From positions 44,691 through 108,690 of the forward strand of contig CAZXUO010000002.1 of the NCBI GenBank assembly GCA_964643955.1: DNA of 64,000 nt, in the 5' to 3' direction. The notes beneath the pieces are model-generated. The model had not been told where the DNA came from and did no database searches. It saw nothing but the letters and a program-made list of their open reading frames with translations. Origin of the DNA: an uncultured Candidatus Saccharibacteria bacterium. Lineage in GTDB: Bacteria; Patescibacteriota; Minisyncoccia; Phycocordibacterales; UBA918. Position 1 is the stretch's first letter. Each line of letters opens with the position of its first letter. The translations under genes were made by a program, and so were the position numbers. Positions 1-64,000 of this stretch are shown piece after piece.

Positions 1-816
1 ACATCGCCTTCAAACGTACTTGGTCTTGAAGCACAGGTTGAGACGGTCGATGATGTGCGCCTCTCGTGGCAGAACCCACGCGAAGCAGACTTCTCGCATG
101 TACGCATTCTTCGTTCGCCACTCTTCTATCCGAGCGATCCGTACGACGGCGCTCTTATATATGAAGGGAATGGAACAGAATTCTTCGACGAAGATGCGCT
201 CCGTAAAAATGATCGAGCCTATTACACAGTATTTGCCGTCGATGATAAGGGAAATATTTCTTCGGGTGCGATCGCGCTTGCGCGCCGTACTGGTGTACCA
301 CTTGAAGAGAATCGTGAGACAGCATCAACAACAATCGAGCTTTCGCTCGCAGACATCCAATTCATCCAAGATGGTCGAGTCATTTCTCCTGCAACTGTGG
401 AGGAAGATGCGTACTTTACGCTCGACAGTACACGTCCATTCACTATCCTCATTCCGTATGATGCGCTTCTTGAAAACCTCAAGACGGTCATGGTGACGCT
501 TGCACACCCGCAAGATAAGACGCAGTTGTTCTCATTCCTTTTGCGCATCAATAAAGAAAAGACCGCGTATGAAGCGCAGATTGCCCCGCTCGTGGATGAA
601 GGGTACTACCCAACAGGTATTACCGTAATCGACTATGCACTCAAAGAAATGGCAGATGTCCGCGCAACCATCGTCGTGTCGCGACCATCTGAAGATAGTG
701 TGCCTCAAGGAGTAGGAGGCTGGAGCCGCGGGAATTTCTTCTTTGTCATTGTGCTTATCTTGCTCCTCATACTCGGCTATTGGTTGATACGAAGAGATCA
801 GTATCGATATGCATAA
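1..816 (+). CDS. 5'-truncated gene continuing from upstream; fibronectin-III/Ig-like extracellular domain with C-terminal transmembrane anchor (FFFVIVLILLLILGYWLIRR)
   Basis: Frame 1 is open from base 1 to the stop at 816. Beta-rich sequence ends in a hydrophobic helix plus basic stop-transfer residues. Confidence 0.5.
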   Translation, partial: TSPSNVLGLEAQVETVDDVRLSWQNPREADFSHVRILRSPLFYPSDPYDGALIYEGNGTEFFDEDALRKNDRAYYTVFAVDDKGNISSGAIALARRTGVPLEENRETASTTIELSLADIQFIQDGRVISPATVEEDAYFTLDSTRPFTILIPYDALLENLKTVMVTLAHPQDKTQLFSFLLRINKEKTAYEAQIAPLVDEGYYPTGITVIDYALKEMADVRATIVVSRPSEDSVPQGVGGWSRGNFFFVIVLILLLILGYWLIRRDQYRYA

Positions 817-3800
817 CGCTCGCTTTACAACCACATACATATATATGAGTGCGCTCACACGCGTATTCATCGTTTGTGCGCTTCTTATGGCGCTGTGTGG
901 TGGAGCGATTTTCAATACAACAAAAGCAGAGGCCGCATTTAATGCTGAGATTAACTACCAAGGAAAGCTCACGAACAGCAGCAATGCAGCGGTCGCGGAT
1001 GGTGAGTATGATATTGAGTTTAATTTGTATACCGTTGCTTCTGGTGGCGTCGCCATCTGGACAGAAACGCAGACAGTGCATGCGACGAGCGGCCTCTTTA
1101 GTGTCATGCTCGGAGACATCTCTTCGCTTTCAGGCGTTGATTTCAATCAGACGCTCTACCTCGGCGTAACCATCGAGGCTGATAGTGAGATGGCACCGCG
1201 CAAAGTACTCGGCGCAGTGCCAGCTGCGTTTCAAGCACAAGAGCTCGATGGCTTTACCGCATCACAATTTTTGCGTAGCGATGAGCCAGATACTATGGCG
1301 TCAACATCAGTGATGACGCTCCTTACCGTGACGCAGTCAGGTACCGGAAATATTCTTGATCTTAAAGACGGTGCGACGACGATCTTCACCGCAAAAGACG
1401 GGGGACATATCGGTATCGGCACGACGACAACGAGTGGTGCACGCCTCACGGTGCAAACATCAGGTACAACTGACATTTTGAATCTTCTTGAAACTGGCGG
1501 CACCGAAGTATTTACGGTACTCGAAAGTGGCAACGTTGGTATCGGCGACACATCGCCGTCGGCGCTCCTCACCGTCGGTACTGGCGATGCATTTCAAGTG
1601 AATTCTTCAGGAGCAATTGCCGCCGCAACCGGCATCACCTCAAGTGGCACGATTACGTTTAGCGGACTCACGAGCGGCCTCCTCTACGCAAATGGTTCAG
1701 GTGTACTTTCAGCGACCTCGACTCTCGCGTTGTCACTCATTCCCGATAAATTCCTCCGCAATGACGCGGACGATACGACGACGGGCCAGCTCACCGCAGC
1801 AAACTTCGTTGGTTCATCTTCGTCTGCGACCTCAACACTTGCAGGAAGTTTTGCAGTTGAGACCAATGGTCTTGTATACGACCGCACTACAAACTTCGTC
1901 GGTATCGGTACGGCAGCACCCGCGACTGTATTGCATCTTTCAAAGGCAACAGCTGGAACACAGGAGTTACTTCGTTTGCATAATAGCAGTACCAACGCCG
2001 CTGCGACCGCAGACATTCGCTTCAGACTTGGATCTTCAGGGAACGATACTGGCTTCATCAATCAAGGATGGAATGGTTCTGCAATGTACCTCTCGCTTGG
2101 CGCAGGTTCTCCTGCTGCTGAGGGCATCCGTATCGTCGGTGGCCGCGTCGGTATTGGCACCTCAACGCCTGCTGCAGAACTCCAGGTGCTTTCGACCACC
2201 GAGCAATTGCGGGTTGCGTACAATGCGTCAAATTATTACACCACAACCGTCGGCTCAACAGGCGGCGTCACACTCGACGCTGTAGGATCGGGAGCAGGAT
2301 TCACACTCTCAGACTCATTGACGATGAGCGGCACTTCGGCAAATATCCTCCTCGGCTCAAATTGGATTTCGGGTGACGGCGATGATGAGGGATTGTATGT
2401 TGCAAGTGACGGCGATGTAGGTGTCGGCACTTCAAGTCCACTCTGGGAGCTTCATGTCGACAAGACGCAGAACAAGGGTACCTATTTGAACCTCACAAAC
2501 TATTCTTCGGGCGCTTCTGCGCAAGCGGGCGTTTACGGCCAGACAGATTCGGCAAGTTATCTTGCGATTGCTCATGGGTCAGGTAGAACTACGCAGCGTT
2601 ATGGCTTCGCAGTTGGCGGTTGGGCGGAGATGCTCTCACTTACTGGTAGTGGACTCTTGGTCGGTACAGGCGCAAATGCAACACCAATTGTCTTCGGTAC
2701 AAATAGTACTGAGCGAATGAGAATCTTGAGCGATGGTAACGTCGGCATCGGCACCACTTCACCACTCACCAAACTTTCGGTACAAGGTAGCTCCCGCATC
2801 ACCGGCGATCTCTCGGTTGCAGGAATTACGGCAACATCGACAGTGACGGGTCTCAGGTTTATCGCGTCTTCAGCAACAGCAACTTCTACGCTTCCAGTGC
2901 TCTCAGTTACTGGTCGTCTCTACGATGCCTCCGGAAAGGGTGGTACGAGCGGCATGGTATTGCAGTCGACCGGCACGGGTATCAACTGGGTTGCAACCTC
3001 AACACTTGGTATCACTGCAGGTGGCGCAGGTGATGTTACTGCGGTCGGCGATTGTACAACGGGCGCATGTTTTGATGGTACGTCAGGCACAACGCTTACC
3101 TTCAACAACGCTGGTGGTGACAAGACACTTGTATTTGATGGCTCAAACTTCACCTTCAACGACGGTCTCATCGTGGATACACTCGACACGGGCCAAGGTG
3201 CAAATGAGCTCTATGACATGGATCAAAATGTTCTCACGACATCGGATGTGACCTTTAATTCGTTGACTCTCACCACTGATCTGTCTGTTGCAAACGGCGG
3301 TACCGGCGCATCGACACTCACTGGTCTTTTGCTCGGAAATGGCACCTCGCCATTTACAGCAACAACGTCACTTTCATCGTCATATATTGAAGACGCATAC
3401 GTTCGCAATACCGGCGACTCAATCTCAGGCAACCTCACCTTCAGTGGCTCTGCAGCAAATATTGCACTCGGCTCAAATTACCTTTCAGGTGATGGCGATG
3501 ACGAGGGCATCTTTGTATCGTCGGCGGGCAATGTCGGTATTGGTACGTCGTCGCCGCTCACGAAACTTTCTGTTCAAGGCGATTCGCGTATTACGGGAAA
3601 TCTTCAGGTTGCGGGCCTTACCGCAACATCAACCGTTACATTTGGCACACTCACTGATGCGCTCATTGTGACGAATTCGAGTGGCGTTCTTGCAGAATAC
3701 GCGGGCACCTCATGTCCGGGACAATTTGTGCAGTCGCTTTCAGCCCTTGGTGTTGCAAGTTGTGCATCAGGAGGTGGGTCGATTGCAACATCGACCGCGC

Positions 3801-4948
3801 TTGCGAATACGCAGATGATCTATGCAACTGGTGTCGGAACGATTGGTTCGGAAGCTGCATTTACGTACGACGCATCGACAAATACGCTCACGGTCGACGT
3901 GCTTGCACTCTCTGGCACCGGCACCCTCAATGGTGTTGATGTAATTGATGCGACGACCGAGAGTACGATTGAGGCTGCGATCGATACACTCGCAAACCTT
4001 ACTGCAGCGTCGTCGCTCGCGACGGTCGGTACCATCACGAGTGGTGTCTGGAACGGAACGGACATCGCCGTTTCAGACGGCGGTACGGGCGCGTCGACAC
4101 TCACCGGTCTTCTCCAAGGAAACGGTACGGGTGCCATTACGGGCATTACGGGTACTGCAGGACAAGTGCCGTACTACAACGGTACGAATACACTCCTCGC
4201 GACCTCATCAATCTTTATTGCAAGTGATGGAAAGATTGGTATCGGTACGACCTCGCCAGAGTACAGATTAGAGGTAGCAGACAGTACGTCTGCCCGCATA
4301 GCGGTGACTCAGAAAAGCAATAACGCAGTAGCCCCAGGATTTGAGTATCGAAAGATACGCGGAACCGGTGCGGTCACAAACGGAGATTTCCTCGGTCTGT
4401 TTAGTTATCAAGGATATGACGGGGATCAATATCTCAGGACTGCACATATTGCGGCGCGAATAAATGGAACAGTCGCAAATAACAGCATTCCAACAGATTT
4501 GATATTTGCAGCAGGGTCTACTGATGATCCAACCGTTTCCAATGAAGTGATGCGCGTTACGAGCGGCGGTACCGTTGCAATAGGTACGACGACATCAGTC
4601 GCAAAGCTCTCGATTCTCAACGCATCAAATCCGCAGCTTCAGCTTGGACAGAGTGGTAGTCTCTACACACGCATGCAGGTCGCAGCGTCGACTGGAGACA
4701 TGACACTCAGTCTCTCGACTGGTCAGGATATCTACATGACGCAGCCGGGTGGCTCAACTGGTGCCAATCTCTGGGTCTGCGAAGGTGATACGTGTCCATC
4801 AGTCACACTCACTGACGGAGGTAACATTGTAGCAGAAGGCGCATACTACTTTAGCAACGGCTACTACATGAAGGAGGCATCTTCAACCGCGGTTGGTCTC
4901 TACGACGACGTGGGCGATGCAATCATTCTCTTTGACGATGGAACCTAA
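809..4948 (+). CDS. Giant (1379 aa) secreted repeat protein with recurrent GNVGIGT(T/S)SP..KLSVQG modules and SGDGDDEG motifs; tail-fibre/adhesin-like
   Basis: N-terminal Sec signal peptide (MSALTRVFIVCALLMALCGG..AEA). At least 8 copies of the VGIGT-SP repeat. No catalytic motif. Overlaps the upstream gene by 8 nt. Confidence 0.6.
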   Translation: MHNARFTTTYIYMSALTRVFIVCALLMALCGGAIFNTTKAEAAFNAEINYQGKLTNSSNAAVADGEYDIEFNLYTVASGGVAIWTETQTVHATSGLFSVMLGDISSLSGVDFNQTLYLGVTIEADSEMAPRKVLGAVPAAFQAQELDGFTASQFLRSDEPDTMASTSVMTLLTVTQSGTGNILDLKDGATTIFTAKDGGHIGIGTTTTSGARLTVQTSGTTDILNLLETGGTEVFTVLESGNVGIGDTSPSALLTVGTGDAFQVNSSGAIAAATGITSSGTITFSGLTSGLLYANGSGVLSATSTLALSLIPDKFLRNDADDTTTGQLTAANFVGSSSSATSTLAGSFAVETNGLVYDRTTNFVGIGTAAPATVLHLSKATAGTQELLRLHNSSTNAAATADIRFRLGSSGNDTGFINQGWNGSAMYLSLGAGSPAAEGIRIVGGRVGIGTSTPAAELQVLSTTEQLRVAYNASNYYTTTVGSTGGVTLDAVGSGAGFTLSDSLTMSGTSANILLGSNWISGDGDDEGLYVASDGDVGVGTSSPLWELHVDKTQNKGTYLNLTNYSSGASAQAGVYGQTDSASYLAIAHGSGRTTQRYGFAVGGWAEMLSLTGSGLLVGTGANATPIVFGTNSTERMRILSDGNVGIGTTSPLTKLSVQGSSRITGDLSVAGITATSTVTGLRFIASSATATSTLPVLSVTGRLYDASGKGGTSGMVLQSTGTGINWVATSTLGITAGGAGDVTAVGDCTTGACFDGTSGTTLTFNNAGGDKTLVFDGSNFTFNDGLIVDTLDTGQGANELYDMDQNVLTTSDVTFNSLTLTTDLSVANGGTGASTLTGLLLGNGTSPFTATTSLSSSYIEDAYVRNTGDSISGNLTFSGSAANIALGSNYLSGDGDDEGIFVSSAGNVGIGTSSPLTKLSVQGDSRITGNLQVAGLTATSTVTFGTLTDALIVTNSSGVLAEYAGTSCPGQFVQSLSALGVASCASGGGSIATSTALANTQMIYATGVGTIGSEAAFTYDASTNTLTVDVLALSGTGTLNGVDVIDATTESTIEAAIDTLANLTAASSLATVGTITSGVWNGTDIAVSDGGTGASTLTGLLQGNGTGAITGITGTAGQVPYYNGTNTLLATSSIFIASDGKIGIGTTSPEYRLEVADSTSARIAVTQKSNNAVAPGFEYRKIRGTGAVTNGDFLGLFSYQGYDGDQYLRTAHIAARINGTVANNSIPTDLIFAAGSTDDPTVSNEVMRVTSGGTVAIGTTTSVAKLSILNASNPQLQLGQSGSLYTRMQVAASTGDMTLSLSTGQDIYMTQPGGSTGANLWVCEGDTCPSVTLTDGGNIVAEGAYYFSNGYYMKEASSTAVGLYDDVGDAIILFDDGT

Positions 4949-5771
4949 CACACACGAAGACGAGAATACAATTTCGTACATGGCGCTGCAGGTGATCGCA
5001 GAGCTTCGCGAATTTTTGCGTGTTATTCGCTCGTGGGTCTATCTGTGGTTTCTCTCGGCGTTCGTCATATTCTCACTCGGATTCAAGTGGCTTCTCTGGC
5101 GCGAGTACTCTATACCGGTACCGTCGTTTGAGGAAGTTTCGTTTGCAGCGCGCATCCTGATACATATGACGGAATTTCTTGTGCCGAGTGGTGTAACGCT
5201 CGTGGCGACCAATCCTTTTTCTGCGTTTGCAGCGCAAGTGCTCGTCTCAGCGCTCGCAGCACTCGTCGTGACATTTCCATTTCTTCTTTTGCGGGTGGTC
5301 GCGTATCTCTCTCCGGCACTCTATGCAAGCGAGCGTCGAGGACTCATGCTCGTACTCGGATTCGCATCAGTGCTTTTCGCAGGAGGGTGCACCTTCGGAT
5401 ATTTTATTGTGCTTCCAACCACGCTCCATTTCCTCTACGGATACGTGGGCGCACTCGGCGCGGTGCCGTTCTTTTCAGTGACCGAATTCATCGCGCTCGT
5501 GGTCTCATTTACCTTGGTCGCAGGTGTGTGTTTTCTCTTGCCGATCGTTATGGTCTCTGTGACCGCGCTCGGCATTATCCCGCATACGTTTTGGTGGCGA
5601 TCGTGGCGCAGTGCGCTTTTGCTTTTCCTTATTGCCTCTGCGATAATTACTCCAGACGGTAGTGGTGTAAGCATGCTCTTGCTCGCGTCACCGCTCTCGA
5701 TTTTATATGGCGTGGGCGCAGGCGTGAGTTCGTGGACGCGCGCGCGTGCAGACGTGCCGTTATCAGTCTAA
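4938..5771 (+). CDS. tatC: Sec-independent protein translocase TatC
   Basis: LQVIAELREFLRVI matches the TatC N-terminal HLxELRxRL signature and is followed by six predicted TM helices. The track start at 4893 is non-ATG; ATGs at 4938 or 4980 are possible. Confidence 0.8.
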   Translation: MEPNTHEDENTISYMALQVIAELREFLRVIRSWVYLWFLSAFVIFSLGFKWLLWREYSIPVPSFEEVSFAARILIHMTEFLVPSGVTLVATNPFSAFAAQVLVSALAALVVTFPFLLLRVVAYLSPALYASERRGLMLVLGFASVLFAGGCTFGYFIVLPTTLHFLYGYVGALGAVPFFSVTEFIALVVSFTLVAGVCFLLPIVMVSVTALGIIPHTFWWRSWRSALLLFLIASAIITPDGSGVSMLLLASPLSILYGVGAGVSSWTRARADVPLSV

Positions 5772-5783
5772 TGTTTCTATCAT

Positions 5784-6002
5784 ATGTTTGGTCTTGGACT
5801 TCCTGAAGTAATCATCATTGCACTTGCGGTCGCAATATTCTTTTTTGGCGGAAAGAAAATTGTCGAACTCTCACGTTCAATGGGACGGGTAAGTGGAGAA
5901 TTTAAGAAGGGGAAGATGGATATTGAACGGGAGCTCCGTGAGTCAGAGGGTGCGGTGATGCACGATGCGACGGTTGAAAAGACAACGACGGAATCAAAAT
6001 AG
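5784..6002 (+). CDS. tatA: Tat translocase subunit TatA/E
   Basis: MFGLGLPEVIIIALAVAIFFFGGKKIVELSRSMGRVSGEFKKG is the canonical TatA TM helix plus amphipathic helix. Confidence 0.8.
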   Translation: MFGLGLPEVIIIALAVAIFFFGGKKIVELSRSMGRVSGEFKKGKMDIERELRESEGAVMHDATVEKTTTESK

Positions 6003-6007
6003 CAGCT

Positions 6008-6295
6008 ATGTTCTTGAAGGCGTGGTTTAAAAAAGGTGGGCATACAAAAGATGAGCGCGAGACATCGCCTCGGGTTTTGAATATGCGCCGCCGCCGCCTC
6101 CTTCAATTTGGTGCGGTCGGCGGCGGCGCATTCCTCGTCGCGTGGTTCCTCCGCCCGCTGCTTTCGTTACTCAAAGAAGGTATCCCGTTTGAGAAAGAGA
6201 CTTTGTTCGAAAACTTTCGTGTGGTCGAAACGAATAAAGAACTCCAGTTTTACGACCGAAAATCGAACGAAGCGATTTTTATACTTGAGAAATAG
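6008..6295 (+). CDS. Small protein with twin-arginine signal-like motif (RRRRLLQFGAVGGGAFLVA); unknown function
   Basis: RR followed by a hydrophobic stretch sits immediately after tatA. The true start may be the internal Met at 6083. Confidence 0.4.
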   Translation: MFLKAWFKKGGHTKDERETSPRVLNMRRRRLLQFGAVGGGAFLVAWFLRPLLSLLKEGIPFEKETLFENFRVVETNKELQFYDRKSNEAIFILEK

Positions 6296-6298
6296 CGT

Positions 6299-7756
6299 AT
6301 GGCCATTCGCCTTTCCTCATCACGCATGGATGTGGGGGATAAGACGTTCCTCAAACCTGTCTTCAAAGATTATGGAGAAGTCCTCAATGATATGGGGCCT
6401 GGTGGCGGTACGCGTGATATCGATCTGACGCTTGGTAATGTCGTGACGGCAACCGTCTCTGGATCTACGACAACATTTACCTTTTCAAATCCATCTGCGT
6501 CTGGTACTGCGTGCAGCTTCACACTTGTGCTCACCAACGGCGGCTCACAGACGGTCAATTGGCCTGCTGCTGTTGAGTGGGTTGCAGGAGAAGCGCCGAC
6601 ATTGACGACCTCCGGTGTTGATATTTTGACGTTTGCGACGACCGACGCAGGTGCAACATGGATTGGGTTTTCTGGCGGCGGCGGTATCGCACACGATAGT
6701 ACGCTCTATGCATGGGGATTGGGTGGAAGCGGACAGCTCGGACAAGGCACCTCGGCGGTAGATCGTTCTTCTCCGGTTCAAGTTGGCTCGCTTGCAACAT
6801 GGGCTGAAGTTTCAGGAGGTATGTACCATGCGCTCGCATGTCGTGTTGATGGCACACTATGGGCATGGGGATCAAATGCAAACGGACGACTCGGCGATGG
6901 CACCACTACGAGTCGCTCTTCTCCGGTGCAGATCGGCTCACTTGCCACATGGAAAAAAGTTTCCGGCGGTGGCAATCATTCGATCGCTTTGAAATCAGAC
7001 GGCACACTGTGGGCATGGGGCCTCAATTATTCAGGTCAGCTTGCACAAGGCGATCTCACACTCCGTTCTTCACCGGTGCAGATCGGCTCACTTACGACGT
7101 GGATCGATATTGCTACAAGTGCGTATCATACGATGGCACTAAAGTCTGATAGTACGCTTTGGGTATGGGGATGGGGTGGTGCGGATGGTCGTCTTGGTGA
7201 TGGTACAACTGATGCGCGTTCTTCACCGGTGCAGATCGGCTCACTCGCAAATTGGAAATCGATCGCAACATCGTGGGATCATTCACTTGCTGTAAAAACT
7301 GACGGCACGCTCTGGGCGTGGGGCGATAATGCGCATGGACGCATTGGTGACGGTACGACGACGAACCGCTCTTCACCGGTGCAAATCGGATCATCAAATA
7401 CGTGGTCCGCGGCTTCTGGTGGGTACCATCATACGGTCGCATTGAAATCAGACGGCACACTGTGGGCGTGGGGGCGAGGTTCGTACGGACGTGTGGGCGA
7501 TGGCGCCTATACAAGTCGCTCTTCACCAGTGCAGATAGGCTCACTCACGAGTTGGGTTGCGATAAGCGCGGGCATGTACAGCTCACATGCGCTCCGTGCA
7601 GACGGCACTTTTTGGTCATGGGGAGGAGGCTATGGCGGTGCACTCGGCAACAATTCAATTACTGCAGTTGGATCTCCGGTACAAATCGGATCACTCACGA
7701 GTTGGAAGAAACTTTCTACGGGTCGAAGATCTACGTTTGGAATCCGACGGGTATAG
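6299..7756 (+). CDS. RCC1-repeat (beta-propeller) protein with conserved ~130-aa N-terminal beta-rich domain
   Basis: About seven repeats of GxLGxG..(N/D)RSSPVQ(V/I)GSL..W. The N-terminal domain (GNVVTATV..FTFSNP..TL.LTNGG..VNWP) is shared with the 7829 paralogue. Confidence 0.8.
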   Translation: MAIRLSSSRMDVGDKTFLKPVFKDYGEVLNDMGPGGGTRDIDLTLGNVVTATVSGSTTTFTFSNPSASGTACSFTLVLTNGGSQTVNWPAAVEWVAGEAPTLTTSGVDILTFATTDAGATWIGFSGGGGIAHDSTLYAWGLGGSGQLGQGTSAVDRSSPVQVGSLATWAEVSGGMYHALACRVDGTLWAWGSNANGRLGDGTTTSRSSPVQIGSLATWKKVSGGGNHSIALKSDGTLWAWGLNYSGQLAQGDLTLRSSPVQIGSLTTWIDIATSAYHTMALKSDSTLWVWGWGGADGRLGDGTTDARSSPVQIGSLANWKSIATSWDHSLAVKTDGTLWAWGDNAHGRIGDGTTTNRSSPVQIGSSNTWSAASGGYHHTVALKSDGTLWAWGRGSYGRVGDGAYTSRSSPVQIGSLTSWVAISAGMYSSHALRADGTFWSWGGGYGGALGNNSITAVGSPVQIGSLTSWKKLSTGRRSTFGIRRV

Positions 7757-7828
7757 TCCACGCTCCAAATTTTTTGTCCGTGGTATCATACAATTTACAT
7801 AGAGATTTTTCTCTTGGTGTACTAGTGT

Positions 7829-9283
7829 ATGGCCATTCGTCTTTCGTCATCGCGCATGGATATGAACGACAAGCCGCTCGAGCGGCCGGTCATTCGAGAT
7901 TATGGAGAAGCAGTGAATGCACTCGGTGGAGGGAGCGGTACGCGCGACATCAATCTCTCACTCGGCAATGTTGTCACGGCGACCGTCACCGGTACTACCA
8001 CCTTTACTTTTTCAAATCCGACGCCCGCGGGCACTGCGTGTACGTTTACCCTGATGCTCACCAACGGTGGTGCTCATACCGTCAATTGGCCTACGGCAGT
8101 GAAGTGGGCAAATACAGAAAATAATGTTGCGCCGACACTTAATAGTGCGGGGGTGGATGTACTCACTTTTTTAACAACGGATGTGGGGCTGACATGGTAT
8201 GGATTTTCAGGCACTGCGGTTGAAGATAATGACACCCTCTGGGCATGGGGTTTAAATAATGAGGGAAATCTAGGTGTGGGTGATACAGCTAATCGTTCTT
8301 CACCTGTACAAGTTGGTTCGCTGTTGACACGCTCAACAGCGAAAGCTGGCCTTGTGCACGCAACAACGCTTCGCTCAGACGGCACCCTCTGGACGTGGGG
8401 GAGAAATGATGAGGGTCAGCTCGGTCAAGGGGATGTGGCGGATAGATCCTCGCCTGTACAAATCGGTTCGCTTACGACATGGTCGCAAATTGCAACAGGA
8501 CAAACGCAGACACTTGCCATCCAGTCAGATGGCACGCTCTGGGCATGGGGGCGCAATGGACTTGGTCGTCTTGGTGACGGTACGACAACGAACCGCTCTT
8601 CACCGGTACAGATTGGCTCGCTTACGACGTGGTCAAAGGTAGCGACCGGATATGTTCATTCTGCTGCAATCCAGACAGATGGCACCTTGTGGGTCTGGGG
8701 TGAGGCAACCAGATTGGCAACGGATGTTGTGGGTAATCGCTCTTCACCGGTACAGATTGGCTCGCTTACGACGTGGTCAAAGGTAGCGACCGCCGTCAAT
8801 CATACATTGGCACTCAAAACAGACGGTACGCTCTGGGCGTGGGGAGTCGGTACGGTAGGTCAGCTTGGAGAAGGAACCAGTGCTGTTAATCGCTCTTCAC
8901 CTGTACAAGTCGGTTCGCTCACCACGTGGTCAACTATTGCCGGAGGAAATAATGTCTCTTTAGCATTAAAGTCCGATAATACCCTCTGGGCATGGGGAAG
9001 TAATTCAAGCGGGCAGTTAGGGCTTGGTGATACTGCAAATCGTTCTTCACCCGTACAAGTTGGTTCGCTTACAACATGGTCAGTAATAGCTCCTGGAGAT
9101 ACCCACGTGCTCGCTATCCAGTCAGACGGCACCCTCTGGGCGTGGGGAAATGGCGCAAGCGGTGGCCTTGGTCTTGGTGATACTGCAAATCGTTCTTCGC
9201 CTGTACAAGTTGGTTCACTCACGACGTGGCGTGCAGCTTCGGTCGGCACAACTTTCTCGGTTGCAAATAAGCGAGGTGCTTAG
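7829..9283 (+). CDS. RCC1-repeat protein paralogue (with N-terminal domain)
   Basis: About 70% identical to 6299..7756 in the N-domain, with the same RCC1 repeat periodicity. Confidence 0.8.
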   Translation: MAIRLSSSRMDMNDKPLERPVIRDYGEAVNALGGGSGTRDINLSLGNVVTATVTGTTTFTFSNPTPAGTACTFTLMLTNGGAHTVNWPTAVKWANTENNVAPTLNSAGVDVLTFLTTDVGLTWYGFSGTAVEDNDTLWAWGLNNEGNLGVGDTANRSSPVQVGSLLTRSTAKAGLVHATTLRSDGTLWTWGRNDEGQLGQGDVADRSSPVQIGSLTTWSQIATGQTQTLAIQSDGTLWAWGRNGLGRLGDGTTTNRSSPVQIGSLTTWSKVATGYVHSAAIQTDGTLWVWGEATRLATDVVGNRSSPVQIGSLTTWSKVATAVNHTLALKTDGTLWAWGVGTVGQLGEGTSAVNRSSPVQVGSLTTWSTIAGGNNVSLALKSDNTLWAWGSNSSGQLGLGDTANRSSPVQVGSLTTWSVIAPGDTHVLAIQSDGTLWAWGNGASGGLGLGDTANRSSPVQVGSLTTWRAASVGTTFSVANKRGA

Positions 9284-9326
9284 TTTTCAGATTTCTGTTT
9301 TCAAAAATAGTTTATAATTCTTTTGT

Positions 9327-10418
9327 ATGCCGCGTTTTCCAAAACCACGTGTAAACGGTACCCTCTGGATGTGGGGCAATGGTGCAAATGGTCGCCTTGG
9401 TATGGGTGATACGGTAAGTCACTCATCACCGGTACAAGTTGGTTCACTCAATACGTGGACGTTTGTTGCGCTAGGCGCTGAAAGCACATTTGGAATTCAA
9501 TCCAACGGTACCCTCTGGGCATGGGGGAATAATGTAAACGGACGACTCGGTGATGGTACTACGACGAGTCGCTCGTCGCCGGTACAAGTTGGTTCACTCA
9601 ATACGTGGAAGATGGTCGCTCCGGCAGAATTTCACACACTTGGAATAAGGACCGACGGTACGCTCTGGGCATGGGGCCGGGGCACATATGGAGTGCTTGG
9701 GCAAGCTACAAATAATAATAGCCAATCATCTCCGGTACAAGTCGGCTCACTCACGACCTGGGTGAATGCTTCGGTTGGAGAACAACATTCGCACGGGATA
9801 CGTTCGAACAGTGTGCTGTTTAGTTGGGGAGAAGGGGCGAATGGACGACTTGGCGGCGGTAATCAAACAGATCGTTCATCTCCCGTTCAAGTTGGTACAG
9901 GAACAATTTGGTCTCTTGTTTCAGGTACCAATCGACATTCACATGGCCTAACACATGATGGTCGATTGTTTTTCTGGGGATACAATGCAAACGGTTACGC
10001 GACTTCTGGAAATGGTGCTTACAACCAACGCTCATCTCCGGTGCAGGTTGGCTCACTTGTGGAGTGGATGCATGTCTCAAACGGAAATGGTCATTCACAT
10101 GCGATTCGTTCAAACGGCACACTGTGGTCATGGGGTCGTTATTACAATGGTTCACAAGGAACGAGTGATAACACAACGCGCAACTCTCCCGTACAAGTCG
10201 GCTCGCTCTCAACATGGAGTGATGTTTCTGCAGGAAAAGATCATAGTATCGGGTTGCGTGTAGATGGCGCGCTGTTTGGCTGGGGGGCAGCCGGAAGCGG
10301 TCAACTTGGACAAGGAAATACCACAGAATTTAACTCTCCTGTTCAAGTCGGCTCACTCACAACGTGGGTTCAGCCAGCAGCAGGTGGATCTCATTCTGCG
10401 GCACTTCGAAGAGGCTAG
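9327..10418 (+). CDS. RCC1-repeat protein paralogue lacking the N-terminal domain
   Basis: Only RCC1 repeats (RSSPVQVGSL..W). No obvious RBS, and a TATAAT 7 nt upstream suggests a leaderless start. Confidence 0.65.
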   Translation: MPRFPKPRVNGTLWMWGNGANGRLGMGDTVSHSSPVQVGSLNTWTFVALGAESTFGIQSNGTLWAWGNNVNGRLGDGTTTSRSSPVQVGSLNTWKMVAPAEFHTLGIRTDGTLWAWGRGTYGVLGQATNNNSQSSPVQVGSLTTWVNASVGEQHSHGIRSNSVLFSWGEGANGRLGGGNQTDRSSPVQVGTGTIWSLVSGTNRHSHGLTHDGRLFFWGYNANGYATSGNGAYNQRSSPVQVGSLVEWMHVSNGNGHSHAIRSNGTLWSWGRYYNGSQGTSDNTTRNSPVQVGSLSTWSDVSAGKDHSIGLRVDGALFGWGAAGSGQLGQGNTTEFNSPVQVGSLTTWVQPAAGGSHSAALRRG

Positions 10419-10420
10419 AT

Positions 10421-11170
10421 ATGCGTTTAGATATCGTTTTACGTACGCATGATGGAGGCGATGTGCATCCTGACACAGGAAGATTTTTATCAGTGCCAAA
10501 AAAAGAAATTGTAAAGAGAAGTGTGCGATCGCTCCATGAGTCATCAAAATTAGCGGCAGGAACAGATATCACTTTTCATATCATTGATGATCATTCGTCG
10601 AGCGAGACGGTTGATTTTCTAAATACCATTATTGAAGTAGAGCCGCTTTCCGGGACGGGCAACAATGCTTCATGGCTTCGTGCATTTGAACGTGCGCGGG
10701 ATAGCGAAGCTGATGCCGTGTATCTTGTTGAAGACGATTATCTTCATGCTCCTGAAGCACTCCGCGAAATGGTCTTTTTCTATCAGGATGCGCGCGAGAA
10801 AAGCAGAGGAAGGGAGATGGTGCTCTGTCCGTATGATGATTTTTTCAACTATGTACACGGACCTGATAAAACGGGATACGTCGTACCGGGACGTGAGCGG
10901 CACTGGCGCACAAATACATATACCGCTGGGACGTTTTTTATTTCTCCGAAGATTGTGCGTGAACATTGGGAAAAATTTGAGCGGCTTGCAACGCTCTATG
11001 AGACGCCGCAGGGTAAAGCTGAAAAAGTACATGAAGAGACGACGCTTGCGCGTATCTGGATGGAAGGATATGCAACACTCTTCACACCGTTACCATCGCT
11101 TGCGGTCCATCTCAATCAAAATATCCCGCCGCTTTTTGATTGGAAGACGTTGTGGGAGAAGTATGCTTGA
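10421..11170 (+). CDS. Glycosyltransferase, GT-A fold (GT2-like), DxD motif VEDDY
   Basis: The core (HWRTNTYTAGTFF..) is homologous to the N-terminal domain of the 23727..25145 gene. The track start at 10364 is non-ATG and overlaps the upstream gene, so it is trimmed to the ATG at 10421. Confidence 0.6.
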   Translation: MRLDIVLRTHDGGDVHPDTGRFLSVPKKEIVKRSVRSLHESSKLAAGTDITFHIIDDHSSSETVDFLNTIIEVEPLSGTGNNASWLRAFERARDSEADAVYLVEDDYLHAPEALREMVFFYQDAREKSRGREMVLCPYDDFFNYVHGPDKTGYVVPGRERHWRTNTYTAGTFFISPKIVREHWEKFERLATLYETPQGKAEKVHEETTLARIWMEGYATLFTPLPSLAVHLNQNIPPLFDWKTLWEKYA

Positions 11171-11179
11171 ATAGGGCGC

Positions 11180-11860
11180 ATGAAGACGCTCGTCCTCGCG
11201 ATCGCGATCGGAGACTACTACCAGAAGATGGGAGAAATAACGCACCCACTTATGCGCGCATATGCAGAGCGCGTCAGCGCTGATTTTATGGTGATTACGG
11301 AGAAGAAAATCTCACAGACATCGGCGCATTGGGAGAAGTTTCAGATACATGACTTGCTTGATACGTATGATCGAATTCTTTTTCTCGATACGGATATTAT
11401 TGTGCGCGGCGATTGTCCAAACCTTTTTGAGGCCGTACCGGATGATGCATTTGGTGCATTTGATGAATCACGCTATTACACCGATGCGTGCGAGCGTATG
11501 GAGCTCACGGCGCGGGAGTATGAGATGGAGGTGATGGAAGCATGGGATGGTCGATATTTTAATACGGGCGTGATGGTGATCTCGCGCGCGCATCAAAAAG
11601 TATTCCAAAAGCCGCCGCGAGAATTTGATAATTTTTATGAGCAGACCTACCTCAATCTTGTGTTTGTGCGAGAAGGTGTACGTATGTTCCCGCTCGATTT
11701 TCGTTTCAATAGAATGCATCCAATGAACGCACACACCGGTGAACCGCGTCTTTCTTCATATATTGTGCATTACGCGGGATATACTGCCGAGGAGCCTGAG
11801 ATGGTGTTTGATTATATTCGGGAGGATATAGAGCGCTGGATGAAGCGGGGCGTGCTCTAG
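11180..11860 (+). CDS. Nucleotide-sugar glycosyltransferase, GT-A fold (GT8/GT32-like), DTD motif
   Basis: LFLDTDIIV DxD motif with a Rossmann-like N-terminus. Confidence 0.5.
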   Translation: MKTLVLAIAIGDYYQKMGEITHPLMRAYAERVSADFMVITEKKISQTSAHWEKFQIHDLLDTYDRILFLDTDIIVRGDCPNLFEAVPDDAFGAFDESRYYTDACERMELTAREYEMEVMEAWDGRYFNTGVMVISRAHQKVFQKPPREFDNFYEQTYLNLVFVREGVRMFPLDFRFNRMHPMNAHTGEPRLSSYIVHYAGYTAEEPEMVFDYIREDIERWMKRGVL

Positions 11861-11907
11861 GCGGGCTGGTGGTCGGGTAGAATAGAAACCGGTATAATGC
11901 TCCCGCT

Positions 11908-13836
11908 ATGCAGAAAGACCTTCTTGACCAGCAGCTCGACGCGAATCTTCATGGAAATTTTGAAGAGGGATGGCGCATTGCACAAATTCTTGAGCATGAA
12001 CGGCCCAATGATAACCGAGCGGCATTTAATCGCGGCTGGCATTATCTTTCGCGTGGTGATTTGCAAAAAGGAATGGATCTCATGGATCGGGGGCGATATG
12101 AGGGTGTCTTTGGATCGCCGCCACTTAAGACGGAGAAGCCTATTTGGGATGGAAAAGTATCACTTGTTGGGAAGACGTTGCTGCTCCGTGGAGAGGGAGG
12201 ATTTGGTGACGAGATCATTCATGCGCGTTTTGCGAAGGGTTTTGCGGAGCGCGGAGCGCGGGTGATACTTGCGTGTTCTCCTGAACTTGCGTCGCTCTTA
12301 TCGCGCGTCGAGGGTGTGTCTGAGGTGGTATCGCGCGCGGTGCCGGAACATCTTCTTTTTGATTATTGGGTTCCGGCGATGAGTGCAGCACGTATTCTTG
12401 GTTATACTTTCGAGACGCTCCCGAATGCCCCCTATATTTTTGCGAAAGAAGAAAAGGTGCGTGAACATGCGCTTGCGGGTATTCATAAAGTAGGTATCCG
12501 CTGGTCAGGGAATCCGCGCTTTGAACACGAACAGCACCGACGTTTTCCTGCGGAGCCTTTGTTTGAACTACGACACGGGAAAGATGTGACGCTCTACTCG
12601 CTTCAGCGTGATCACGATCTTCGCGATGTGCCCGAAGGTATCATTGATCTCGAAAAAAAGATGGCGACGTGGGAGGACACGGCGGGTGTGATTGCGAATC
12701 TCGATCTCGTCATCACGTCGTGCACCTCGATCGCGCATCTTGCTGCTGCGATGGGAAAAGAAACGTGGGTCATTACGCCGGTGCTCCCGTACTATATTTG
12801 GGCACAGCCGGGTGAGCGGAGTGCGTGGTATAAGACTGTGCATCTCTTCAGGCAAGAAAGGTTTGGCGATTGGGAAGCGCCGCTTGTTGCAGTTGCGCGT
12901 GCATTTGAAGCACGCTTCGGAGTTGTGTTGCCAACTGAGCGTGAACACGTCCATACTGTTTCTCCTGCTGAATCGTCGCATGGACTCGTCGGCTCATCGG
13001 AAGAAAACGTCGTGCGTCCGCGTGCGCGTGTATCGGAACAGAAAAAGACGATTCATTTTGTATCAGGACTCCCGCGCTCTGGTTCGACGATGTTGATCTC
13101 TCTTCTTTCTCAAAATCCGCGCATACATGGTGCACCGATTTCAGGACTTGCAGGTATTTTTACCGGCATTTACGCAAATTGGGATAAAAATGAATTTCAT
13201 GTTGAGAGCCCCAATGAGACAGCAAAGCGTGCGGTGCTCGCTTCAGTACTCGACGCATATTATGCGCATATTGATAAGCTGATCATCCTTGATAAGGATC
13301 GGTCGTGGGTGTCGCGGATTGCGCTTCTTGAGGATATTTTAGAGCGCGAGGTGAAGATTATTTTACCGGTGCGACCGATCATCGAGATCCTTGCATCATT
13401 TGAGACATTGCGACTCAAGAACCCAACTGATCTTACGGGTGCAGATGAGGCGCTCGGACCGACTTCGACGATTCCGGGACGCGCTGAATATTTTATGAGT
13501 CCGAGCGGAACAATTGGTTTACCTTTCCATTCGATGAAAGATGCGGTGACGACGGGATACCTCGATCGACTTTTGTTTGTTGATTACAACAAACTCATGT
13601 CTGCGCCAAAAGCACAGCTCAAACGCATCTACGAGTTTCTTGAAGAGCCGTCATTTGAACACGATTTTCAAAATATCACTCGGCCTGGTGAGAGTAATCC
13701 AAAAATACATAAATTTCCTGGGCTTCATGACGTACGGCCGAAGTTTGAACGTATCTCCCGCAATCCGCGCTCGCTGCTTGGTGATGATGTGATCGATCGC
13801 TATGGGCAGCCGGATCCGTGGGCGCAGTGGACGTAA
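11908..13836 (+). CDS. Fusion protein: N-terminal GT9 (heptosyltransferase-family) glycosyltransferase domain plus C-terminal sulfotransferase (Sulfotransfer_3-like) domain
   Basis: GT9 signatures LLLRGEGGFGDEIIH and ITSCTSIAHLAAAMGKETWVITPV. Sulfotransferase 5'-PSB-like GLPRSGSTML plus a downstream VRPIIEILAS motif. Confidence 0.6.
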   Translation: MQKDLLDQQLDANLHGNFEEGWRIAQILEHERPNDNRAAFNRGWHYLSRGDLQKGMDLMDRGRYEGVFGSPPLKTEKPIWDGKVSLVGKTLLLRGEGGFGDEIIHARFAKGFAERGARVILACSPELASLLSRVEGVSEVVSRAVPEHLLFDYWVPAMSAARILGYTFETLPNAPYIFAKEEKVREHALAGIHKVGIRWSGNPRFEHEQHRRFPAEPLFELRHGKDVTLYSLQRDHDLRDVPEGIIDLEKKMATWEDTAGVIANLDLVITSCTSIAHLAAAMGKETWVITPVLPYYIWAQPGERSAWYKTVHLFRQERFGDWEAPLVAVARAFEARFGVVLPTEREHVHTVSPAESSHGLVGSSEENVVRPRARVSEQKKTIHFVSGLPRSGSTMLISLLSQNPRIHGAPISGLAGIFTGIYANWDKNEFHVESPNETAKRAVLASVLDAYYAHIDKLIILDKDRSWVSRIALLEDILEREVKIILPVRPIIEILASFETLRLKNPTDLTGADEALGPTSTIPGRAEYFMSPSGTIGLPFHSMKDAVTTGYLDRLLFVDYNKLMSAPKAQLKRIYEFLEEPSFEHDFQNITRPGESNPKIHKFPGLHDVRPKFERISRNPRSLLGDDVIDRYGQPDPWAQWT

Positions 13837-13845
13837 GTTCGTCCC

Positions 13846-13880
13846 CACGCCGCGACGCCAAAGGTGTTGCGGCGTTTTGC
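13846..13880 (+). terminator. Possible intrinsic terminator after the GT9-sulfotransferase gene
   Basis: cgccgc..gcggcg stem followed by TTTT. Confidence 0.35.
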
Positions 13881-13901
13881 TACCTGCTATAATTCCTCCA
13901 T

Positions 13902-15029
13902 ATGACGCTTGCGCGGCGAGTAATGATGGTGCTGAGAGAGGCGGCTGCGGTGCTCGATCCTGCACTTTGGTCGTGGGGGATGGGTAGCGTAGGTTCTTTG
14001 GGCGATGGTTCTACCACCAATCGTTCCTCTCCCGTCCAGGTTGGGACGTTGTCTGATTGGGTTATTCTTTCTTCAGGTGGAAGGAATTCATCAGAGGGAT
14101 GGAATCAGGCAATAAAATCAAACGGCACCCTCTGGGCATGGGGTGCCGGCCCTTTGGGTAATCTTGGGTTGGGTGACACGAATAATCGTTCCTCTCCCGT
14201 CCAGGTTGGTTCACTCACAACATGGAAGAGCGTTTCTGCGGGGGCTGCCCACTCATTTGGTATTCAAAGTAACGGCACCCTCTGGGCATGGGGCCTAAAT
14301 TCTACCGGCCAATTAGGTCAAATAAGTAACAATACTAATAGATCCTCTCCTGTTCAGATTGGTTCTTTAACAACATGGACTGCAGTTGCTGCAGGTGCGG
14401 CACACGGAGTTGCACTCCAATCAAATGGCACTCTTTGGACGTGGGGTCGTAATAATGAAGGTGAGCTTGGGCAAATTAGTAATACGACCAATCGTTCCTC
14501 TCCTGTCCAAGTTGGTTCACTTACTACATGGACTGCAGTTGCGGCTGCGTACACTCATTGCTTAGCTCTCCAATCAAATGGCACTCTTTGGACGTGGGGT
14601 GACAATAGGAACGGTCGTCTTGCGGACGGCTCTACCACCAATCGTTCCTCTCCCGTCCAAGTTGGTTCACTAACAACATGGTCAGGACTTGGACTAGGGA
14701 GCTCTCTCTATCATTCCGTTGCTCTCCAATCAAATGGCACTCTTTGGACGTGGGGGACGGGGTCTTCTGGTCGTCTCGGTGACGGCGCAGCCTCCAACCG
14801 CTCCTCTCCCGTCCAAGTTGGTAGTCTAACAAGTTGGGTTATGGCTTCGGGAGGTGTGCAAATGAGTGCTGTCAGGGCAGATGGGACTATTTGGACGTGG
14901 GGTCCAAACGGAACGGGGGCTTTAGGCGATGGCTCAACCATCGACCGCTCCTCTCCCGTCCAAGTTGGTAGTCTGACTAGCTGGACAAATACTTCCACGA
15001 GCGGTACCCACACACTCGGACTACGGTAG
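13902..15029 (+). CDS. RCC1-repeat protein paralogue (no N-terminal domain)
   Basis: Eight RSSPVQVGSLT.W repeats. Upstream TGCTATAAT extended -10. Confidence 0.75.
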   Translation: MTLARRVMMVLREAAAVLDPALWSWGMGSVGSLGDGSTTNRSSPVQVGTLSDWVILSSGGRNSSEGWNQAIKSNGTLWAWGAGPLGNLGLGDTNNRSSPVQVGSLTTWKSVSAGAAHSFGIQSNGTLWAWGLNSTGQLGQISNNTNRSSPVQIGSLTTWTAVAAGAAHGVALQSNGTLWTWGRNNEGELGQISNTTNRSSPVQVGSLTTWTAVAAAYTHCLALQSNGTLWTWGDNRNGRLADGSTTNRSSPVQVGSLTTWSGLGLGSSLYHSVALQSNGTLWTWGTGSSGRLGDGAASNRSSPVQVGSLTSWVMASGGVQMSAVRADGTIWTWGPNGTGALGDGSTIDRSSPVQVGSLTSWTNTSTSGTHTLGLR

Positions 15030-15082
15030 TTTGTGGATTCTCATCAACGTCTCTAGACCGGAGAAAGGTATACTATATATAC

Positions 15083-16126
15083 ATGCAGCCAGAGCAGAAA
15101 AAAGGTTTTTTGAATTTTCTCTTCTATAACAACGCAGTTCCGATCGTATTTACGATTTTCTTTTTGAGTGTGGGTGCCGCTGCTGCGTCAACCGACGTGG
15201 TGCAAGAGGCGGTGATACAAGAAACAGAGACGGTGCAGTCGATTGATAATGAATACATCAGATTTATTGATCTTGACACATTTAAGATTTACCTCGTCAT
15301 CGGTTCGATTGTTGAAGACGAGTATACGTATCTGGTGAAGTATTCGTATAATTCCATCGGCATTGAGGATTACGTATGGAAGCCGATCACCGCGGTGAAG
15401 ACGCTCTCAGTTTCAAAAGAAGCACTCGGGGATCGCGACCTTGGCCTCTATGTCGCCGAACAACTTGGTCAGGTGGTTGATTTTGAAATGCAGTATCTTC
15501 GCGATGCACAAAAGGTAGAGCGCGAGCTCGGCGCATCTAAAAAGGTGGTCGTAAAAGAATACGCAGGACTTATCGGAAAGATGTTTGATGCAGAGGCGCA
15601 AGTATTTACGGGATACGAACCGGTGATTGAAGAAAAAGTTGAGGCTGTTCTTGATCCACAAGTGACTGCCGGTGGTATTGGCTCAACGTCGCTCGGCGAA
15701 GCTGATCGTATTGCACTCGCGGAAGAACAGCGTCGCATAGACGCAGAGCGTCACGAAGCATGGCTCAAAGAACAAGAAAAGATTCGTGAAGAGGCAGAGC
15801 AGCGTCCTCCGGTAGAAGAACAGGTGCGCGATATTCTCGAGGGTCAAGAAGAAGATCCGACTGAAGGAGAGACTGGTACTTCAACAAGCACGACAACTCC
15901 ACCAGAAGATGATGAGCCTGATACCTCAACGACAACTCCTGATGGTGGAGGCGGGGGAACTCCCGAACCGGAACCAGAGCCAACACCTGAGCCAGAGCCG
16001 ACACCCGAACCTCCTGTAGAAGAACCGGAACCGGAACCAACTCCCGAGCCTGAACCAGAGCCGGAAGAAACTTCTGAAGAGCCAGTCGAGGAACCAGCAC
16101 CAGAAACTGAAACTCCTGCTGTGTAA
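15083..16126 (+). CDS. Membrane-anchored protein with acidic coiled region and C-terminal (TPEPEP)n low-complexity tail
   Basis: N-terminal TM helix and a Pro/Glu/Thr-rich repeat. Not a reverse-strand artefact, because an RBS (GGAGAAAGG) precedes it. Confidence 0.5.
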   Translation: MQPEQKKGFLNFLFYNNAVPIVFTIFFLSVGAAAASTDVVQEAVIQETETVQSIDNEYIRFIDLDTFKIYLVIGSIVEDEYTYLVKYSYNSIGIEDYVWKPITAVKTLSVSKEALGDRDLGLYVAEQLGQVVDFEMQYLRDAQKVERELGASKKVVVKEYAGLIGKMFDAEAQVFTGYEPVIEEKVEAVLDPQVTAGGIGSTSLGEADRIALAEEQRRIDAERHEAWLKEQEKIREEAEQRPPVEEQVRDILEGQEEDPTEGETGTSTSTTTPPEDDEPDTSTTTPDGGGGGTPEPEPEPTPEPEPTPEPPVEEPEPEPTPEPEPEPEETSEEPVEEPAPETETPAV

Positions 16127-16145
16127 ATTGGGATAAGTGAACGGT

Positions 16146-16180
16146 ATAACGCACCTCGGTGCGTTATACTTTTTGTATGA
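16146..16180 (+). terminator. Intrinsic terminator overlapping the gap start
   Basis: ggtataacgcacc-tcg-ggtgcgttatac hairpin followed by TTTTTG. Confidence 0.5.
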
Positions 16181-17202
16181 GAAAAACGCGTGTTGCTATT
16201 AATGGTTTTGGACGTATTGGCCGAACGTTCTTTCGTATGGTCGAAGGTCGTGACGACATGGAGATTGTTGCGATCAATGATTTAGGAAATCTTGAGAACC
16301 TTGCATATCTTTTGAAATACGATACGTCCTATGGCCGAAGTCAGTTTCCGGTCGAGGTCGCTGATGGTCATTTGATGGTTTCTGGCCGCGAGATCAAGTT
16401 TATGAGCGAGAAGGATCCGCTGGTGCTGCCATGGAAGGATCTTGATATTGATATCGTCGTTGAATCGACGGGAGTATTCACAAGCTACGAGAAAGCAAAA
16501 GTGCACCGCGATGCAGGCGCGAAGCGCGTCGTCATCACCGCGCCGGTAAAAGATGAAGCAGGCGAAGGCTGTAAGACAGTGCTCATGGGTGTAAATGATA
16601 GTGAGCTTGCGTCATGCCAGATCACCTCAAACGCTTCGTGTACGACCAACGCCGCAAGTCCACTTGTTGCTATTCTCGACGAGGCGGTTGGTATTGAGCG
16701 AGCGCTCCTCAATACCGTACATGCGTACACTGCGTCTCAGGCGATCGTTGACTCTCCGAGCAAAAAAGATTTTCGAGAGGGACGCGCTGCGGCAGCAAAT
16801 ATCATTCCGAGCTCGACAGGTGCTGCGATTGCCGTCACGAAAGCGTATCCATCACTTCAAGATAAATTTGATGGTATCTCTATTCGTGTACCGGTTGCAG
16901 TCGGCTCGATTGTCGACGTGACCTTTGTGTCAAAGCGACCGACGACTGCCGAAGAAATAAATACAGCACTTAAAAATGCTGCAGCATCAGAACGATGGCG
17001 CGGGATTTTTGCCGTGACCGAAGAACAGCTCGTTTCTTCCGACATCATCGGTGCACGTGTTGCGTCGATTGCTGATCTCTCATACACGCGCGTCGCCGAT
17101 GGTACGCTCATCAAGGTGCTCGCATGGTACGACAACGAGACGGGCTACACCGCAACACTCGTTGCGCACGTTGCTGCGCTCGCAAAGACCATAACTCCAT
17201 AG
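16177..17202 (+). CDS. gap: Glyceraldehyde-3-phosphate dehydrogenase
   Basis: RVAINGFGRIGR NAD-binding motif and the catalytic SNASCTTN motif. Confidence 0.9.
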   Translation: MRKTRVAINGFGRIGRTFFRMVEGRDDMEIVAINDLGNLENLAYLLKYDTSYGRSQFPVEVADGHLMVSGREIKFMSEKDPLVLPWKDLDIDIVVESTGVFTSYEKAKVHRDAGAKRVVITAPVKDEAGEGCKTVLMGVNDSELASCQITSNASCTTNAASPLVAILDEAVGIERALLNTVHAYTASQAIVDSPSKKDFREGRAAAANIIPSSTGAAIAVTKAYPSLQDKFDGISIRVPVAVGSIVDVTFVSKRPTTAEEINTALKNAAASERWRGIFAVTEEQLVSSDIIGARVASIADLSYTRVADGTLIKVLAWYDNETGYTATLVAHVAALAKTITP

Positions 17203-17205
17203 TCT

Positions 17206-17655
17206 ATGCGCATTGTTTTTGCATCAGATCATGCAGGATTTCCGCTCAAGGAAATTCTCGTGCCGTTTGTGAGAGACGAACTCGGTCATTCGGTGACTGA
17301 TGTCGGTGCATTTACACTTGATCCAGTCGATGATTACCCTGATTTTGTGATTGAGGCGGCACGTATGGTTGCTGAAGAACCGGACGATGTCCGCGGCATC
17401 ATTCTCGGTGGCTCAGGGCAAGGGGAGGCAATAGTTGCAAATCGTTACCCGGGAGTTCGCGCGGCAGTCTACTATGGTGGCGGCCCTGAGATACTCATGC
17501 TCTCGCGTGAACACAACAATGCGAATGTCCTCTCGCTTGGTGCGCGCTTTATTACTGAAGAAGAAGCAAAAGATGCAGTCCGGCTCTGGCTTGAGGCGCC
17601 TTTTTCATATGACGATCGACATGTGCGTCGTATTGAAAAAATTGATACTGAATAA
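17206..17655 (+). CDS. rpiB: Ribose-5-phosphate isomerase B (RpiB/LacAB family)
   Basis: MRIVFASDHAGF..ILGGSGQGEAI family signature. Confidence 0.85.
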   Translation: MRIVFASDHAGFPLKEILVPFVRDELGHSVTDVGAFTLDPVDDYPDFVIEAARMVAEEPDDVRGIILGGSGQGEAIVANRYPGVRAAVYYGGGPEILMLSREHNNANVLSLGARFITEEEAKDAVRLWLEAPFSYDDRHVRRIEKIDTE

Positions 17656-17660
17656 GTTTT

Positions 17661-18191
17661 ATGCAACCCACTGGTCGTCGCGCGTGGAGTAAACGAGTCC
17701 TTGAATATTTCGTCGTCGCTGCGCTTATCGTGTTGGCGACTGCGGTGTCACTCATGTTTTTTGGAGGCTCATTCGCTGATGCGCGCGATACGCGGCGTAT
17801 TGCTGATGTTGATGCATTACGAAAAGCCTTGCAACAGTACTACGCCGAACACGGCGATTATCCAAAAATGGATTGGGTCAATAGCAAAGATGATTCATGG
17901 GATGCGCTTGGCGCGAAGCTTGCACCGTACATAGAAGAGATGCCGCTCGATCCCAAGAATGAAACTGACGGCTCGGTAGAGCGTACCGGAGCGTTTAATT
18001 ACTCGTACTATAGTACAAGTAAGGCGAGCGCTATTGGTGGAAAAAAAGACTATGTCCTCGTCCTTCGCTTGGAGCATCCGGAGAGGGCGACGCTTGAAAG
18101 TGATGATTCGATCGACATAGAATCGTTCCAAAAGGCGCTCGGCGTGGTGATTCCCGATACTCGCGGTATACTTTTCTTACGAGCGCCCTAA
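17661..18191 (+). CDS. Type IV pilin/pseudopilin-like membrane protein with non-canonical N-terminus
   Basis: N-terminal hydrophobic helix followed by ARDTRRIADVDALRKALQQYY, typical of the pilin-like fold. It lacks the G/FTLIE prepilin cleavage motif. Confidence 0.4.
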   Translation: MQPTGRRAWSKRVLEYFVVAALIVLATAVSLMFFGGSFADARDTRRIADVDALRKALQQYYAEHGDYPKMDWVNSKDDSWDALGAKLAPYIEEMPLDPKNETDGSVERTGAFNYSYYSTSKASAIGGKKDYVLVLRLEHPERATLESDDSIDIESFQKALGVVIPDTRGILFLRAP

Positions 18192-18192
18192 T

Positions 18193-18870
18193 ATGCACCA
18201 CCAACGAATTATTCCCGCGATTATCCCGCAATCGCTCGAGCACATCACTAAAAGTGCATATACACTCAAAGATGTCGTATCTGAGGTTCAGATTGATATT
18301 GTCGATGGCGTATTTGTTTCAGAAAAAAGTTGGCCGTATCGTGAGGAGAATTCACATATTGAATCGCTCACGAATACGCTCCCAGAAGGTATGCGTCATG
18401 AGCTTGATCTCATGATCAGCGAGCCGCGTGACCGTATGTCACTGTGGCTCTCTACGGCGCCTACGCGAATCATCATTCATATTGAAAGTCTTCCGGATGA
18501 TGCTGCGGTGCTCGAAGCGGTATTGATGATACAGGAGGCAAAAGTTTCGGCAGTTCTCTCGGCACAAAACGACACTCCACTTGAGCGCATCCTTGCGCTT
18601 GGCGATCGCATCGACGGCGTGCAGTGTATGGGTATCAGTGAAATTGGGGTGCAGGGGAATCCATTTGATGAGCGCGTACTTGCGCGCATAAGAGAAATAC
18701 ATGCCGCACATCCTGAGCTTCCAATTAGTGTTGACGGAAGCGTGAGTGTGCATACACTCGATCGTCTCATTGAAGCGGGGGCAACACGATTTGCAGTAGG
18801 TTCTGCAATTTTTAATGCACCAGATCCTGTCGCTGCGTACTTGGATCTTGAATCGCGTGCACACGCGTAG
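18193..18870 (+). CDS. rpe: Ribulose-phosphate 3-epimerase-like TIM-barrel protein
   Basis: IIPAIIPQS..QIDIVDGVFV..LDLMI..MGISEIGVQGNPF..SVDGSV..FAVGSAIF aligns with the Rpe catalytic motifs. It sits in a pentose-phosphate gene context. Confidence 0.65.
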   Translation: MHHQRIIPAIIPQSLEHITKSAYTLKDVVSEVQIDIVDGVFVSEKSWPYREENSHIESLTNTLPEGMRHELDLMISEPRDRMSLWLSTAPTRIIIHIESLPDDAAVLEAVLMIQEAKVSAVLSAQNDTPLERILALGDRIDGVQCMGISEIGVQGNPFDERVLARIREIHAAHPELPISVDGSVSVHTLDRLIEAGATRFAVGSAIFNAPDPVAAYLDLESRAHA

Positions 18871-18927
18871 TGTTTCAACATCTCGTCGGTATCATGCGCG
18901 CGTACTCCGCGCTACAATGAGAACGTA

Positions 18928-19824
18928 ATGCGGTATCTTTCTGATGACGAAGTTTTGACGTTGGAGAAAAAGGCGAATGATATTCGTCAGAGCATTGTTG
19001 AGATGCTGATTGCTGCAGGAAGTGGCCATACTGCAGGCCCGCTCGATATGGCGGATGTGTTTACCCTCCTCTATTTTCACGTACTCAACCACAAGCCAGA
19101 AGATCCCTTCTGGCCGGAGCGTGATCGGCTCGTACTTTCAAATGGTCACATTGCGCCCGTTCTCTATGCGACGATGGCGCACGCCGGCTATTTTCCTGTC
19201 GAAGAACTCGTGACGTTGCGTAAGTTTGAATCGCGTCTCCAAGGGCATCCACACCGAGAAATGCTTCCGGGACTTGAGACAAGCTCAGGACCACTCGGAT
19301 CGGGACTCTCTCAATCGGTAGGTATGGCACTTGCGGAGCGTATGGATAATCCCTACTCGAATAAATATTTTTATTGTCTTACGGGCGATGGTGAGCTCAA
19401 TGAAGGACAGATGTGGGAAGCATTTATGCATGCAGGCAAAGAACAGCTCCACAATCTTATCGTGCTTGTTGATCGCAATGGTATTCAGATTGATGGATAT
19501 ACAAAAGATGTGATGCCGCTTGAGCCACTCGCAGAAAAATTTGCATCATTCAATTGGGATGTACAGGAAGTAGACGGTCACAATTTTCGTGCACTGAATG
19601 ATGCTATCGGGAAAGCGCAGGCAGTGTACAGCCAGCCGTCCATCATCATTGCGCATACGATTCCGTCAAAAGGCGTCGATGTCTTTGAGCGCGATTTCCG
19701 TTGGCATGGCAATCCTCCAGGGAAAGGCCCTGAAGATCGTGTCAAAAAAGACAAGCAGGGTGCGGAAGCACTACGTAAGCTCCGTACGCTCGCGGGTCAC
19801 ATAAAAGCAACTGACTGCTCATAA
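18928..19824 (+). CDS. tkt: Transketolase, N-terminal (TPP-binding) subunit of a split transketolase
   Basis: GSGHTAGPLDMADVF..SNGHIAPVLYA..GDGELNEGQMWEA motifs. Confidence 0.9.
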   Translation: MRYLSDDEVLTLEKKANDIRQSIVEMLIAAGSGHTAGPLDMADVFTLLYFHVLNHKPEDPFWPERDRLVLSNGHIAPVLYATMAHAGYFPVEELVTLRKFESRLQGHPHREMLPGLETSSGPLGSGLSQSVGMALAERMDNPYSNKYFYCLTGDGELNEGQMWEAFMHAGKEQLHNLIVLVDRNGIQIDGYTKDVMPLEPLAEKFASFNWDVQEVDGHNFRALNDAIGKAQAVYSQPSIIIAHTIPSKGVDVFERDFRWHGNPPGKGPEDRVKKDKQGAEALRKLRTLAGHIKATDCS

Positions 19825-19826
19825 GT

Positions 19827-20810
19827 ATGCTCGCTTCACACCTCAATCAAAACGTACTGAAGCCGGACGTCGAACAAGTGCCTAACCGCAATGGTTTTGG
19901 CGATGGCTTAAAGGAGGCGGCTGATGCAAATCCGCACGTGGTCGCGCTCTGTGCCGACCTCACGGAGTCAACGCGCATGAGCGTGTTTGCAGAAGCGTAT
20001 CCTGAGCGATTTGTGCAGGTGGGCGTTGCAGAACAATCAATGGCGTCGGTTGCGAGCGGTATGGCGGCGATGGGTAAGGTGCCGTTTATTGCGTCGTACG
20101 CGATGTTTTCTCCGGGACGTAATTGGGAGCAAATTCGCACCACCATTGCATACAATGGAACCAATGTGAAAATCGTCGGATCACACGCAGGTGTCTCGGT
20201 AGGTCCCGATGGAGCAACGCATCAAGCGATTGAAGACATTGCGCTCATGCGAGTCGTCCCGCGCATGACGGTGCTCGTACCGTGTGACGTGATCGAAGCA
20301 AAAAAGGCGACGCTTGCTGCAGCGCAACACGACGGACCGGTGTACATTCGTCTCGCGCGTGAGAAGACGCCGGTGGTGACGAGTGAAGAGACACCATTTG
20401 AAATTGGAAAAGCAGAGGTGTACTACACGAGAGACGCGTCGTATGAGAAAAAACTCGGCATCATTGCCTCAGGTACTATTTTGCAGAGTGCACTTAAGGC
20501 AGCAGAGGCACTTAGTGCAGTGGGCATTGGTGCGTCGGTCATGAATCTTGCGACGATAAAACCATTTGACGAAAAGGGAGTGCTGGCCTTTGCAAAAGAT
20601 CACGACGTCATACTTACCGTAGAAGAACATCAAGTCGCCGGCGGTATGGGATCTGCAGTTGCTGAATTTCTCTCAAGCGTACATCCGATGAAAGTCGTGC
20701 GTATCGGAGTACATGATCAGTTCGGACAATCAGGCGAACAAGAAGAAATCTTGGCGCACTATGGGATAGATACTGATGCAATTGTAAAAGCGGGGACTGA
20801 AGCGTTTTAA
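19827..20810 (+). CDS. tkt: Transketolase, C-terminal (pyrimidine-binding) subunit
   Basis: FGDGLKEAA..VGVAEQSMASVASGMAA pattern. Follows the N-terminal subunit with a 2-nt gap. Confidence 0.9.
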   Translation: MLASHLNQNVLKPDVEQVPNRNGFGDGLKEAADANPHVVALCADLTESTRMSVFAEAYPERFVQVGVAEQSMASVASGMAAMGKVPFIASYAMFSPGRNWEQIRTTIAYNGTNVKIVGSHAGVSVGPDGATHQAIEDIALMRVVPRMTVLVPCDVIEAKKATLAAAQHDGPVYIRLAREKTPVVTSEETPFEIGKAEVYYTRDASYEKKLGIIASGTILQSALKAAEALSAVGIGASVMNLATIKPFDEKGVLAFAKDHDVILTVEEHQVAGGMGSAVAEFLSSVHPMKVVRIGVHDQFGQSGEQEEILAHYGIDTDAIVKAGTEAF

Positions 20811-20814
20811 AAAG

Positions 20815-20856
20815 AAAAAGCCGCTTTCAAAAAATACTTTTTGAAAGCGGCTTTTT
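20815..20856. terminator. Bidirectional intrinsic terminator between tkt (+) and the PfkB kinase (-)
   Basis: aaaaagccgctttcaaaaaatactttttgaaagcggcttttt. Confidence 0.7.
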
Positions 20857-21855
20857 CTAGATCTTCTTTGATACGTATTCTGTGGGAGCGTTTTTGAGGT
20901 GTTCAAGAAGTGATGCACGAGAGAGGAGGCCTTTTTGCGCACCGATTTCTTGCACCACTGACATGGAATTGATTGGTCCCCACGAGAGTGCGGTTGCAAC
21001 GGATTCACCGAGTGCGATTGCAGAGGTAAATGTTGAGGCGAATGAGTCTCCGGCGCCCGTGCGATCGACTGGCGGCGCAGGATCAGGGTACATCGGCATG
21101 TACCACGCGTCGTCGCCATCGAGTGCAAACGATCCGTTAGGGCCGTCGGTAACGACGGGCATCTTTGGGCCAAGTGCTTTTAATCCACGCAACAAGGTCG
21201 GTACATCTTCTTCTTCAGTTTCGAGTATTTGTTGCGCTTCCTCTTTGTTGCAGAAGAAAATCTCAGTGACGGCATAGAGATCTTTCAGCACCTCGCGACC
21301 GAGACGAATCTGAAATGTACCGGGCTGGAAGACGAGTTTTGTCTCAGGATGTTCCTTCACATACGTCGCAATCTCGTGATGGAAATCCATTGAGTCTTCA
21401 CCGACCGATGAGAAGTAGATGTAGCGTGGCGGCATTTCAAATGCGGGCAATCGATAGGGATACGTCTCATGCTTGATGAGAATAGTGCGCTCAGCGCCGA
21501 GTCGGAGCACGTAGTGGTAGTTCGTCTTTTTTCCTTCGTGCACTTTCACGTACTCAGTCGAAACGCCTTCAGTACGAAGTGCATCGAGACAGTCTTTGCC
21601 ATAGCGGTCGTGTCCAATATTGGTAATGATGGCACTTTTAAGTCCCAAGCGGTGCGCAGAGACTGATGCGTTTGGCGCATTACCAACCGCGTTTACGATC
21701 GTCACATCTTTGTATGGAAGCTTCTCACCGAAACTCATTTGGAGTTTCTTGCGACCTTTCGCGTCGGTTACGACCGACGCATCTTTTTCTGAGAGCTGAA
21801 TAAATGCATCGATGGTAATGTCGCCAATTGCGACGAAATCATATTGTTGCGCCAT
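20857..21855 (-). CDS. PfkB-family carbohydrate kinase (ribokinase-like)
   Basis: N-terminal FVAIGDITID and C-terminal TGAGDSFASTF anion-hole motif. Confidence 0.8.
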   Translation of the reverse strand: MAQQYDFVAIGDITIDAFIQLSEKDASVVTDAKGRKKLQMSFGEKLPYKDVTIVNAVGNAPNASVSAHRLGLKSAIITNIGHDRYGKDCLDALRTEGVSTEYVKVHEGKKTNYHYVLRLGAERTILIKHETYPYRLPAFEMPPRYIYFSSVGEDSMDFHHEIATYVKEHPETKLVFQPGTFQIRLGREVLKDLYAVTEIFFCNKEEAQQILETEEEDVPTLLRGLKALGPKMPVVTDGPNGSFALDGDDAWYMPMYPDPAPPVDRTGAGDSFASTFTSAIALGESVATALSWGPINSMSVVQEIGAQKGLLSRASLLEHLKNAPTEYVSKKI

Positions 21856-21911
21856 ATATGCACGAGTATAGCACTCGTACTCTGCGTGATATGATTATTC
21901 TTGTACATTTC

Positions 21912-21988
21912 GCAATTGAATGACACATTGCTTGTGCGCTCCGGGCCGCTAGGCCAAGTCTTACACAAGCTCTATCTCATTCAATTGC
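21912..21988. promoter_or_regulatory. Extended imperfect palindrome in a divergent promoter region (candidate operator)
   Basis: gcaattgaatga-cac-attgcttgtg ... cacaagc-tctatc-tcattcaattgc. The outer 12-bp and inner 7-bp arms are both mirrored. Confidence 0.4.
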
Positions 21989-22017
21989 TTTAGTTTTACT
22001 GACTTAGCTTTCTGCAC

Positions 22018-22986
22018 ATGAGCACGATTTTTGTAACCAGAAACATACCAGAAGAAGGCATTGCGCTGTTGCGTGACGCAGGACACGACGTCGATGTAAG
22101 TGAAAAAGATGGCGTACTCACCAAAGAAGAATTGCGTGCCGCACTTTCTCAAAAACCATATGACGCGGTCTTATGCTTGTTGACTGATGCGATTGATGCA
22201 GAGACATTTGATGCTGCACCGAATGCAAAAATCTTTGCAAATTATGCAGTTGGTTTTAATAACATCGATACGGAAGAAGCAAAAAAGCGCGGACTCGTCG
22301 TCACCAATACCCCTGATGTACTTACCGATACTGTTGCAGAGCACACGGTCGCACTCATGATGTCGGTCACGTCGCGCATTACTGAAGGCGACCGCTTCAT
22401 GCGCGCGGGCAAGTACGATGGGTGGGCGCCGATGATGTTGCTCGGTACCGATCTCAAAGGCAAGACGCTCGGCCTTCTCGGTGCGGGTCGCATCGGTCAG
22501 CGTGTTGCAGCGATTGCACAGCGGGGTCTTGGTATGAACGTTATCTACTACGACATCAAGCAAAATGAGATGATCGAAAAGGATGTGTCGGCAACGTTCC
22601 GTGCGAGTGTCGACGAGGTCATGAAGGAGGCTGATGTGGTCACGGTGCATGTGCCGCTCCTTGATACGACACACCATCTCATCAATGCAGAGCGGCTCTC
22701 GATGATGAAAAAGAGTGCGTACCTCATCAACACCTCGCGAGGGCCTATCGTCGATGAGAAAGCGCTCGTCGCGGCACTCAAAGAAAACACGATTCGTGGC
22801 GCAGGTCTCGATGTATTTGAGGAGGAGCCGAAGATGGCTCCTGGCCTTTCAGAGCTCGAAAATGTTGTCATTACGCCACATATTGCGTCGGCATCGATCG
22901 AGACGCGCGCGGCTATGGCGACGGTCGCCGCGACGAGTATTGTCGATTTCTTGGCCGGAAAAGAACCAAAGAACCGCGTGGTGTAG
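22018..22986 (+). CDS. D-isomer-specific 2-hydroxyacid dehydrogenase (glyoxylate/hydroxypyruvate reductase-like)
   Basis: NAD-binding GLLGAGRIGQRVA and the catalytic R/E/H-containing C-terminal half. Confidence 0.8.
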   Translation: MSTIFVTRNIPEEGIALLRDAGHDVDVSEKDGVLTKEELRAALSQKPYDAVLCLLTDAIDAETFDAAPNAKIFANYAVGFNNIDTEEAKKRGLVVTNTPDVLTDTVAEHTVALMMSVTSRITEGDRFMRAGKYDGWAPMMLLGTDLKGKTLGLLGAGRIGQRVAAIAQRGLGMNVIYYDIKQNEMIEKDVSATFRASVDEVMKEADVVTVHVPLLDTTHHLINAERLSMMKKSAYLINTSRGPIVDEKALVAALKENTIRGAGLDVFEEEPKMAPGLSELENVVITPHIASASIETRAAMATVAATSIVDFLAGKEPKNRVV

Positions 22987-23032
22987 CGCTTTTTGTTGCA
23001 ATTACACCTATATATGATAGGCTAGCTCCCGT

Positions 23033-23683
23033 ATGGTTAACACACTACAAGTGACGACACGAAGTGAGCGCGGTAAGCAGCTCGCTCGTTTGCGTGCCAA
23101 TGGAAAGGTGCCTGCTGTCATGTATGGCCCTAAGGAAGAGGCGACTCCAATCACGCTTTCTCGTATTGAATTCGATAAGGTATTCCGCGAAGCGGGTGAA
23201 TCAACCGTAATCACGCTTTCTGGTCTTGGCGAAGAAAAAGATGTACTCGTACAGGATATTGCGCATGATCCAGTGACCGGAGCTCCACTCCATGTCGACT
23301 TTTATGCGATTGAAAAGGGTAAGAAGGTGACGGTACACGTGCCGATTGAATTTACCGGTGAAGCTCCGGTCGTGAAGGCAGGTGGCGTACTCACGAAGGT
23401 GATCCATGAGCTTGAGATCGAGGCGATGCCGAAGGATCTTCCGCACGAGATCATCGTCGATGTTTCAGCGATTGTTGATTTTGATAGTCACATCACCGTT
23501 GCACAGGTGCAGGCTCCTGTAGGTGTAACAATCCTCAATGACCCAGAAGAGATGGTCGTCGTAGCTGCAGAGGCGAAAGAGGAAGTTGAAGAGCCTGTTG
23601 CACAGATTGATATGGATTCTATTGAGGTAGAGGCAAAGGGCAAGAAGGAAGAAGAAGGAGAAGCTGCACCAGAAGCAGCGTAA
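23033..23683 (+). CDS. rplY: Ribosomal protein L25/general stress protein Ctc
   Basis: RSERGKQLARLRANGKVPAVMYG N-terminus with an acidic C-terminal tail. Confidence 0.85.
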   Translation: MVNTLQVTTRSERGKQLARLRANGKVPAVMYGPKEEATPITLSRIEFDKVFREAGESTVITLSGLGEEKDVLVQDIAHDPVTGAPLHVDFYAIEKGKKVTVHVPIEFTGEAPVVKAGGVLTKVIHELEIEAMPKDLPHEIIVDVSAIVDFDSHITVAQVQAPVGVTILNDPEEMVVVAAEAKEEVEEPVAQIDMDSIEVEAKGKKEEEGEAAPEAA

Positions 23684-23690
23684 AGAATAC

Positions 23691-23723
23691 AAAAAGGCCC
23701 GCGCTTCGCGCGGGCCTTTTTGT
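23691..23723. terminator. Bidirectional intrinsic terminator
   Basis: aaaaaggcccgcgcttcgcgcgggcctttttg. Confidence 0.8.
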
Positions 23724-23726
23724 ATT

Positions 23727-25145
23727 CTATCCATACGCTAACTCGGGAGTGTTTCCGTAGAGCTCGCCAAATATTTTTTCAAGCTCGGGATGCTCGCCGA
23801 CGACGGCAATGATTTCAAATGGAGTTTTGTAGATGCGATTATTGGTGAGGCCGAAGGTATTGAGTACGGTATGGAGAAGTCGCGCGTTGAAGCCGATTTT
23901 GTGCATCATGCCCGTCATGCCGCGCGACGTAAATCCGCGATAGCCGTAGAGCATATCAAGCGGAGCGATTGGTCCTGCCGAAGTGGTATAGACGGTTTCG
24001 TCGATGCGATTTTCCATGTACGGTCCGAGCGAGCCAAGGTTCGGAGTAATGAGGATAGCGCAGCCGTCTTTTTTTAGGATGCGTTTTATTTCACCGAATA
24101 CTCCGGGAAGCTCGCCCCAAAATACATGTTCGATGATGTGACTTGCCCAGAGCATGTCTACTGATTGCGCAGGAATCATGTTCATCGAAGCGATATCGCC
24201 GAGTATGTCGGGGTTCGATGCCTCATCGTTGTCGTATCGAAGTTCTTTATAGTTGGCGAGCGCAGCGACATTGAGCGGCTCGTTGCCAGCGCCGATATTG
24301 AGAAGTATGGGTGTATCTCCTGAGAAAAGTGGAGCGATGTCGCGTCGCGTATCCGTATCAGCAAATTTATTCCAGAGCGGTCGGTAGTCGATGAATGGAT
24401 CGCGCTCGGTTTCGTACTGCATATGGAGGGCGAGCGATGGTATCGGCGTAAAGAGAAAATATCCGCGCTCTTGAAAAAGCTTGTTGATCGTATCGTCTTC
24501 CATCTTTGAATCAGTCTGATGCTTGGCTAACGCGCTAAAAAGATCATACTCTTTGACGAGCGTGTGGTGGTGGAGCATAAAGCACGACGCCGTCTGGAAA
24601 CTCGTGCGCCAATGCCGCTTGCCTGACTGCACGACACGCACGGGCACGATGTTTTCAGGTCGGTATCGGTACGGGTCGTTAAATGGATAGATAGCGACGT
24701 AGTTGCCAATTTTTTTGCTCGCGTCCCAAAACATCGCAATCATTTCAATGATCGCGGTTTCCTCGTAGAGATAATCATCCTGTGCAAAGTAGACGAGATC
24801 ACGCCCGTACGCTTTTCCGTATTCGTAGCATGCACTGATGCTTGCGAGTATTCCGGTTTCTTCAAGTGATGTGAGCTCAACACGAAAGAGCGCTTTCTCA
24901 AGATCTTTTTGGAGTGCTGTGAGATATGTCTCGTCGGAGTGATCATCAAAGATCTTGAGTGTTATTTCGACGTCCGGTGCATTGCGGAAGCAGTGGTTTA
25001 AGGTGTGGATGAGTGAACGTACGCAGCGCTTCGCGGTCTCGCATTTATCAGCGCCCGTGTAGCGACGTTCTGACATTCCGCGTACGCCCTGATACTGCTG
25101 GCTGTCTGCGCGTGAGTGTGTTTGGAGGACGACAAGTAGATGCAT
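23727..25145 (-). CDS. Bifunctional glycosyltransferase (GT-A, QDDY) and class I SAM-dependent methyltransferase fusion
   Basis: The N-terminal half is homologous to 10421..11170. The C-terminal half carries the LNIGAGNEP..DMLWASHIIEH..ELPGVFGEIKRILKKDG methyltransferase motifs I to III. Confidence 0.65.
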   Translation of the reverse strand: MHLLVVLQTHSRADSQQYQGVRGMSERRYTGADKCETAKRCVRSLIHTLNHCFRNAPDVEITLKIFDDHSDETYLTALQKDLEKALFRVELTSLEETGILASISACYEYGKAYGRDLVYFAQDDYLYEETAIIEMIAMFWDASKKIGNYVAIYPFNDPYRYRPENIVPVRVVQSGKRHWRTSFQTASCFMLHHHTLVKEYDLFSALAKHQTDSKMEDDTINKLFQERGYFLFTPIPSLALHMQYETERDPFIDYRPLWNKFADTDTRRDIAPLFSGDTPILLNIGAGNEPLNVAALANYKELRYDNDEASNPDILGDIASMNMIPAQSVDMLWASHIIEHVFWGELPGVFGEIKRILKKDGCAILITPNLGSLGPYMENRIDETVYTTSAGPIAPLDMLYGYRGFTSRGMTGMMHKIGFNARLLHTVLNTFGLTNNRIYKTPFEIIAVVGEHPELEKIFGELYGNTPELAYG

Positions 25146-25262
25146 GAAGGGGAGGAAAGCCTCCTAAGACGTGGCCACTATAGCGTATTTTCTGAGGGAG
25201 CGCATGTGTTTTGAGGGTGGTCGGTAAGCTCTGGTATACTGTATTCGTCATAGCTTTTGTAT

Positions 25263-26600
25263 ATGCGGTTTCTTTTGGTTTTAGTTTTTGTATGTGCAGC
25301 GTGGATGCTCCCTGTTTCAGGAGTTTTTGCGCAGAACCCTGATCTCTCTCCGGAGGAGCGTGCAGAGCTCGAGAAGCAGCTTGCAGAGCTTGAGCGCCAG
25401 ATGGTGCAAACACAAAACTCCATCAATGTTCTCTCTTCTGAAGGAGAGTCCTTGAAGCGCGATATCGCCATTCTCGATGGAGAGATCAAGAAGGCGAAGC
25501 TCCGCGTACAGTCAACTGAGCTTCAAATAAAGAAACTTTCAAACGGCATCGTACTCCACGGCGAGACGATTGAGTCACTTTCTGAAAAGATAGAAAAAGA
25601 ACAGGCGTCGCTCGCACAAATCCTTCGCAAGACACAGGAGATCGACGACTACTCGCTCGTCGAGGCAGTCTTTTCAGCTGAGGACATGTCCAATTTCTTT
25701 AGTGATCTTGATTCGTTTGCATCGATCAAGGAGGCGCTTCAGATTTCGTTTGAACAGCTTCGGTCTGCACGTTCACAAACTTCAGAAGAAAAGACTGCGC
25801 TCGAAGGAGAGCGTACTGATCAGCAGATCCTCCGTGAAGCACTCATTGCTGAGCAAAAAGAAGTAGAGGTGAAGGAGGCTGAGAAGCAAGAATTGCTCGC
25901 AGAGACAAAAGGACAAGAAGAATTGTATCGAAAGCTCAAGTCGGTGCAGGAGCAGACTGCGGCGCAAATCCGCGCACGCCTCTTCCCACTCCGTGATACT
26001 GAGGGTATCCAGTTCGGAACCGCGGTGACCTATGCGAAGGCAGCAGCTCAGAAGACCGGCGTGCGCGCCGCACTCATCCTTGCGATTCTTTCGCAGGAGT
26101 CTGATCTCGGCAAAAATGTCGGCCAGTGTCTCATCACGGACATCACAACCGGCGATGGTAAAGGAAAGAACACTGGTACGCCGTTCCCCGGCACGATGAA
26201 GGCGCCGCGCGATACGGTGCCGTTTGAACGCATCCTCGCAGCATCAGGCCGCAGCTGGGCAAATACGCCAGTCTCATGTCCGCAGCCCGGAGGCTACGGC
26301 GGCGCGATGGGTCCAACCCAGTTCATCCCATCAACGTGGGAAATGTACGAGGCCCGTATCAAGAGCGCGCTCGGCGTATCGGCGGCAGACCCATGGAATG
26401 CTCAGCATGCCATTACCGCAACAGGTCTTTACCTCTCTGATGTCGGTGCAAATGGTGGAAGCTATCTCGCAGAACATACAGCAGCAGCGCGCTACTATGC
26501 CGGTGGCAACTGGGCGACTTCAGGTCAAAATTACGCCAATCAGGTAATGCAGAAGGCGACCCAGTTCCAGAAAGACATCGACTTCTTGAGTGCCAACTAA
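25263..26600 (+). CDS. Secreted coiled-coil protein with C-terminal lytic-transglycosylase-like (SLT/GH23-like) domain
   Basis: Signal peptide, about 250 aa of heptad-rich sequence, then LSQESDLGKN and GAMGPTQFIPSTW motifs. The track start at 25257 is TTG; the ATG at 25263 is preferred. Confidence 0.5.
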   Translation: MRFLLVLVFVCAAWMLPVSGVFAQNPDLSPEERAELEKQLAELERQMVQTQNSINVLSSEGESLKRDIAILDGEIKKAKLRVQSTELQIKKLSNGIVLHGETIESLSEKIEKEQASLAQILRKTQEIDDYSLVEAVFSAEDMSNFFSDLDSFASIKEALQISFEQLRSARSQTSEEKTALEGERTDQQILREALIAEQKEVEVKEAEKQELLAETKGQEELYRKLKSVQEQTAAQIRARLFPLRDTEGIQFGTAVTYAKAAAQKTGVRAALILAILSQESDLGKNVGQCLITDITTGDGKGKNTGTPFPGTMKAPRDTVPFERILAASGRSWANTPVSCPQPGGYGGAMGPTQFIPSTWEMYEARIKSALGVSAADPWNAQHAITATGLYLSDVGANGGSYLAEHTAAARYYAGGNWATSGQNYANQVMQKATQFQKDIDFLSAN

Positions 26601-26653
26601 GGGGCGGGCTGCCCGTTGCGGAAAAATACTTTTCTGGTATAGTGCTCTGACAT

Positions 26654-26923
26654 ATGAAGGCAGACATTCACCCAAACAACTACCGACCGGTCATTTTTCA
26701 TGACAACTCAAGCGGGAAGCGATTCCTTATCGGCTCTACTGTTGCCACAACTGAGACGGCAAAGTGGGAAGATGGCGAAGAGTACCCAGTGACGTACGTG
26801 GAAGTCTCAAGCGCGTCACATCCGTTCTATACCGGAAACGAGAAGGTGATGGACACAGCAGGTCGCGTGGAGAAATTCAAAATGCGCGCCGAAGCTGCAG
26901 CTGCAAAGCGCAAGAAGAAATAG
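26654..26923 (+). CDS. rpmE: Ribosomal protein L31
   Basis: MKADIHP start with a basic lysine-rich C-terminal tail. No CxxC pair is evident, suggesting a non-zinc-ribbon form. Confidence 0.8.
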
Positions 26924-26930
26924 TTCGCTC

Positions 26931-27088
26931 GGTCTCCCCAATCACGAGACGAGTGCTCCAACCTCAAGAAAACATCGTCGTCTCCACGACGAAAAAACGA
27001 AACTCGACTGCGTCTCAAACAGTCGTTTTTTCTGTTTTGACTCCCTGTTTTCTAAAATGTTTCCGCAAGTCTCGTGATTGGGGAGACC
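26931..27088. mobile_element. MITE-like element: 158 bp with perfect 20-bp terminal inverted repeats flanked by a 6-bp direct repeat (TCGCTC)
   Basis: ggtctccccaatcacgagac (26931-26950) pairs with gtctcgtgattggggagacc (27069-27088). TCGCTC lies immediately outside both ends. The interior contains two further hairpins. No ORF is present. Confidence 0.5.
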
Positions 27089-27127
27089 TCGCTCAGCGTG
27101 GGGGCTTATGGCATACTGGCGTGGTAT

Positions 27128-28123
27128 ATGGCAATGGATCAGAAAACTGACTACGATATCGACACGTTCCGCAAAGATCAGCGGACGCAGTTTTTGGCGA
27201 GCCACTATGATTCCCTCGAGGCTCGCTCGGCGGAGCTCACGGAGCTGCTTGCCGATCCTGCGATGAAAGAAATGGCCGAGGAGGAGGCGGCTGAACTCAC
27301 GCGCCAGAAGGAAGAGCTCTTTGCGGAGATGGCGCGCATCCTCGAGGCAGGGCGTGAAGAGGAGGAGCGACCGTATGGCGTGGTGCTTGAGGTGCGCGCG
27401 GGAGCGGGAGGTGAGGAGGCTGCGCTTTTTGCAGAGGAGCTCGCACAGATGTATTGCACCTATGCGCTTGCGCAGCGATGGAGCGTGAGTACTGCGTCTG
27501 AGTCGCGCGCGAGCCAAGGCGGCTACAAAGAAGCGACCTTTGAAATCATCGGTCCGGGCGCGTACGACGCGCTTCGCTATGAGACAGGAGTGCATCGTGT
27601 ACAGCGTATTCCGGTGACCGAAAAGGCGGGGCGTATTCATACGTCGACTGCATCGGTTGCGATCCTGCCGATGCGCAAGCGACCGACGATTGATATCAAT
27701 CCATCAGACATTGAAATGGAGTTTACGCGCTCAGGTGGCGCTGGTGGACAAAACGTCAACAAAGTAGAGACCGCGGTGCGGCTCGTCCACAAGCCGACTG
27801 GAGTTGAGGCTCGCTCGCAGTCCGAGCGCTCTCAGCAGAAGAATCGCGAGAAAGCCATGAGTATCTTGATCGCAAAGCTTGAGTCGGCACATGAGGAAGA
27901 AGAGCGTGCAAAGCATGCCGAGACGCGTCGCAACCAGATCGGTACCGGCGACCGCTCGGAGAAGATTCGTACCTACAATTTCCCCCAGAGCCGCATCACT
28001 GACCACCGTATTAAGGAGTCATGGCATAACCTCGAGGAGGTGCTCGCGGGCGGCCTCGATGGGGTAGTGGAGTCCCTTACGGCGGCCGCCCGCGGTGAGG
28101 TTGCGGAAACCGACCCTGTGTGA
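27128..28123 (+). CDS. prfA: Peptide chain release factor 1
   Basis: GGQ motif ([11 protein letters not shown]) and an RF1-type PVT tripeptide at the PxT position. The start is uncertain (ATG 27128 or 27134); the track GTG at 27074 lies inside the MITE terminal repeat. Confidence 0.85.
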
Positions 28124-28202
28124 TACCGTGAGTGCACCGCGTAACGACGCGTTTTTTCTTGCCATTTTTGGCATATCCGCGTCGACGAAGGACTAATATT
28201 AT

Positions 28203-28976
28203 ATGGTAACTGACACACAAAAATCAGCAGAAACGAGCTCGCTCATCAAGCGGCTCTTTGACGTAGGTGCGCACTTTGGCTTTTCAAAGTCACGCCGACA
28301 TCCGACCGCAATGCCGTACCTCTTCGGCAGCAAGCAGGGAACTGATATTTTTGATCTTGAGAAGACAAGCGTTCTCCTTACGGACGCTGCTGAATACGTA
28401 CGAACACTCGGTACACTCGGCAAGCAGGTTCTTTTTGTGGGAACAAAAGAAGAAGTAAAGGAGCTTGTTAAAGAGAGCGCCCTCGCTGTTGATATGCCGT
28501 ACGTAACCAATCGTTGGATTGGCGGCATCCTCACCAACGCTTCAGAGATCCACAAGCGCATCGGACGCCTTGCGTCACATCGCTCACAGCAGGATTCTGG
28601 TGAACTCGAGCGCAAGTACACAAAGAAGGAGCGCGTGATGATCGGTCGTGAGACAGACAAGCTCAACTTCAACTTTGGTGGTATTACTGCAATGGAGCGC
28701 GCTCCCGCAGCACTTATTGTGGTTGACCCACGTCATGATGCGATCGCCGTCAAAGAGGCAAACGATATGAACATTCCAGTCGTTGCCATCATGAGTTCTG
28801 ACTGCAATGCTGATATGGTAACGAAGCCAATCTTCGTGAACGACGCGCACCGCGCAAGCGTGACGCTCGCTCTCGGTGAGCTCGTTGCCGCATATCGCGC
28901 AGGACGCACTGCGTACGTTCCACCTCCAGCACCGGAACGTCCGCGCATGCGCATGCAGTCTACGCCGCGCGCGTAA
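28203..28976 (+). CDS. rpsB: Ribosomal protein S2
   Basis: LFDVGAHFGFSKSRRHP..NRWIGGILTN. Confidence 0.9.
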   Translation: MVTDTQKSAETSSLIKRLFDVGAHFGFSKSRRHPTAMPYLFGSKQGTDIFDLEKTSVLLTDAAEYVRTLGTLGKQVLFVGTKEEVKELVKESALAVDMPYVTNRWIGGILTNASEIHKRIGRLASHRSQQDSGELERKYTKKERVMIGRETDKLNFNFGGITAMERAPAALIVVDPRHDAIAVKEANDMNIPVVAIMSSDCNADMVTKPIFVNDAHRASVTLALGELVAAYRAGRTAYVPPPAPERPRMRMQSTPRA

Positions 28977-29010
28977 TCGCGTTTTTTAGTCGCTCTTAAT
29001 TTTTTGTCTG

Positions 29011-29595
29011 ATGGCAATTACCTCAGCAGATATCAAAGCATTGCGTGATGAGACCGGTATTTCGGTTATGCAATGTAAAGTCGCGCTTGAAGAAGCAGGT
29101 GGCGACATGGAAAAAGCTCGCATCATTCTCCGCAAGCGCGGAGCTGAGGCAGCATCAAAGAAGTCTGATCGTACACTCGGCGCCGGTGCTATTGGTGCGT
29201 ATGTTCATACGACCAATGAAGTAGCTGCGCTCGTACACCTCTCATGTGAGACTGACTTCGTGGCAAAAAATGAAGAGTTTGTTGCGCTCGCACGCGAGAT
29301 CGCGATGCACGTGACCGCGCTCGCACCACAGTATCTTACGCGCGATGAGATCGACGCTGCAGCCTTTGAAAAGGCAAAGGAGGTATTTAAGGGTGAGATC
29401 GAGGGTAAGCCCGCAGATCTTCAGGAGAAGATTCTCGCCGGAAAGCTTGATTCGTACTTTAAGGATCAAGTATTGCTCGAGCAGTCGTTCATCAAGGATC
29501 CGACGCGCACGATCAACGATCTCGTCGAAGGTGCGACGCAGAAATTTGGTGAACGCGTAGTAATCTCGGCGATGAGCCGTCTGTCGGTTAAGTAA
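29011..29595 (+). CDS. tsf: Elongation factor Ts (short form)
   Basis: ALRDETGISVMQCKVALEEAGGDMEKA UBA-like N-terminus. In the canonical rpsB-tsf arrangement. Confidence 0.9.
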   Translation: MAITSADIKALRDETGISVMQCKVALEEAGGDMEKARIILRKRGAEAASKKSDRTLGAGAIGAYVHTTNEVAALVHLSCETDFVAKNEEFVALAREIAMHVTALAPQYLTRDEIDAAAFEKAKEVFKGEIEGKPADLQEKILAGKLDSYFKDQVLLEQSFIKDPTRTINDLVEGATQKFGERVVISAMSRLSVK

Positions 29596-29600
29596 GGGGT

Positions 29601-30020
29601 ATGGGTGCGCCACTTACACTCGTACTTGCAAGTGGTCTCTTCGCTCTCGCGCTCGTTGGATTATTCCGACACGAACGCGCGCGCGGTACGCGATACGGAG
29701 TGCGTATGCGTACGGTACTCGATCGCGTCGTGACGCACATTCATACGCGCTTCGTCCAAAGTTCGATCAGAGTGAGTGGTCGCACGATGCGACAATCAGT
29801 TCATTTTATTTTCCACCAGATTCTTGCAGCACTCTTACGTATCGTGAGTAGCGTCGAGGATCGTATTCGCACGGTAATGCACCTCAACAAGAAGCGTGCA
29901 AATCGGCCCGAAAATGCCGCGAGCTCGCATCTTGCAATGATCAATGAGCACAAGCGCGCATCAAAGCTTTCGGAAGATGAGCAGCGCATGAAAAAAGATG
30001 CTGCCCTCCATGGGCGCTAG
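29601..30020 (+). CDS. Hypothetical small membrane protein
   Basis: ORF with an N-terminal TM helix. No recognisable motif. Confidence 0.3.
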   Translation: MGAPLTLVLASGLFALALVGLFRHERARGTRYGVRMRTVLDRVVTHIHTRFVQSSIRVSGRTMRQSVHFIFHQILAALLRIVSSVEDRIRTVMHLNKKRANRPENAASSHLAMINEHKRASKLSEDEQRMKKDAALHGR

Positions 30021-30056
30021 TGTGCTAAAGTAGAAAAGTTTGTTGTAGTAGAGGTC

Positions 30057-30237
30057 GTTGAAGTGTAGCGTGCCATCTTAGCTCAGTTGGTGGAGACAGA
30101 TGCGAAGCATTTGTCACATGTGATGCTATAAGGTAAGAATGTAGTTGAAGTGTAGCGTGCCATCTTAGCTCAGTTGGTGGAGGTGAATGAGTAGCATTCT
30201 CCGCTTATAATGCTCTGAGGTCAGTTGTTGAAAGTGT
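30057..30237 (+). repeat. Two tandem ~88-nt repeats, each carrying the leader plus the 5' half (acceptor and D arm) of tRNA-Thr but no anticodon or T arm (tRNA pseudo-copies)
   Basis: gttgaagtgtagcgtgccatcttagctcagttggtggag occurs at 30057 and 30145. The intact tRNA follows at 30238. No T-loop or 3' acceptor is present in copies 1 and 2. Confidence 0.6.
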
Positions 30238-30310
30238 GCCATCTTAGCTCAGTTGGTAGAGCAACGCACTTGTAATGCGTAGGTCGTCGGTTCGAATCCG
30301 ACAGATGGCT
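30238..30310 (+). tRNA. tRNA-Thr (anticodon TGT)
   Basis: Hand-folded cloverleaf: acceptor GCCATCT/AGATGGC, D arm GCTC-AGTTGGTA-GAGC, anticodon arm ACGCA-CTTGTAA-TGCGT, T arm GTCGG-TTCGAAT-CCGAC. Confidence 0.85.
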
Positions 30311-30315
30311 CCCGT

Positions 30316-31887
30316 ATGGATTCATCGAATAACCATACTCCAAGCCGATTGCCGTATTCATTACGGCCTGATTTTAAAGTAGGGCGCGCTGCCGAGCTCT
30401 CGGGACGTGACCGTGTTCTCTACCGCCTTCTCGAGATTGTTCCGGGAGCTTTTTCGTGGATCACACTCATTGGTGTGGTCATTATTTCTGTGTACTTTCC
30501 GGTATTTGCTGCGTACTTCATTATCGCGTTTTCGCTCTATTGGTTGCTCAAGACCATCTTTCTTTCAGTACACCTTCGTCACAATTGGCGACGACTTCGT
30601 CACAATCTTTCGGTTGATTGGGAGGGGCTTTTGAAACCGCTTCCATACGAGCATCTCTACCACATCGTGGTGCTTCCGTTTTATAAAGAGCCTGAGGAAG
30701 TAATCGAGGCGAGCATCAAGTCATTGCGTGATTGTGCATATCGAAACGATCGCATCATCGTGTTGCTCGCATCAGAAGCGCGCGCAGGAAAAGAAGCGCA
30801 AGAAATTGCAGAGCGCATGAAAAGTCGCTGGGGTTCGACGTTTGCGCACTTCCTCATCACCACACATCCTGCTGATACGGTCGGTGAGATGCCCGGTAAA
30901 GGTTCAAATGCAACGTGGGCTATTGAGCGCGCACGTATTGAAGTACTTGATGCGCACAAGATTTCATATGACGATGTCCTCGTCTCGATCTTCGATATCG
31001 ACACGGTCGTGTACCCGCAGTATTTTAATTGCCTCACGTACCATTTCCTCACCGCTGAGCATCCGTACAAGACTTCATTCCAACCCATTCCAATTTTCAA
31101 TAATAATGTGTGGAATGCGTCAGCAATCTCGCGCGTTGTCGCGATGTCGAGTACCTTCTGGGAAATGGTGCAACAGGAGCGTCCTGAGCGCATGGCAACA
31201 TTCTCGTCGCACTCAGTGAGCTTCCGCGCACTCTATGAGATCGGCTACTGGCAGACCAACATGGTGAGTGAAGACTCACGCATCTATTGGAATCTTTTTG
31301 TTGCCAACAACGGAAACTATCAAGTCGTTCCACTCTCGTACCCAGTGTCGATGGATGCAAACGCTGCACCAACGATCTGGCAGACCGTCCGCAACATCTA
31401 TCGTCAACACCGCCGTTGGACGTACGGCGTCGAGAACTTTGTCTACTTCACGTATCACTTCATTAAGAACAAACAGATTCCACTCGGCAAGCGTTTGCGT
31501 CTTGGCTTTGTGCAGGCAGAGGGGTATTGGTCGCTCGTGACAAACCCCATTATGCTTTTTGTACTCGGCTGGCTCCCGCTCTTTCTCGGTGGCCGCGCAT
31601 TCCATGAGACGATGCTCTCGTACAATCTTCCGATCATCGTGCGCAACCTTCTCATTCTTGCGATGTTCGGTCTCGTGGTCTCATCGATGATCTCGCTCAC
31701 GCTGTTGCCACCTCGCCCTGAGGGTCGCGGCCGCTTCATGTATGTCGTCCTCGCGCTTCAGTGGATTCTCGTGCCGGTCACCATGATTTTCTTTAGTGCG
31801 CTTCCGGGACTTGATGCACAGACGCGCCTCATGTTTGGTCGATACCTTGGCTTTTGGGTCACCCCGAAGACGCGCGCTGGGAAATAA
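30316..31887 (+). CDS. Membrane-embedded processive GT2 glycosyltransferase (cellulose/chitin/hyaluronan-synthase-like)
   Basis: DID motif and QHRRW (the QxxRW signature of processive beta-glycosyl synthases), with multiple TM helices on both flanks. Confidence 0.7.
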   Translation: MDSSNNHTPSRLPYSLRPDFKVGRAAELSGRDRVLYRLLEIVPGAFSWITLIGVVIISVYFPVFAAYFIIAFSLYWLLKTIFLSVHLRHNWRRLRHNLSVDWEGLLKPLPYEHLYHIVVLPFYKEPEEVIEASIKSLRDCAYRNDRIIVLLASEARAGKEAQEIAERMKSRWGSTFAHFLITTHPADTVGEMPGKGSNATWAIERARIEVLDAHKISYDDVLVSIFDIDTVVYPQYFNCLTYHFLTAEHPYKTSFQPIPIFNNNVWNASAISRVVAMSSTFWEMVQQERPERMATFSSHSVSFRALYEIGYWQTNMVSEDSRIYWNLFVANNGNYQVVPLSYPVSMDANAAPTIWQTVRNIYRQHRRWTYGVENFVYFTYHFIKNKQIPLGKRLRLGFVQAEGYWSLVTNPIMLFVLGWLPLFLGGRAFHETMLSYNLPIIVRNLLILAMFGLVVSSMISLTLLPPRPEGRGRFMYVVLALQWILVPVTMIFFSALPGLDAQTRLMFGRYLGFWVTPKTRAGK

Positions 31888-31914
31888 TCTGCGTGATAGT
31901 ATAGTTTTAATTCC

Positions 31915-32835
31915 ATGGCTCCCCAGACGACCATTCAACCGCTCTCACGAGGACGTCGCCGCTTTTATTCGACGGCGCTCATCACCGTGTTTGTCATTGC
32001 GGTTCCGCTTCTATTTCTCTACGCAACTGGCTATCGTTTTGAGGGACTTACGAATCTCGTAAAGACGGGTGGCATTTACGTGGGCGCCGAGCGCTCGGGG
32101 GCTGAGATATTTGTAAACGGAGAACTCGTGCATGAGACCGGTACGTTTCGCCGCGCGTTTTTCGTACAAGACCTTGAGCCGGGTATTTATACGATCCTCG
32201 TAAAAAAAGATGGATATCATCCGTGGGGCAAGACACTTCCGGTGTACGCTCACATTGTGACTGAAGCGCAAGCATTCAATATGCCGCTTGAGCCGCTCCT
32301 CTCACCGATTCCACAGTCGATGGTCAATACCTCTTCGACGAGCACGCGTCCGGTCGTAAACCCGCTCTACACCGATATCATGACGGCGTTTGCAACGACT
32401 ACGGTGATGGTTGCACTTGAAGAAGTGGTCGCTGCAGACACCACTGAAGAAGCGACGAGCACGGTTGCTGCGGTCGCAACAACGACGAAAGAATCTCAAG
32501 GCATGATTCTTCGCGAACACGGAGATGAGATTGTGGCGGAGTGGACGCGCGGTACCGCAAACATTCCTTTCTATTTCTGTGTGCCGGAGCGTGCGTGTGG
32601 CCGCGAGGTGACATTGAATACGCGCGGAGAGATGCCACTTTATTTTGATTTCTTTCCCGGTTCGACTGATCTTGCGATCGTTTCGCTTTCAGACGGCGTC
32701 TATGTGACTGAACTCGACAATCGCTCAGGACAAAATATCCAACCGCTCTTTGAGGGTGCAGGCGCTGATTTCCGCGTCGTCGGTGGCGCAGTGTACGTGA
32801 AGCTCGGTCGGTCACTCTACGAAGTAGCGCTTTAA
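31915..32835 (+). CDS. Membrane-anchored PEGA-domain protein
   Basis: N-terminal TM helix, then VNGELV..GIYTILVKKDGYHPW (PEGA-like). Confidence 0.45.
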   Translation: MAPQTTIQPLSRGRRRFYSTALITVFVIAVPLLFLYATGYRFEGLTNLVKTGGIYVGAERSGAEIFVNGELVHETGTFRRAFFVQDLEPGIYTILVKKDGYHPWGKTLPVYAHIVTEAQAFNMPLEPLLSPIPQSMVNTSSTSTRPVVNPLYTDIMTAFATTTVMVALEEVVAADTTEEATSTVAAVATTTKESQGMILREHGDEIVAEWTRGTANIPFYFCVPERACGREVTLNTRGEMPLYFDFFPGSTDLAIVSLSDGVYVTELDNRSGQNIQPLFEGAGADFRVVGGAVYVKLGRSLYEVAL

Positions 32836-32838
32836 TAT

Positions 32839-33549
32839 ATGAATCCAAAAGGTCACATTCATCCGATTTCACAAATGATCCGCGAGATCAATGCGATTTT
32901 TGCAGAGCTCGGTTTTTCTTTTTCTGAGGGTCCTGAAATGGAGCTCATCAAATACAACTTCGACATGCTGAATGTGCCGAAGGATCATCCGTCGCGCGAT
33001 ATGCAGGATACATTCTATGTATCAGGTAAGCCCGACGTCGTACTTCGTACCCACACGTCGCCGGTGCAGGTGCGCTACATGGAGTCGCATACGCCACCGA
33101 TCCGCATCATCGTCCCGGGAAAAGTATTTCGAAATGAAGCAACCGACGCGACACACGAAGCGCAATTTTTCCAGCTCGAAGGTCTTATGATTGATCGCGA
33201 AGTATCACTCGCACACCTCAAGGGCACCCTTGAATATTTCTTCTCTCGATTTTTCGGTGGGGAGGTTGAGGTGCGTTTTCGTCCAAGTTTCTTCCCGTTT
33301 GTTGAGCCGGGTGTTGAGGTCGATATGCGTATCGAGATGCCGGGCAACAAGCTCTCAGGTCGATGGATCGAGATTATGGGCGCCGGCATGGTGCATCCCA
33401 ATGTACTCCGCGATGCCGGTATCGATCCCGATGTGTACCAAGGTTTTGCATTCGGCATGGGGATCGATCGTCTCGCGGTCCTCAAATACGGTATCGATGA
33501 TATCCGCTCGATGTACAACGGCGACCTCCGTTTCGTAAATCAATTTTAG
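32839..33549 (+). CDS. pheS: Phenylalanine--tRNA ligase alpha subunit (short catalytic form)
   Basis: HPSRDMQDTFY..LRTHTSPVQ..FRPSFFPFVEPG class II aaRS motifs. Confidence 0.9.
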   Translation: MNPKGHIHPISQMIREINAIFAELGFSFSEGPEMELIKYNFDMLNVPKDHPSRDMQDTFYVSGKPDVVLRTHTSPVQVRYMESHTPPIRIIVPGKVFRNEATDATHEAQFFQLEGLMIDREVSLAHLKGTLEYFFSRFFGGEVEVRFRPSFFPFVEPGVEVDMRIEMPGNKLSGRWIEIMGAGMVHPNVLRDAGIDPDVYQGFAFGMGIDRLAVLKYGIDDIRSMYNGDLRFVNQF

Positions 33550-33550
33550 T

Positions 33551-35479
33551 ATGAAAGTATCACGCGATTGGCTTCAGACATTTTTCGATACACCGCTGCC
33601 GGATGCAGAGGTGCTTTCAGAGAAACTCACCTTTCATTCTTCTGAGATAGAAGAAGTACTTGATGCGGGTGATGACAAAGTGCTCGACGTAAAAGTACTA
33701 CCAGATAAATCTGCATGGATGCTCTCGCACCGCGGCGTCGCGCGTGAGCTTGCGACGATTCTTGATATTCCACTTGCTCATGATCCATTGCGTATCAGCG
33801 CAGATACGTTCTCCGCGAGAGATGAACAAAGACTCTCTCCAACCGTATCTGCGCTTCGTATCACGCTCGATACTGAAAAGTGCGTGCGTTATTCTGCTGC
33901 GGTTATCCGTGGCGTAAAAATTGGCCCGTCACCTGAGTGGCTCGCGAAGCGTCTCTCAGCAATCGGTCAGCGTTCGATCAACAACGTCGTTGATGCAACG
34001 AACTATGTGATGTTCCATCTCGGGCAACCACTTCACGCATTCGATGCAGGGAAGATTGCTGGTCGCGATGGCGTACACGAGATTGGTGTACGTATGGCAA
34101 CGGCGGGTGAAAAGATAACGACGCTCACGGGTGACGAGCGCGCACTCACTCCAGAGGATATGGTGATTATTGATCGGACGACCGATACGCCGATTGGTAT
34201 TGCGGGCGTAAAGGGCGGGAAGCATGCAGAAGTGGATGCACATACGACCGATCTCATCATCGAATCTGCAAATTTCGACCGAGTCTTTGTGCGCAAGACA
34301 GCGCAGCGCCACAAGCTCCGCACCGATGCATCGGCGCGCTATGAAAATGGCGTGGTACCCGAGCTCACAAGCTACGGCCTTGTCGAAGTCGCGCGTCTCA
34401 TCACTGAGATTGCGGGAGGGACGATCGAGGGATATGTCGATGTCTATCCGCAACCACAAACACCTACTCCCGTGTCGGTATCACTCGAGAAGATAAACAG
34501 CGTGCTTGGCCTCACACTTACTGAAGATGATGTGAAAGACGTCTTCCGTCGCTTTGGATACGATACCGTCTTTACTGACGGTGTCATCACGGTGACGCCA
34601 CCGTTTGAACGTGATGATCTCGTTATCCCTGAAGATTTGATCGAAGAAGTCGGCCGTATCTACGGGCTCTCGCACGTGCCGTCGGTTGCGCCAGAAGTAG
34701 CGCCGCTTGCTGAATACAACAAACAGTTCATCTATGCAGAGCAGGTACGTGCGACGCTCGTTGATCTCGGATTTTCAGAAGTATTCACGAGTTCATTTCG
34801 TGAGCATGATGCGGTAAAGCTTGAAAATGCACTTGCGTCCGATAAGGGATATTTGCGCAGCAATCTTCGTGACAACCTCGCGGATGCACTCGCACGCAAT
34901 GTGCAGCACAAAGATTTGCTTGGACTCTCGCGTATCACAATTTTTGAAATTGGAACGGTGTTTGATACTGATGGCGAGCACATGTCGCTTGCGTTCGGCG
35001 TGCGCACCGATGCGGCGTATAGCGCGAAAAAAGACGATGCGCATATACAATCGGCGATTGCGGCCGTTGCTTCGATCGTCGGTGCAGAGCGATTTGATAG
35101 TAAGGACGGTATTGCAGAGGTTGATTTCACCGCCGCAATCGCCGATCTTCCGGTGCCGACGTCGTACATGTCATTTGAGCGGGGAAGTGACATAACCTAC
35201 AAACCATTTTCGACCTACCCATCGATTGCGCGCGATATCGCGCTCTGGGTGCCCGAAAGTACGACAGTACAAGATGTTGAAAATGTATTAAAAGAGAAAG
35301 CAGGAGAGCTCTGCGTACGTATTACGTTGTTTGATGAATACAAAAAGGACGGACGCATTTCGTATGCATTCCGTCTTGTCTTCCAGTCGTACGAAAAAAC
35401 GCTCACTGACCGGGAGACGAATGAAGTCATGGACCTCATTGTCTCCGCAGTCAGTAAGCGTGGTTGGGAGGTGCGCTAG
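33551..35479 (+). CDS. pheT: Phenylalanine--tRNA ligase beta subunit (short form)
   Basis: Immediately follows pheS, with B3/B4 and FDX-ACB-like segments. Confidence 0.85.
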   Translation: MKVSRDWLQTFFDTPLPDAEVLSEKLTFHSSEIEEVLDAGDDKVLDVKVLPDKSAWMLSHRGVARELATILDIPLAHDPLRISADTFSARDEQRLSPTVSALRITLDTEKCVRYSAAVIRGVKIGPSPEWLAKRLSAIGQRSINNVVDATNYVMFHLGQPLHAFDAGKIAGRDGVHEIGVRMATAGEKITTLTGDERALTPEDMVIIDRTTDTPIGIAGVKGGKHAEVDAHTTDLIIESANFDRVFVRKTAQRHKLRTDASARYENGVVPELTSYGLVEVARLITEIAGGTIEGYVDVYPQPQTPTPVSVSLEKINSVLGLTLTEDDVKDVFRRFGYDTVFTDGVITVTPPFERDDLVIPEDLIEEVGRIYGLSHVPSVAPEVAPLAEYNKQFIYAEQVRATLVDLGFSEVFTSSFREHDAVKLENALASDKGYLRSNLRDNLADALARNVQHKDLLGLSRITIFEIGTVFDTDGEHMSLAFGVRTDAAYSAKKDDAHIQSAIAAVASIVGAERFDSKDGIAEVDFTAAIADLPVPTSYMSFERGSDITYKPFSTYPSIARDIALWVPESTTVQDVENVLKEKAGELCVRITLFDEYKKDGRISYAFRLVFQSYEKTLTDRETNEVMDLIVSAVSKRGWEVR

Positions 35480-35515
35480 GAGCGCACCTCCCGATGCGGA
35501 AGCGTCGGAAGCTTG

Positions 35516-35659
35516 CTAGCTCCGGCGCTTCGAGCTCGAGGCGGCCGGCTTGCCGGTGCCGCGCACGGGCTTGCCGCGGGCGGGCGCGTCACAGCCGGGC
35601 GTGAAGCTCCGGCGCTCGGCCTGCTGGGCGCGCTTGTACATGCGGCGGTTCTGCTTCTT
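35516..35659 (-). CDS. Small, very basic 48-aa protein in a ~70% GC patch; unknown function
   Basis: GGGAGG RBS 6 nt upstream. A consensus promoter lies upstream on the minus strand. MKKQNRRMYKRAQQAERR..GKPAASSSKRRS. Confidence 0.3.
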   Translation of the reverse strand, partial: KKQNRRMYKRAQQAERRSFTPGCDAPARGKPVRGTGKPAASSSKRRS

Positions 35660-35711
35660 CATCCTCAGCCTCCCTGAAGAGCTGGTGTCCCCTCCGGACA
35701 CCTACCCTAGT

Positions 35712-35739
35712 ATTATAGCATATCCATAAATAAAGTCAA
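35712..35739 (-). promoter_or_regulatory. Near-consensus sigma70 promoter (TTGACT-N16-TGcTATAAT) on the minus strand, driving the small basic ORF
   Basis: The reverse complement reads cttgactttatttatggatatgctataat. Confidence 0.5.
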
Positions 35740-35824
35740 GTAATCGACGTGCCAATAAAGGCGCTTTTTTCTCTACAAAACCTTTCGGTTTCGCCTCAAA
35801 ATCTGCTATACTACACAGGTATTT

Positions 35825-37906
35825 ATGGCGGGAAAATCAGATTCAAAGGAGCCTAAAAAGAGCTCATACAGCGCCTCAGCCATCACCGTCCTCGAAGGAC
35901 TCGATCCTGTACGCAAGCGTCCGGGTATGTACATCGGTACCACTGGTCCCGATGGTCTCCATCACCTTATTTGGGAAGTCTTCGACAACTCACGCGACGA
36001 AGCGATGGGTGGTTTTGCAAATCGTGTTGAAGTAGTACTGCTTCCGGGCAATCGTATTCGTGTTGCGGACAACGGCCGTGGTATTCCGGTCGACATGCAC
36101 AAGCAGACGAAAGTTTCTGCGCTCGAGACCATCATGACGACGCTCCATGCCGGAGGAAAGTTTGGTGGCGAAGGATATAAAGTGTCGGGCGGTCTCCACG
36201 GAGTGGGTGTGTCGGTAGTAAACGCACTTTCTACGTATGTACGTGCAGACGTGTATCGCGATGGCGGCCACTTTGTGCAGGAGTACAACATCGGCAAGCC
36301 AAAAGCAAAAGTGAAGCAGGTAGGAAAGTCTGATGCAAACGGCACCATCATCACCTTTGAGCCGGACATCACCATTTTTAAAGAGATTTCTTTTGAATGG
36401 AACCGTATCGTTTCACACCTTCGTCAGCAGGCGTATCTCGTAAAGGGTATGCACCTCTCGGTGATCGATGCGCGGGAGTATCAGGGCTCGCTCGATCTTG
36501 ATGATGTCTTTTATTTTGCAGACGAGGGTATTGAAGCACCGTCACAGACCTTTTATTTCCAAGGCGGTCTCCGTTCATTGGTTGCATTTCATAATCAGTA
36601 CCAAGATCCGATCCATCGTCACATTTTTTACGTTGAAAAGAATGACTACGATGCGTCCGTCCTCTCGGTTGAGGTCGCGCTCCAGTACGTCGACGATATT
36701 TCTTCGCGCATCACTGCGTTTGCAAACAACATCTATAACCCCGAGCACGGTACGCACGTGACTGGCTTTAAGACTGCACTCACGCGTACACTCAACTCAT
36801 ACGCGCGCAAGAACAATCTGATCAAAGAGAAAGAAGAATCATTCACCGGTGAAGACGTGCTCGAAGGCATCACGGCGGTGATTTCAGTAAAGATGCCGGA
36901 GATTCAGTTTGAAGGACAGACCAAAGCGAAGCTCGGATCAGTGGAAGCGCGCGGCGCAACAGAAACCGTATTCGGCGATGCATTCTCAATGTTCCTGGAG
37001 GAAAATCCTGATGATGCAAAATCCATCATCAATAAAGTGGCGCTTGCCGTGAAAGCGCGCAAAGCTGCGAAAGCCGCAAAAGACAGCGTGCTCCGCAAAG
37101 GTGCGCTCGACGGCATGACGCTTCCAGGAAAGCTTGCTGACTGTCAGACAAAGAGCGCGGAAGAATCAGAAATCTTTATTGTAGAGGGAGACTCTGCGGG
37201 TGGTTCTGCAAAGATGGGGCGTGATCGTCGCACACAGGCGATTCTTCCGCTTCGCGGCAAGATTCTCAATGTTGAGCGTGCGCGCATCGACAAGATGCTT
37301 GAGTCTGAGCAGATTAAAAATCTTGTGGTTGCAATGGGTGCCGGTATTGGCGACATGTTTGATTTGGGGAAGACGCGTTATCACAAGATCATCATTGCAA
37401 CCGATGCTGACGTCGACGGTGCGCACATCCGCACGCTCTTGCTCACGCTCTTCTATCGATATTTCCGTCCGGTGATCGAAGCTGGCTATCTTTATATCGC
37501 GCAGCCACCGCTCTACAAGATCCAGAAAGGGAAGGAGGTATTTTATGCATACAACGACGCTGAGAAAGTAAAGATTGTGGGTGTGACTGAGGATGTAGAG
37601 CTTCCTGCTGCGGGCGAAGAGCTTCCTCCTGAAGAAGAGCCCGTTGAAGGTGAGGAAGTAGATGAAGAAGTCGCGACAAAACGAAGCTCAAAAGCGCGCA
37701 TCCAGCGATACAAGGGTCTTGGTGAGATGAACGCAGAAGAGCTCTGGGAGACAACGATGAATCCCGCAAACCGTGTCTTGAAGCGCGTGGGTGTGGAGGA
37801 TGCGCAAGATGCTGATAAGGTCTTCGATATTCTCATGGGTACCGACGTGGGTAGTCGTAAGTCATTCATCCAGTCAAACGCCCACATGGCGAATTTGGAT
37901 ATTTAG
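35825..37906 (+). CDS. gyrB: DNA gyrase subunit B (type IIA topoisomerase ATPase subunit)
   Basis: GHKL ATPase motifs, TOPRIM EGDSAGGSAK, and a C-terminal YKGLGEM tail. gyrA is not adjacent. Confidence 0.8.
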   Translation: MAGKSDSKEPKKSSYSASAITVLEGLDPVRKRPGMYIGTTGPDGLHHLIWEVFDNSRDEAMGGFANRVEVVLLPGNRIRVADNGRGIPVDMHKQTKVSALETIMTTLHAGGKFGGEGYKVSGGLHGVGVSVVNALSTYVRADVYRDGGHFVQEYNIGKPKAKVKQVGKSDANGTIITFEPDITIFKEISFEWNRIVSHLRQQAYLVKGMHLSVIDAREYQGSLDLDDVFYFADEGIEAPSQTFYFQGGLRSLVAFHNQYQDPIHRHIFYVEKNDYDASVLSVEVALQYVDDISSRITAFANNIYNPEHGTHVTGFKTALTRTLNSYARKNNLIKEKEESFTGEDVLEGITAVISVKMPEIQFEGQTKAKLGSVEARGATETVFGDAFSMFLEENPDDAKSIINKVALAVKARKAAKAAKDSVLRKGALDGMTLPGKLADCQTKSAEESEIFIVEGDSAGGSAKMGRDRRTQAILPLRGKILNVERARIDKMLESEQIKNLVVAMGAGIGDMFDLGKTRYHKIIIATDADVDGAHIRTLLLTLFYRYFRPVIEAGYLYIAQPPLYKIQKGKEVFYAYNDAEKVKIVGVTEDVELPAAGEELPPEEEPVEGEEVDEEVATKRSSKARIQRYKGLGEMNAEELWETTMNPANRVLKRVGVEDAQDADKVFDILMGTDVGSRKSFIQSNAHMANLDI

Positions 37907-38010
37907 TTTGCCTCATAAAAATCACATGAGACAAGAGTATATTTTTTATTATAGATAATTTGAATTATCGTAGTTACGCGTTACTATGTAGTTTATAAAG
38001 GATATTTGTT

Positions 38011-38283
38011 ATGTCTATTAAGAAAATTTCAGAGTCCCCAAGCGAAGGTAAGGTCACTATTGAGATTGATAATGGTCACCTTGAAGCTCTAAAAAAGATC
38101 ACTGAAGACTATCGCATAAAAGATATAGAACGAACCCTCGGTTTTATTCTAGCCGTTGCTTCAAAAGGCGAGGGTGAACCTATTAAAATTGGTTCGGATA
38201 CGTATGTTCCAGGTAAAGCTATCCGAAGAGAGGCTGAGACTGATGAGGATGTGGAGACCTCAGCGGAAGTTGATATTCAATAA
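38011..38283 (+). CDS. Hypothetical acidic 90-aa protein in an AT-rich islet
   Basis: RBS AAAGGAT. Local GC is about 35%. Confidence 0.4.
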   Translation: MSIKKISESPSEGKVTIEIDNGHLEALKKITEDYRIKDIERTLGFILAVASKGEGEPIKIGSDTYVPGKAIRREAETDEDVETSAEVDIQ

Positions 38284-38289
38284 GCGGTT

Positions 38290-38604
38290 ATGGTTACAAA
38301 AAAGAATGACTTTGATCAGGAGCAGTATGTGCAGAAAGTAGACTCTGCTCATACAAAGCTTCAATCAATCGAAGGGCGATTGAAGAGGATAGAATTACTA
38401 AGCGATGGATCAATAATTTACAGAGCATTCAAGAAAGACAGTGAACTTCGAGATGAGATGGAAAAATTAATCTGGAGGACTATTGTAGGCAAGGCGTTTG
38501 TCGGTTTTTTGTGGATTCTTGGCGGCGTGATTGTTATTCCCTTGGCTGCAAAGATTGTTTCAGTCATCGCTCTCCGTATGTTTGGGGTCGATCTATTTTG
38601 GTAA
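38290..38604 (+). CDS. Hypothetical 104-aa protein with C-terminal double TM segment (holin/immunity-like topology)
   Basis: A coiled N-terminal half, then IVGKAFVGFLWILGGVIVIPLAAKIVSVIAL. Confidence 0.4.
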   Translation: MVTKKNDFDQEQYVQKVDSAHTKLQSIEGRLKRIELLSDGSIIYRAFKKDSELRDEMEKLIWRTIVGKAFVGFLWILGGVIVIPLAAKIVSVIALRMFGVDLFW

Positions 38605-38625
38605 CATTCGGGTAGTAGTGGAAAT

Positions 38626-38658
38626 TAAAAACAGCCGCCCGAAGGGCGGCTGTTTTTA
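38626..38658. terminator. Strong bidirectional intrinsic terminator
   Basis: aaaaacagccgcccgaagggcggctgttttt. Confidence 0.85.
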
Positions 38659-38673
38659 TTTGTGTCAGTGAGA

Positions 38674-39699
38674 TTAATTGTCGATGCGGACAGTCTGTGA
38701 GAATGAGTTGTTTGCGAGCTTTGAGTCATCTGATGCGTAGACTGTTGCAGTTGCACGTTCGCTCGAAGAGTCACTTACGTTATCAAACTGAAGCGTGATG
38801 GTCTGGCGTTCGTTTGGCTTGAGGCCCGACTGCATCGCTGAGACATAGTTGTCTTCTGCTTCGGTCGGAAGCTCTGCGCGGAAGTTCCATGCGCCAGAAG
38901 TCTTCGTGCCGATGTTGCGTACTTCAAACTGAAGTGCGCCACGCTCACCCTCTTCAAGCTCAGACTGCTTTACGAAGCGGCCGTTGCGATACTCGCCAAC
39001 ACCAATGAAGGTAACTGCGAGATCAACATATCCGTTTGGATTTGAAACAGGGTATGAGGTCGTCACTACGGGTACCGTGATCACTGTTGTTGGTGTCGTT
39101 GGTTTTGGAGTAGTCGGCTTTGGCGTACTTGGAGTCTCGTCATCGCCACCAGTGTTTGTGTTGGTGGTCACGGTACCGTTGTTCACCGCAGGGTTTGAAA
39201 CGGTGATGATGCCGGTGCGCTCGTATGATTCGTCCTGTGAGTCATCGGCGATAAATGCGATCGTGTAGAGGACGTCAGTAAAGCGATTCTTTTCTGAAGT
39301 AAATGAAACTTTGACCGTGTTGGTCGTTGTTTCGATAATCGCTTCGGTCTCACATGAGAGTGCGCTCATGCCACCAACGTTATCCTCGATGCGTGCAGAA
39401 ATACCGTCTGCACATTGGTATGAGAATGTGTATGTACCGCGCGTCGCAAGGGGAGTCCATGAGAACGTGGTCTCTTTTCCGCTTTCAAGCGTACCTTCGC
39501 TTGATGCAATCGTGAAATCACCACGACGTGTGTGGTCGAGGCTGTCAGCGATCGATGCGAGCGTACGAAATGCTGCAGGAATAAGGCGGACTGCCTGTAC
39601 TGCGAGCCATGCAACGAGAATAATGCCGACGATAAAGCCGATAATAGCGAGCGTCTTGATGACCGCTGTCTTTTGCGGTTCGTTGGTGGTATTGTTCAT
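38674..39699 (-). CDS. Membrane-anchored extracellular protein with Thr/Pro-rich linker (TPKPTTPKPTTPTT) and beta-rich domains
   Basis: N-terminal TM anchor, a low-complexity linker and Ig-like beta segments. Confidence 0.5.
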   Translation of the reverse strand: MNNTTNEPQKTAVIKTLAIIGFIVGIILVAWLAVQAVRLIPAAFRTLASIADSLDHTRRGDFTIASSEGTLESGKETTFSWTPLATRGTYTFSYQCADGISARIEDNVGGMSALSCETEAIIETTTNTVKVSFTSEKNRFTDVLYTIAFIADDSQDESYERTGIITVSNPAVNNGTVTTNTNTGGDDETPSTPKPTTPKPTTPTTVITVPVVTTSYPVSNPNGYVDLAVTFIGVGEYRNGRFVKQSELEEGERGALQFEVRNIGTKTSGAWNFRAELPTEAEDNYVSAMQSGLKPNERQTITLQFDNVSDSSSERATATVYASDDSKLANNSFSQTVRIDN

Positions 39700-39817
39700 A
39701 ACGAAGTGATGCTACCATATTTAGTATAACTTGTCAATAGAGCCATAAAATGGCGTAATGATGGGCGGGAGATTGACAAAAATGCTATAATGATGTATTA
39801 TTTAAGCCATTATTTTC

Positions 39818-40474
39818 ATGCAGTTTCCGCATAACGACAACGCAATGAACGCACTCGCTCACATTCTCGCAAACAAGGCCCGCTTTTTTGCGGCGTTCTT
39901 CGTCGTGTTTGCGGTGACGTATGGTTTTCTTTACGCAATAGATTTTATTCCAGAAGCACCGGCGGAAGAGGAAATTGTGCACAGGGAAGAAATTCCGCGT
40001 GAGCAGATTGTGAATGCCCCCCGCGCGAATGTTGATCCGCATCCAGAACGCATCATCATCGATGCGCTTGGTAAGGATATTGCCGTCCTCAATCCTGAGA
40101 GCCGTGAAATTGCTGATCTCGATGCGGCGCTCCTTGATGGCGTCGTGCGCCACCCTGACTCCGCTGACTTCTCAAAGGATGGCAACATGTTTCTCTTTGG
40201 CCACTCAAGCTATCTTCCCGTTGTATACAATCGAAACTATCAGGCATTCAATGGTCTTCAGGATCTCGTGAAGGGAGACATCGTGCGCGTGCAGTCTTCT
40301 GACACCGAGTATGTGTATCGTGTGACGAAATCATACAAGGTGAAAGCGAGCGAGTCGCAGATCGCACTCGATCATAGCGCCGCAAAGCTCACGCTCGTGA
40401 CGTGTAACTCATTTGGATCAAAGGATGATCGCTTCGTAGTCGAAGCTGAGCTCGTCGATACAAAATCGCTTTAG
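39818..40474 (+). CDS. Sortase-family transpeptidase
   Basis: N-terminal anchor, catalytic LFGHS and LTLVTCN (TLxTC) motifs. Confidence 0.75.
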   Translation: MQFPHNDNAMNALAHILANKARFFAAFFVVFAVTYGFLYAIDFIPEAPAEEEIVHREEIPREQIVNAPRANVDPHPERIIIDALGKDIAVLNPESREIADLDAALLDGVVRHPDSADFSKDGNMFLFGHSSYLPVVYNRNYQAFNGLQDLVKGDIVRVQSSDTEYVYRVTKSYKVKASESQIALDHSAAKLTLVTCNSFGSKDDRFVVEAELVDTKSL

Positions 40475-40494
40475 AACGCAATTTGCTGAGGGAA

Positions 40495-40524
40495 AAACAC
40501 GGCCGCGCTTCGCGCGGCCGTGTT
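40495..40524 (+). terminator. Intrinsic terminator after the sortase gene
   Basis: aaaaacacggccgcgcttcgcgcggccgtgtt. Confidence 0.6.
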
Positions 40525-40527
40525 AGT

Positions 40528-41787
40528 ATGTGCGAAATGGCGAAGTCAAACGTTGCGCCGCGACAAAATAGAAAGAAATATTTTCTCATCGGCCTCACAC
40601 TTGCGTGCGTGGTAGCGGGTGCGTATTGGTATGCGCTCGCTGCGTGGAAAGCAGGCGATCTATGTCTTGCGCCAGAAGGCGTACAGCCTGAAGACGTGCT
40701 CTTTACCGATGCGGATGCATTTCGTGCATTTGCGGGTGATCTTCGTAGTGGCGCGCGAGCGCAGCTCGCGCGCCAGTTTGACCCGCAGACCGGCTTCTTC
40801 CGCTACTCCGACACGCCAGGCGGCGAGACCTCCTCGGGCAACAACGACATCCGCCAATTGCTCGCATCGCGCGTCGTCGCACTCGAAAGCCATGCGGATG
40901 AAGCGATGCTTGCGATCCATGATGCAAATCTCGCTGCCATTATGCGCAACTGGTACCAAGAAGATGCGAGTGCAGGCTTTGTGTTTGCTGATGAGAAATC
41001 AAAGCTCGGTGCAAACGCGATGCTTCTACGTACGCTCGTTGCGAGTCCGCACTTTGAATCATATCGAGATGAAGCAGAGAAACTCGTGCGCAGTATCGAG
41101 CTTCTGCAAGCGCCTGATGGATCATTCTCATCACCGTGGTATCGCGAGCCGGACTACGAGTATGATGCTGACTACTTGTTGACCTTCTACTCGGGCGAAG
41201 CGATTCTTGCGCTCATGGAGTATGTCGAGAAAACTGAAGATGCTCGTGCGTATGCCACCGCAGTCCGCGCTCAGGATTTTTACATCACGCACTACGTCAC
41301 TGATCTCGAAGAGAATTATTATCCTGCGTATGTGCCGTGGCATACCGCATCGCTCGCACTGCTCTACGAACGTACAAAAAATAAAAAGTATGCGGATGCA
41401 GTCTTTGTACTCAACGACAAGCTCTTAGAGATACAAGATACCGAACGTTTTGTTGGTCGTTTCTATAATCCTGCGACGCCGCAGTACGGCACACCGCATG
41501 CATCGTCTGATGCGGTCTATACTGAAGGACTCGCGTATGCGTACGGTGTTGCAAAGGCGGTGGGCGATGCAGCGCGTATCGCGCGCTATCACGACGCAAT
41601 CGTGCTCGGTGTACACAATCTGGAGAGTCTCCGGTATGAGCCACGCTTTTGGTATTTTGATGATGGGGAGGCGAGCGAGCGCTTGCGCGGCGGCATTATG
41701 ACCAATGCGTGCAGCAGGTGGATTCGTATTGATACGACCGCACATGCGATCGACGGACTGACCAAAATCCTCGAGGTGTGGGAATAA
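40528..41787 (+). CDS. Hypothetical membrane-anchored extracytoplasmic protein (~420 aa)
   Basis: The track start at 40483 is TTG inside the terminator hairpin; ATG 40528 is preferred. N-terminal TM helix. No recognisable motif. Confidence 0.45.
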   Translation: MCEMAKSNVAPRQNRKKYFLIGLTLACVVAGAYWYALAAWKAGDLCLAPEGVQPEDVLFTDADAFRAFAGDLRSGARAQLARQFDPQTGFFRYSDTPGGETSSGNNDIRQLLASRVVALESHADEAMLAIHDANLAAIMRNWYQEDASAGFVFADEKSKLGANAMLLRTLVASPHFESYRDEAEKLVRSIELLQAPDGSFSSPWYREPDYEYDADYLLTFYSGEAILALMEYVEKTEDARAYATAVRAQDFYITHYVTDLEENYYPAYVPWHTASLALLYERTKNKKYADAVFVLNDKLLEIQDTERFVGRFYNPATPQYGTPHASSDAVYTEGLAYAYGVAKAVGDAARIARYHDAIVLGVHNLESLRYEPRFWYFDDGEASERLRGGIMTNACSRWIRIDTTAHAIDGLTKILEVWE

Positions 41788-41807
41788 TTCCACCACATTT
41801 TTCTATA

Positions 41808-41835
41808 TTGACAAATCCCCATTTTCGTGTATAAT
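41808..41835 (+). promoter_or_regulatory. Consensus sigma70 promoter TTGACA-N16-TATAAT at the left edge of the GC-rich island
   Basis: ctatattgacaaatccccattttcgtgtataat. Confidence 0.55.
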
Positions 41836-41892
41836 CTCGCCCAGACCGATCGTTGACACGATCAGGTAAATCAACAGAAAGAGAGGCTTCAA

Positions 41893-42792
41893 ATGGTCCG
41901 TTTCTTCTTGTCGCTCATCGCGCTCTGTGCGATGGCGACCGCGTCGCTGGCCCAGAAGCCGGTGACGTACTCGTTCGGACAGGAGCCGGTCTTCGAGACC
42001 GGTCCGGTCTCGGCGTATCGTCCTCCGACCACTGGCGAGCTTCCCGTTCGCGAGTGGGATCCGCGGACGGACGCGACGCGTGAGGTGATGCGTCACCTCA
42101 ACGCGACCGTCTGTCCGACTGCGCGCACGTTCGTCGACTGCTGGGCCGAGGCTCCGCCTCGCGCCGGCAACAAGAACGTTAAGCAGGGCTTTATGGTGTT
42201 CACGGTGATCGCCTACGAAGGTGGTCGCGGCAGCATCATGAACCGTATGCTCGCCGGCAAGCTGCCGGCCGAGTACGGTGGTGCGCTCTGGCAGGCGAGC
42301 GCGGACGCCGCATCCGGCATTTTCCGTGCCGATTGCGACGCAGCGTTCGTACGCTTCACCAACATGCGGGTTGCGGTTCCGAAAGGGCCGTACCCGGTGA
42401 TCGGCTGGCATGGCCAGGTGCGCGAGAGTGTCTTCATCGACACGGTCGCGCGCGAGGACAGCAAGCTGGGGTACGGCGTGCCGTCGACCATGGTGCGTAT
42501 GCACCGCGGTCAGGCGCTCCTCGCTGTGCCGGAGATCATCTTCGCGAATCGGGCCGACAACCCGATCGGGCAGGTGAACATCTTCCACGGCGGAAAGGAT
42601 AACTCGCTTCTGCATCTTCCGCAGGGCGCGGCTGGCCTCTTCACTATTCCGGCAAGTGGATCGCGCGAGAATGACTTTCTTCGTGCGATCCGCGAGACAG
42701 GAATGCTGCGGATCGCGGCGATCGTCGAGAAGGGCGTATGCCCGCGTTTCGACTTCGCCAACTTCCGCGTCAACCAACCCCAGAGGAGGTGA
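41893..42792 (+). CDS. Secreted protein (Sec signal peptide) of unknown function, GC-rich island gene 1
   Basis: MVRFFLSLIALCAMATASLA signal peptide with RBS AGAGAGG. GC3-rich codon usage is distinct from flanking genes. Confidence 0.55.
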   Translation: MVRFFLSLIALCAMATASLAQKPVTYSFGQEPVFETGPVSAYRPPTTGELPVREWDPRTDATREVMRHLNATVCPTARTFVDCWAEAPPRAGNKNVKQGFMVFTVIAYEGGRGSIMNRMLAGKLPAEYGGALWQASADAASGIFRADCDAAFVRFTNMRVAVPKGPYPVIGWHGQVRESVFIDTVAREDSKLGYGVPSTMVRMHRGQALLAVPEIIFANRADNPIGQVNIFHGGKDNSLLHLPQGAAGLFTIPASGSRENDFLRAIRETGMLRIAAIVEKGVCPRFDFANFRVNQPQRR

Positions 42793-42793
42793 C

Positions 42794-43471
42794 ATGACGG
42801 AGATGGGACGGCGGAGTTTCATCCGCCTCTCGGGCGCAGCACTCATTGGAGTTGCTGTGTCCACGAGCTTCGGCTCCGGCGCGGTCGCGCAGGAACCGAA
42901 GCTCGGGTCGCTTCCGAAAGGAGCAACCCCTCACGTATGGCGCGCCTCCGAATGGGGGGCCGCGCCATACATCGAGCGGCAGGACTTGCTCCGAAAGGAG
43001 ATGAGTTCAGGCCGCATCCACGCGGCGCTCTCGCAGTTCGCTGCCGAGGCCGATCGGCTCTATCGGGAGAATCCCGAGGAGTACGACGCGGTGCGGCAGC
43101 AACTTTCTCTCGACCGTGAGCAGTTCGCGGATGAGGTGGCAGATGGTTTTTGGGGGGAGGCTCCGCTTCTCTTCGAAATCTTTGACCTGCCACAGCATTC
43201 GCAGGTTGAACTTATCGGCCATGGCGAGCACTTCGACCGGCAGATGTTTCGTGGCGGCAAGGTCGTCCAGAACGTCGTCGCAGATCGAGGTGGCCTTCGG
43301 TACGGTACGTCCGATCGGGCGTTCGTACTGACTGGCGGTGCGATGCGTATCGCCATTCCAGGGGTGTGCGGAAACGTGTCGCTCCAGAAGGTGAGACGTG
43401 GACAGGCCGTCTGTGTGCCGTTGCCCAAGGGCAAGCCACAGACGGTCGCTGACGCCCTTCGTCGAGCCTGA
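42794..43471 (+). CDS. Tat-exported protein (twin-arginine signal RRSFIRLSGAALIGVAV) of unknown function, GC-rich island gene 2
   Basis: Strong RBS GAGGAGGT. Canonical S/T-RR-x-F-L-K-like Tat motif. Confidence 0.55.
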   Translation: MTEMGRRSFIRLSGAALIGVAVSTSFGSGAVAQEPKLGSLPKGATPHVWRASEWGAAPYIERQDLLRKEMSSGRIHAALSQFAAEADRLYRENPEEYDAVRQQLSLDREQFADEVADGFWGEAPLLFEIFDLPQHSQVELIGHGEHFDRQMFRGGKVVQNVVADRGGLRYGTSDRAFVLTGGAMRIAIPGVCGNVSLQKVRRGQAVCVPLPKGKPQTVADALRRA

Positions 43472-43510
43472 TCGTGAAGAAAAGAAGGGTGCCTACGGGT
43501 GCCGAAACTT

Positions 43511-43544
43511 GCGCGGGGACCCCTAGGGGAACCCGCGCTTTTAT
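43511..43544 (+). terminator. Intrinsic terminator between island genes 2 and 3
   Basis: gcgcggggacccctaggggaacccgcgctttt. Confidence 0.6.
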
Positions 43545-43545
43545 A

Positions 43546-43574
43546 TTGACAATTTTATACTGATATGCTATAAT
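43546..43574 (+). promoter_or_regulatory. Consensus sigma70 promoter TTGACA-N17-TGcTATAAT, followed by a ~105-nt leader
   Basis: tatattgacaattttatactgatatgctataat. Confidence 0.55.
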
Positions 43575-43682
43575 ACAAATGTTAGGAGGTGTCTGTACAA
43601 AACGCTCTCGGGCGTAATTTTGTGTAGATATCTCCTCGCAGGTGCGTGGAGAGTTCATCGAAAATTCTAGAAGGAGAGAGAC

Positions 43683-44411
43683 ATGCGCTTTTTCAATCTG
43701 GTTGCGACGTTCGTCGCGGCCCTTGTGCTCGCCGCCTGCGTCAGCAGCGGTTCGGGCAACAAGTCGTCGACGAGCTTTTTCGGAAGCTCGCCGACGCGCG
43801 TCGCCGACTTCAAGGTCGGCGAGCGTGTCGAGTACGACAAGGGGAGGTGGTTCCACCTCGAGCTGATGGCGCTCGACGACGCGCCGATCGGCCAGGCGAT
43901 CCTCGAGAACCGGCCGAACCCGGTGATGGTGGCGAAGAAGGAAGATCGCGCGGCGCGCGGCGCCCGGGAGTCCTACAAGCAGGACTACCCCGAGAGCCGG
44001 CACATGGACTTGCTCGACGGTGTGTCGAGCAAGTTCGGTCTTCTGCGGTTCGCGCCGCAGGGCTGCGTCGTCGATGTCGTCGTCCGTGGCATCGACGCGT
44101 CGAGCGTCGGCGAGACGGCCGTCCTCATGACGGGTCAGCGTTTCGTCGGGACGATCCGTCCCGACCGCGATGGTTCGCATATGGTGACCTTCAAGGACGT
44201 TCGCGTCCGCGAGATCACCACGCTGCGGCTGCCGCACGAATGGGGCGACCGCCCCACGGTGACGCTGGTCGCCAAGACCTGTCGGGTGATGAATCCTGGC
44301 AGCGACGGCAAGCATGTCACCGCGTCGTTGCGCCACCGGCGTGACAACGTCGGTATGCCGCTCGGCCTGCTCATCCGCTCCGCGGGTGCGCAGGCCGCCG
44401 ACCGCAACTAG
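43683..44411 (+). CDS. Lipoprotein (lipobox LAAC) of unknown function, GC-rich island gene 3
   Basis: MRFFNLVATFVAALVLAAC signal and lipobox. RBS AGGAGAGAGA. Confidence 0.55.
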   Translation: MRFFNLVATFVAALVLAACVSSGSGNKSSTSFFGSSPTRVADFKVGERVEYDKGRWFHLELMALDDAPIGQAILENRPNPVMVAKKEDRAARGARESYKQDYPESRHMDLLDGVSSKFGLLRFAPQGCVVDVVVRGIDASSVGETAVLMTGQRFVGTIRPDRDGSHMVTFKDVRVREITTLRLPHEWGDRPTVTLVAKTCRVMNPGSDGKHVTASLRHRRDNVGMPLGLLIRSAGAQAADRN

Positions 44412-44611
44412 TCGCGGCCGTTGACGGACGCTGGGGAGGCGGGTATGGTGTACTCGTCTCCCCAGAGCTCCTTCTGTTCTTCATCTCTCCCTCATGCGAG
44501 GAAGAGCTTATTTGTTAGAAAGCAGAATCATGACAATCACTTCGATTGTCATCACTTGCTTCTTTGCAAAACAAAGGAGGTGTTACAAAAATTATAAATA
44601 GTATTTACGTT

Positions 44612-47143
44612 ATGAACGTTATTCAGAATGCTGTTGCGTACGTACAGTCACACAAGAAGCTGATTATTATCGGCGCTTTTCTCGTGTCTGTGTATGCAGT
44701 AGGTGCGGTGACGATCCCGTACTCAAACATCCACGTCTCATTTAATGACGATGGTTCTATCGCGCTCGCCGAAGGTGGCGACGGAGACGGAGATGGTGAC
44801 GGTGATGGAGACGGAGATGGTGACGGTGATGGAGACGGAGATGGCGGAACAGGAACTGGTACCGACGGCGGCGGAGGCTGCTGTGGTGGTGCTGATAGTC
44901 CTGGTGATACTGGCGGAGATGAAGGTCCTGATGCTTCACCAACACCAGATCCAGAACCAACACCAGAACCTACACCAGAACCAACACCTGAAGACCCTGG
45001 TCCTACACCAGACAATGGTCAGTATGGTGGATATGAGGAACCATACGTTCCGTATGTTCCTCCATATGAGCCCGGATGTACCTATGACTGTGATCCAGGT
45101 GATGGAGACGGCGACGGAGATGGTGATGGAGACGGCGATTGTACATACAACTGTAATCCTCCAACCTGTACCCATAACTGTAATCCTCCACACTACGAGA
45201 AGCCATTCTGTACACTTTCTGCTTCTCCAAAGAATATTGAGAAAGGAGATTACTCAACACTCTACTGGACGACACACAACGCAACGCACGGTTCTATCAA
45301 CAACGGCGTTGGTTCAATGACACCTATTAAGAATGGTTCACGCGAGGTTTCTCCGTACCAGACGACTACCTACACCGCAACGGTGTATGGAAAGGGTGGT
45401 AGCGCAAACTGTTCGGTAACCATCAAGGTGTACACACCTCCAGTTAAAAAGACTCCAAGCTGTGAGCTTGCGATCTCAGTTCACTCAATCAAGAAGGGTG
45501 AGAGCGCACGCGTAGATTGGGATGCTCAGAACATCGAGCGCGTTGTTATCAAGGCAATCTCTGCTGACGGAACGTCAACAGTAAAGGATACAAATGCACT
45601 CTCTGGTTCATTTGTTGTAACACCTCAAAAAGATACAACGTACAAGGGTATTTTCTCAGGAAAGCACGGAACCGTTGAATGTGAAGATGATATTACGGTA
45701 ACTAAGAAGCCAGACGACAAGCCGCTTCGCTGTGATCTCTTCCGCGCAAATCCTTCATCAATCGATGAGGGCGATGAGACAACTCTCACATGGGAGACGA
45801 CCGGCGCAACGTCAGTATCGATCAACAACGGTGTTGGCTCAGTCTCACAGGATGGTGATACCGATGTCCGCGTCTACGACGATACGACCTACACACTCAC
45901 GGCTCGCCGTGGAAATGACGAGGTGACCTGTACGACATACGTAGAGGTCGATGAAGATGAGGATCGTGATCCAAAGAACCCACGCTGTGAACTCTTCCGC
46001 GCTGACGATACGAACATTCGTGCCGGTGAGCGTGTTGAGCTCCGTTGGGAGACAAAGAACGGCAAGCGTCTTATTATCGAAGACAGCCGTGGAAACGAGA
46101 TTGTTGATACTCGTGATGACGATGAAGTCGACGAAGGCGAAGTAAACGTACGCCCAACCCGCGATACCCGCTACACCCTTACGGTGGAAAATGGTAACGA
46201 TGAGGATGAGTGTACGGTCCGCGTGAATGTGGAGGATCAGAAAATCACGGTCATCACAGATCGCGATCAGCAGCCACTTACGTACATCTCACTTACTGAG
46301 GTGCCGTACACTGGCTTTGACGCTGGTCCATTCCTCACGAGCGTCTTCTACACGATTCTCGCACTCTGGAGCGCCGCAGTCGCATACATGCTCGTGATCA
46401 AGAAGGGCGCAATCTTCGGATACGCACTTCCTGCAGGTCTCGCACGCATCCGCGATGAGGTAATGGCTCCACGCGCAGCTGCACCAGTTGCCGCTTCAAC
46501 CGCAGCTCCGGCGCACGCATACGGCGCAACGATCATCGACGAGGTGATTGGCGAGAAGGAAGGTGTACATCTCGAAGAGATGGCACATCAGCACAATGTA
46601 CTCCTCTCATCAGACGCAATCCGCCTCATCATTGATCAGGCAGATTCTGACGAGGAAGAGGTAGAGCTTCTCGATGCAGTCATCGCACGCGCAAAGGAAG
46701 CATATCCACGCGAAGACGGCTGGATCGTTATCAACCGCGCACGCATCGCTGAACTCTTTGCAGATGAACCTGCGACAGAGGAGGTAGTGCCCGCAGCTGA
46801 AGAGATTCCCGTTGTTGCACCAGTAGAGGAAGTGATTGTTCCAACAAACACCCTCGCTGAAGCAATCCTCGCAGGCAACATTGTAGGTGCATACGCAGCG
46901 CTCGGTGAGAACGCAATGTTTGCACTTGCAGACGCCGCAGCTGATCTCGATGCTGTCTACCGCGCACGTCGTGGTGAGGCACAGGAAGTATCAGCAGCAC
47001 TTACACGTTCTGCAGCACGACTTTCAGATGCACAGCTCGAAGGTGTAGTCGCTGCGCTCACGAGCGCAATTGACGGCACCTACGCAGACGAAGCATCTGC
47101 CGTAAAGCTTGCAGTCCTCAAAGCGATTAAGACGGTTGCGTAA
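44612..47143 (+). CDS. Large Cys-rich surface protein with N-terminal anchor, (GD)n and PEPT low-complexity tracts, repeated ~100-aa beta domains and a C-terminal TM/Ala-rich region
   Basis: (GD)17 is encoded by an imperfect GGNGAY hexanucleotide tract (44757-44850), with a second (GD)n at 45100-45140. Repeated C..L.W.T....V.IN.GVG domains. The start is ambiguous (TTG 44546 or ATG 44612; the RBS at 44575 is poorly spaced). Confidence 0.55.
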   Translation: MNVIQNAVAYVQSHKKLIIIGAFLVSVYAVGAVTIPYSNIHVSFNDDGSIALAEGGDGDGDGDGDGDGDGDGDGDGDGGTGTGTDGGGGCCGGADSPGDTGGDEGPDASPTPDPEPTPEPTPEPTPEDPGPTPDNGQYGGYEEPYVPYVPPYEPGCTYDCDPGDGDGDGDGDGDGDCTYNCNPPTCTHNCNPPHYEKPFCTLSASPKNIEKGDYSTLYWTTHNATHGSINNGVGSMTPIKNGSREVSPYQTTTYTATVYGKGGSANCSVTIKVYTPPVKKTPSCELAISVHSIKKGESARVDWDAQNIERVVIKAISADGTSTVKDTNALSGSFVVTPQKDTTYKGIFSGKHGTVECEDDITVTKKPDDKPLRCDLFRANPSSIDEGDETTLTWETTGATSVSINNGVGSVSQDGDTDVRVYDDTTYTLTARRGNDEVTCTTYVEVDEDEDRDPKNPRCELFRADDTNIRAGERVELRWETKNGKRLIIEDSRGNEIVDTRDDDEVDEGEVNVRPTRDTRYTLTVENGNDEDECTVRVNVEDQKITVITDRDQQPLTYISLTEVPYTGFDAGPFLTSVFYTILALWSAAVAYMLVIKKGAIFGYALPAGLARIRDEVMAPRAAAPVAASTAAPAHAYGATIIDEVIGEKEGVHLEEMAHQHNVLLSSDAIRLIIDQADSDEEEVELLDAVIARAKEAYPREDGWIVINRARIAELFADEPATEEVVPAAEEIPVVAPVEEVIVPTNTLAEAILAGNIVGAYAALGENAMFALADAAADLDAVYRARRGEAQEVSAALTRSAARLSDAQLEGVVAALTSAIDGTYADEASAVKLAVLKAIKTVA

Positions 47144-47198
47144 TACGCACGTCTTCTGACACTGGCTGAGACTCGCTCAGATTGAGCGGGAATCACCA

Positions 47199-47230
47199 CA
47201 AAAAACCGCCCCTCACGGGGCGGTTTTTTG
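47199..47230 (+). terminator. Intrinsic terminator
   Basis: aaaaaaccgcccctcacggggcggttttttg. Confidence 0.85.
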
Positions 47231-47310
47231 TTCATCTGGACTTTATGTGAATTTCGATATACTCTCTATGTCTTATTGAGGTTATACTGTGGATAGTTAT
47301 ACATGCGTGT

Positions 47311-47439
47311 ATGTTCGGTATTTTCAAGAATAAAAAAACAAATGTTGTAGTACCTGCACGGCAGGAAAAGATTGAGCGTGGCGCTAAAGATTTTGCTGCG
47401 CGTTTTGAGGATGTAATGAAGGAGTTGGCAAATGGTTAA
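47311..47439 (+). CDS. Small 42-aa ORF translationally coupled (ATGGTTAA overlap) to the downstream 141-aa gene; AT-rich cassette
   Basis: MFGIFKNKKTNVVVPARQEKIERGAKDFAARFEDVMKELANG. Its stop overlaps the start of 47432. It is absent from the track only because it is under 60 aa. Confidence 0.3.
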   Translation: MFGIFKNKKTNVVVPARQEKIERGAKDFAARFEDVMKELANG

Positions 47440-47857
47440 CTATATTTATCCGACCGAAGACGATTTCAGATTATTTGTAAAGATACTTCAGGAAGGGGAA
47501 TATACGATTAACAAGTATCTTCCTGCGATTAGTGAAGATTGGTTTAAGTCAGTTAGTGAATGTACTGAATACGTACGTCAGACTTCATCGTACACTCAGC
47601 ATACATTCCACGAAGAGTGTGCGCGAATCTTGTATAAAGTAACTAAAAAGCACGAGCTCGCAGACTCAAATAAACGTTCTGCACTTATGTCAGTAATTCT
47701 CTTTTGTCTAGTAAATGACTATAGAGTCGAAAATCCGGACGAACTAAAACGACAGGCACAGCGTATTGCGCGTACAAAGGGCAGAAATAATGAAGATGTG
47801 GTTCGCGCGCGGGTCGCTGAATGCCTAGCTGATTTTATTCTCCCTTCGCAAAAATAA
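47432..47857 (+). CDS. Hypothetical 141-aa protein in an AT-rich cassette
   Basis: RBS AAGGAG. No recognisable motif. Confidence 0.45.
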   Translation: MVNYIYPTEDDFRLFVKILQEGEYTINKYLPAISEDWFKSVSECTEYVRQTSSYTQHTFHEECARILYKVTKKHELADSNKRSALMSVILFCLVNDYRVENPDELKRQAQRIARTKGRNNEDVVRARVAECLADFILPSQK

Positions 47858-47862
47858 GAAAC

Positions 47863-49632
47863 CTATCCGAGTTTTTTTGTTTTGATTTCGGTGGTGAGGC
47901 GGGTGAGGAGGTCGGTGGTTCCGAGGACGACTGATTCATCTGCTCGTGATTCGAGGGTGACGGTCTTTGCTTCAACTTCCTTGTCACCAATGACGATGAA
48001 GTACGGGAGCTTGTCTTTCTTTGCGTTGCGGATTTTCTTTCCCATTGATTCGTTTGCGTCGTCGAGCGTCGCACGGATGCCTGCTTCTTTTAATTGCGTA
48101 AGCACTGCGTGTGCGTACTCGGTGTGCGCTTCTGCAACAGGAATGACGCGTACTTGTTCGGGAGAAAGCCAGAGTGGGAATGCGCCTGCGAAGTGTTCGA
48201 TGATCACGCCCATGAAGCGTTCAAGTGAGCCCGAGATCGCGCGGTGAATGACGACCGGACGCTCTTTTTCTCCCTTCTCATTGATGAAGGAAAGGTCAAA
48301 GCGCTCGGGAAGATTGAAGTCACACTGGATCGTGGAGAGCTGCCACTCGCGACCGATTGCATCCTTAAACATGAAGTCGAGTTTTGGTCCGTAGAACGAG
48401 GCTTCGCCTTCAACGCGTTTGTACGGGAGGTTATTTTCTTTTGCAGCTTCTTCAAGCGCTGTTTCTGCAGCATTCCAGACCTCATCATTTCCAAGGTATT
48501 GCGAACGATCATTGCCGCGCACAGAAAGGCTCACCCAGTACTCTTCAGCCATGTTAAAGACTGTATAAAATTCTTTGATGATGCCGACGATTGTCGCAAC
48601 TTCTTCTTTGATTTGTGATGAGCGGCAGAAAAGGTGGCCGTCATCTTGGGTAATCGAGCGGACGCGCGTGAGACCACCGAGTTGTCCAGATTTTTCATCA
48701 CGATAAACGGTTGCGGGTTCGAAGTAGCGGACGGGCATATCGCGGTATGAAAACTGATTGTCTGCGAAAATCTGCATGTGGTGCGGACAGTTCATGGGCT
48801 TCATGATGAACTTCTCTTCTTTTCCTTGAACACGGAAGAGCTCGTCACCAAATTTCTCTGCATGTCCTGAGGTCACATAGAGGGCTTCTTTTGCAATGTG
48901 AGGTGTCCAGACACGGCTGTAGCCCTTGCTCTTGTGGAGGTTCCAGAGATACTCCTCAATCTCACGACGCACGAGCGCGCCCTTTGGCTGGAGGAGTGGG
49001 AGGCCAGCGCCCACGAGCTCTGAATTGGTGAAGAGGCCGAGCTCTTTGCCGAGCTTCTTGTGGTCGCGCTTTTTGGCTTCTTCGAGCTGAGTCTGGTATG
49101 TATCGAGCTCTTCTTTTGTTGCAAAGGCGAGGCCATAGATGCGGGTGAGCATCGCATTCTTCTCATCGCCGCGCCAGTATGCGCCTGCGATTGTAGTGAG
49201 CGTGAATGCGTCCGCGCTTATTTCTTCGCTCGGGTGCTCTGAATGACCACCGCGGCAGAGGTCGGTAAATTCACCGACGGTGTAGAGGGTGATTGGTTCA
49301 TTGCGGGATTCTATTTCGGCGATGAGTTCGAGTTTGTACTGATTATCTTTGAAAAACTCTCGTGCTTCAGCGGCCGATACTTCTTTGTGGGTGAACTCGG
49401 TCCATTTGCCGATGGTCTTTCGCATCGTCTTTTGGATTTCTTTGAGATCGGCATCGCCGGGAGTTTCTCCGCCAGAGAAATCGAAGTCGTAGTAGAAGCC
49501 GGTGTCGGTTGCCGGTCCGATGGTGCGCTTTGCGTGCGGATAGAGCTTCAAGACCGCGTCGGCGAGTAAGTGGGCGAGTGTGTGGCGGATGTGTTCGAGG
49601 TTGTGTTCCATATATGTAAAGTGTTTGCTCAT
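47863..49632 (-). CDS. thrS: Threonine--tRNA ligase (lacking N-terminal TGS domain)
   Basis: Class II aaRS motifs, the HAVLTQLKEAGIRA anticodon-binding domain and the second-site editing domain region. Confidence 0.9.
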   Translation of the reverse strand: MSKHFTYMEHNLEHIRHTLAHLLADAVLKLYPHAKRTIGPATDTGFYYDFDFSGGETPGDADLKEIQKTMRKTIGKWTEFTHKEVSAAEAREFFKDNQYKLELIAEIESRNEPITLYTVGEFTDLCRGGHSEHPSEEISADAFTLTTIAGAYWRGDEKNAMLTRIYGLAFATKEELDTYQTQLEEAKKRDHKKLGKELGLFTNSELVGAGLPLLQPKGALVRREIEEYLWNLHKSKGYSRVWTPHIAKEALYVTSGHAEKFGDELFRVQGKEEKFIMKPMNCPHHMQIFADNQFSYRDMPVRYFEPATVYRDEKSGQLGGLTRVRSITQDDGHLFCRSSQIKEEVATIVGIIKEFYTVFNMAEEYWVSLSVRGNDRSQYLGNDEVWNAAETALEEAAKENNLPYKRVEGEASFYGPKLDFMFKDAIGREWQLSTIQCDFNLPERFDLSFINEKGEKERPVVIHRAISGSLERFMGVIIEHFAGAFPLWLSPEQVRVIPVAEAHTEYAHAVLTQLKEAGIRATLDDANESMGKKIRNAKKDKLPYFIVIGDKEVEAKTVTLESRADESVVLGTTDLLTRLTTEIKTKKLG

Positions 49633-49675
49633 AACGGTATCACAGGCCGCCGAAAACAGGAATGGAATCCCCTCA

Positions 49676-49870
49676 AAGAACCTTTCATGCTTTTAGCGAC
49701 CAGTCGTCGCCCCTGCGGGCTCCGCCTTGCGGTTTCGGCATGGACTTTGCTTTGCAAAGGCCATGCTCCATGCCTGCAAATGCTCTCTAAAAGCATGAAA
49801 GGTTCTTTGGTTCTTAATAATGTTGCTCTGCGTGGCTGTAGATGCTCGCAGAAGCTACATGCCGGTTTTC
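49676..49870. repeat. Structured palindromic element copy A (full, 49676-49808, with a perfect 22-bp outer inverted repeat) plus an adjacent truncated 3' fragment of a second copy (49821-49870)
   Basis: The outer arms aaagaacctttcatgcttttag and ctaaaagcatgaaaggttcttt enclose a core shared with copies B and C: a GCCCC-ygc-GGGC hairpin, cttGcggTTtCGg, a bulged hairpin and TGCAaATGCTC. Confidence 0.6.
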
Positions 49871-49871
49871 T

Positions 49872-52800
49872 CTATATCGCGGCGGGTTCTGCGTCGAGGC
49901 GGCGGACTTTTTCGACGACGATAGATGCTTGGCCGTTGCGATAGGAGAGGCGGCCTTTCACGGCGACGCACGTCTGCGGCGCGAGAATCTCGTGCTTGTC
50001 GCGGTAGAGATCAGAGAAGACGACCGTCTCGATACTGTGTTCCCAGTCAGCGAGCCGAATGAATGCCATGCGGTCGCCTTTCTTTGTCATGATCTCTTTC
50101 ACTTCTTCGATGAGACCGGCTGCGGTGACGGGAATACCTTCGCGTTCGTCGGTGATTATGTCACGGATGCTCAGGTATTTCTTCATCACTTCTTTGTGAC
50201 TATCGAGTGGATGACCGGAAATAAAGATGCCGAGGAGTTCTTTTTCCCAGAGCAGTTTCTGTGTGGAGGTGGCTTCGGGGACTGGTGCGAGTATAAGCTC
50301 TTCTTCGGGAGACGCCGCGAGCATGGAGAAGAGAGAGTCATGACCCGAGGCGAGCGTCGCGCCATGCTCGCGGCTGAATTCGAGGAGGCGTTCGAGATTG
50401 CCGATCAATGCGCCGCGCTCAGCGAAGCGATCAAAGGCACCTGCCATGATGAGGGACTCGAGCGATTTCTTGTTGAGGTTTTTGTTTTGGATGCGCTTCA
50501 AGAAATCAGCGAGCGAGGTGAAGGAGCCGTTTGCTTTTCGTTCTTCGATGATTGCGTGCGCGATACCTGCGCCGAAGTTTTTTATTGTCGTGAGGCCAAA
50601 GCGGATTTCTTTTTTGATACCGGCAGGATCAGGGACAACGGAGAAGTCCTCAAAGCTCTCGTTGATGTCGGGTGGCAACACCTCAATACCCATGCGGTTG
50701 CACTCATGGATGATCTCAGAAATTTTTTCAACGTCGCCTGAGTCTGCAGTGAGGACCGCTGACATGTATTCGACGGGATAGTTGGCTTTCATGTACGCCG
50801 TTTGGTACGCGACTTTTCCGTAGCTTGCGGCGTGCGCTTTGTTGAAACCGTACGCGGCAAATGGCTCGATGAGTTTCCAGAGCTTTTCCGCAACCGACGG
50901 CGTGAGTTTGCCGTATTCGACAAATCCTTTGAGCAGCTTCTCCTTTTCGGCGGCCATAACTTCAGGAATTTTCTTTCCCATCGCTTTGCGCAGCTTGTCG
51001 GCCTCGAGCCATGAGTAGCCGGCGAGCTCGCGCGCGATCATGAGCACGTCGTCCTGATAAGTGACGACGCCGTACGAGCGATCGAGGATTGTTTTGAGGC
51101 GTGGGTCGAGATAGGTGATGAGACTCGCATTGTGTTTGCGCTCGATGTATTGCGGAATAGATTCCATCGGGCCGGGGCGGTAGAGGGCGACCATCGCGTT
51201 GATGTCGTGGATTGAAGACGGGCGGAGGTCTTTGAGGAAGCGCGTCATGCCGGAGCCATTGAGCTGGAAGAGGCCGAGTGTTTCGCCGCGAGCGAGCATC
51301 TCGAAGGTCTTCTCGTCGTCGATCGGCACCTTTTCTATTTCTACGTCGATACCGCGGATTTTTTGTACGCGCACCACAGCATCAGCAAGAATCGAGAGGT
51401 TGGTGATGCCGAGGAAGTCGAACTTCAGCAAGCCGACGCCGTCTTCGCCGACGGCGTGCATGTCGTACTGCGTAATCATCTTTCCGCCGCCTTCTTCTTT
51501 GTCTGCTTTTGGATCGGGTTGGAGGGGGACGAAGTCGGTGAGTGGGGCGGGTGCGATCACGACGCCCGCAGCATGCACACCCACGTGCCGCACCCGCCCC
51601 TCTATTTTCTTTGCAAGATTAATAACCTCTTTCGTCTCGGCATCTTTTTTATAGAGCGTTGCAAGGTCGGGCTCGATCTCAAGCGCACGTGCGATGGTCA
51701 TCGGGAAGCCTTGTGAGCCCATCGGAATGAGCTTGGCGATGCGATCGCCGGTCGCGTACGGATAGCCGAGTGCGCGCGCGACGTCGCGCACGACGGCGCG
51801 CGCGAGCATTTTTCCGAAGGTGCCGATCTGCGCTACTTTGTCCGCGCCGTACTTTTCTTTTGCATATTCGATGATCTCATCACGGCGGTTGTCAGCGTAG
51901 TCCATGTCGACGTCAGGCGCGGACGGACGTTCAGGATTGAGAAAGCGCTCAAACGGAAGTTTGTATTCAATGGGGTTTACATTTGTAATACCAAGCACGT
52001 ACGTGACGAGTGAGCCCGCGACCGAGCCTCGAATGGTTGTGAGGATTTTGCGCTCGCGTGCTTCTCGCAGAAGGTCTCCCACGACGAGGAAGTATTTTGC
52101 ATAGCCTTTCATCTTGATGACCGAGAGCTCGTACGCAACGCGCTCTTTGATGATCGGATCTTCAGGATCGAGTCCACGCCATGCAATACCTTTATATGCG
52201 AGATCTGAGAGCTCATCGTCGGGTGTCTTGCCGCTCTCAATGATGTAGTTGGGGAAATACCACGTACCGATTTCGATTTCGACGTTGCATGCATCGGCAA
52301 TCTTTACGGAATTCTCGAGCGCTTCAGGAATATCTTTAAAATACTCGGCGGCGTGCGCTTGAGTGATGAATGAGAAATTTTCATCACGTTCGTCAAATTC
52401 GTTGGTCGTTTCGACGGTACCACCAGTCTGAATCTTCACCATCGTCTCGCGCGCGAGACGATCCTCCGGCTTTATGTAATAGACATCATGTGCAGCAACG
52501 AGTGGTACGTCGGTGTGCGAAGCAAGGTCACGGATTTTCTGCTGCAGCTCCATGTGGCCCGGGATCTCGGGGTGGTGTGTGATCTCAAGATAGAGATCAT
52601 TTCCAAAAATAGATTTGTACCATGCGAGGTGCGCATGGGCGCGCTCTTGATCGTCTGCCTTCAGTGATTGTACCGGTTCGCCGGCAAACGAAGGGATGAT
52701 GCAGATGAGATCGTCTTTGTATCGCTCGATGAGCTCGCGGTCGAGGCGAGGTCGGTAGTAAAAGCCGTTGACGTACGACTCCGTCACGAGCTTGATGAGG

Positions 52801-53102
52801 TTTTTGTAGCCCGCGGTTGTCTTTGCCAGGAGGACGATGCGGCTGCGCGGCTTGTCGATCGAGGCTTCGCGATCAAAACGCGTACGTGGTGCGAGGTATG
52901 CGTCGATGCCGATGATTGGTTTGATATCTTCGTCAACGCAGGTCTGGTAGAAGTCGACGGCGCCGTAGAGATTGCCGTTGTCGGTGAGTGCGAGCGCGGT
53001 CATACCATCTGCTTTTGCTGCAGCGACGAGCTCGTCGACGGTCGGGAGAGCATTGAGGAGGGAGTAGTGGCTGTGGGTGTGGAGGTGGATGAAATTACTC
53101 AT
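49872..53102 (-). CDS. dnaE: DNA polymerase III alpha subunit
   Basis: PHP domain at the N-terminus, polymerase core, and OB fold; 1076 aa. Confidence 0.95.
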   Translation of the reverse strand: MSNFIHLHTHSHYSLLNALPTVDELVAAAKADGMTALALTDNGNLYGAVDFYQTCVDEDIKPIIGIDAYLAPRTRFDREASIDKPRSRIVLLAKTTAGYKNLIKLVTESYVNGFYYRPRLDRELIERYKDDLICIIPSFAGEPVQSLKADDQERAHAHLAWYKSIFGNDLYLEITHHPEIPGHMELQQKIRDLASHTDVPLVAAHDVYYIKPEDRLARETMVKIQTGGTVETTNEFDERDENFSFITQAHAAEYFKDIPEALENSVKIADACNVEIEIGTWYFPNYIIESGKTPDDELSDLAYKGIAWRGLDPEDPIIKERVAYELSVIKMKGYAKYFLVVGDLLREARERKILTTIRGSVAGSLVTYVLGITNVNPIEYKLPFERFLNPERPSAPDVDMDYADNRRDEIIEYAKEKYGADKVAQIGTFGKMLARAVVRDVARALGYPYATGDRIAKLIPMGSQGFPMTIARALEIEPDLATLYKKDAETKEVINLAKKIEGRVRHVGVHAAGVVIAPAPLTDFVPLQPDPKADKEEGGGKMITQYDMHAVGEDGVGLLKFDFLGITNLSILADAVVRVQKIRGIDVEIEKVPIDDEKTFEMLARGETLGLFQLNGSGMTRFLKDLRPSSIHDINAMVALYRPGPMESIPQYIERKHNASLITYLDPRLKTILDRSYGVVTYQDDVLMIARELAGYSWLEADKLRKAMGKKIPEVMAAEKEKLLKGFVEYGKLTPSVAEKLWKLIEPFAAYGFNKAHAASYGKVAYQTAYMKANYPVEYMSAVLTADSGDVEKISEIIHECNRMGIEVLPPDINESFEDFSVVPDPAGIKKEIRFGLTTIKNFGAGIAHAIIEERKANGSFTSLADFLKRIQNKNLNKKSLESLIMAGAFDRFAERGALIGNLERLLEFSREHGATLASGHDSLFSMLAASPEEELILAPVPEATSTQKLLWEKELLGIFISGHPLDSHKEVMKKYLSIRDIITDEREGIPVTAAGLIEEVKEIMTKKGDRMAFIRLADWEHSIETVVFSDLYRDKHEILAPQTCVAVKGRLSYRNGQASIVVEKVRRLDAEPAAI

Positions 53103-53153
53103 GTGGAGACATTATAGCGCGATTAAAAAGAATCGCAGATAATCATCGCTTTA

Positions 53154-53292
53154 GAAAAACCACCACATGTTTGGGGACCGTATCATGTTCCAGCGAACAT
53201 GATACTTCGGCTTCGGCTCGCACTTTTGTTCAAGAAACAAAAGACCGTGCTGCGAGCCTGCAGATGCTCCCCAAACATGCAGTGGTTTTTCC
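53154..53292. repeat. Structured palindromic element copy B, occupying almost the whole dnaE/rnhB divergent intergenic region
   Basis: Outer arms aaaaaccaccacatgtttgggga and tccccaaacatgcagtggttttt. The core has a gtatcatgttcc-agc-gaacatgatac hairpin, CTTCGGCTTCG, a bulged hairpin and CTGCAGATGCTC. Confidence 0.6.
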
Positions 53293-53314
53293 GTCCTTCA
53301 GATACAATACTTTG

Positions 53315-53899
53315 ATGTTTATTATTGGTGTGGATGAGGCGGGGCGGGGGGCGCTTGCGGGGCCGGTGTCCGTTGGGGTTGCGCTCGTGCCGCGAGATTT
53401 TGATTGGGCGCTCATCCCGGGTGTGCGTGACTCGAAACAGCTTTCAGAAAAGAAACGAGAAGAGATATTTCTCCGCGCACGCACGCTTCAAAAAGAAGGA
53501 GTGCTCGAGTATGCTGTCGCACTCGTCTCTGCAGCTATCATCGATCAGCGAGGAATAACGACGGCGGTCCGCATCGGGATAGCGCGTGCACTTAAAAAAC
53601 TTTCGCACAATATTGATGACGTTGAGGTGCGCCTCGACGGGTTACTCCATGCGCCAAAAGAATATATCCGCCAGCAGACAATCATCCGCGGCGATCAGAC
53701 TGAACCTGCTATCTCGCTCGCGTCGATCATGGCTAAAGTCACGCGCGATCGACACATGGTCGCGCTCGCGAAGAAGTATCCAGCGTATGCCCTCGAGGTT
53801 CATAAAGGATATGGGACGCTTGTACACCGCGAGAGCATCCAGAGAGATGGTATTTCAGATATCCACCGCCGATACTTTTGCCGGTTTGCCAACAATTGA
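53315..53899 (+). CDS. rnhB: Ribonuclease HII
   Basis: MFIIGVDEAGRGALAGPV catalytic DEAGRG motif. The track start at 53171 lies inside element B and is rejected. Confidence 0.9.
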   Translation: MFIIGVDEAGRGALAGPVSVGVALVPRDFDWALIPGVRDSKQLSEKKREEIFLRARTLQKEGVLEYAVALVSAAIIDQRGITTAVRIGIARALKKLSHNIDDVEVRLDGLLHAPKEYIRQQTIIRGDQTEPAISLASIMAKVTRDRHMVALAKKYPAYALEVHKGYGTLVHRESIQRDGISDIHRRYFCRFANN

Positions 53900-53978
53900 C
53901 GACGGGTGTAGAGTCTTGTCTAGTACCTTCTCGCGCGGGGAAGCGAGGGAAGGATGTATAGCATCGGGGGAGTAGAGT

Positions 53979-54224
53979 ATGTCTTTTCTTTCGAAGAAAC
54001 CCTCTCCAAAGGAGATGGACTGGAGGGAGGAACTTCGCGCGGCCAGCCTTCATGGCTGCGCACAGTGTCCCTACGCGGGACGCATCACAGGCACGGGCAT
54101 AAACGCCTCCTGCTATTGCGGTAATCCGCCGCAAGAGGTCTCGGAGACGCGTATTCCGGGCCTTATCTGGATCACTCAGGCACTCCGGTGCCCGGAGAAC
54201 CAGGGGGTCGCTGTTGCGGCCTGA
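53979..54224 (+). CDS. Small Cys-rich (putative zinc-binding) protein
   Basis: CAQCPYAG..CYCG..C pattern. RBS GGGGAG. Confidence 0.35.
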   Translation: MSFLSKKPSPKEMDWREELRAASLHGCAQCPYAGRITGTGINASCYCGNPPQEVSETRIPGLIWITQALRCPENQGVAVAA

Positions 54225-54328
54225 AGGATGATGGGCGACGCGGGGGTTTTCATACCCCTGCGCCAGCCTTTTTTGTTTATAGGGGTTCTATTGCCAATTA
54301 ATGCTTATTTTGTTATAGTCTTGCCACT

Positions 54329-54691
54329 ATGGTAGTACGAATGCGTCACAACCGGTCTCAGACCGCAAATCGCCGATCTCACCACGCGCTTAAGGCGGCA
54401 ACTATGGCGACGTGTGCAAACTGCAGCGCACTCCACCGCCCACATCACATGTGTCTTTCATGCGGCTTTTACAAGGGTCGTCAGGTGATGGATCTTGCGG
54501 GTGAGAAGGCAAAGCGTTTGGCTCGTATCAAAGCAAACAAAGAGCGTGCACGCGCTGACCTCTCGTCAGCTGCAGCTCCCGCAGTAAACGCTGCTGCACC
54601 TGCTCATGATCACGATCATGCACACGATGAGCACGCAGGACACGATCACGATCATCCGCACACACACGGAAGTGAGAAAGGAGAGAAATAA
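54329..54691 (+). CDS. rpmF: Ribosomal protein L32 with ~60-aa C-terminal Ala/His/Asp-rich extension
   Basis: RRSHHALK..CANC..HHMCLSCGFYKGRQV zinc-ribbon L32 core, then ...HDHDHAHDEHAGHDHDHPHTHG. Confidence 0.7.
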   Translation: MVVRMRHNRSQTANRRSHHALKAATMATCANCSALHRPHHMCLSCGFYKGRQVMDLAGEKAKRLARIKANKERARADLSSAAAPAVNAAAPAHDHDHAHDEHAGHDHDHPHTHGSEKGEK

Positions 54692-54710
54692 TTTTTCGAT
54701 AATCCACACC

Positions 54711-54732
54711 AAAGCCCGCATCTGCGGGCTTT
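54711..54732 (+). terminator. Intrinsic terminator after rpmF
   Basis: aaagcccgcatctgcgggctttgtgcttt. Confidence 0.6.
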
Positions 54733-54778
54733 GTGCTTTCTATACGTGCTAGGATGAGACCAGCGAAACGCATTCTGT

Positions 54779-55684
54779 ATGGCAAACCGGCACCTTTCGA
54801 GAAGTATTGTTCTCCAATCACTCTTTGAATGGGATCTTAATAATGTAGGTAAGAGCGACGTACGCGACGTCCTCGACCGAAACGTCTCCGAGTTTGCACC
54901 CAATAAATCTGACATGCCGTTTATGGAACGGCTCCTTGATGGTGTATTGCAGAAGCAGAAGGAGCTCGATCTTGTGATCGAAAAAGCAGCACCGGAGTGG
55001 CCCATCGATCGCATCTCGCCAGTTGATCGTAATATCCTCCGCCTCGGTCTTTTTGAGCTTCTGTTTTCAGATCGCAAAGAGGTACCGGCAAAGGTGGCGA
55101 TCAACGAAGCGATTGAACTCGCGAAGCAGTTTGGCGGCGATAATTCTGGGCGCTTCGTCAACGGAGTACTCGGTGCGGTATATAAAGAAATCGGTGAGCC
55201 GGGCAAGGAAGAAAATTCAAAGCGTAAGCAACGCAATGTGCCGTATGAAGAAATGCCGGTCGAGCACCTCGTCGGTGCCGTAGTGTACGCAGAAGAGGGT
55301 GACGACATGCATCTTGCACTCGTGCACGATATTTTTGGACATTGGACTCTCGCAAAGGGTGGCGTAGAGGATGGTGATGATCTCGAGGCGGGCGTCGTGC
55401 GAGAAATAAAGGCAGAGCTCGGACTCGACATTGTTGTCGAACAAAAGCTTGGGGAAAATGAGTACGTCGCATCTGACCCAGAAAAGGGAAAGAAGCGAAA
55501 ACACGTGACCTATTTCCTCGCGAAAGCGAAATTTGAAGAGATTCGTCTTGAGAAAAAGGGTGGTCTCGATGACGCACAGTGGTTTAAAATCGCGAAGATC
55601 CTTGAACTCAACTTTTATGAGGATATTCTGCCGATTGTGACCAAGGCGGTGACCATGCTTGTCGGAAGAGGCAGAACATCGTAG
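54779..55684 (+). CDS. nusB: NusB antitermination factor fused to a C-terminal NUDIX hydrolase domain
   Basis: NusB-like N-terminus (SIVLQSLFEWDL..RNILRLGLFELLF..AINEAIELAKQFGG). C-terminal Nudix box GGVEDGDDLEAGVVREIKAELGL. Confidence 0.7.
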   Translation: MANRHLSRSIVLQSLFEWDLNNVGKSDVRDVLDRNVSEFAPNKSDMPFMERLLDGVLQKQKELDLVIEKAAPEWPIDRISPVDRNILRLGLFELLFSDRKEVPAKVAINEAIELAKQFGGDNSGRFVNGVLGAVYKEIGEPGKEENSKRKQRNVPYEEMPVEHLVGAVVYAEEGDDMHLALVHDIFGHWTLAKGGVEDGDDLEAGVVREIKAELGLDIVVEQKLGENEYVASDPEKGKKRKHVTYFLAKAKFEEIRLEKKGGLDDAQWFKIAKILELNFYEDILPIVTKAVTMLVGRGRTS

Positions 55685-55695
55685 ACTCCATTCGT

Positions 55696-56397
55696 ATGAC
55701 AGATACTGCAACCTTTAAGAGACTCGAGCAATTGCTCGGAGTCTCGTTTTCAGATACGACCTACCTGCTCTCGGCTATTACGCACCGTTCATTTCTTAAT
55801 GAAAATAGGGATGCCGTGCAGGAGCACAATGAGCGCCTCGAGTTCCTCGGAGACGCGGTACTTGAGCTTGTGGTGACGGACTATCTTTTTAAGGAGTTTC
55901 CAAAGAAAGCAGAAGGCGAGCTCACGGCTATTCGTGCGGCGCTCGTAAACACCAACACACTCGCTGAGACGGCGACGACGCTCGGCATCAACGAGTATCT
56001 CTTGCTTTCAAAAGGCGAGTCGAAGGATGTGGGGCGCGCGCGGCAGTATATTCTTGCAAATGCGTTTGAGGCTATCGTCGGTGCTATTTATCTCGATCAG
56101 GGGTACGATGCCGCGCGCGATTTCATCGCATCGCAGCTTTTCAACAAGACCGAGCGCATCGTCGAGAAGCGCCTCTGGCAAGATGCAAAGAGTCGTTTTC
56201 AGGAGCGCGCGCAGGAGATGGTTGGCATTACGCCCGCATATCAGACTTTGAAGGAAGTGGGTCCTGACCATGATCGTATGTTTACGGTTGGTGTATTTCT
56301 CGGAGAGGAATGCGTTGCGCAAGGCGATGGTCGTGCGAAGCAGGAAGCTGAACAAAAAGCAGCGGAGAATGGGTTGGCGGCGAAGGGGTGGGGGTAG
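55696..56397 (+). CDS. rnc: Ribonuclease III
   Basis: HRSFLNE..NERLEFLGDAVLELVVTDYLF RNase III signature with a C-terminal dsRBD. Confidence 0.9.
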   Translation: MTDTATFKRLEQLLGVSFSDTTYLLSAITHRSFLNENRDAVQEHNERLEFLGDAVLELVVTDYLFKEFPKKAEGELTAIRAALVNTNTLAETATTLGINEYLLLSKGESKDVGRARQYILANAFEAIVGAIYLDQGYDAARDFIASQLFNKTERIVEKRLWQDAKSRFQERAQEMVGITPAYQTLKEVGPDHDRMFTVGVFLGEECVAQGDGRAKQEAEQKAAENGLAAKGWG

Positions 56398-56402
56398 GGG
56401 AC

Positions 56403-56534
56403 GGAAAGTCAGTGCACTATGCGACCGCGTGCGCCCCAGCGGGCGCTCGCTTCGGCTTCGCCGCACACTTTTTTATTACATAAAAAAGACCATGCTGTGC
56501 GGCTGCAGATGCTCGCATAGTGCACAAACTTTCC
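56403..56534. repeat. Structured palindromic element copy C, between rnc and smc
   Basis: Outer arms ggaaagtcagtgcactatgcga and tcgcatagtgcacaaactttcc. The core has a gcgcccc-agc-ggggcgc hairpin, CTTCGGCTTCG, a bulged hairpin and CTGCAGATGCTC. Confidence 0.6.
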
Positions 56535-56619
56535 TATTTTGAATGCATAAGTTTACAGCGAAGAGCTTTCTCTTCATGCGTCTATAAAAGTTTTTTAGAG
56601 CGATGCTAGAATATACACT

Positions 56620-58908
56620 ATGTATTTAAAGGGGCTTGAGATAAGTGGGTTTAAGTCTTTTGCGAAAAAGGCGGATCTTGAGTTCCTGACGCCGATCACG
56701 GCGATTGTCGGTCCCAATGGTTCGGGCAAATCAAATGTAGCTGAGGCGTTTCGTTTTGTGCTCGGTGAGCAGTCGGTGAAGTCGATGCGTGGGAAGAAAG
56801 GTGAAGATCTCATCTGGGGTGGCTCTCCAGCGCTTGCACGTTCAAACCGCGGCTCGGTGAAGATTGTGCTCGACAATGAGAAGCGCGTATTTCCGGTCGA
56901 TTTTGACGAAGTGACAGTGGAACGTGTCGTACATCGCGATGGTGTGAATGAGTATTCGATCAATAATTCGCGTGTACGTCTCAAGGATGTGCAGGAGCTT
57001 CTTGCAGCAGCAAACATCGGTCCGACGGGGCACCATATCATTTCGCAAGGCGAAGCCGATCGTATCCTTTCGTCGAGCCCCAAGGAACGTCGCGAGATGA
57101 TTGAAGATGCGCTCGGACTGAAGATCTATCAATACAAAAAATCAGAGAGCGAGAAGAAGCTCGAGAGGACGAAAGAGAATATTGCGCATGTTGAGTCGCT
57201 TCGAAAAGAAGTGCAGCCACACCTTCGTTTTCTCGAGAAGCAGGTAAAGAAAATAGAGAAGTCGATTGAGCTTCGCGACGCGCTCGCTGAGCAGTACGTC
57301 GTATATCTCAAGCGCGAGGAGCTTTATCTCGAACACAATGCTGCGCGACTCGCCGATGCACGCAAGGCACCTGAGGCAGAGCGCGCGCAGCTTGAGCGTG
57401 AGCTTGCGCACGCAAAATCGGTACTGACAAAGGCCGAAAAAGATGAGAAGCGCGATGCACTCGTTTCGCTTGAGGAAAAACTTGCAACGCTCCGCATAAA
57501 GCGGCAAGAGGTACTACGAGAAAGTGGGCGCGTCGAAGGACAGCTCGGATACCTCGAGCGTTCAGTTGCAGAACATGCGCGCAAGCGCGAGCGAGAAGAG
57601 CGCGGCCCTATTGCGTATGCTGACGTGAAGCGCGCGATTGATTCGGTTGAAGAGGCGGCTCAAAAAGCAGAGACGATTGCTGACGTCATGAGCTTGCGTA
57701 AGGTGATCGAGGGTATCATGCGCACACTTCGCTCATTCCTCAACGAGACCGCGCGCACTGAACATTTTGATGCGGAGCGCGAGCGTATCGAGACGGAGCT
57801 TTTAGAATTAAAGAAAGAGAAGACTAAAAATGATGAGGTGCTCGCAGCTGTCGAAAAAGAGGAACGTGTGCTCGGTGAGGAATATAGTGCGCTCAAGGCT
57901 TCAATTGAGGCGGAGACGCATGAAAGTCGCGCTGCAGAACACGAAGTTTTTCGCATCATGGGCCGCCAGCGAGAGCTCGCAGAGATTTTAAATACGATCG
58001 ATCGCGAGACTGAGATTCTTGCGCGCGACAAGGAAGAATTTTTGCGCGAAGTGCAGGAAGCAATTGTGCTCATTGGTCGTGAGACGGCAGGGTATAAAGA
58101 TCGGACGACCGACAGTGACGGGCACGCACTCCAAGTGAGCGAGATTGCAAAGGAAGACCGTTCGGTCCAGCATGGCCGCCGTCGTGAACTTGAGAAAATG
58201 AAGATACGCCTCGAAGAGCTCGGTGGGAGCGGCAGCGAAGAGGTGATGAAAGAATATAAAGAAGTGAGTGAACGTGATGCATTTCTTACACGCGAAATCG
58301 CCGACATGGAGCAGTCGGTCGTGACGCTCGAGGCGCTCATTGCAGACCTCACGGCACAGCTCAACGAACATTTTGTCGCAGGTATTGAGAAAATTGGTAC
58401 GGAATTCAATCGATTTTTCATGCTCATGTTTGGTGGTGGTTCAGCTGCGCTCGAACGCGTGAAGCCGGTGGTGCGAAAAAAGAAAAGCGATCTTTCCGCG
58501 CTCTTTGAATCAGGAGACGAGGTTGAAATGGAGGAGTCGCAAGAGGAAGTTGAGGAGGGAATCGAGATCGATGTAAAGCTTCCAAACAAGCGCGTGCGCG
58601 GTCTTGAGATGCTTTCGGGAGGTGAGCGTGCGCTCACGTCGATTGCGCTTATCTTCGCAATGAGTCAGGTCAATCCGCCGCTCTTTGTGATTCTTGATGA
58701 GACTGACGCAGCACTCGACGAGGCAAATAGCCGTCGCTATGGTGACATGATCGAATCGCTTGCAAAAAAATCACAGCTTATTCTCATCACGCACAACCGT
58801 GAGACGATGAGTCGTGCAGGTGTACTCTACGGTGTAACGATGGGAAGCGATGGTGTATCGAAATTGCTTTCAGTGAAACTTGAGGAGGCGGTCGCGGTCG
58901 CGAAGTAA
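56620..58908 (+). CDS. smc: SMC-family chromosome segregation ATPase (short, 762 aa)
   Basis: Walker A GPNGSGKSN, long coiled coil, signature LSGGERALTSIAL and Walker B LFVILDETDAALD. Confidence 0.7.
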   Translation: MYLKGLEISGFKSFAKKADLEFLTPITAIVGPNGSGKSNVAEAFRFVLGEQSVKSMRGKKGEDLIWGGSPALARSNRGSVKIVLDNEKRVFPVDFDEVTVERVVHRDGVNEYSINNSRVRLKDVQELLAAANIGPTGHHIISQGEADRILSSSPKERREMIEDALGLKIYQYKKSESEKKLERTKENIAHVESLRKEVQPHLRFLEKQVKKIEKSIELRDALAEQYVVYLKREELYLEHNAARLADARKAPEAERAQLERELAHAKSVLTKAEKDEKRDALVSLEEKLATLRIKRQEVLRESGRVEGQLGYLERSVAEHARKREREERGPIAYADVKRAIDSVEEAAQKAETIADVMSLRKVIEGIMRTLRSFLNETARTEHFDAERERIETELLELKKEKTKNDEVLAAVEKEERVLGEEYSALKASIEAETHESRAAEHEVFRIMGRQRELAEILNTIDRETEILARDKEEFLREVQEAIVLIGRETAGYKDRTTDSDGHALQVSEIAKEDRSVQHGRRRELEKMKIRLEELGGSGSEEVMKEYKEVSERDAFLTREIADMEQSVVTLEALIADLTAQLNEHFVAGIEKIGTEFNRFFMLMFGGGSAALERVKPVVRKKKSDLSALFESGDEVEMEESQEEVEEGIEIDVKLPNKRVRGLEMLSGGERALTSIALIFAMSQVNPPLFVILDETDAALDEANSRRYGDMIESLAKKSQLILITHNRETMSRAGVLYGVTMGSDGVSKLLSVKLEEAVAVAK

Positions 58909-58923
58909 TTTTTGAAAATAGTT

Positions 58924-58968
58924 GAGCCGGCAGTCCGTGTGCGATAGATGCACGTGACTGCCGGCTCG
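58924..58968. terminator. Bidirectional terminator hairpin between smc (+) and the ACT gene (-)
   Basis: gagccggcagtc-N21-gactgccggctc. Confidence 0.5.
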
Positions 58969-58983
58969 TTGTGGTAGTGGTCG

Positions 58984-59244
58984 TTACTCGACGGTGTCGG
59001 CCGCATGGTGCGCTCCCTCCGCTACGTCGGAGACCTCAAAGATGGAGATGACGTGACGGCTCTTCTTGAGCGCCACTTCAATCGTATCGAGAGGTCCAAC
59101 TACCTCGATGAATGCTTGGCTGAAGCCAGTAGCCCTCCGCGCCTCGACTGTGAGGTAGATGCCTCCGTGTCGGTTGATGAGGGCGAGCACTCGTCCGAGC
59201 GCTTCGGGAGTGTTGGCCAGAGTTAGCATGATTTGCTTTGCCAT
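58984..59244 (-). CDS. ACT-domain protein (87 aa)
   Basis: RBS AGGAGAAAGGAG. MAKQIMLTLANTPEALGRVLALINRHGGIYLTVEARR has an ACT-like beta-alpha-beta pattern. The track start at 59376 is further upstream, inside rnr. Confidence 0.45.
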   Translation of the reverse strand: MAKQIMLTLANTPEALGRVLALINRHGGIYLTVEARRATGFSQAFIEVVGPLDTIEVALKKSRHVISIFEVSDVAEGAHHAADTVE

Positions 59245-59286
59245 CGGCGACTCCTTTCTCCTAATTTCGATTATATCGCGTTTAAA

Positions 59287-59322
59287 GAAAAACACCCGCG
59301 GCCTCCGGCCGCGGGTGTTTTG
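59287..59322. terminator. Intrinsic terminator between rnr and the ACT gene
   Basis: aaaaacacccgcggcctccggccgcgggtgtttt. Confidence 0.7.
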
Positions 59323-59332
59323 ATTGTAGTGG

Positions 59333-61273
59333 TTAGAGTAGTGCGAAATCGAGTTGGCGGTCTTGGGGGTTGGCACTCATGAGTTTGACGCGGACTTCGT
59401 CACCGAGCTGGTAGGACTTTCCGGTACGATCTCCCTTTACGCGGTAATTTTTTGGATCATGACTGAAGAAATCACCCTTGATGCTTGCAAGCTTCACCAT
59501 ACCTTCTGATTTACTTTCTTTCTCTTCAACATAGATGCCCCACTCAGCAACGCCGGTGACGACTGCATCAAATTCCATACCGACTTTGTCCATCATAAAC
59601 TCAACCTGCTTAAACTTGATCGAGTCGCGCTCTGCAGATACTGCTTCCATTTCTCGCTCCGAGCATTGCACCGCGAGGCGCTCGTAGTGCGCGCGGTCGG
59701 TCGCGCTCACATTGATACCATCAAGATGCTTGCGGAGAAGTCGATGCACCATGAGGTCGGGATAGCGGCGGATCGGTGAGGTAAAGTGCGTATAAAACTT
59801 AAACGCGAGACCGAAGTGCCCGATGTTTTTTGTCGAGTAAATCGCTTTTGCCATTGAGCGGATCGTTGCGGTGCGGATGAGGTTTGCTTCGGGCTTGCCG
59901 TCAATTTCTTTCAGAAGAGAATTGATCTCAACTGCTTCGACGATGCCGTTGTGTGAACGGAATTCATAGCCAAGCGCATGTAGGAAAATCGAAAGATCTT
60001 CGATTTTTTCAGCCTTCGGTGCATCATGGATGCGGTAGATAAACGCCATCTCCTTTCCAATTTTTTTGCTGATGGCGTCGATGTGCTCAGCGACTTTTTG
60101 GTTGGCGAGGAGCATGAAGTCTTCAATCATGAGCATGCTCTCAATGCGCTCTTTGATGACGACGCTGATCGGCTTGCCTTTTTCGTCGAGGATAAACTTC
60201 ACCTCAGGCTGCTCAAATGCAATCGCGCCTTTCTTGTATCGCTCAGTGCGGAGGATACGCGAGAGCTTCATGAGTGTTGCGAGCTCGTCTTTCAGCGGTC
60301 CTTCATTTTTTTCGATGACTTCCTGTGCTTCTTGGTATGAAAAGCGCTTGTCAGAGTGAATGACGGTCTGGCCGTACCACTCACCAACCACGCGCGCATC
60401 CGGCGTCATTTCAAAGACAGCAGCAAATGCGAGACGGTCTTCGTCCGGTCGAAGCGAACAGAGGTCGTTTGAGAGTACTTCGGGAAGCATGGGGATCACG
60501 CGGTCGACGAGATAGATAGACGTACCGCGCTTCTGCGCTTCTTTATCGATCGCATCTTCTTCGCGCACATAGTGGGAGACATCGGCGATGTGAATGCCGA
60601 TTTCGTAGTTGCCGTTTGGAAGCACTTGAAAGGAAAGTGCGTCGTCAAAGTCTTTTGCATCAACGGGGTCGATGGTGCAGGTGGCGACACCGCGGAAATC
60701 ACGACGCTTTGGATCGGCAATCGCATCTTTAAATATCTGCGCCTGACTCTCGTGGAGAGCTTTCGCAGCTTCGTCGACTGCGTGCGGGAAGCCAGTCGCA
60801 AATCCGCCGCTGCGGATGATCGCGCGCATTTCGGTCTCATGGTCACCGGCTTTTCCGAGTACGTCGACTATGTCTGCTGCGGGCGCGATCGTTGGGTCGG
60901 TCCACTCACGAAGCGTGACCGCGACCTTCATACCGAGCATGTCGGGTCCAGCGTCAGGGAGGAGGAATTGGTGGTGAATACGGCGATTATCAGGGCGGAG
61001 GCGGTAGGTAATGCCGCGCATCTCGACCATGCCGATGTATTCGCTGTGCGCTCGCTCGATGACCCGGACAACCTTGCCGGTGCGTCGTTCATCCTTCTTT
61101 TCTGCATCAAGCACGATCTCCACAACGTCGCTGTCGAGCGCAAATCCAATCGCCTCGGGCGGGATCATGATGTCTTCTTCAAAATCGGGTATATTTACAA
61201 ATCCGATGCCGCGGCCGCGGACCGCAATAACGCCCTGAAGGGCGGTGGGGCTTTCGCCAGTAATTTCAGTCAT
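59333..61273 (-). CDS. rnr: Ribonuclease R / RNB-family 3'-5' exoribonuclease with C-terminal S1 domain
   Basis: Cold-shock-like N-terminus, RNB catalytic region and C-terminal S1 (GMVKLASIKGDFF..). The start is ATG 61273 or GTG 61327. Confidence 0.8.
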   Translation of the reverse strand: MTEITGESPTALQGVIAVRGRGIGFVNIPDFEEDIMIPPEAIGFALDSDVVEIVLDAEKKDERRTGKVVRVIERAHSEYIGMVEMRGITYRLRPDNRRIHHQFLLPDAGPDMLGMKVAVTLREWTDPTIAPAADIVDVLGKAGDHETEMRAIIRSGGFATGFPHAVDEAAKALHESQAQIFKDAIADPKRRDFRGVATCTIDPVDAKDFDDALSFQVLPNGNYEIGIHIADVSHYVREEDAIDKEAQKRGTSIYLVDRVIPMLPEVLSNDLCSLRPDEDRLAFAAVFEMTPDARVVGEWYGQTVIHSDKRFSYQEAQEVIEKNEGPLKDELATLMKLSRILRTERYKKGAIAFEQPEVKFILDEKGKPISVVIKERIESMLMIEDFMLLANQKVAEHIDAISKKIGKEMAFIYRIHDAPKAEKIEDLSIFLHALGYEFRSHNGIVEAVEINSLLKEIDGKPEANLIRTATIRSMAKAIYSTKNIGHFGLAFKFYTHFTSPIRRYPDLMVHRLLRKHLDGINVSATDRAHYERLAVQCSEREMEAVSAERDSIKFKQVEFMMDKVGMEFDAVVTGVAEWGIYVEEKESKSEGMVKLASIKGDFFSHDPKNYRVKGDRTGKSYQLGDEVRVKLMSANPQDRQLDFALL

Positions 61274-61358
61274 ATATCGGCCCCAGTATAGCAGAATATG
61301 GCTTTTTAGGCCCTCGGCATTGACCACGGATATCTTTTCTGGTACTCTCTGACCACAT

Positions 61359-61739
61359 ATGTTGAAGATGCGATTACAACGAATTGGCCGAAAAAATAGC
61401 CCGACATACCGGGTGCTCGTCGTCGATTCTCGTCAGGGTCCAAAGAGTGGCAAGTATGTTGATGTTATCGGCTCACATGATCCAAAGGTAGACAACACGG
61501 TGCTCGATGGTGAGAAGGCACGTGTCTGGATCGCAAAGGGTGTTCAGGTTTCTCCAACTGTTCACAACCTCCTCGTGACGCACAAGATCATCGAAGGAAA
61601 GAAGATCAACGTGCTCCCACGCAAGACGCCGATTGTTTCTGAGAAGCCTGCAGAGGAAGCGGCTGCTCCAGAAGCAGCTCCTGCTGAAGTTGCAGAAGCT
61701 CCCGCAGCTGAGGAAACTCCTGCAGAAGCGACCGCGTAG
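61359..61739 (+). CDS. rpsP: Ribosomal protein S16 with Ala/Glu/Pro-rich C-terminal extension
   Basis: MLKMRLQRIGRKNSPTYRVLVVD S16 signature. Confidence 0.85.
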   Translation: MLKMRLQRIGRKNSPTYRVLVVDSRQGPKSGKYVDVIGSHDPKVDNTVLDGEKARVWIAKGVQVSPTVHNLLVTHKIIEGKKINVLPRKTPIVSEKPAEEAAAPEAAPAEVAEAPAAEETPAEATA

Positions 61740-61756
61740 TTTTCAAATACTGAAAG

Positions 61757-61790
61757 TGAGAAAATCCGCACTTATGCGGATTTTTCTGTT
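61757..61790 (+). terminator. Intrinsic terminator after rpsP
   Basis: gaaaatccgcacttatgcggatttttctgtt. Confidence 0.8.
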
Positions 61791-61898
61791 GACGCACCTA
61801 CCGAGCTCTCGTACCATGAGTGAGTACCACAGGCAGATATGACTGGTATTTCTGAATGTACTGCCGCTTAACAGATTAGTTCTTGAGATTACATAGCT

Positions 61899-62225
61899 AT
61901 GGAACAGGATCATCAATTTCTGGAATACGTCGTGAAGACGCTGGTTGACCACCCTGACGATGTCAAAATCAACCGCACCGTCGACGAAATGGGCGTACTT
62001 TTGACGATGGATGTGCACGCCGAGGACATGGGTAAGATCATCGGACGATCAGGAAATACAGCAAAGGCGATCCGAACTCTCCTCCGTGTCGTAGGCATGA
62101 AGAATAATGCGCGCGTCAACCTTAAGATCAATGAACCTGAAGGAGGTCGTGGTATCTCAGCGGGTGCTGACGAACCGCAGACGATGAAGAGTCTCGACGA
62201 GGCGATTGACGATTTGAAGATCTAG
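61899..62225 (+). CDS. khpA: KH-domain RNA-binding protein KhpA (UPF0109)
   Basis: GKIIGRSGNTAKAIRTLL KH motif, in the conserved rpsP-khpA-trmD neighbourhood. Confidence 0.8.
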   Translation: MEQDHQFLEYVVKTLVDHPDDVKINRTVDEMGVLLTMDVHAEDMGKIIGRSGNTAKAIRTLLRVVGMKNNARVNLKINEPEGGRGISAGADEPQTMKSLDEAIDDLKI

Positions 62226-62227
62226 AC

Positions 62228-62257
62228 AAAAACCCCGCACCGATGCGGGGTTTTTGC
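62228..62257 (+). terminator. Intrinsic terminator
   Basis: aaaaaccccgcaccgatgcggggtttttg. Confidence 0.8.
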
Positions 62258-62277
62258 TTTTGTGGCATACTCATTTT

Positions 62278-62712
62278 ATGAAAAAAGGCGTGGACTATAC
62301 GGGGATTGGGGTGGTGTTTGCGTGTCATGACGGGAACGGGAAATTTCTGTTTGCAAAAAGAAGTGCTAACTGTCGTGATGGACAAGGTACGTGGGAAATA
62401 CCGGCAGGTGGTGTCGAGTACGGCGAGCGGATTATCGATGCGCTCGCGCGCGAGCTCAAGGAGGAATTAAACGTGGTATCGCAGAAGACAGAATTTATTG
62501 GTTATAAAGATGTGGTGCAGAAGGAGGAAGATCGCGTGCTCAAACACTGGGTGGTGCTTCAATTCCTTATCGAGGTTGATCCTGCTGAGGTGTCGATAGG
62601 AGAGCCTGATATGTGTGATGGCATCGAATGGCATGTGCTTGATAATGCGCCCGAGCCGCTTCATTTCGGTGTGCGAGAAACAATCGAGGACATAATTGCG
62701 TACAAAAAATGA
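62278..62712 (+). CDS. NUDIX hydrolase
   Basis: Nudix box GGVEYGERIIDALARELKEELNV. 4-nt ATGA overlap with trmD. Confidence 0.75.
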   Translation: MKKGVDYTGIGVVFACHDGNGKFLFAKRSANCRDGQGTWEIPAGGVEYGERIIDALARELKEELNVVSQKTEFIGYKDVVQKEEDRVLKHWVVLQFLIEVDPAEVSIGEPDMCDGIEWHVLDNAPEPLHFGVRETIEDIIAYKK

Positions 62713-63350
62713 AATTTCATGTCGTAACACTTTTTCCTGAGGTCTGTAAGGCGTACACCGACGCGTCTATCTTAGGACGCGCGCAGGATGCGAAGAAAAT
62801 CAACGTCGCGTATTTCAACCCGCGTGATTTCTCTAAAGATAAGCATAAGAAAGTGGATGAGCGTCCGTATGGCGGCGGCCCGGGAATGGTGATGCAGGTG
62901 GAGCCTATTGTTGCGGCCGTCGAAAAGGCGCTCGGGAAAGGGGTGAAGAAAAAGAAAATTTTAATTATGTCGCCACGCGGAAAAGTATTTGATCAGGCAT
63001 ATGCAAAGAAGCTCGCGAAAAACTATAGCGACATCGTGCTGATTGCCGGACGCTATGAAGGTATCGACGCGCGCGTAAAAAAGATTTTGAAGGCAGAAGA
63101 GGTGTCGGTCGGGCCGTATGTACTCACGGGCGGGGAGCTACCTGCGCTCACCGTCATAGACGCTGTCGCACGCAATATCGAGGGCGTGCTCGGTACCGGT
63201 GAATCGCTCGAAGATACGCGTGTCGCAAGTGGCGAGATGTACACGCGGCCAGAGATATTCCTCCATGCTGGAAAAAAATATGTCGTGCCGAAAGTGCTCC
63301 GTGGTGGCAATCATAAAGAGATAGAGGAGTGGCGAAAAAAGAAAGGGTAG
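62709..63350 (+). CDS. trmD: tRNA (guanine37-N1)-methyltransferase
   Basis: MKFHVVTLFPE..RPYGGGPGMVM..GRYEGIDAR SPOUT knot motifs. Confidence 0.9.
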   Translation: MKFHVVTLFPEVCKAYTDASILGRAQDAKKINVAYFNPRDFSKDKHKKVDERPYGGGPGMVMQVEPIVAAVEKALGKGVKKKKILIMSPRGKVFDQAYAKKLAKNYSDIVLIAGRYEGIDARVKKILKAEEVSVGPYVLTGGELPALTVIDAVARNIEGVLGTGESLEDTRVASGEMYTRPEIFLHAGKKYVVPKVLRGGNHKEIEEWRKKKG

Positions 63351-63390
63351 CGTACTCTAGCGGCAGGTAACAAGAGTCGGGAGGGAAGTC

Positions 63391-63528
63391 ATGACCCTTG
63401 CAGGCTTTGTGATGTACCTTACAATCGCCAACGGCGTTTGTTTGTACATAGTACCTGCGCCAGTGCCGTTTTTTGGATGCATAGCTACTGCATTCATGGC
63501 AGGGGTTGCGGGTGTAAAGGTACTCTGA
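63391..63528 (+). CDS. Possible 45-aa hydrophobic micro-protein
   Basis: RBS GGGAGG 6 nt upstream, then MTLAGFVMYLTIANGVCLYIVPAPVPFFGCIATAFMAGVAGVKVL, followed by a terminator. Confidence 0.3.
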   Translation: MTLAGFVMYLTIANGVCLYIVPAPVPFFGCIATAFMAGVAGVKVL

Positions 63529-63536
63529 CGGAAGGA

Positions 63537-63563
63537 AGGCCGCGGCGACGCCGCGGCCTTTTC
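63537..63563 (+). terminator. Intrinsic terminator
   Basis: aaggccgcggcgacgccgcggcctttt. Confidence 0.75.
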
Positions 63564-63579
63564 TTGTGAATGATGATAT

Positions 63580-63608
63580 TTGACTTTATGTTTTAAATAT
63601 GCTATAAT
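63580..63608 (+). promoter_or_regulatory. Near-consensus sigma70 promoter TTGACT-N17-TGcTATAAT
   Basis: tttgactttatgttttaaatatgctataat. Almost identical to the minus-strand promoter at 35712-35739. Confidence 0.5.
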
Positions 63609-63636
63609 AGTAAATAGGTTGAAATGGAGTCCAAAA

Positions 63637-64000
63637 ATGAACAGCACTGCGTTCCGCGCTGCGCTGGCCAGGTTTTGGACGGCGCACAAGCGCATCGTGA
63701 TCGCAATCATCGCCTTGGCGGTGGTTGCGATCGGCAGTTGGCCCGCCTACGTGTGGTGGACCAACCCTTACCGCGACATGGGCGGGCACCCGCGCTATGT
63801 CGTGATTCGCATGGAGATGGAGTGCCTCGTGCACAACGTCTACCGCGAAGCACGCAGCGAGGAGTACGAGGGCCAGCTCATGGTCGCGTACGTCCACTCT
63901 AAACGGCGCGAGGCCAATCGGCCGGATTGGGGTGGCAATACGTACTGCGGTACGATGTCGCACCCCCTCCAGTTCTCTTGGTACAACGACAAGCGCCTCC
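63637..64000 (+). CDS. 3'-truncated gene: membrane-anchored SleB/CwlJ-like cell-wall hydrolase (Hydrolase_2-like), GC-rich
   Basis: N-terminal TM helix, then HNVYREARSEEYEGQLMVAYVHSKRR, resembling the SleB-family VxxEARGE..GQxAVAxVxxNR motif. The ORF runs off the window end. Confidence 0.45.
   Translation, partial: MNSTAFRAALARFWTAHKRIVIAIIALAVVAIGSWPAYVWWTNPYRDMGGHPRYVVIRMEMECLVHNVYREARSEEYEGQLMVAYVHSKRREANRPDWGGNTYCGTMSHPLQFSWYNDKRL

What the first reader, a model, noticed from the sequence alone, without database searches (positions are those of the whole stretch)
6299..15029. Expansion of four RCC1-repeat (beta-propeller) paralogues enclosing a glycosylation and sulfation gene cluster
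Four RCC1-like genes (6299, 7829, 9327, 13902) are arranged in tandem. Two of them carry a conserved ~130-aa N-terminal beta-rich domain (GNVVTATV..FTFSNP..TLxLTNGG..VNWP..PTL..VD(I/V)LTF) and are ~70% identical, indicating recent duplication. Between paralogues 3 and 4 sit two GT-A glycosyltransferases and a GT9-sulfotransferase fusion. The arrangement suggests the RCC1 proteins are either substrates or scaffolds of a glycan or sulfo-glycan modification pathway. The N-terminal domain is unassigned.
Basis: partly seen in the sequence, partly recalled or inferred. Interest (0 to 1): 0.55.

Follow-up and report, generated by a model that had tools for sequence, protein, structure and literature searches.

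The report
Phage-like RCC1 propeller modification cassette
An ultra-small (CPR) bacterium carries, in a conserved surface-protein locus, the cellular version of a gene cassette that is very common in aquatic phages: a tail-fibre end domain, seven-bladed RCC1 propellers, and sugar- and sulfate-adding enzymes. The cassette probably builds modified binding heads, but nobody appears to have studied it.

Summary
The genes are real. There are four 7-bladed RCC1 propeller genes (6299, 7829, 9327, 13902). Between the third and fourth lie a GT2-like gene, a GT8 gene and a fusion of a GT9-like GT-B enzyme to a PAPS-type sulfotransferase.

Two details in the finding are wrong. Paralogues A and B are 56% identical overall (N-domain 67%, propeller 54%), so the duplication is old. 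The N-domain is also not unassigned. It belongs to a very large family (10,832 cluster representatives) that forms the extreme C-terminus of phage tail-fibre proteins. It matches PHROG tail-fibre families at E about 1e-14, and its homologues carry Pfam PF26209.

The main result is that the linkage is strongly conserved. The order fibre-X, RCC1, GT9-like, sulfotransferase, GT2-like recurs in cultured cyanophages (BUCT-ZZ01, S-SRM01). It also holds in 78 of the 80 best IMG/VR loci, and 79 of those 80 carry RCC1 next to the GT9-like gene.

In divergent Paceibacteria the cassette sits in a syntenic chromosomal locus, after a giant fibre gene, TatC, TatA and a small twin-arginine protein. Fusion of X to RCC1 is the CPR variant.

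Most likely model (inferred, not shown): X docks an RCC1 binding head, and the enzymes glycosylate and sulfate it. Paralogues B, C and D turn over quickly between close genomes.

I rate it a new variant of a known kind, of moderate to high interest.

The parts
6299..7756 (+). RCC1_A. Residues 1-128 (nt 6299-6682) are the X domain, a phage tail-fibre terminal beta-sandwich. They are followed by a 7-bladed RCC1 propeller.
7829..9283 (+). RCC1_B. X domain (nt 7829-8212) plus a 7-bladed RCC1 propeller.
   Evidence: Only 66% identical to its positional counterpart in L008.
9327..10418 (+). RCC1_C. A 7-bladed propeller without an X domain.
   Evidence: 50% identical to its positional counterpart in L008. 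It falls outside the A/B/D clade in the NJ tree.
10421..11170 (+). GT2-like GT-A glycosyltransferase. The likely start is the ATG at 10421; the mechanical ORF starts at 10364.
   Evidence: PF00535 at 23.1 bits, just under the cut-off. 6 of 8 family members hit PF00535. The profile hits the GT2 structures TarP, DPMS and SpsA. The gene is called at this start on L015 and L008.
11180..11860 (+). GT8-family GT-A glycosyltransferase.
   Evidence: PF01501, E 1.5e-11, 44.8 bits against a cut-off of 24.3. phrog_28746, E 8e-10.
11908..13836 (+). Fusion protein. Four TPR-like helices plus a GT9-like GT-B domain (aa 1-350, nt 11908-12957), a linker, and a PAPS-type sulfotransferase (aa 376-642, nt 13033-13836).
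   Evidence: Pfam Sulfotransfer_3/_1. phrog_27463, E 5e-57. AF2 model with pLDDT 89.3. Foldseek: GT9 3tov 7e-7, TibC 2e-5, WaaF, WaaC, then OGT/SPY. PDB profile search: best sulfotransferase match is TPST1/2, E 5e-5. More than 1200 homologues, and full-length fusions are common in Patescibacteria.
13902..15029 (+). RCC1_D. A 7-bladed propeller without an X domain.
   Evidence: 61% identical to its positional counterpart in L008.
809..4948 (+). Context: a giant fibre-like protein with an N-terminal hydrophobic segment that looks like a Sec signal or anchor by eye. It is the conserved first gene of the syntenic CPR locus.
   Evidence: PHROG tail-fibre families 9942 and 18345. Weak NCBIfam Bdello_MAT_N hit, 8e-5, below the cut-off. 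Its C-terminal ~130 aa are conserved in L002, L009, L010, L013, L043 and L056.
4893..5771 (+). Context: TatC.
   Evidence: PF00902, E 2.4e-40. TatC lies directly upstream of the X gene in 10 CPR loci.
5784..6002 (+). Context: TatA (72 aa).
   Evidence: The translation closely matches the L008 gene annotated PF02416 TatA_B_E.
6008..6295 (+). Context: a small 95-aa protein with a twin-arginine signal-like N-terminus (RRRRLLQFGAVGGGAF). It always sits between TatA and the X gene.
   Evidence: Sequences from the window, L002, L008, L009, L010 and L013. Faint precomputed TAT_signal hit on the L009 homologue.
15083..16126 (+). Context: a membrane-anchored protein with a conserved N-terminal ~180 aa and a Pro/Glu-rich tail. 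It closes the block.
   Evidence: Homologous to the N-part of the 'Bact_surface_Ig-like' proteins of L002 and L011 and to the last gene of the L010 and L013 loci.
16143..16170 (+). The strongest terminator-like hairpin of the region (12-bp stem plus a T run). It lies after the block and before GAPDH.

Best explanation
Window 6299-15029 is the chromosomal, CPR-bacterial version of a modular cassette that is widespread in aquatic tailed phages.

**The phage form.** In phages the order is: fibre protein ending in domain X, then one or more 7-bladed RCC1 propellers, then a GT9-like GT-B glycosyltransferase, then a sulfotransferase, then a GT2-like GT-A enzyme.

**The form in this window.** X is fused to the N-terminus of two of the four propellers. 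The GT9-like enzyme and the sulfotransferase are fused into one protein. A GT8 gene has been added.

**Proposed working (inferred).**
- X is a docking or oligomerisation module that couples a propeller to a fibre or anchor.
- The RCC1 propellers are the distal ligand-binding heads. Several diverged paralogues provide alternative specificities.
- The soluble enzymes modify the X/RCC1 proteins in the cytoplasm. The GT9-like and GT-A enzymes add sugar, and the sulfotransferase then adds sulfate, before assembly or export.
- In this bacterium the block is part of a conserved, probably co-transcribed surface locus: giant fibre, TatC, TatA, small twin-arginine protein, X/RCC1, enzymes, membrane-anchored protein. 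The product is therefore most likely a cell-surface attachment device rather than a virion part.

**Shown here:** domain identities, folds, gene order, and the conservation of linkage.

**Inferred:** the binding role, the protein acceptor, and the export route.
For: 1. **Domain identities.**
2. **X is a phage fibre-end domain.**
   - tblastn hits lie in annotated tail-fibre genes of 158 phage records.
   - X forms the last ~120 aa of the 1168-aa tail fibre of Synechococcus phage BUCT-ZZ01.
   - 148 of the 150 best representatives carry it at their C-terminus, and 10,832 representatives match in all.
   - All 35 X-bearing ORFs in the viral loci end with it.
3. **Linkage in cultured phages.**
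   - BUCT-ZZ01: fibre-X, a 166-aa ORF, RCC1, then a GT9-like protein 44% identical to the window's (E 4e-82).
   - S-SRM01 and Marine virus AG-345-E08: RCC1, RCC1, GT9-like, RCC1, sulfotransferase, GT.
   - L088 is a phage contig with terminase and portal genes. It has a 984-aa fibre ending in X, then RCC1, then a fusion with the two domains in reverse order, sulfotransferase then GT9-like.
4. **Linkage in IMG/VR.** There are 434 confirmed GT9-like loci. Of the best 80, 79 have RCC1, 55 have the sulfotransferase immediately downstream, 33 have X upstream, and 78 keep the same order.
5. **Split versus fused genes.** X and RCC1 are adjacent separate genes in L010, L013 and the phages. They are fused in the window, L008, L011, L004 and L066. 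GT9-like and sulfotransferase are separate, fused, or fused in reverse order. Both patterns argue that the partners act together.
6. **Synteny in CPR relatives.** The locus is syntenic in Paceibacteria whose TatC is only 34-47% identical (L002, L009, L010, L013, L043, L056). No phage hallmark genes are present, and housekeeping genes flank it.
7. **Fast turnover between close genomes.** Between the window and L008, housekeeping proteins are 95-99% identical. RCC1_B, C and D are 66, 50 and 61% identical, the two GT-A enzymes 70 and 76%, and the giant fibre 67%. The C slot holds a different lineage in the two genomes. This pattern is typical of receptor-binding or surface-variable genes.
8. **The acceptor is unlikely to be LPS.** The GT9-like fold is closest to heptosyltransferases, including the protein heptosyltransferase TibC. 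CPR bacteria are generally reported to lack LPS (my own knowledge), so an LPS-core acceptor is unlikely here.
9. **Protein-modifying neighbours.** L010 and L013 add a TPR-GT41 (OGT/HMW1C-type, protein-modifying family) gene directly upstream of X.
Against: - No modification has been observed. The acceptor could be a glycan or a lipid.
- None of the four RCC1 proteins has a recognisable Sec or twin-arginine signal when the N-termini are read by eye. Surface display in the bacterium therefore needs an unproven route.
- Most X-bearing genes lack RCC1. About 70 of the 80 GTDB loci have X without it, so X is not specific to this cassette.
- The sulfotransferase is only marginally closer to protein-tyrosine sulfotransferases (E 5e-5) than to small-molecule SULTs (E 3e-4).
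- The 80 viral loci are the best of 434 and are related to one another, so 79/80 is not 79 independent events. Some IMG/VR contigs may be misclassified cellular DNA.
Confidence: 0.45

Rival explanations
1. Glycan-pathway reading. The GT9-like, sulfotransferase and GT-A enzymes build a sulfated oligo- or polysaccharide, or a glycolipid, of the cell envelope. In phages they would remodel the host envelope. The RCC1 propellers would be lectin-like binders or scaffolds for that glycan, not its acceptors.
For: - GT9, GT2 and GT8 families mostly act on LPS, polysaccharide or glycolipid acceptors (family knowledge).
- Related loci carry nucleotide-sugar epimerases and dehydratases and several methyltransferases, as polysaccharide loci do (L011, S-SRM01).
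- The sulfotransferase is not clearly of the protein-tyrosine type.
Against: - None of the genes identified in the window block is a flippase, polymerase, initiating (priming) glycosyltransferase or ABC exporter.
- CPR bacteria lack LPS (my own knowledge).
- The RCC1 to GT9-like adjacency is near-obligate and keeps its order even in small phage contigs. That is hard to explain if RCC1 is only an optional binder.
- TPR-like helices precede the GT-B domain. A GT41-type protein glycosyltransferase is present in L010 and L013.
Confidence: 0.25
2. Prophage remnant or phage cargo. The block would be a decaying or recently acquired piece of a CPR phage with no cellular role.
For: - X, the sulfotransferase domain, GT8 and the giant protein all hit PHROG families.
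- Viral homologues are almost as close (45-55% for the GT9-like half) as other CPR homologues (52-59%).
- Some genes turn over quickly.
Against: - Among the window proteins scanned against Pfam, none is an integrase, terminase, portal or capsid protein.
- The one tRNA gene lies 15 kb away.
- The same locus lies between the same housekeeping neighbours (TatC upstream; GAPDH, RpiB, Rpe and Tkt downstream) in L002 and L008. The same internal order is kept in distant Paceibacteria.
- All ORFs are intact, and RCC1_A and the fusion are 93% and 88% conserved against L008.
- GC content is not aberrant.
Confidence: 0.08
3. Assembly-factor reading. The RCC1 propeller would be a chaperone or enzyme-recruiting scaffold that binds X and presents the fibre (or X itself) to the GT9-like and sulfotransferase enzymes. 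The modified product would be the fibre, not the propeller.
For: - Genes immediately downstream of phage tail-fibre genes often encode fibre assembly factors (general phage knowledge).
- X precedes RCC1 wherever both are present, in every locus but L139, where the whole block is inverted.
- X carries a nearly invariant D-Y-G-E motif.
Against: - Two to four diverged paralogues per locus, in the window and in several phages, suit specificity determinants better than a chaperone.
- The Tyr of the DY motif is replaced in the L010 X protein, and the preceding Asp in those of L009 and L013.
- Fusing a chaperone to its client is unusual.
Confidence: 0.12

Closest known systems
Branched or modular phage receptor-binding complexes: CBA120 TSP4 N-terminal modules, phage KP1 long tail fibre proximal subunit, Acinetobacter phage Solidus gp83 tailspike
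   Different: The similarity is moderate and at fold level only. X is its own sequence family (PF26209-type, PHROG 9017/7760). It sits at the C-terminal end of phage fibres rather than in the N-terminal part, and here it is followed by an RCC1 propeller.
Adhesin plus dedicated GT9-like protein heptosyltransferase: TibC/TibA and Aah/AIDA-I, the BAHT family (PMC4358343)
   Same: A soluble GT-B enzyme with the heptosyltransferase fold (Foldseek 2e-5 to TibC) is encoded next to a repeat-built binding protein. The pairing is strongly conserved.
   Different: BAHT hallmarks are missing. There is no N-terminal beta-barrel (four helices instead) and no Cys-rich iron finger (the N-half has two Cys). 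The neighbouring protein is a beta-propeller, not an autotransporter beta-helix. The enzyme is fused to, or followed by, a sulfotransferase. Transfer to protein is not shown.
Virion protein glycosylation by phage-encoded glycosyltransferases in mycobacteriophages (Freeman et al. 2023, PMC10527164, as cited in PMC12801897 and PMC12619734)
   Same: Phage-encoded glycosyltransferases sit beside structural genes. The proposed role is modification of the phage's own structural proteins.
   Different: The enzyme families and targets differ. No sulfotransferase or RCC1 protein is involved there, as far as I know. I know that paper only from its citation and my own knowledge; I did not read it here.
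PAPS-dependent protein-tyrosine sulfotransferases (TPST1/2; bacterial RaxST)
   Same: The sulfotransferase half has a 5'-PSB-type motif (GLPRSGST). Its best solved-structure matches are TPST1/2 (E 5e-5).
   Different: The margin over small-molecule SULTs (E 3e-4) is small. No acceptor is known. A carbohydrate acceptor is equally possible.
Bacterial and eukaryotic RCC1-like seven-bladed propellers (RCC1, BLIP-II, COG5184 'alpha-tubulin suppressor-like' surface proteins)
   Same: Seven RCC1 repeats and strong Pfam matches. Thousands of bacterial homologues exist, many with surface-sorting domains.
   Different: No link to Ran or nucleotide exchange is expected. These proteins are single propellers with a phage fibre-end domain, encoded in a modification cassette.
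Bdellovibrio mosaic adhesive trimer (MAT) fibres (NCBIfam NF053851)
   Same: The neighbouring 1379-aa protein gives a weak hit to the MAT N-terminal model (8e-5) and to phage tail-fibre PHROGs. The suggested theme is a bacterium that lives on other cells using phage-like fibres.
   Different: The hit is far below the curated cut-off (22.5 against 60 bits). The protein lies outside the finding, and no functional data exist.

Membership tests
RCC1 repeat / RCC1-like domain (PF00415, PF25390) | About seven tandem ~50-aa repeats forming a propeller, with Pfam scores above the gathering cut-off | tested here: met
   All four proteins score PF00415 at 194-239 bits (cut-off 21.7) with 7 stretches, and PF25390 at 212-287 bits (cut-off 150). 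Each has seven SPVQ[VI]G motifs at ~50-aa spacing.
PF26209 Phage_phiTE_241_C / PHROG tail-fibre families 9017 and 7760 (domain X) | Significant profile match of the domain | tested here: inconclusive
   The local Pfam-A copy gave no hit at E <= 1. PHROG 9017, 7760 and 24774 match at E 1e-14. Homologues P0153 and the L011 genes carry precomputed PF26209 hits, some marked weak.
PF26209-type domain X | Position at the extreme C-terminus of a fibre-like protein | tested here: not met
   In the window X is N-terminal and followed by RCC1. In 148 of 150 representatives and in all 35 viral ORFs it is C-terminal.
Glycosyltransferase family 9 (heptosyltransferase, PF01075) | Pfam match above the gathering score | tested here: not met
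   Only a partial hit: E 0.018, 14.8 bits against a cut-off of 22, covering aa 258-285.
Glycosyltransferase family 9 (heptosyltransferase) | GT-B fold closest to GT9 structures, with the N-terminal G-D motif and the C-terminal xHLAAAxG motif | tested here: met
   Foldseek top hits are 3tov (7e-7), TibC, WaaF and WaaC. G100-D101 and H277...G283 are invariant in the family alignment. The assignment of these motifs to GT9 rests on my own knowledge.
Bacterial autotransporter heptosyltransferases (BAHT: TibC, Aah) | N-terminal beta-barrel, beta-hairpin thumb and Cys-rich iron-finger motif (PMC4358343) | tested here: not met
   The model starts with four helices (H5-14, 18-31, 36-48, 52-65), not a barrel. 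The N-half has only two Cys (sequence).
BAHT | Transfers heptose to Ser residues of an adhesin | not testable with these tools
   Needs biochemistry.
PAPS-dependent sulfotransferases (PF13469, PF00685) | Pfam match above the cut-off and a 5'-phosphosulfate-binding loop | tested here: met
   PF13469 at 42.6 bits (cut-off 27) and PF00685 at 37.3 bits (cut-off 22). The motif GLPRSGST lies at aa ~388-395. phrog_27463 matches at 5e-57.
Protein-tyrosine sulfotransferases (TPST/RaxST type) | Specific similarity to TPST over other sulfotransferases, and a protein Tyr acceptor | tested here: inconclusive
   The best PDB profile hits are TPST1/2 at E 5e-5 against SULT1C2 at 3e-4. The acceptor is unknown. 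The candidate DY motif in X is not conserved in L009, L010 and L013.
Glycosyltransferase family 8 (PF01501) | Pfam match above the cut-off | tested here: met
   44.8 bits against a cut-off of 24.3, E 1.5e-11.
Glycosyltransferase family 2 (PF00535) | Pfam match above the cut-off, with GT-A DxD-type motifs | tested here: inconclusive
   The window protein scores 23.1 bits against a cut-off of 23.3. 6 of 8 family members hit, best 3e-9. The profile hits the GT2 structures 6h1j, 5mlz and 1h7l. D105-D106 and D139-D140 are invariant.
Prophage / integrated phage | Phage hallmark genes (integrase, terminase, portal, capsid) and attachment-site features nearby | tested here: not met
   None among the window proteins scanned. 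The locus is syntenic between housekeeping genes in relatives.
Known anti-phage defence systems (PADLOC) | Match to any PADLOC model | tested here: not met
   No hits for nine proteins of the block.
Tat substrates | Twin-arginine signal peptide on the RCC1 proteins | tested here: not met
   By eye, the N-termini of A-D lack an RR motif followed by a hydrophobic region. RCC1_D has an RR but a charged following segment. Only the neighbouring 95-aa protein has such a signal. No signal-peptide predictor was available.

The most novel reading that the evidence does not exclude
Phages and host-dependent CPR bacteria may share a previously unrecognised class of receptor-binding device. It would be an RCC1 beta-propeller head, docked through the fibre-end domain X. 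Dedicated enzymes (GT9-like, GT-A and sulfotransferase) would glycosylate and then sulfate it in the cytoplasm. In Paceibacteria the folded, modified propeller would reach the cell surface by hitch-hiking through the adjacent TatAC translocon on the small twin-arginine protein encoded just upstream. The diverging paralogues would set which host cells the bacterium, or the phage, can attach to.
Probability: 0.15. Interest if true: 0.8.

Novelty: new variant of a known kind. Interest (0 to 1): 0.6.

Why it matters
- **Possible role in attachment.** How CPR/Patescibacteria recognise and attach to other cells is largely unknown, as is how many aquatic phages recognise their hosts. This cassette is abundant: 434 confirmed viral loci in IMG/VR and more than 1200 homologues of the fusion protein. 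It is conserved in gene order across very different genomes, and I found no description of it in the searchable literature.
- **New biology if the model holds.** It would add RCC1 propellers to the catalogue of receptor-binding modules. It would also introduce sulfation, and GT9-type protein glycosylation, as a maturation step of such modules.
- **Shared parts.** It would give a concrete example of the same attachment hardware being used by phages and by ultra-small bacteria.
- **Directly testable.** Two cultured cyanophages carry the cassette. One of them, BUCT-ZZ01, is recorded as infecting Synechococcus elongatus PCC 7942, a genetically tractable host.

Tried and rejected
- **Recent duplication of A and B:** rejected (54-56% identity).
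- **Prophage origin of the block:** largely rejected (no hallmark genes, conserved synteny).
- **Known defence system:** no PADLOC hit.
- **Non-coding features:** Rfam and tRNA scans found only one tRNA-Thr at 30238, unrelated to the block.
- **Sequence search of X against PDB:** only chance-level hits, including an adenovirus fibre knob at E 0.35. I did not pursue these.
- **Tyrosine sulfation of the near-invariant D-Y-G-E motif in X:** attractive, but the motif is not kept in the CPR X proteins. The Tyr is lost in L010 and the Asp in L009 and L013. I kept this only as a minor idea.
- **TatC linkage in Saccharibacteria loci (L050, L079, L082):** on inspection of L079, TatC is 3.4 kb away with unrelated genes between. 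The Tat-X linkage is therefore claimed only for Paceibacteria-type loci.
- **PDB sequence searches for the GT2-like and GT8 single sequences:** nothing found.
- **Literature:** searches for RCC1 with cyanophage, CPR, tail fibre or receptor-binding protein, and the S-SRM01 genome paper, gave no description of the cassette.
- **Source record:** The affiliation 'Patescibacteria/Paceibacteria-like' rests on the closest syntenic genomes.

Full report
**1. Observation**

ORFs lie on the + strand at 6299-7756 (485 aa, RCC1_A), 7829-9283 (484 aa, B), 9327-10418 (363 aa, C) and 13902-15029 (375 aa, D). All four hit Pfam RCC1 and the RCC1-like domain far above the curated cut-offs, with seven repeats each. 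Each has seven SPVQ[VI]G motifs about 50 aa apart. The DNA shows the corresponding 150-nt period, with blade copies 60-78% identical.

A and B share an N-terminal segment of about 128 aa. They are 56% identical overall, 67% in that segment and 54% in the propeller.

Between C and D lie three enzyme genes:
- A GT2-like gene. Its likely start is 10421. PF00535 scores 23.1 bits against a cut-off of 23.3, but 6 of 8 family members hit PF00535 and the family profile finds the GT2 structures TarP, DPMS and SpsA.
- A GT8 gene (PF01501, E 1.5e-11).
- A 642-aa protein whose C-half is a PAPS-type sulfotransferase (PF13469 and PF00685).

The N-half of the 642-aa protein gave only a sub-threshold GT9 hit by sequence. 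An AlphaFold2 model of it (pLDDT 89.3) shows four TPR-like helices followed by a GT-B domain. Its best PDB neighbours are GT9 enzymes: 3tov at 7e-7, the protein heptosyltransferase TibC at 2e-5, WaaF and WaaC. The TPR-GT41 enzymes OGT and SPY follow.

**2. Setting**

The window is a bacterial chromosome segment. It encodes PheT, GyrB, ThrRS, DnaE, SMC, RF, RNase R, GAPDH, RpiB, Rpe and a split transketolase. The fusion protein is identical to a protein on a 161,874-bp NCBI contig. The closest syntenic genomes are labelled Candidatus Pacebacteria, Paceibacter, Parcubacteria or Patescibacteria. I therefore treat the organism as a Paceibacteria-type CPR bacterium, which is an inference.

All genes from 809 to 16126 are co-oriented with short gaps. 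The only strong terminator-like hairpin lies at 16143-16170, just before GAPDH.

**3. The N-domain (called X here)**

The local Pfam copy found nothing. PHROGs gave tail-fibre families 9017, 7760 and 24774 at E about 1e-14, always matching the C-terminal end of those profiles.

A tblastn search found the domain in 158 phage records. Where the gene under the match is named, it is mostly annotated as a tail fibre; many others are 'hypothetical protein'. In Synechococcus phage BUCT-ZZ01 it forms the last ~120 residues of a 1168-aa tail fibre.

The word-indexed search returned more than 1000 proteins that are 60-74% identical. The 120 best listed are 117-235 aa long, and in those I aligned the domain ends the protein while the N-termini vary freely. 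The exhaustive representative search found 10,832 cluster representatives at E <= 1e-3. In 148 of the best 150 the match ends at the C-terminus. Homologues carry the precomputed Pfam family PF26209 'Phage_phiTE_241_C'.

The AF2 model (pLDDT 81.7, all-beta) is moderately similar to several phage proteins:

X is therefore a conserved phage fibre-end module. That is not met, because the family is known but uncharacterised.

**4. Linkage in CPR relatives**

- **L008** (fusion 88% identical) has the same gene order as the window, plus one extra methyltransferase.
- **L010 and L013/L014** (TatC only 34-35% identical) have: giant fibre, TatC, TatA, small twin-arginine protein, TPR-GT41, X as a separate 125-130-aa gene, a multi-propeller RCC1 (1090 or 728 aa), the GT9-like-sulfotransferase fusion, three GT2-like genes, and a homologue of the window's 15083-16126 protein.
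- **L009** has giant fibre, TatC, TatA, small twin-arginine protein, X, then the fusion.
- **L002** has X, a 284-aa gene and a different sulfotransferase at the same place, between TatC and GAPDH.
- **L011/L012** combine two X-RCC1 fusions, a free X, a free RCC1, the fusion, a second GT9-like gene, methyltransferases, GT2, an Ig-like protein and a giant protein.
- **L004 and L066** carry three tandem X-RCC1 genes.

TatC lies directly upstream of X in ten CPR loci.

**5. Linkage in phages**

- **BUCT-ZZ01:** fibre-X, a 166-aa ORF, a 700-aa RCC1 protein, then a 571-aa protein 44% identical (E 4e-82) to the GT9-like half.
- **S-SRM01 and the single-virus genome AG-345-E08:** RCC1, RCC1, GT9-like, RCC1, sulfotransferase, then further GTs, beside a putative tail fibre.
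- **L088:** this contig carries terminase and portal genes, a 984-aa protein ending in X, an RCC1 gene, and a fusion in the reverse domain order, sulfotransferase then GT9-like.
- **Two Planctomycetota contigs (L024, L033):** fibre-X, RCC1, GT9-like, GT2-like.

Scanning IMG/VR with the GT9-like profile confirmed 434 loci. Of the best 80, 79 have an RCC1 gene, 55 have the sulfotransferase immediately downstream, 33 have X upstream and 16 have the GT2-like gene downstream. Seventy-eight keep the order X, RCC1, GT9-like, sulfotransferase, GT2-like.

In viral loci X is never fused to RCC1, and the next RCC1 gene starts 34-700 nt after it. The X-RCC1 fusion occurs only in CPR-type contigs.

Two caveats apply. 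The 80 loci are related to one another, and IMG/VR may contain some cellular contigs. The cultured phages and L088 nevertheless anchor the result.

**6. Evolution**

Between the window and L008, housekeeping proteins are 95-99% identical. TatC is 91%, RCC1_A 93%, the fusion 88% and the closing membrane protein 92%. In contrast, RCC1_B, C and D are 66, 50 and 61% identical, the GT2-like and GT8 enzymes 70 and 76%, and the giant fibre 67%.

In a rough NJ tree the window's A, B and D group with L008's four propellers, while the window's C groups elsewhere. The C slot has therefore been replaced. Several phage loci also hold two to four diverged paralogues. The pattern is old tandem duplication with fast turnover of some copies, as expected for specificity determinants.

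**7. Mechanism**

Shown: domain identities, folds, gene order, and conservation of linkage. Natural split and fused forms exist for X with RCC1 and for GT9-like with sulfotransferase, the latter in both orders.

Inferred:
- X and RCC1 form one physical unit. X couples a propeller to a fibre or anchor, and the propellers are binding heads.
- The enzymes act with or on RCC1/X, because the GT9-like gene is almost never found without RCC1.
- The acceptor is more likely a protein than LPS. The reasons are that CPR bacteria lack LPS (my own knowledge), the enzyme carries TPR-like helices, its fold neighbours include the adhesin-modifying TibC, and two relatives add a GT41-type gene.

Open points:
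- None of the RCC1 proteins shows an export signal by eye.
- The sulfotransferase acceptor is unknown (TPST1/2 at E 5e-5 against SULT at 3e-4).
- The candidate DY site in X is not conserved.
- The conserved neighbourhood of TatAC and a small twin-arginine protein suggests Tat hitch-hiking of the folded propeller. This is speculation.

**8. Comparison with known systems**

The cassette works most like an adhesin encoded with its dedicated glycosyltransferase (TibC/TibA, Aah/AIDA-I; PMC4358343), and like phage-encoded virion glycosylation (PMC10527164, cited but not read here).

It is not a BAHT member. The N-terminal beta-barrel and the iron finger that define that family are absent. X resembles phage fibre and spike modules only at fold level. 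There is no PADLOC hit. I found no paper that describes the cassette, or RCC1 proteins in CPR bacteria.

**9. Verdict**

The interpretation that the RCC1 genes belong with the glyco-sulfation genes is supported by strong conservation of linkage. The substrate-versus-scaffold question is open.

It is a new variant of a known kind: a receptor-binding or adhesin module with dedicated modification enzymes. It is abundant, apparently undescribed, and testable in cultured cyanophages. Interest is 0.6.

Noticed in passing
window 809-4948 (+): A 1379-aa fibre-like protein with an N-terminal hydrophobic signal or anchor and repeated 'GIGTTSP'-type motifs. It hits PHROG tail-fibre families 9942 and 18345, and weakly hits NCBIfam Bdello_MAT_N (Bdellovibrio mosaic adhesive trimer). 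Its last ~130 aa are conserved in the giant first gene of six related CPR loci. It is only 67% identical to its counterpart in the close relative L008.
   Followed up: partly
window 4893-6295 (+): TatC 4893-5771, TatA 5784-6002, 95-aa ORF 6008-6295: TatC, TatA and a small protein with a twin-arginine signal-like N-terminus (RRRRLLQFGAVGGGAF) directly precede the X/RCC1 genes. The same trio precedes X in L002, L008, L009, L010 and L013. TatC also directly precedes X in L035, L041, L043 and L056, with the small protein detected in L043 and L056 but not in L035 or L041 (TatA was not searched there). This may be a dedicated Tat substrate or anchor for the locus.
   Followed up: partly
window 15083-16126 (+) and 16143-16170: A 347-aa protein with an N-terminal membrane segment, a conserved ~180-aa domain and a long Pro/Glu/Thr-rich tail closes the block. 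Its homologues in L002 and L011 carry a 'Bact_surface_Ig-like' domain. A 12-bp-stem terminator-like hairpin follows it.
   Followed up: partly
L088 11348-13153: In a phage contig with terminase and portal genes, the sulfotransferase and the GT9-like domain are fused in the opposite order to the window (sulfotransferase first).
   Followed up: partly
L013 7385-7762 and 7775-9961: The free X gene and the following RCC1 gene are in the same reading frame, separated by one stop codon and four codons. A single tblastn alignment to RCC1_A runs across the stop. In L010 the two genes are in different frames, so I do not propose systematic read-through.
   Followed up: partly
L010 4822-6360; L013 5798-7342: A TPR-GT41 (OGT/HMW1C-type) glycosyltransferase gene sits directly upstream of X in two Paceibacteria loci. 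It is absent from the window.
   Followed up: no
L008 9361-10014: The close relative has an extra 217-aa SAM-methyltransferase gene between the GT8 gene and the fusion that the window lacks. L011 has several methyltransferases next to the fusion.
   Followed up: no
IMG/VR loci such as L102, L103, L108, L114, L136, L137; BUCT-ZZ01 L001 5634-6134: In many phages a gap of about 560 nt lies between X and RCC1. In BUCT-ZZ01 this gap holds a 166-aa hypothetical gene, which may be a fibre assembly factor. It has no counterpart in the window.
   Followed up: no
L079 8594-14122 (Saccharimonadales MAG): Between GrpE and DnaK lie a 402-aa fibre-like protein, a 158-aa X protein, a 416-aa fibre-like protein sharing the same N-terminal 40 aa as the X protein, and an 839-aa protein. 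No RCC1 or enzymes are present. Tail-fibre-like clusters therefore also occur in Saccharibacteria chromosomes.
   Followed up: partly
window 41800-44400: An island with 62% G+C, against about 51% elsewhere. Its ORFs have no Pfam hit, and several overlap on both strands. Three plausible + strand ORFs begin with Sec-like, twin-arginine-like (MGRRSFIRLSGAAL) and lipoprotein-like signals. It may be foreign DNA or an assembly chimera.
   Followed up: partly
window 55-816 (+): A 253-aa ORF with a C-terminal membrane segment and no Pfam or PHROG hit lies just upstream of, and slightly overlaps, the giant fibre gene.
   Followed up: no
L004 and L066: Two contigs from different sources share near-identical X-RCC1 genes in the propeller tree: an ENA metagenome scaffold and a 'Candidatus Adlerbacteria' MAG. 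Each has three tandem X-RCC1 genes next to a Y1 transposase (L004).
   Followed up: no

What the first reader, a model, noticed from the sequence alone, without database searches (positions are those of the whole stretch)
11908..13836. Unusual fusion of a GT9 heptosyltransferase-family domain with a sulfotransferase domain
Residues ~85-330 carry both GT9 signatures (GGFGDEIIH and the SIAHLAAAMGKETWVITPV nucleotide-sugar site). Residues ~360-640 carry sulfotransferase PAPS-binding-like motifs (GLPRSGSTML). Bacterial carbohydrate sulfotransferases are rare (NodH, Stf0 and similar), and a single polypeptide predicted to both add a sugar and sulfate it is not a standard architecture. GT9 enzymes normally act on LPS cores in didermic bacteria, whereas this organism appears monoderm (sortase present, no LPS genes seen).
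Basis: partly seen in the sequence, partly recalled or inferred. Interest (0 to 1): 0.5.

Follow-up and report, generated by a model that had tools for sequence, protein, structure and literature searches.

The report
GT9-like–sulfotransferase enzyme beside RCC1 adhesins
This is a real two-domain enzyme, with a heptosyltransferase-like sugar-adding domain tethered to a sulfate-adding domain, and it belongs to a large uncharacterised gene cassette that sits next to RCC1-propeller, tail-fibre-like proteins in phages, ultra-small Patescibacteria and predatory Bdellovibrio, which suggests an unrecognised way of decorating attachment proteins with sulfated sugars.

Summary

The architecture is not rare. 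Of the 120 best homologues, 53 are GT9-like–ST and 61 are the permuted ST–GT9-like order. In most phage contigs the two are adjacent separate genes.

The main finding is context. After dereplication, 35 of 37 phage loci have an RCC1-repeat gene ending within 300 bp upstream of the GT9-like gene, inside the tail-fibre module. The pairing recurs in Patescibacteria (including this window), Bdellovibrionota and other phyla. Some phage cassettes also carry ADP-heptose genes (HldE, HldD), GT25/GT2-like enzymes and methyltransferases.

Best reading, inferred and not shown: a cytoplasmic enzyme that glycosylates RCC1-propeller fibre or adhesin proteins, probably with a heptose, and sulfates the product. 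No characterised member was found. I rate it a new variant of a known kind (protein heptosylation), with moderately high interest.

The parts
11908..13836 (+). Fusion ORF of 642 aa: TPR-like helices, GT9-like GT-B domain, flexible linker and PAPS-type sulfotransferase
11920..12102 (+). N-terminal four-helix TPR-like module (aa 5-65)
   Evidence: Helices H5-14, H18-31, H36-48 and H52-65 in the model. Pfam TPR_16 E 0.036. The family profile matches consensus TPR proteins at E 6.6e-4.
12160..12927 (+). GT9-like GT-B glycosyltransferase domain (aa ~85-340). Motifs: EGGFGDE (D101), R211-x-F-P, and S271-C272-T273-x-x-x-H277.
12934..13035 (+). Disordered interdomain linker (aa 343-376), variable in length among homologues
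   Evidence: pLDDT below 50. Homologues P0022 and P0031 have 70-90 extra residues here.
13045..13833 (+). Sulfotransferase domain (aa 380-642). Motifs: 5'-PSB loop G387-L-P-R390-S-G-S-T394, 3'-PB R489...S497, and K463.
6299..7756 (+). RCC1-repeat propeller protein (485 aa) with an N-terminal phage tail-fibre-type domain (aa ~30-130). Candidate substrate or partner.
   Evidence: Pfam RCC1/WD40_RLD. PHROG tail-fibre families phrog_9017 and phrog_7760 at E about 1e-13.
7829..9283 (+). RCC1-repeat propeller protein (484 aa) with the same N-terminal tail-fibre-type domain
9327..10418 (+). RCC1-repeat propeller protein (363 aa). Collinear with the second half of an 843-aa orthologue in L007.
10421..11170 (+). 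GT2-like glycosyltransferase. Homologues recur 2-4 kb downstream of the GT9-like gene in 33 loci.
   Evidence: Pfam Glycos_transf_2 at 22.9 bits, just under the cut-off. Neighbourhood cluster 3.
11180..11860 (+). GT8-family glycosyltransferase (226 aa)
   Evidence: Pfam Glyco_transf_8 at 44.8 bits
13902..15029 (+). RCC1-repeat propeller protein (375 aa, seven blades each with an R-S-S-P-V-Q motif), immediately downstream of the fusion gene
809..4948 (+). 1379-aa secreted, tail-fibre-like protein at the head of the co-directional block
   Evidence: PHROG tail-fibre families phrog_9942 (E 2e-22) and phrog_18345. Signal-peptide-like N-terminus. Synteny with L002, L006, L007, L009 and L010.
4893..6295 (+). 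tatC (4893-5771), tatA (5784-6002) and a 95-aa protein with a twin-arginine signal (6008-6295). Syntenic with the fusion gene in other Patescibacteria.
   Evidence: Pfam TatC. Sequences. Same order in L002 and L006 and in L007.
16143..16170 (+). Strong terminator-like hairpin (12-bp stem plus T run) closing the co-directional block

Best explanation
The ORF encodes a soluble cytoplasmic bifunctional tailoring enzyme.

Its GT9-like GT-B domain, preceded by a short TPR-like module, transfers a sugar from a nucleotide donor onto the neighbouring RCC1-repeat, tail-fibre-like proteins. The donor is most likely ADP-heptose or a close relative. The repeated (R/K)-S-S/T-P-V-Q motif in each propeller blade is the candidate acceptor site. 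This would be a protein O-glycosylation of the TibC/Aah type.

The tethered sulfotransferase domain then uses PAPS to sulfate the product, most likely the added sugar. The adjacent GT2-like and GT8 enzymes would extend the glycan. The outcome would be sulfated glyco-adhesins used for attachment to other cells.

Shown:
- the two folds
- conservation of the donor and PAPS motifs
- the fusion and its permutation
- the near-obligate adjacency to RCC1 genes across phages and several bacterial phyla
- ADP-heptose genes in some phage cassettes

Inferred:
- the acceptor is a protein
- the identity of the sugar
- the order of the two reactions
- the sulfate goes onto the sugar
For: 1. Fold and motifs.
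- The GT9 family gives the top GT-B hits, well separated from other GT-B families.
- D101 is invariant and aligns with the WaaC catalytic Asp13. R211 is invariant and aligns with Lys192 of the K-x-W-P motif. T273 and H277 align with the DTGxxH motif.
- The sulfotransferase 5'-PSB and 3'-PB motifs and K463 (aligned with TPST Lys158) are conserved.

2. Functional coupling of the two domains.
- They are fused in both orders: 53 N-ST and 61 ST-N among the 120 best hits.
- They are adjacent separate genes in 51 of 80 phage loci.
- There are also GT9-like–methyltransferase and ST–GT9-like–methyltransferase fusions.

3. Coupling to RCC1 proteins.
- After dereplication at 80% identity, an RCC1 ORF lies within 300 bp upstream in 35 of 37 viral loci and within 3 kb in 37 of 37. 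In genome loci it lies within 3 kb in 30 of 48.
- The loci include Patescibacteria, a complete Bdellovibrio bacteriovorus genome, Planctomycetota, Bacteroidota and Methylococcales.
- Two isolated cyanophages, BUCT-ZZ01 and S-SRM01, have RCC1 directly upstream of the GT9-like gene in the tail-fibre region.
- L076 is a genuine T4-like myovirus locus in which the cassette lies between the tail fibre/assembly chaperone and the neck/gp15 genes.

4. The RCC1-associated clade has a diagnostic Cys (S-C-T) where other GT9-like proteins have Asp. Relatives with Asp (L063-L066) lack RCC1 neighbours.

5. ADP-heptose supply. HldE-like genes (NF008454 E 8e-87; TIGR02199 182.5 bits against a cut-off of 181.5), HldD-like genes (TIGR02197 E 1e-60 to 1e-65) and a cupin isomerase lie within 5 kb in 15 viral loci, with or without ST.

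6. The protein has no signal peptide or membrane segment visible in the sequence. The RCC1 partners also lack signal peptides. Cytoplasmic modification before export or assembly is therefore feasible.

7. RCC1 blades next to GT9-like genes carry S (80%)-S (86%)-P (97%) across about 2,500 blades (not dereplicated). Phage RCC1 proteins without a GT9-like neighbour lack this motif.
Against: - No biochemical data exist. The link to RCC1 is guilt by association.
- The S-S-P motif may be only a subfamily signature, because the associated RCC1 proteins are also each other's closest relatives.
- The WaaC Asp261 equivalent, a sugar-binding residue, is Cys272 in this clade, so the donor may not be ADP-heptose.
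- ADP-heptose genes are present in only 4 of 32 dereplicated viral loci. None was found in the window, and no PAPS genes either.
- The Pfam GT9 threshold is not met.
- The nearest solved relatives of the ST domain are protein tyrosine sulfotransferases, which leaves direct protein sulfation open.
- Some close homologues lack RCC1 neighbours. L062 follows 2001- and 777-aa non-RCC1 proteins, and L006 has only a 130-aa tail-fibre-domain protein upstream.
- Phage tail-fibre regions are known hot spots for accessory genes (my own knowledge), which could inflate adjacency within phages.
- Some MAG contigs may be mis-binned phage DNA.
Confidence: 0.45

Rival explanations
1. The enzyme acts on a non-protein glycan and not on the RCC1 proteins. 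In cells the target would be an envelope glycolipid or wall polymer of the producer. In phages it would be the LPS or capsule of the infected host, for example to block superinfection or stop progeny sticking to debris. The RCC1 propellers would be lectin-like binders of that glycan, and the genes would travel together because receptor-binding protein and receptor chemistry co-evolve. This is analogous to SLH-domain proteins and the pyruvyl transferase CsaB.
For: - Characterised GT9 enzymes other than TibC/Aah act on LPS cores (established knowledge).
- GT25, named by Pfam as an LPS biosynthesis protein family, together with GT2-like and GT8 enzymes and ADP-heptose genes, are typical of LPS-type glycan loci.
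- Tail-fibre regions of T4-like phages accumulate accessory genes (own knowledge).
Against: - The cassette occurs in Patescibacteria, where no LPS genes are seen in the window.
- The GT9-like gene is immediately downstream of the RCC1 gene (within 300 bp) in 35 of 37 independent phage loci and across at least five bacterial phyla. That is tighter than is usual for receptor-modification genes.
- The protein has no membrane segment visible in the sequence.
- The N-terminal TPR-like module is typical of protein-directed glycosyltransferases such as OGT and FlmG (PMC7591256; one search lists OGT TPR hits).
Confidence: 0.25
2. Both domains act on the RCC1/fibre proteins but independently. The GT9-like domain glycosylates them. 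The TPST-like domain sulfates amino-acid side chains directly (Tyr, or Ser/Thr, or hydroxylated residues) and not the sugar.
For: - K463 aligns with the TPST catalytic Lys158.
- Related phage STs at 33-39% identity occur without any GT9-like gene, next to Kelch-type propeller proteins in 26 of 58 loci.
- Iyer et al. 2010 predicted operons in which sulfotransferases modify phage tail-collar or collagen-like proteins (PMC2938197).
Against: - The TPST catalytic base Glu99 aligns with a non-acidic position (P/I/S410-412).
- RCC1 blades have no conserved Tyr and no acidic Tyr motif.
- The ST gene is optional within an otherwise constant GT9-like/RCC1 pair, and methyltransferases take its place as fusion partners. 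That is the pattern expected for glycan tailoring.
- The ST-alone loci still carry a glycosyltransferase (A197-like GT-A) nearby in 27 of 58 loci.
- A weak NCBIfam hit points to NoeE, a sugar sulfotransferase.
Confidence: 0.15
3. The GT9-like domain is a non-catalytic scaffold or chaperone for assembly of RCC1 fibres, in the way a tail-fibre assembly gene follows its fibre gene. Only the sulfotransferase would be an enzyme.
For: - Its position immediately after a fibre-like gene resembles tail-fibre assembly chaperones.
- The Pfam GT9 score is sub-threshold.
- The sugar-binding Asp is replaced by Cys.
Against: - The candidate catalytic and donor-binding residues D101, R211, T273 and H277 are invariant in the 50 full-length same-order homologues of A1, which share 38-87% identity with the query.
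- Phage loci already encode a dedicated Phage_tail_APC chaperone upstream.
- ADP-heptose biosynthesis genes co-locate with the gene.
Confidence: 0.05

Closest known systems
TibC / Aah bacterial autotransporter heptosyltransferases (BAHT) with their adhesins TibA / AIDA-I
   Different: About 15% identity. Whether the iron-finger motif or the dodecameric assembly is present was not tested. The partner is an RCC1 beta-propeller fibre and not an autotransporter beta-helix. There is an added TPR-like module and a fused sulfotransferase. Cys replaces the conserved Asp of the DTG motif.
LPS heptosyltransferases WaaC / WaaF and the Veillonella GT9 protein 3tov (CAZy GT9, Pfam PF01075)
   Different: Below the Pfam gathering score (13.5 against 22). 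The N-terminal Rossmann half is shortened. The Asp261 equivalent is Cys. The genomic context is tail-fibre-like proteins and not LPS core genes. The host lineage appears to lack LPS.
Tyrosylprotein sulfotransferases TPST1 / TPST2 (Pfam Sulfotransfer_3). Bacterial RaxST is cited from my own knowledge.
   Different: 14-19% identity. The catalytic Glu99 is not conserved in the alignment. No Tyr-acidic acceptor motif is seen in the neighbouring proteins. It is fused to a glycosyltransferase.
Bacterial carbohydrate sulfotransferases (NodH, NoeE, Stf0)
   Different: Much more distant than the TPSTs. Those enzymes act on lipo-chitooligosaccharides or trehalose and are not fused to a glycosyltransferase.
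FlmG, the TPR + GT-B flagellin O-glycosyltransferase of Caulobacter (PMC7591256)
   Same: A TPR module followed by a GT-B catalytic domain. It is a cytoplasmic protein glycosyltransferase whose TPR part recognises the protein substrate.
   Different: The sequence relationship was not tested here. FlmG has a long TPR domain, transfers pseudaminic acid to flagellins and has no sulfotransferase.
Predicted hydroxylase–sulfotransferase–PAPS synthase operons with phage tail-collar or collagen-like proteins (Iyer et al. 2010, PMC2938197)
   Same: A bioinformatic prediction that sulfotransferases encoded next to phage-fibre-like proteins modify those proteins. PAPS supply genes are found in the operon.
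   Different: Those operons use 2OG-Fe dioxygenases to create the hydroxyl acceptor. They contain no GT9-like enzyme and no RCC1 proteins, and the substrate families differ.

Membership tests
Glycosyltransferase family 9 (Pfam PF01075 / CAZy GT9) | Scores above the Pfam Glyco_transf_9 gathering threshold | tested here: not met
   13.5 bits against a cut-off of 22, E 0.046, aa 258-285 only. Giant multi-copy relatives do pass cumulatively, at 59-118 bits.
Glycosyltransferase family 9 (Pfam PF01075 / CAZy GT9) | GT-B fold closest to solved GT9 structures | tested here: met
Glycosyltransferase family 9 (Pfam PF01075 / CAZy GT9) | Catalytic Asp in the G-D motif after strand 1 (WaaC Asp13) | tested here: met
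   D101 is invariant in 50/50 sequences. It aligns with D13 in the global hhalign, although that part of the alignment has low confidence.
Glycosyltransferase family 9 (Pfam PF01075 / CAZy GT9) | Basic residue of the K-x-W-P donor-phosphate motif (WaaC Lys192) | tested here: inconclusive
   R211-R-F-P matches the motif pattern and R211 is invariant, but the alignment there has low confidence.
Glycosyltransferase family 9 (Pfam PF01075 / CAZy GT9) | Asp of the D-T-G-x-x-H motif that binds the heptose (WaaC Asp261) | tested here: not met
   Cys272 in 46/50 sequences and in 77/80 viral homologues. Thr273 and His277 are kept. The wider TPR–GT9-like family has Asp.
Glycosyltransferase family 9 (Pfam PF01075 / CAZy GT9) | Uses ADP-heptose as donor | not testable with these tools
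   Indirect support only: HldE-like, HldD-like and cupin isomerase genes lie next to the gene in 15 viral loci. None was found in the window.
PAPS-dependent sulfotransferases (Pfam PF13469 / PF00685) | Scores above the Pfam gathering thresholds | tested here: met
   Sulfotransfer_3 42.6 bits (cut-off 27). Sulfotransfer_1 37.3 bits (cut-off 22).
PAPS-dependent sulfotransferases (Pfam PF13469 / PF00685) | 5'-phosphosulfate-binding loop and 3'-phosphate-binding motif | tested here: met
   G387-L-P-R390-S-G392-S-T394, with G387, P389 and G392 invariant. V488-R489 invariant, followed by S497.
PAPS-dependent sulfotransferases (Pfam PF13469 / PF00685) | Identifiable catalytic base (Glu or His) | tested here: inconclusive
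   TPST Glu99 aligns with non-acidic residues. The invariant E499 and the nearly invariant H585 are candidates but remain unassigned.
Tyrosylprotein sulfotransferase (TPST / RaxST type) | Catalytic tetrad Arg78 / Glu99 / Lys158 / Ser285 (TPST2 numbering; own knowledge of the family) | tested here: not met
   The Arg equivalent (R390) and the Lys equivalent (K463) are present. The Glu99 position is not acidic. Ser285 was not mapped.
Tyrosylprotein sulfotransferase (TPST / RaxST type) | Acidic Tyr-containing acceptor peptide in the partner protein | tested here: not met
   No position in the 52-column RCC1 blade profile has Tyr above 15%. Other regions of the partner proteins were not examined.
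BAHT protein O-heptosyltransferases (TibC/Aah) | Encoded next to the repeat-rich adhesin it modifies | tested here: met
   Analogous arrangement: RCC1-repeat genes flank the gene in the window, and an RCC1 gene lies within 300 bp upstream in 35 of 37 dereplicated phage loci.
BAHT protein O-heptosyltransferases (TibC/Aah) | Iron-finger motif and dodecameric assembly | not tested
   No residue-level structural alignment or oligomer prediction was available.
BAHT protein O-heptosyltransferases (TibC/Aah) | Transfers heptose to Ser/Thr of the adhesin | not testable with these tools
   Needs mass spectrometry or an in vitro assay.

The most novel reading that the evidence does not exclude
Phages, Patescibacteria episymbionts and predatory Bdellovibrionota all have to attach to other bacteria. 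They may share a previously unrecognised post-translational system in which a dedicated Cys-variant GT9-like enzyme heptosylates every blade of RCC1-propeller receptor-binding proteins, and partner sulfotransferases and methyltransferases then decorate the sugar. The result would be sulfated glyco-propellers that tune host recognition. This would be the first sulfated protein glycan on a phage fibre or bacterial adhesin, and the first function for prokaryotic and viral RCC1 proteins.
Probability: 0.3. Interest if true: 0.8.

Novelty: new variant of a known kind. Interest (0 to 1): 0.62.

Why it matters
- RCC1-like proteins in phages and bacteria have no known function. One phage paper states this explicitly (PMC7247149).
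- The GT9-like clade described here has no Pfam or PHROG family.
- If the cassette glycosylates and sulfates propeller-type fibres, it adds a new class of protein substrate to bacterial O-heptosylation. It would also introduce sulfation into phage and adhesin biology, and would give a handle on host recognition in uncultivated Patescibacteria and in environmental phages.
- The idea is directly testable in cultured systems found here: cyanophages S-SRM01 and BUCT-ZZ01, Bdellovibrio bacteriovorus Bd16, and Methylocucumis oryzae Sn10-6.

Tried and rejected
- **Rarity of the fusion.** Rejected. Both domain orders are abundant.
- **Sequence search of the whole protein against the PDB.** It gave only a marginal TPST hit (E 0.94). 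A family profile and fold searches were needed.
- **Local hhalign against WaaC/WaaF.** It aligned only the C-terminal 41 columns. The global mode extends to the N-terminal G-D motif but with low confidence.
- **PAPS and ADP-heptose genes in the window.** None was found by Pfam or by tblastn with E. coli CysC and CysN and the phage HldE, HldD and kinase-nucleotidyltransferase proteins. The rest of the genome is not available.
- **Link between the phage kinase + nucleotidyltransferase gene ('APSK-NT') and ST.** Raw counts are 24/48 ST-positive loci against 0/17 ST-negative loci (p 9e-5). After dereplication they are 5/21 against 0/11 (p 0.14), so I do not claim it.
- **Literature searches.** Searches for RCC1 + sulfotransferase + phage, sulfotransferase + heptosyltransferase + TPR, RCC1 + Bdellovibrio + glycosyltransferase, heptosyltransferase + tail fibre, and RCC1 + Patescibacteria found no description of this system. 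One apparent hit was Roscoff Culture Collection strain numbers.
- **Cluster look-up for organism names.** It returned none.
- **Prophage reading of the window.** Considered and not favoured. The block is syntenic with tatC/tatA and housekeeping genes in several Patescibacteria.
Full report

Yes. The window has a single uninterrupted ORF at 11908..13836 (+) encoding 642 aa. The three quoted motifs are present: GGFGDEIIH at aa 97-105, SIAHLAAAMGKETWVITPV at aa 274-292 and GLPRSGSTML at aa 387-396.

Pfam supports the sulfotransferase half above its curated thresholds. Sulfotransfer_3 scores 42.6 bits (cut-off 27) and Sulfotransfer_1 scores 37.3 bits (cut-off 22), over aa 384-590.

Pfam gives only a sub-threshold match to Glyco_transf_9: 13.5 bits (cut-off 22), aa 258-285. 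There is also a weak TPR hit at aa 18-61. NCBIfam adds only marginal matches, to NoeE over the PAPS loop and to heptosyltransferase I over the C-terminal motif.

**2. Structure**

I built an AlphaFold2 model from 50 full-length homologues (alignment A1). Its mean pLDDT is 88.3. It shows four parts:
- four N-terminal helices (aa 5-65)
- a two-lobed Rossmann-type domain (aa ~85-340)
- a disordered linker (aa 343-376)
- a P-loop sulfotransferase domain (aa 381-642)

*N-terminal catalytic domain.* Its closest folds are GT9 enzymes: 3tov 17.2, WaaF 16.6, WaaC 15.8 and the protein heptosyltransferase TibC 15.6. Other GT-B families score 11 or less.

A family profile searched against PDB sequences gives TPST1 at E 2.5e-7 and consensus TPR proteins at E 6.6e-4.

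**3. Functional residues**

*GT9-like half.* Profile alignment to E. coli WaaC/WaaF (sequences fetched) aligns the C-terminal motif confidently (hhalign E 1.5e-5). In global mode it places:
- D101 on the WaaC catalytic Asp13
- R211-x-F-P on the K192-x-W-P motif
- S-C272-T273-x-x-x-H277 on D261-T-G-x-x-H

D101, R211, T273 and H277 are invariant in 50/50 homologues. The Asp261 equivalent is Cys in 46/50.

*Sulfotransferase half.* The PAPS 5'-PSB loop (G387, P389 and G392 invariant; R390 in 41/50), the 3'-PB Arg489 (50/50) and K463 (45/50, aligned with TPST Lys158) are conserved. The TPST catalytic Glu has no acidic counterpart in the alignment.

Both halves therefore look catalytically competent. 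The sugar-binding pocket differs from that of LPS heptosyltransferases.

**4. How common is the fusion?**

It is common. A search of 5.8 billion protein clusters returned 1,219 relatives among the 8,000 candidates scored. Of the 120 best, 53 have the query's domain order and 61 have the reverse order, with the sulfotransferase first (about 590 aa). One hit (P0077) is ST–GT9-like–methyltransferase. Source names are only 'sulfotransferase' or 'hypothetical protein'.

The GT9-like domain on its own belongs to a very large family. It has 34,026 representatives at E of 0.001 or better among 1.84 billion 50%-identity cluster representatives. These include giants of 1,200-3,100 aa with 3-6 copies interleaved with TPRs.

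In IMG/VR, 434 viral contigs encode a relative. Among the best 80:
- the two domains are adjacent separate genes, in the same order, in 51
- they are fused in 3
- the sulfotransferase is absent in 24
- the remaining 2 have ST and GT9-like as adjacent genes in the reverse order, or ST elsewhere in the locus

The window's protein is therefore the fused form of a common two-gene unit. The reverse-order fusions show that fusion happened at least twice.

**5. The decisive context: RCC1-repeat genes**

In the window the gene sits in a co-directional block, in this order:
- 1379-aa tail-fibre-like secreted protein
- tatC
- tatA
- 95-aa twin-arginine protein
- three RCC1-repeat proteins
- GT2-like enzyme
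- GT8 enzyme
- the fusion
- a fourth RCC1-repeat protein
- Pro/Glu-rich membrane protein
- strong terminator-like hairpin

Two of the RCC1 proteins carry an N-terminal domain that matches phage tail-fibre PHROGs at E about 1e-13.

I scanned every fetched locus by tblastn. After dereplication at 80% identity:
- An RCC1 ORF ends within 300 bp upstream of the GT9-like gene in 35 of 37 viral loci, and within 3 kb in 37 of 37.
- In GTDB genome loci an RCC1 ORF lies within 3 kb in 30 of 48. Most of the exceptions are short contigs or distant relatives.

The genome loci span several groups:
- Patescibacteria (MAGs labelled Nomurabacteria, Paceibacterota, Taylorbacteria and 'Saccharibacteria')
- more than 30 Bdellovibrionota, including the complete genome of B. 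bacteriovorus Bd16, where a stand-alone GT9-like gene precedes two RCC1 proteins of about 1,080 aa
- Planctomycetota, Bacteroidota and Methylococcales

Two isolated cyanophages show the same arrangement in their tail-fibre regions. In BUCT-ZZ01 the RCC1 protein is annotated as 'BNR repeat' and the GT9-like protein is fused to a methyltransferase. The other phage is S-SRM01.

L076 is a genuine T4-like myovirus locus with terminase, tail sheath, gp15 and neck protein. There the order is tail fibre, tail assembly chaperone, RCC1 protein, GT9-like, ST, methyltransferase.

**6. A clade marker**

All RCC1-associated GT9-like proteins examined carry S-C-T-S-x-A-H. These are from the window, Bd16, a phage, BUCT-ZZ01, Planctomycetota and Bacteroidota. 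The wider TPR–GT9-like family has the canonical D-T. So do the genome loci that lack RCC1 neighbours (L063-L066).

**7. Accessory genes**

I clustered all neighbouring ORFs and annotated representatives. This shows a modular cassette.

*Glycan extension and tailoring.* GT25, a GT2-like enzyme (homologous to window 10421-11170) and methyltransferases recur.

*ADP-heptose supply.* In 15 viral loci there is a trio of genes:
- an HldE-like heptose-7-P kinase/heptose-1-P adenylyltransferase (NF008454 E 8e-87; TIGR02199 182.5 bits against a cut-off of 181.5)
- an HldD-like ADP-heptose 6-epimerase (TIGR02197 E 1e-60 to 1e-65, below the equivalog cut-off but by far the best match)
- a cupin isomerase

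The trio occurs with or without the sulfotransferase. It is the best available evidence that the GT9-like enzyme uses an ADP-heptose-type donor. It is present in only 4 of 32 dereplicated viral loci and not in the window.

*Possible PAPS supply.* A kinase + nucleotidyltransferase gene with weak APS-kinase similarity occurs only in ST-positive loci. The association is not significant after dereplication.

**8. Candidate acceptor site**

About 2,500 blades (not dereplicated) from RCC1 proteins next to GT9-like genes share (R/K)-S(80%)-S(86%)-P(97%)-V-Q(85%). RCC1 proteins of phages that lack a GT9-like gene have different residues at these positions. Those phages infect Clostridioides, Brevibacillus and Pseudomonas, and the set includes a Helicobacter prophage.

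This fits a repeated Ser/Thr acceptor, as in AIDA-I/TibA repeats. It could equally be a plain subfamily signature.

**9. Mechanism proposed (confidence 0.45)**

I propose a cytoplasmic protein O-glycosyltransferase. It is GT9-like, probably transfers heptose, and may be guided to its substrate by the TPR-like module. It would act on RCC1-propeller fibre or adhesin proteins before export or virion assembly. The tethered sulfotransferase would then sulfate the added sugar. The GT2-like and GT8 enzymes (GT25 and methyltransferases in phages) would extend or decorate the glycan.

The folds, motifs, fusions and gene linkage are shown. The acceptor, the donor, the order of reactions and the site of sulfation are inferred.

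**10. Rivals**

- (a) The enzymes modify an envelope or host glycan that the RCC1 propellers bind (0.25).
- (b) The TPST-like domain sulfates the protein directly (0.15).
- (c) The GT9-like domain is a non-catalytic assembly factor (0.05).

Rival (b) gains from two points. First, TPSTs are the nearest solved relatives. Second, there is a side finding from an IMG/VR scan with the ST domain alone. ST relatives at 40% identity or more are all next to GT9-like + RCC1. In 58 loci at 33-39% identity there is no GT9-like gene and no RCC1 gene. In 26 of those 58 the ST is followed by a Kelch-type propeller protein, and 27 of them still have an A197-like GT-A glycosyltransferase nearby.

**11. Comparison with what is known, and novelty**

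The closest characterised system in logic is TibC/Aah heptosylation of autotransporter adhesins. The closest in fold are the GT9 enzymes and the TPSTs.

Membership of GT9 in the strict sense is not established, because the Pfam threshold and the Asp261 equivalent are not met. Membership of the PAPS sulfotransferase superfamily is established.

No paper in the searchable library describes this cassette. The nearest precedent is the 2010 prediction of hydroxylase–sulfotransferase operons acting on tail-collar or collagen-like proteins. A phage paper states that prokaryotic RCC1 proteins have no known function.

I rate this a new variant of a known kind, with interest 0.62.

**12. Caveats**

- All functional statements rest on comparative genomics and predicted structure.
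- Some MAG contigs may be mis-binned phage DNA.
- Counts from IMG/VR cover only the best 80 loci per scan.
- Only 64 kb of the source genome could be examined.

Noticed in passing
window 4893-6295: tatC, tatA (72 aa) and a 95-aa protein with a twin-arginine signal (RRRRLLQFGAVGG) lie between the 1379-aa tail-fibre-like gene and the RCC1 genes. The order big protein, TatC, TatA, small protein, then the fusion is conserved in other Patescibacteria (L002, L006, L007, L009, L010). This hints that folded, possibly pre-glycosylated proteins of this block are exported by Tat.
   Followed up: partly
window 809-4948: 1379-aa protein with a signal-peptide-like N-terminus, Gly/Thr/Ser-rich repeats and matches to phage tail-fibre PHROGs (phrog_9942 E 2e-22), inside a cellular genome of Patescibacteria type.
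   Followed up: partly
window 7829-9283 and 9327-10418: These two RCC1 ORFs are collinear with a single 843-aa orthologue in L007 (5845-8376). In the window they are separated by a 43-bp AT-rich spacer and lie in different frames. This is either a genuine gene split or a decayed gene.
   Followed up: partly
L099 9483-11747 (-); also L090, L096-L100, L110-L112, L131, L140, L141, L143, L146, L147: Phage cassettes carry HldE-like, HldD-like and cupin-isomerase genes, a compact ADP-heptose pathway, beside the GT9-like gene. The isomerase is a cupin and not a GmhA-type SIS protein.
   Followed up: partly
L118 6943-7782; L004 13300-14112; 29 loci in all: A protein of about 275 aa combines a P-loop kinase (weak APS-kinase similarity) with a nucleotidyltransferase domain (NMN-adenylyltransferase-like). 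It occurs only in loci that also have the sulfotransferase. It may be a minimal PAPS synthase. The association is not significant after dereplication (p 0.14).
   Followed up: partly
L174-L232 (e.g. L209 2503-4299; L192 5503-6159): More distant phage sulfotransferases (33-39% identity) have no GT9-like or RCC1 neighbour. In 26 of 58 loci they are followed by a Kelch-type beta-propeller protein of about 600 aa. In 27 of 58 they are accompanied by an A197-like GT-A glycosyltransferase. The theme 'sulfotransferase + glycosyltransferase + propeller protein' therefore recurs with different families.
   Followed up: partly
P0121-P0265 (representative search): Giant proteins of 1,200-3,140 aa contain 3-6 tandem copies of the GT9-like domain interleaved with long TPR arrays. 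Their organisms and function are unknown.
   Followed up: no
L068 (Synechococcus phage BUCT-ZZ01, ON615601.1) 4707-8572: The protein annotated 'BNR repeat domain protein' is an RCC1-repeat protein by tblastn and blade HMM. The following 'hypothetical protein' (571 aa) is a GT9-like–methyltransferase fusion.
   Followed up: yes
window ~42000-44400: A GC-rich island (0.62 against about 0.51 elsewhere) with long overlapping ORFs on both strands and no Pfam match. It may be horizontally acquired.
   Followed up: no
window 44546-47143 (sortase at 39818-40474): 865-aa protein with (Gly-Asp)n runs, a Pro/Thr/Glu-rich linker and four repeated modules of about 100 aa, followed by a membrane segment. 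It has no Pfam match and lies near a sortase gene.
   Followed up: no
L062 (Bdellovibrio sp. HCB337) 1573-10987: Here the GT9-like gene follows 2001-aa and 777-aa proteins that have no RCC1 blades. The partner protein is therefore not always an RCC1 propeller.
   Followed up: partly
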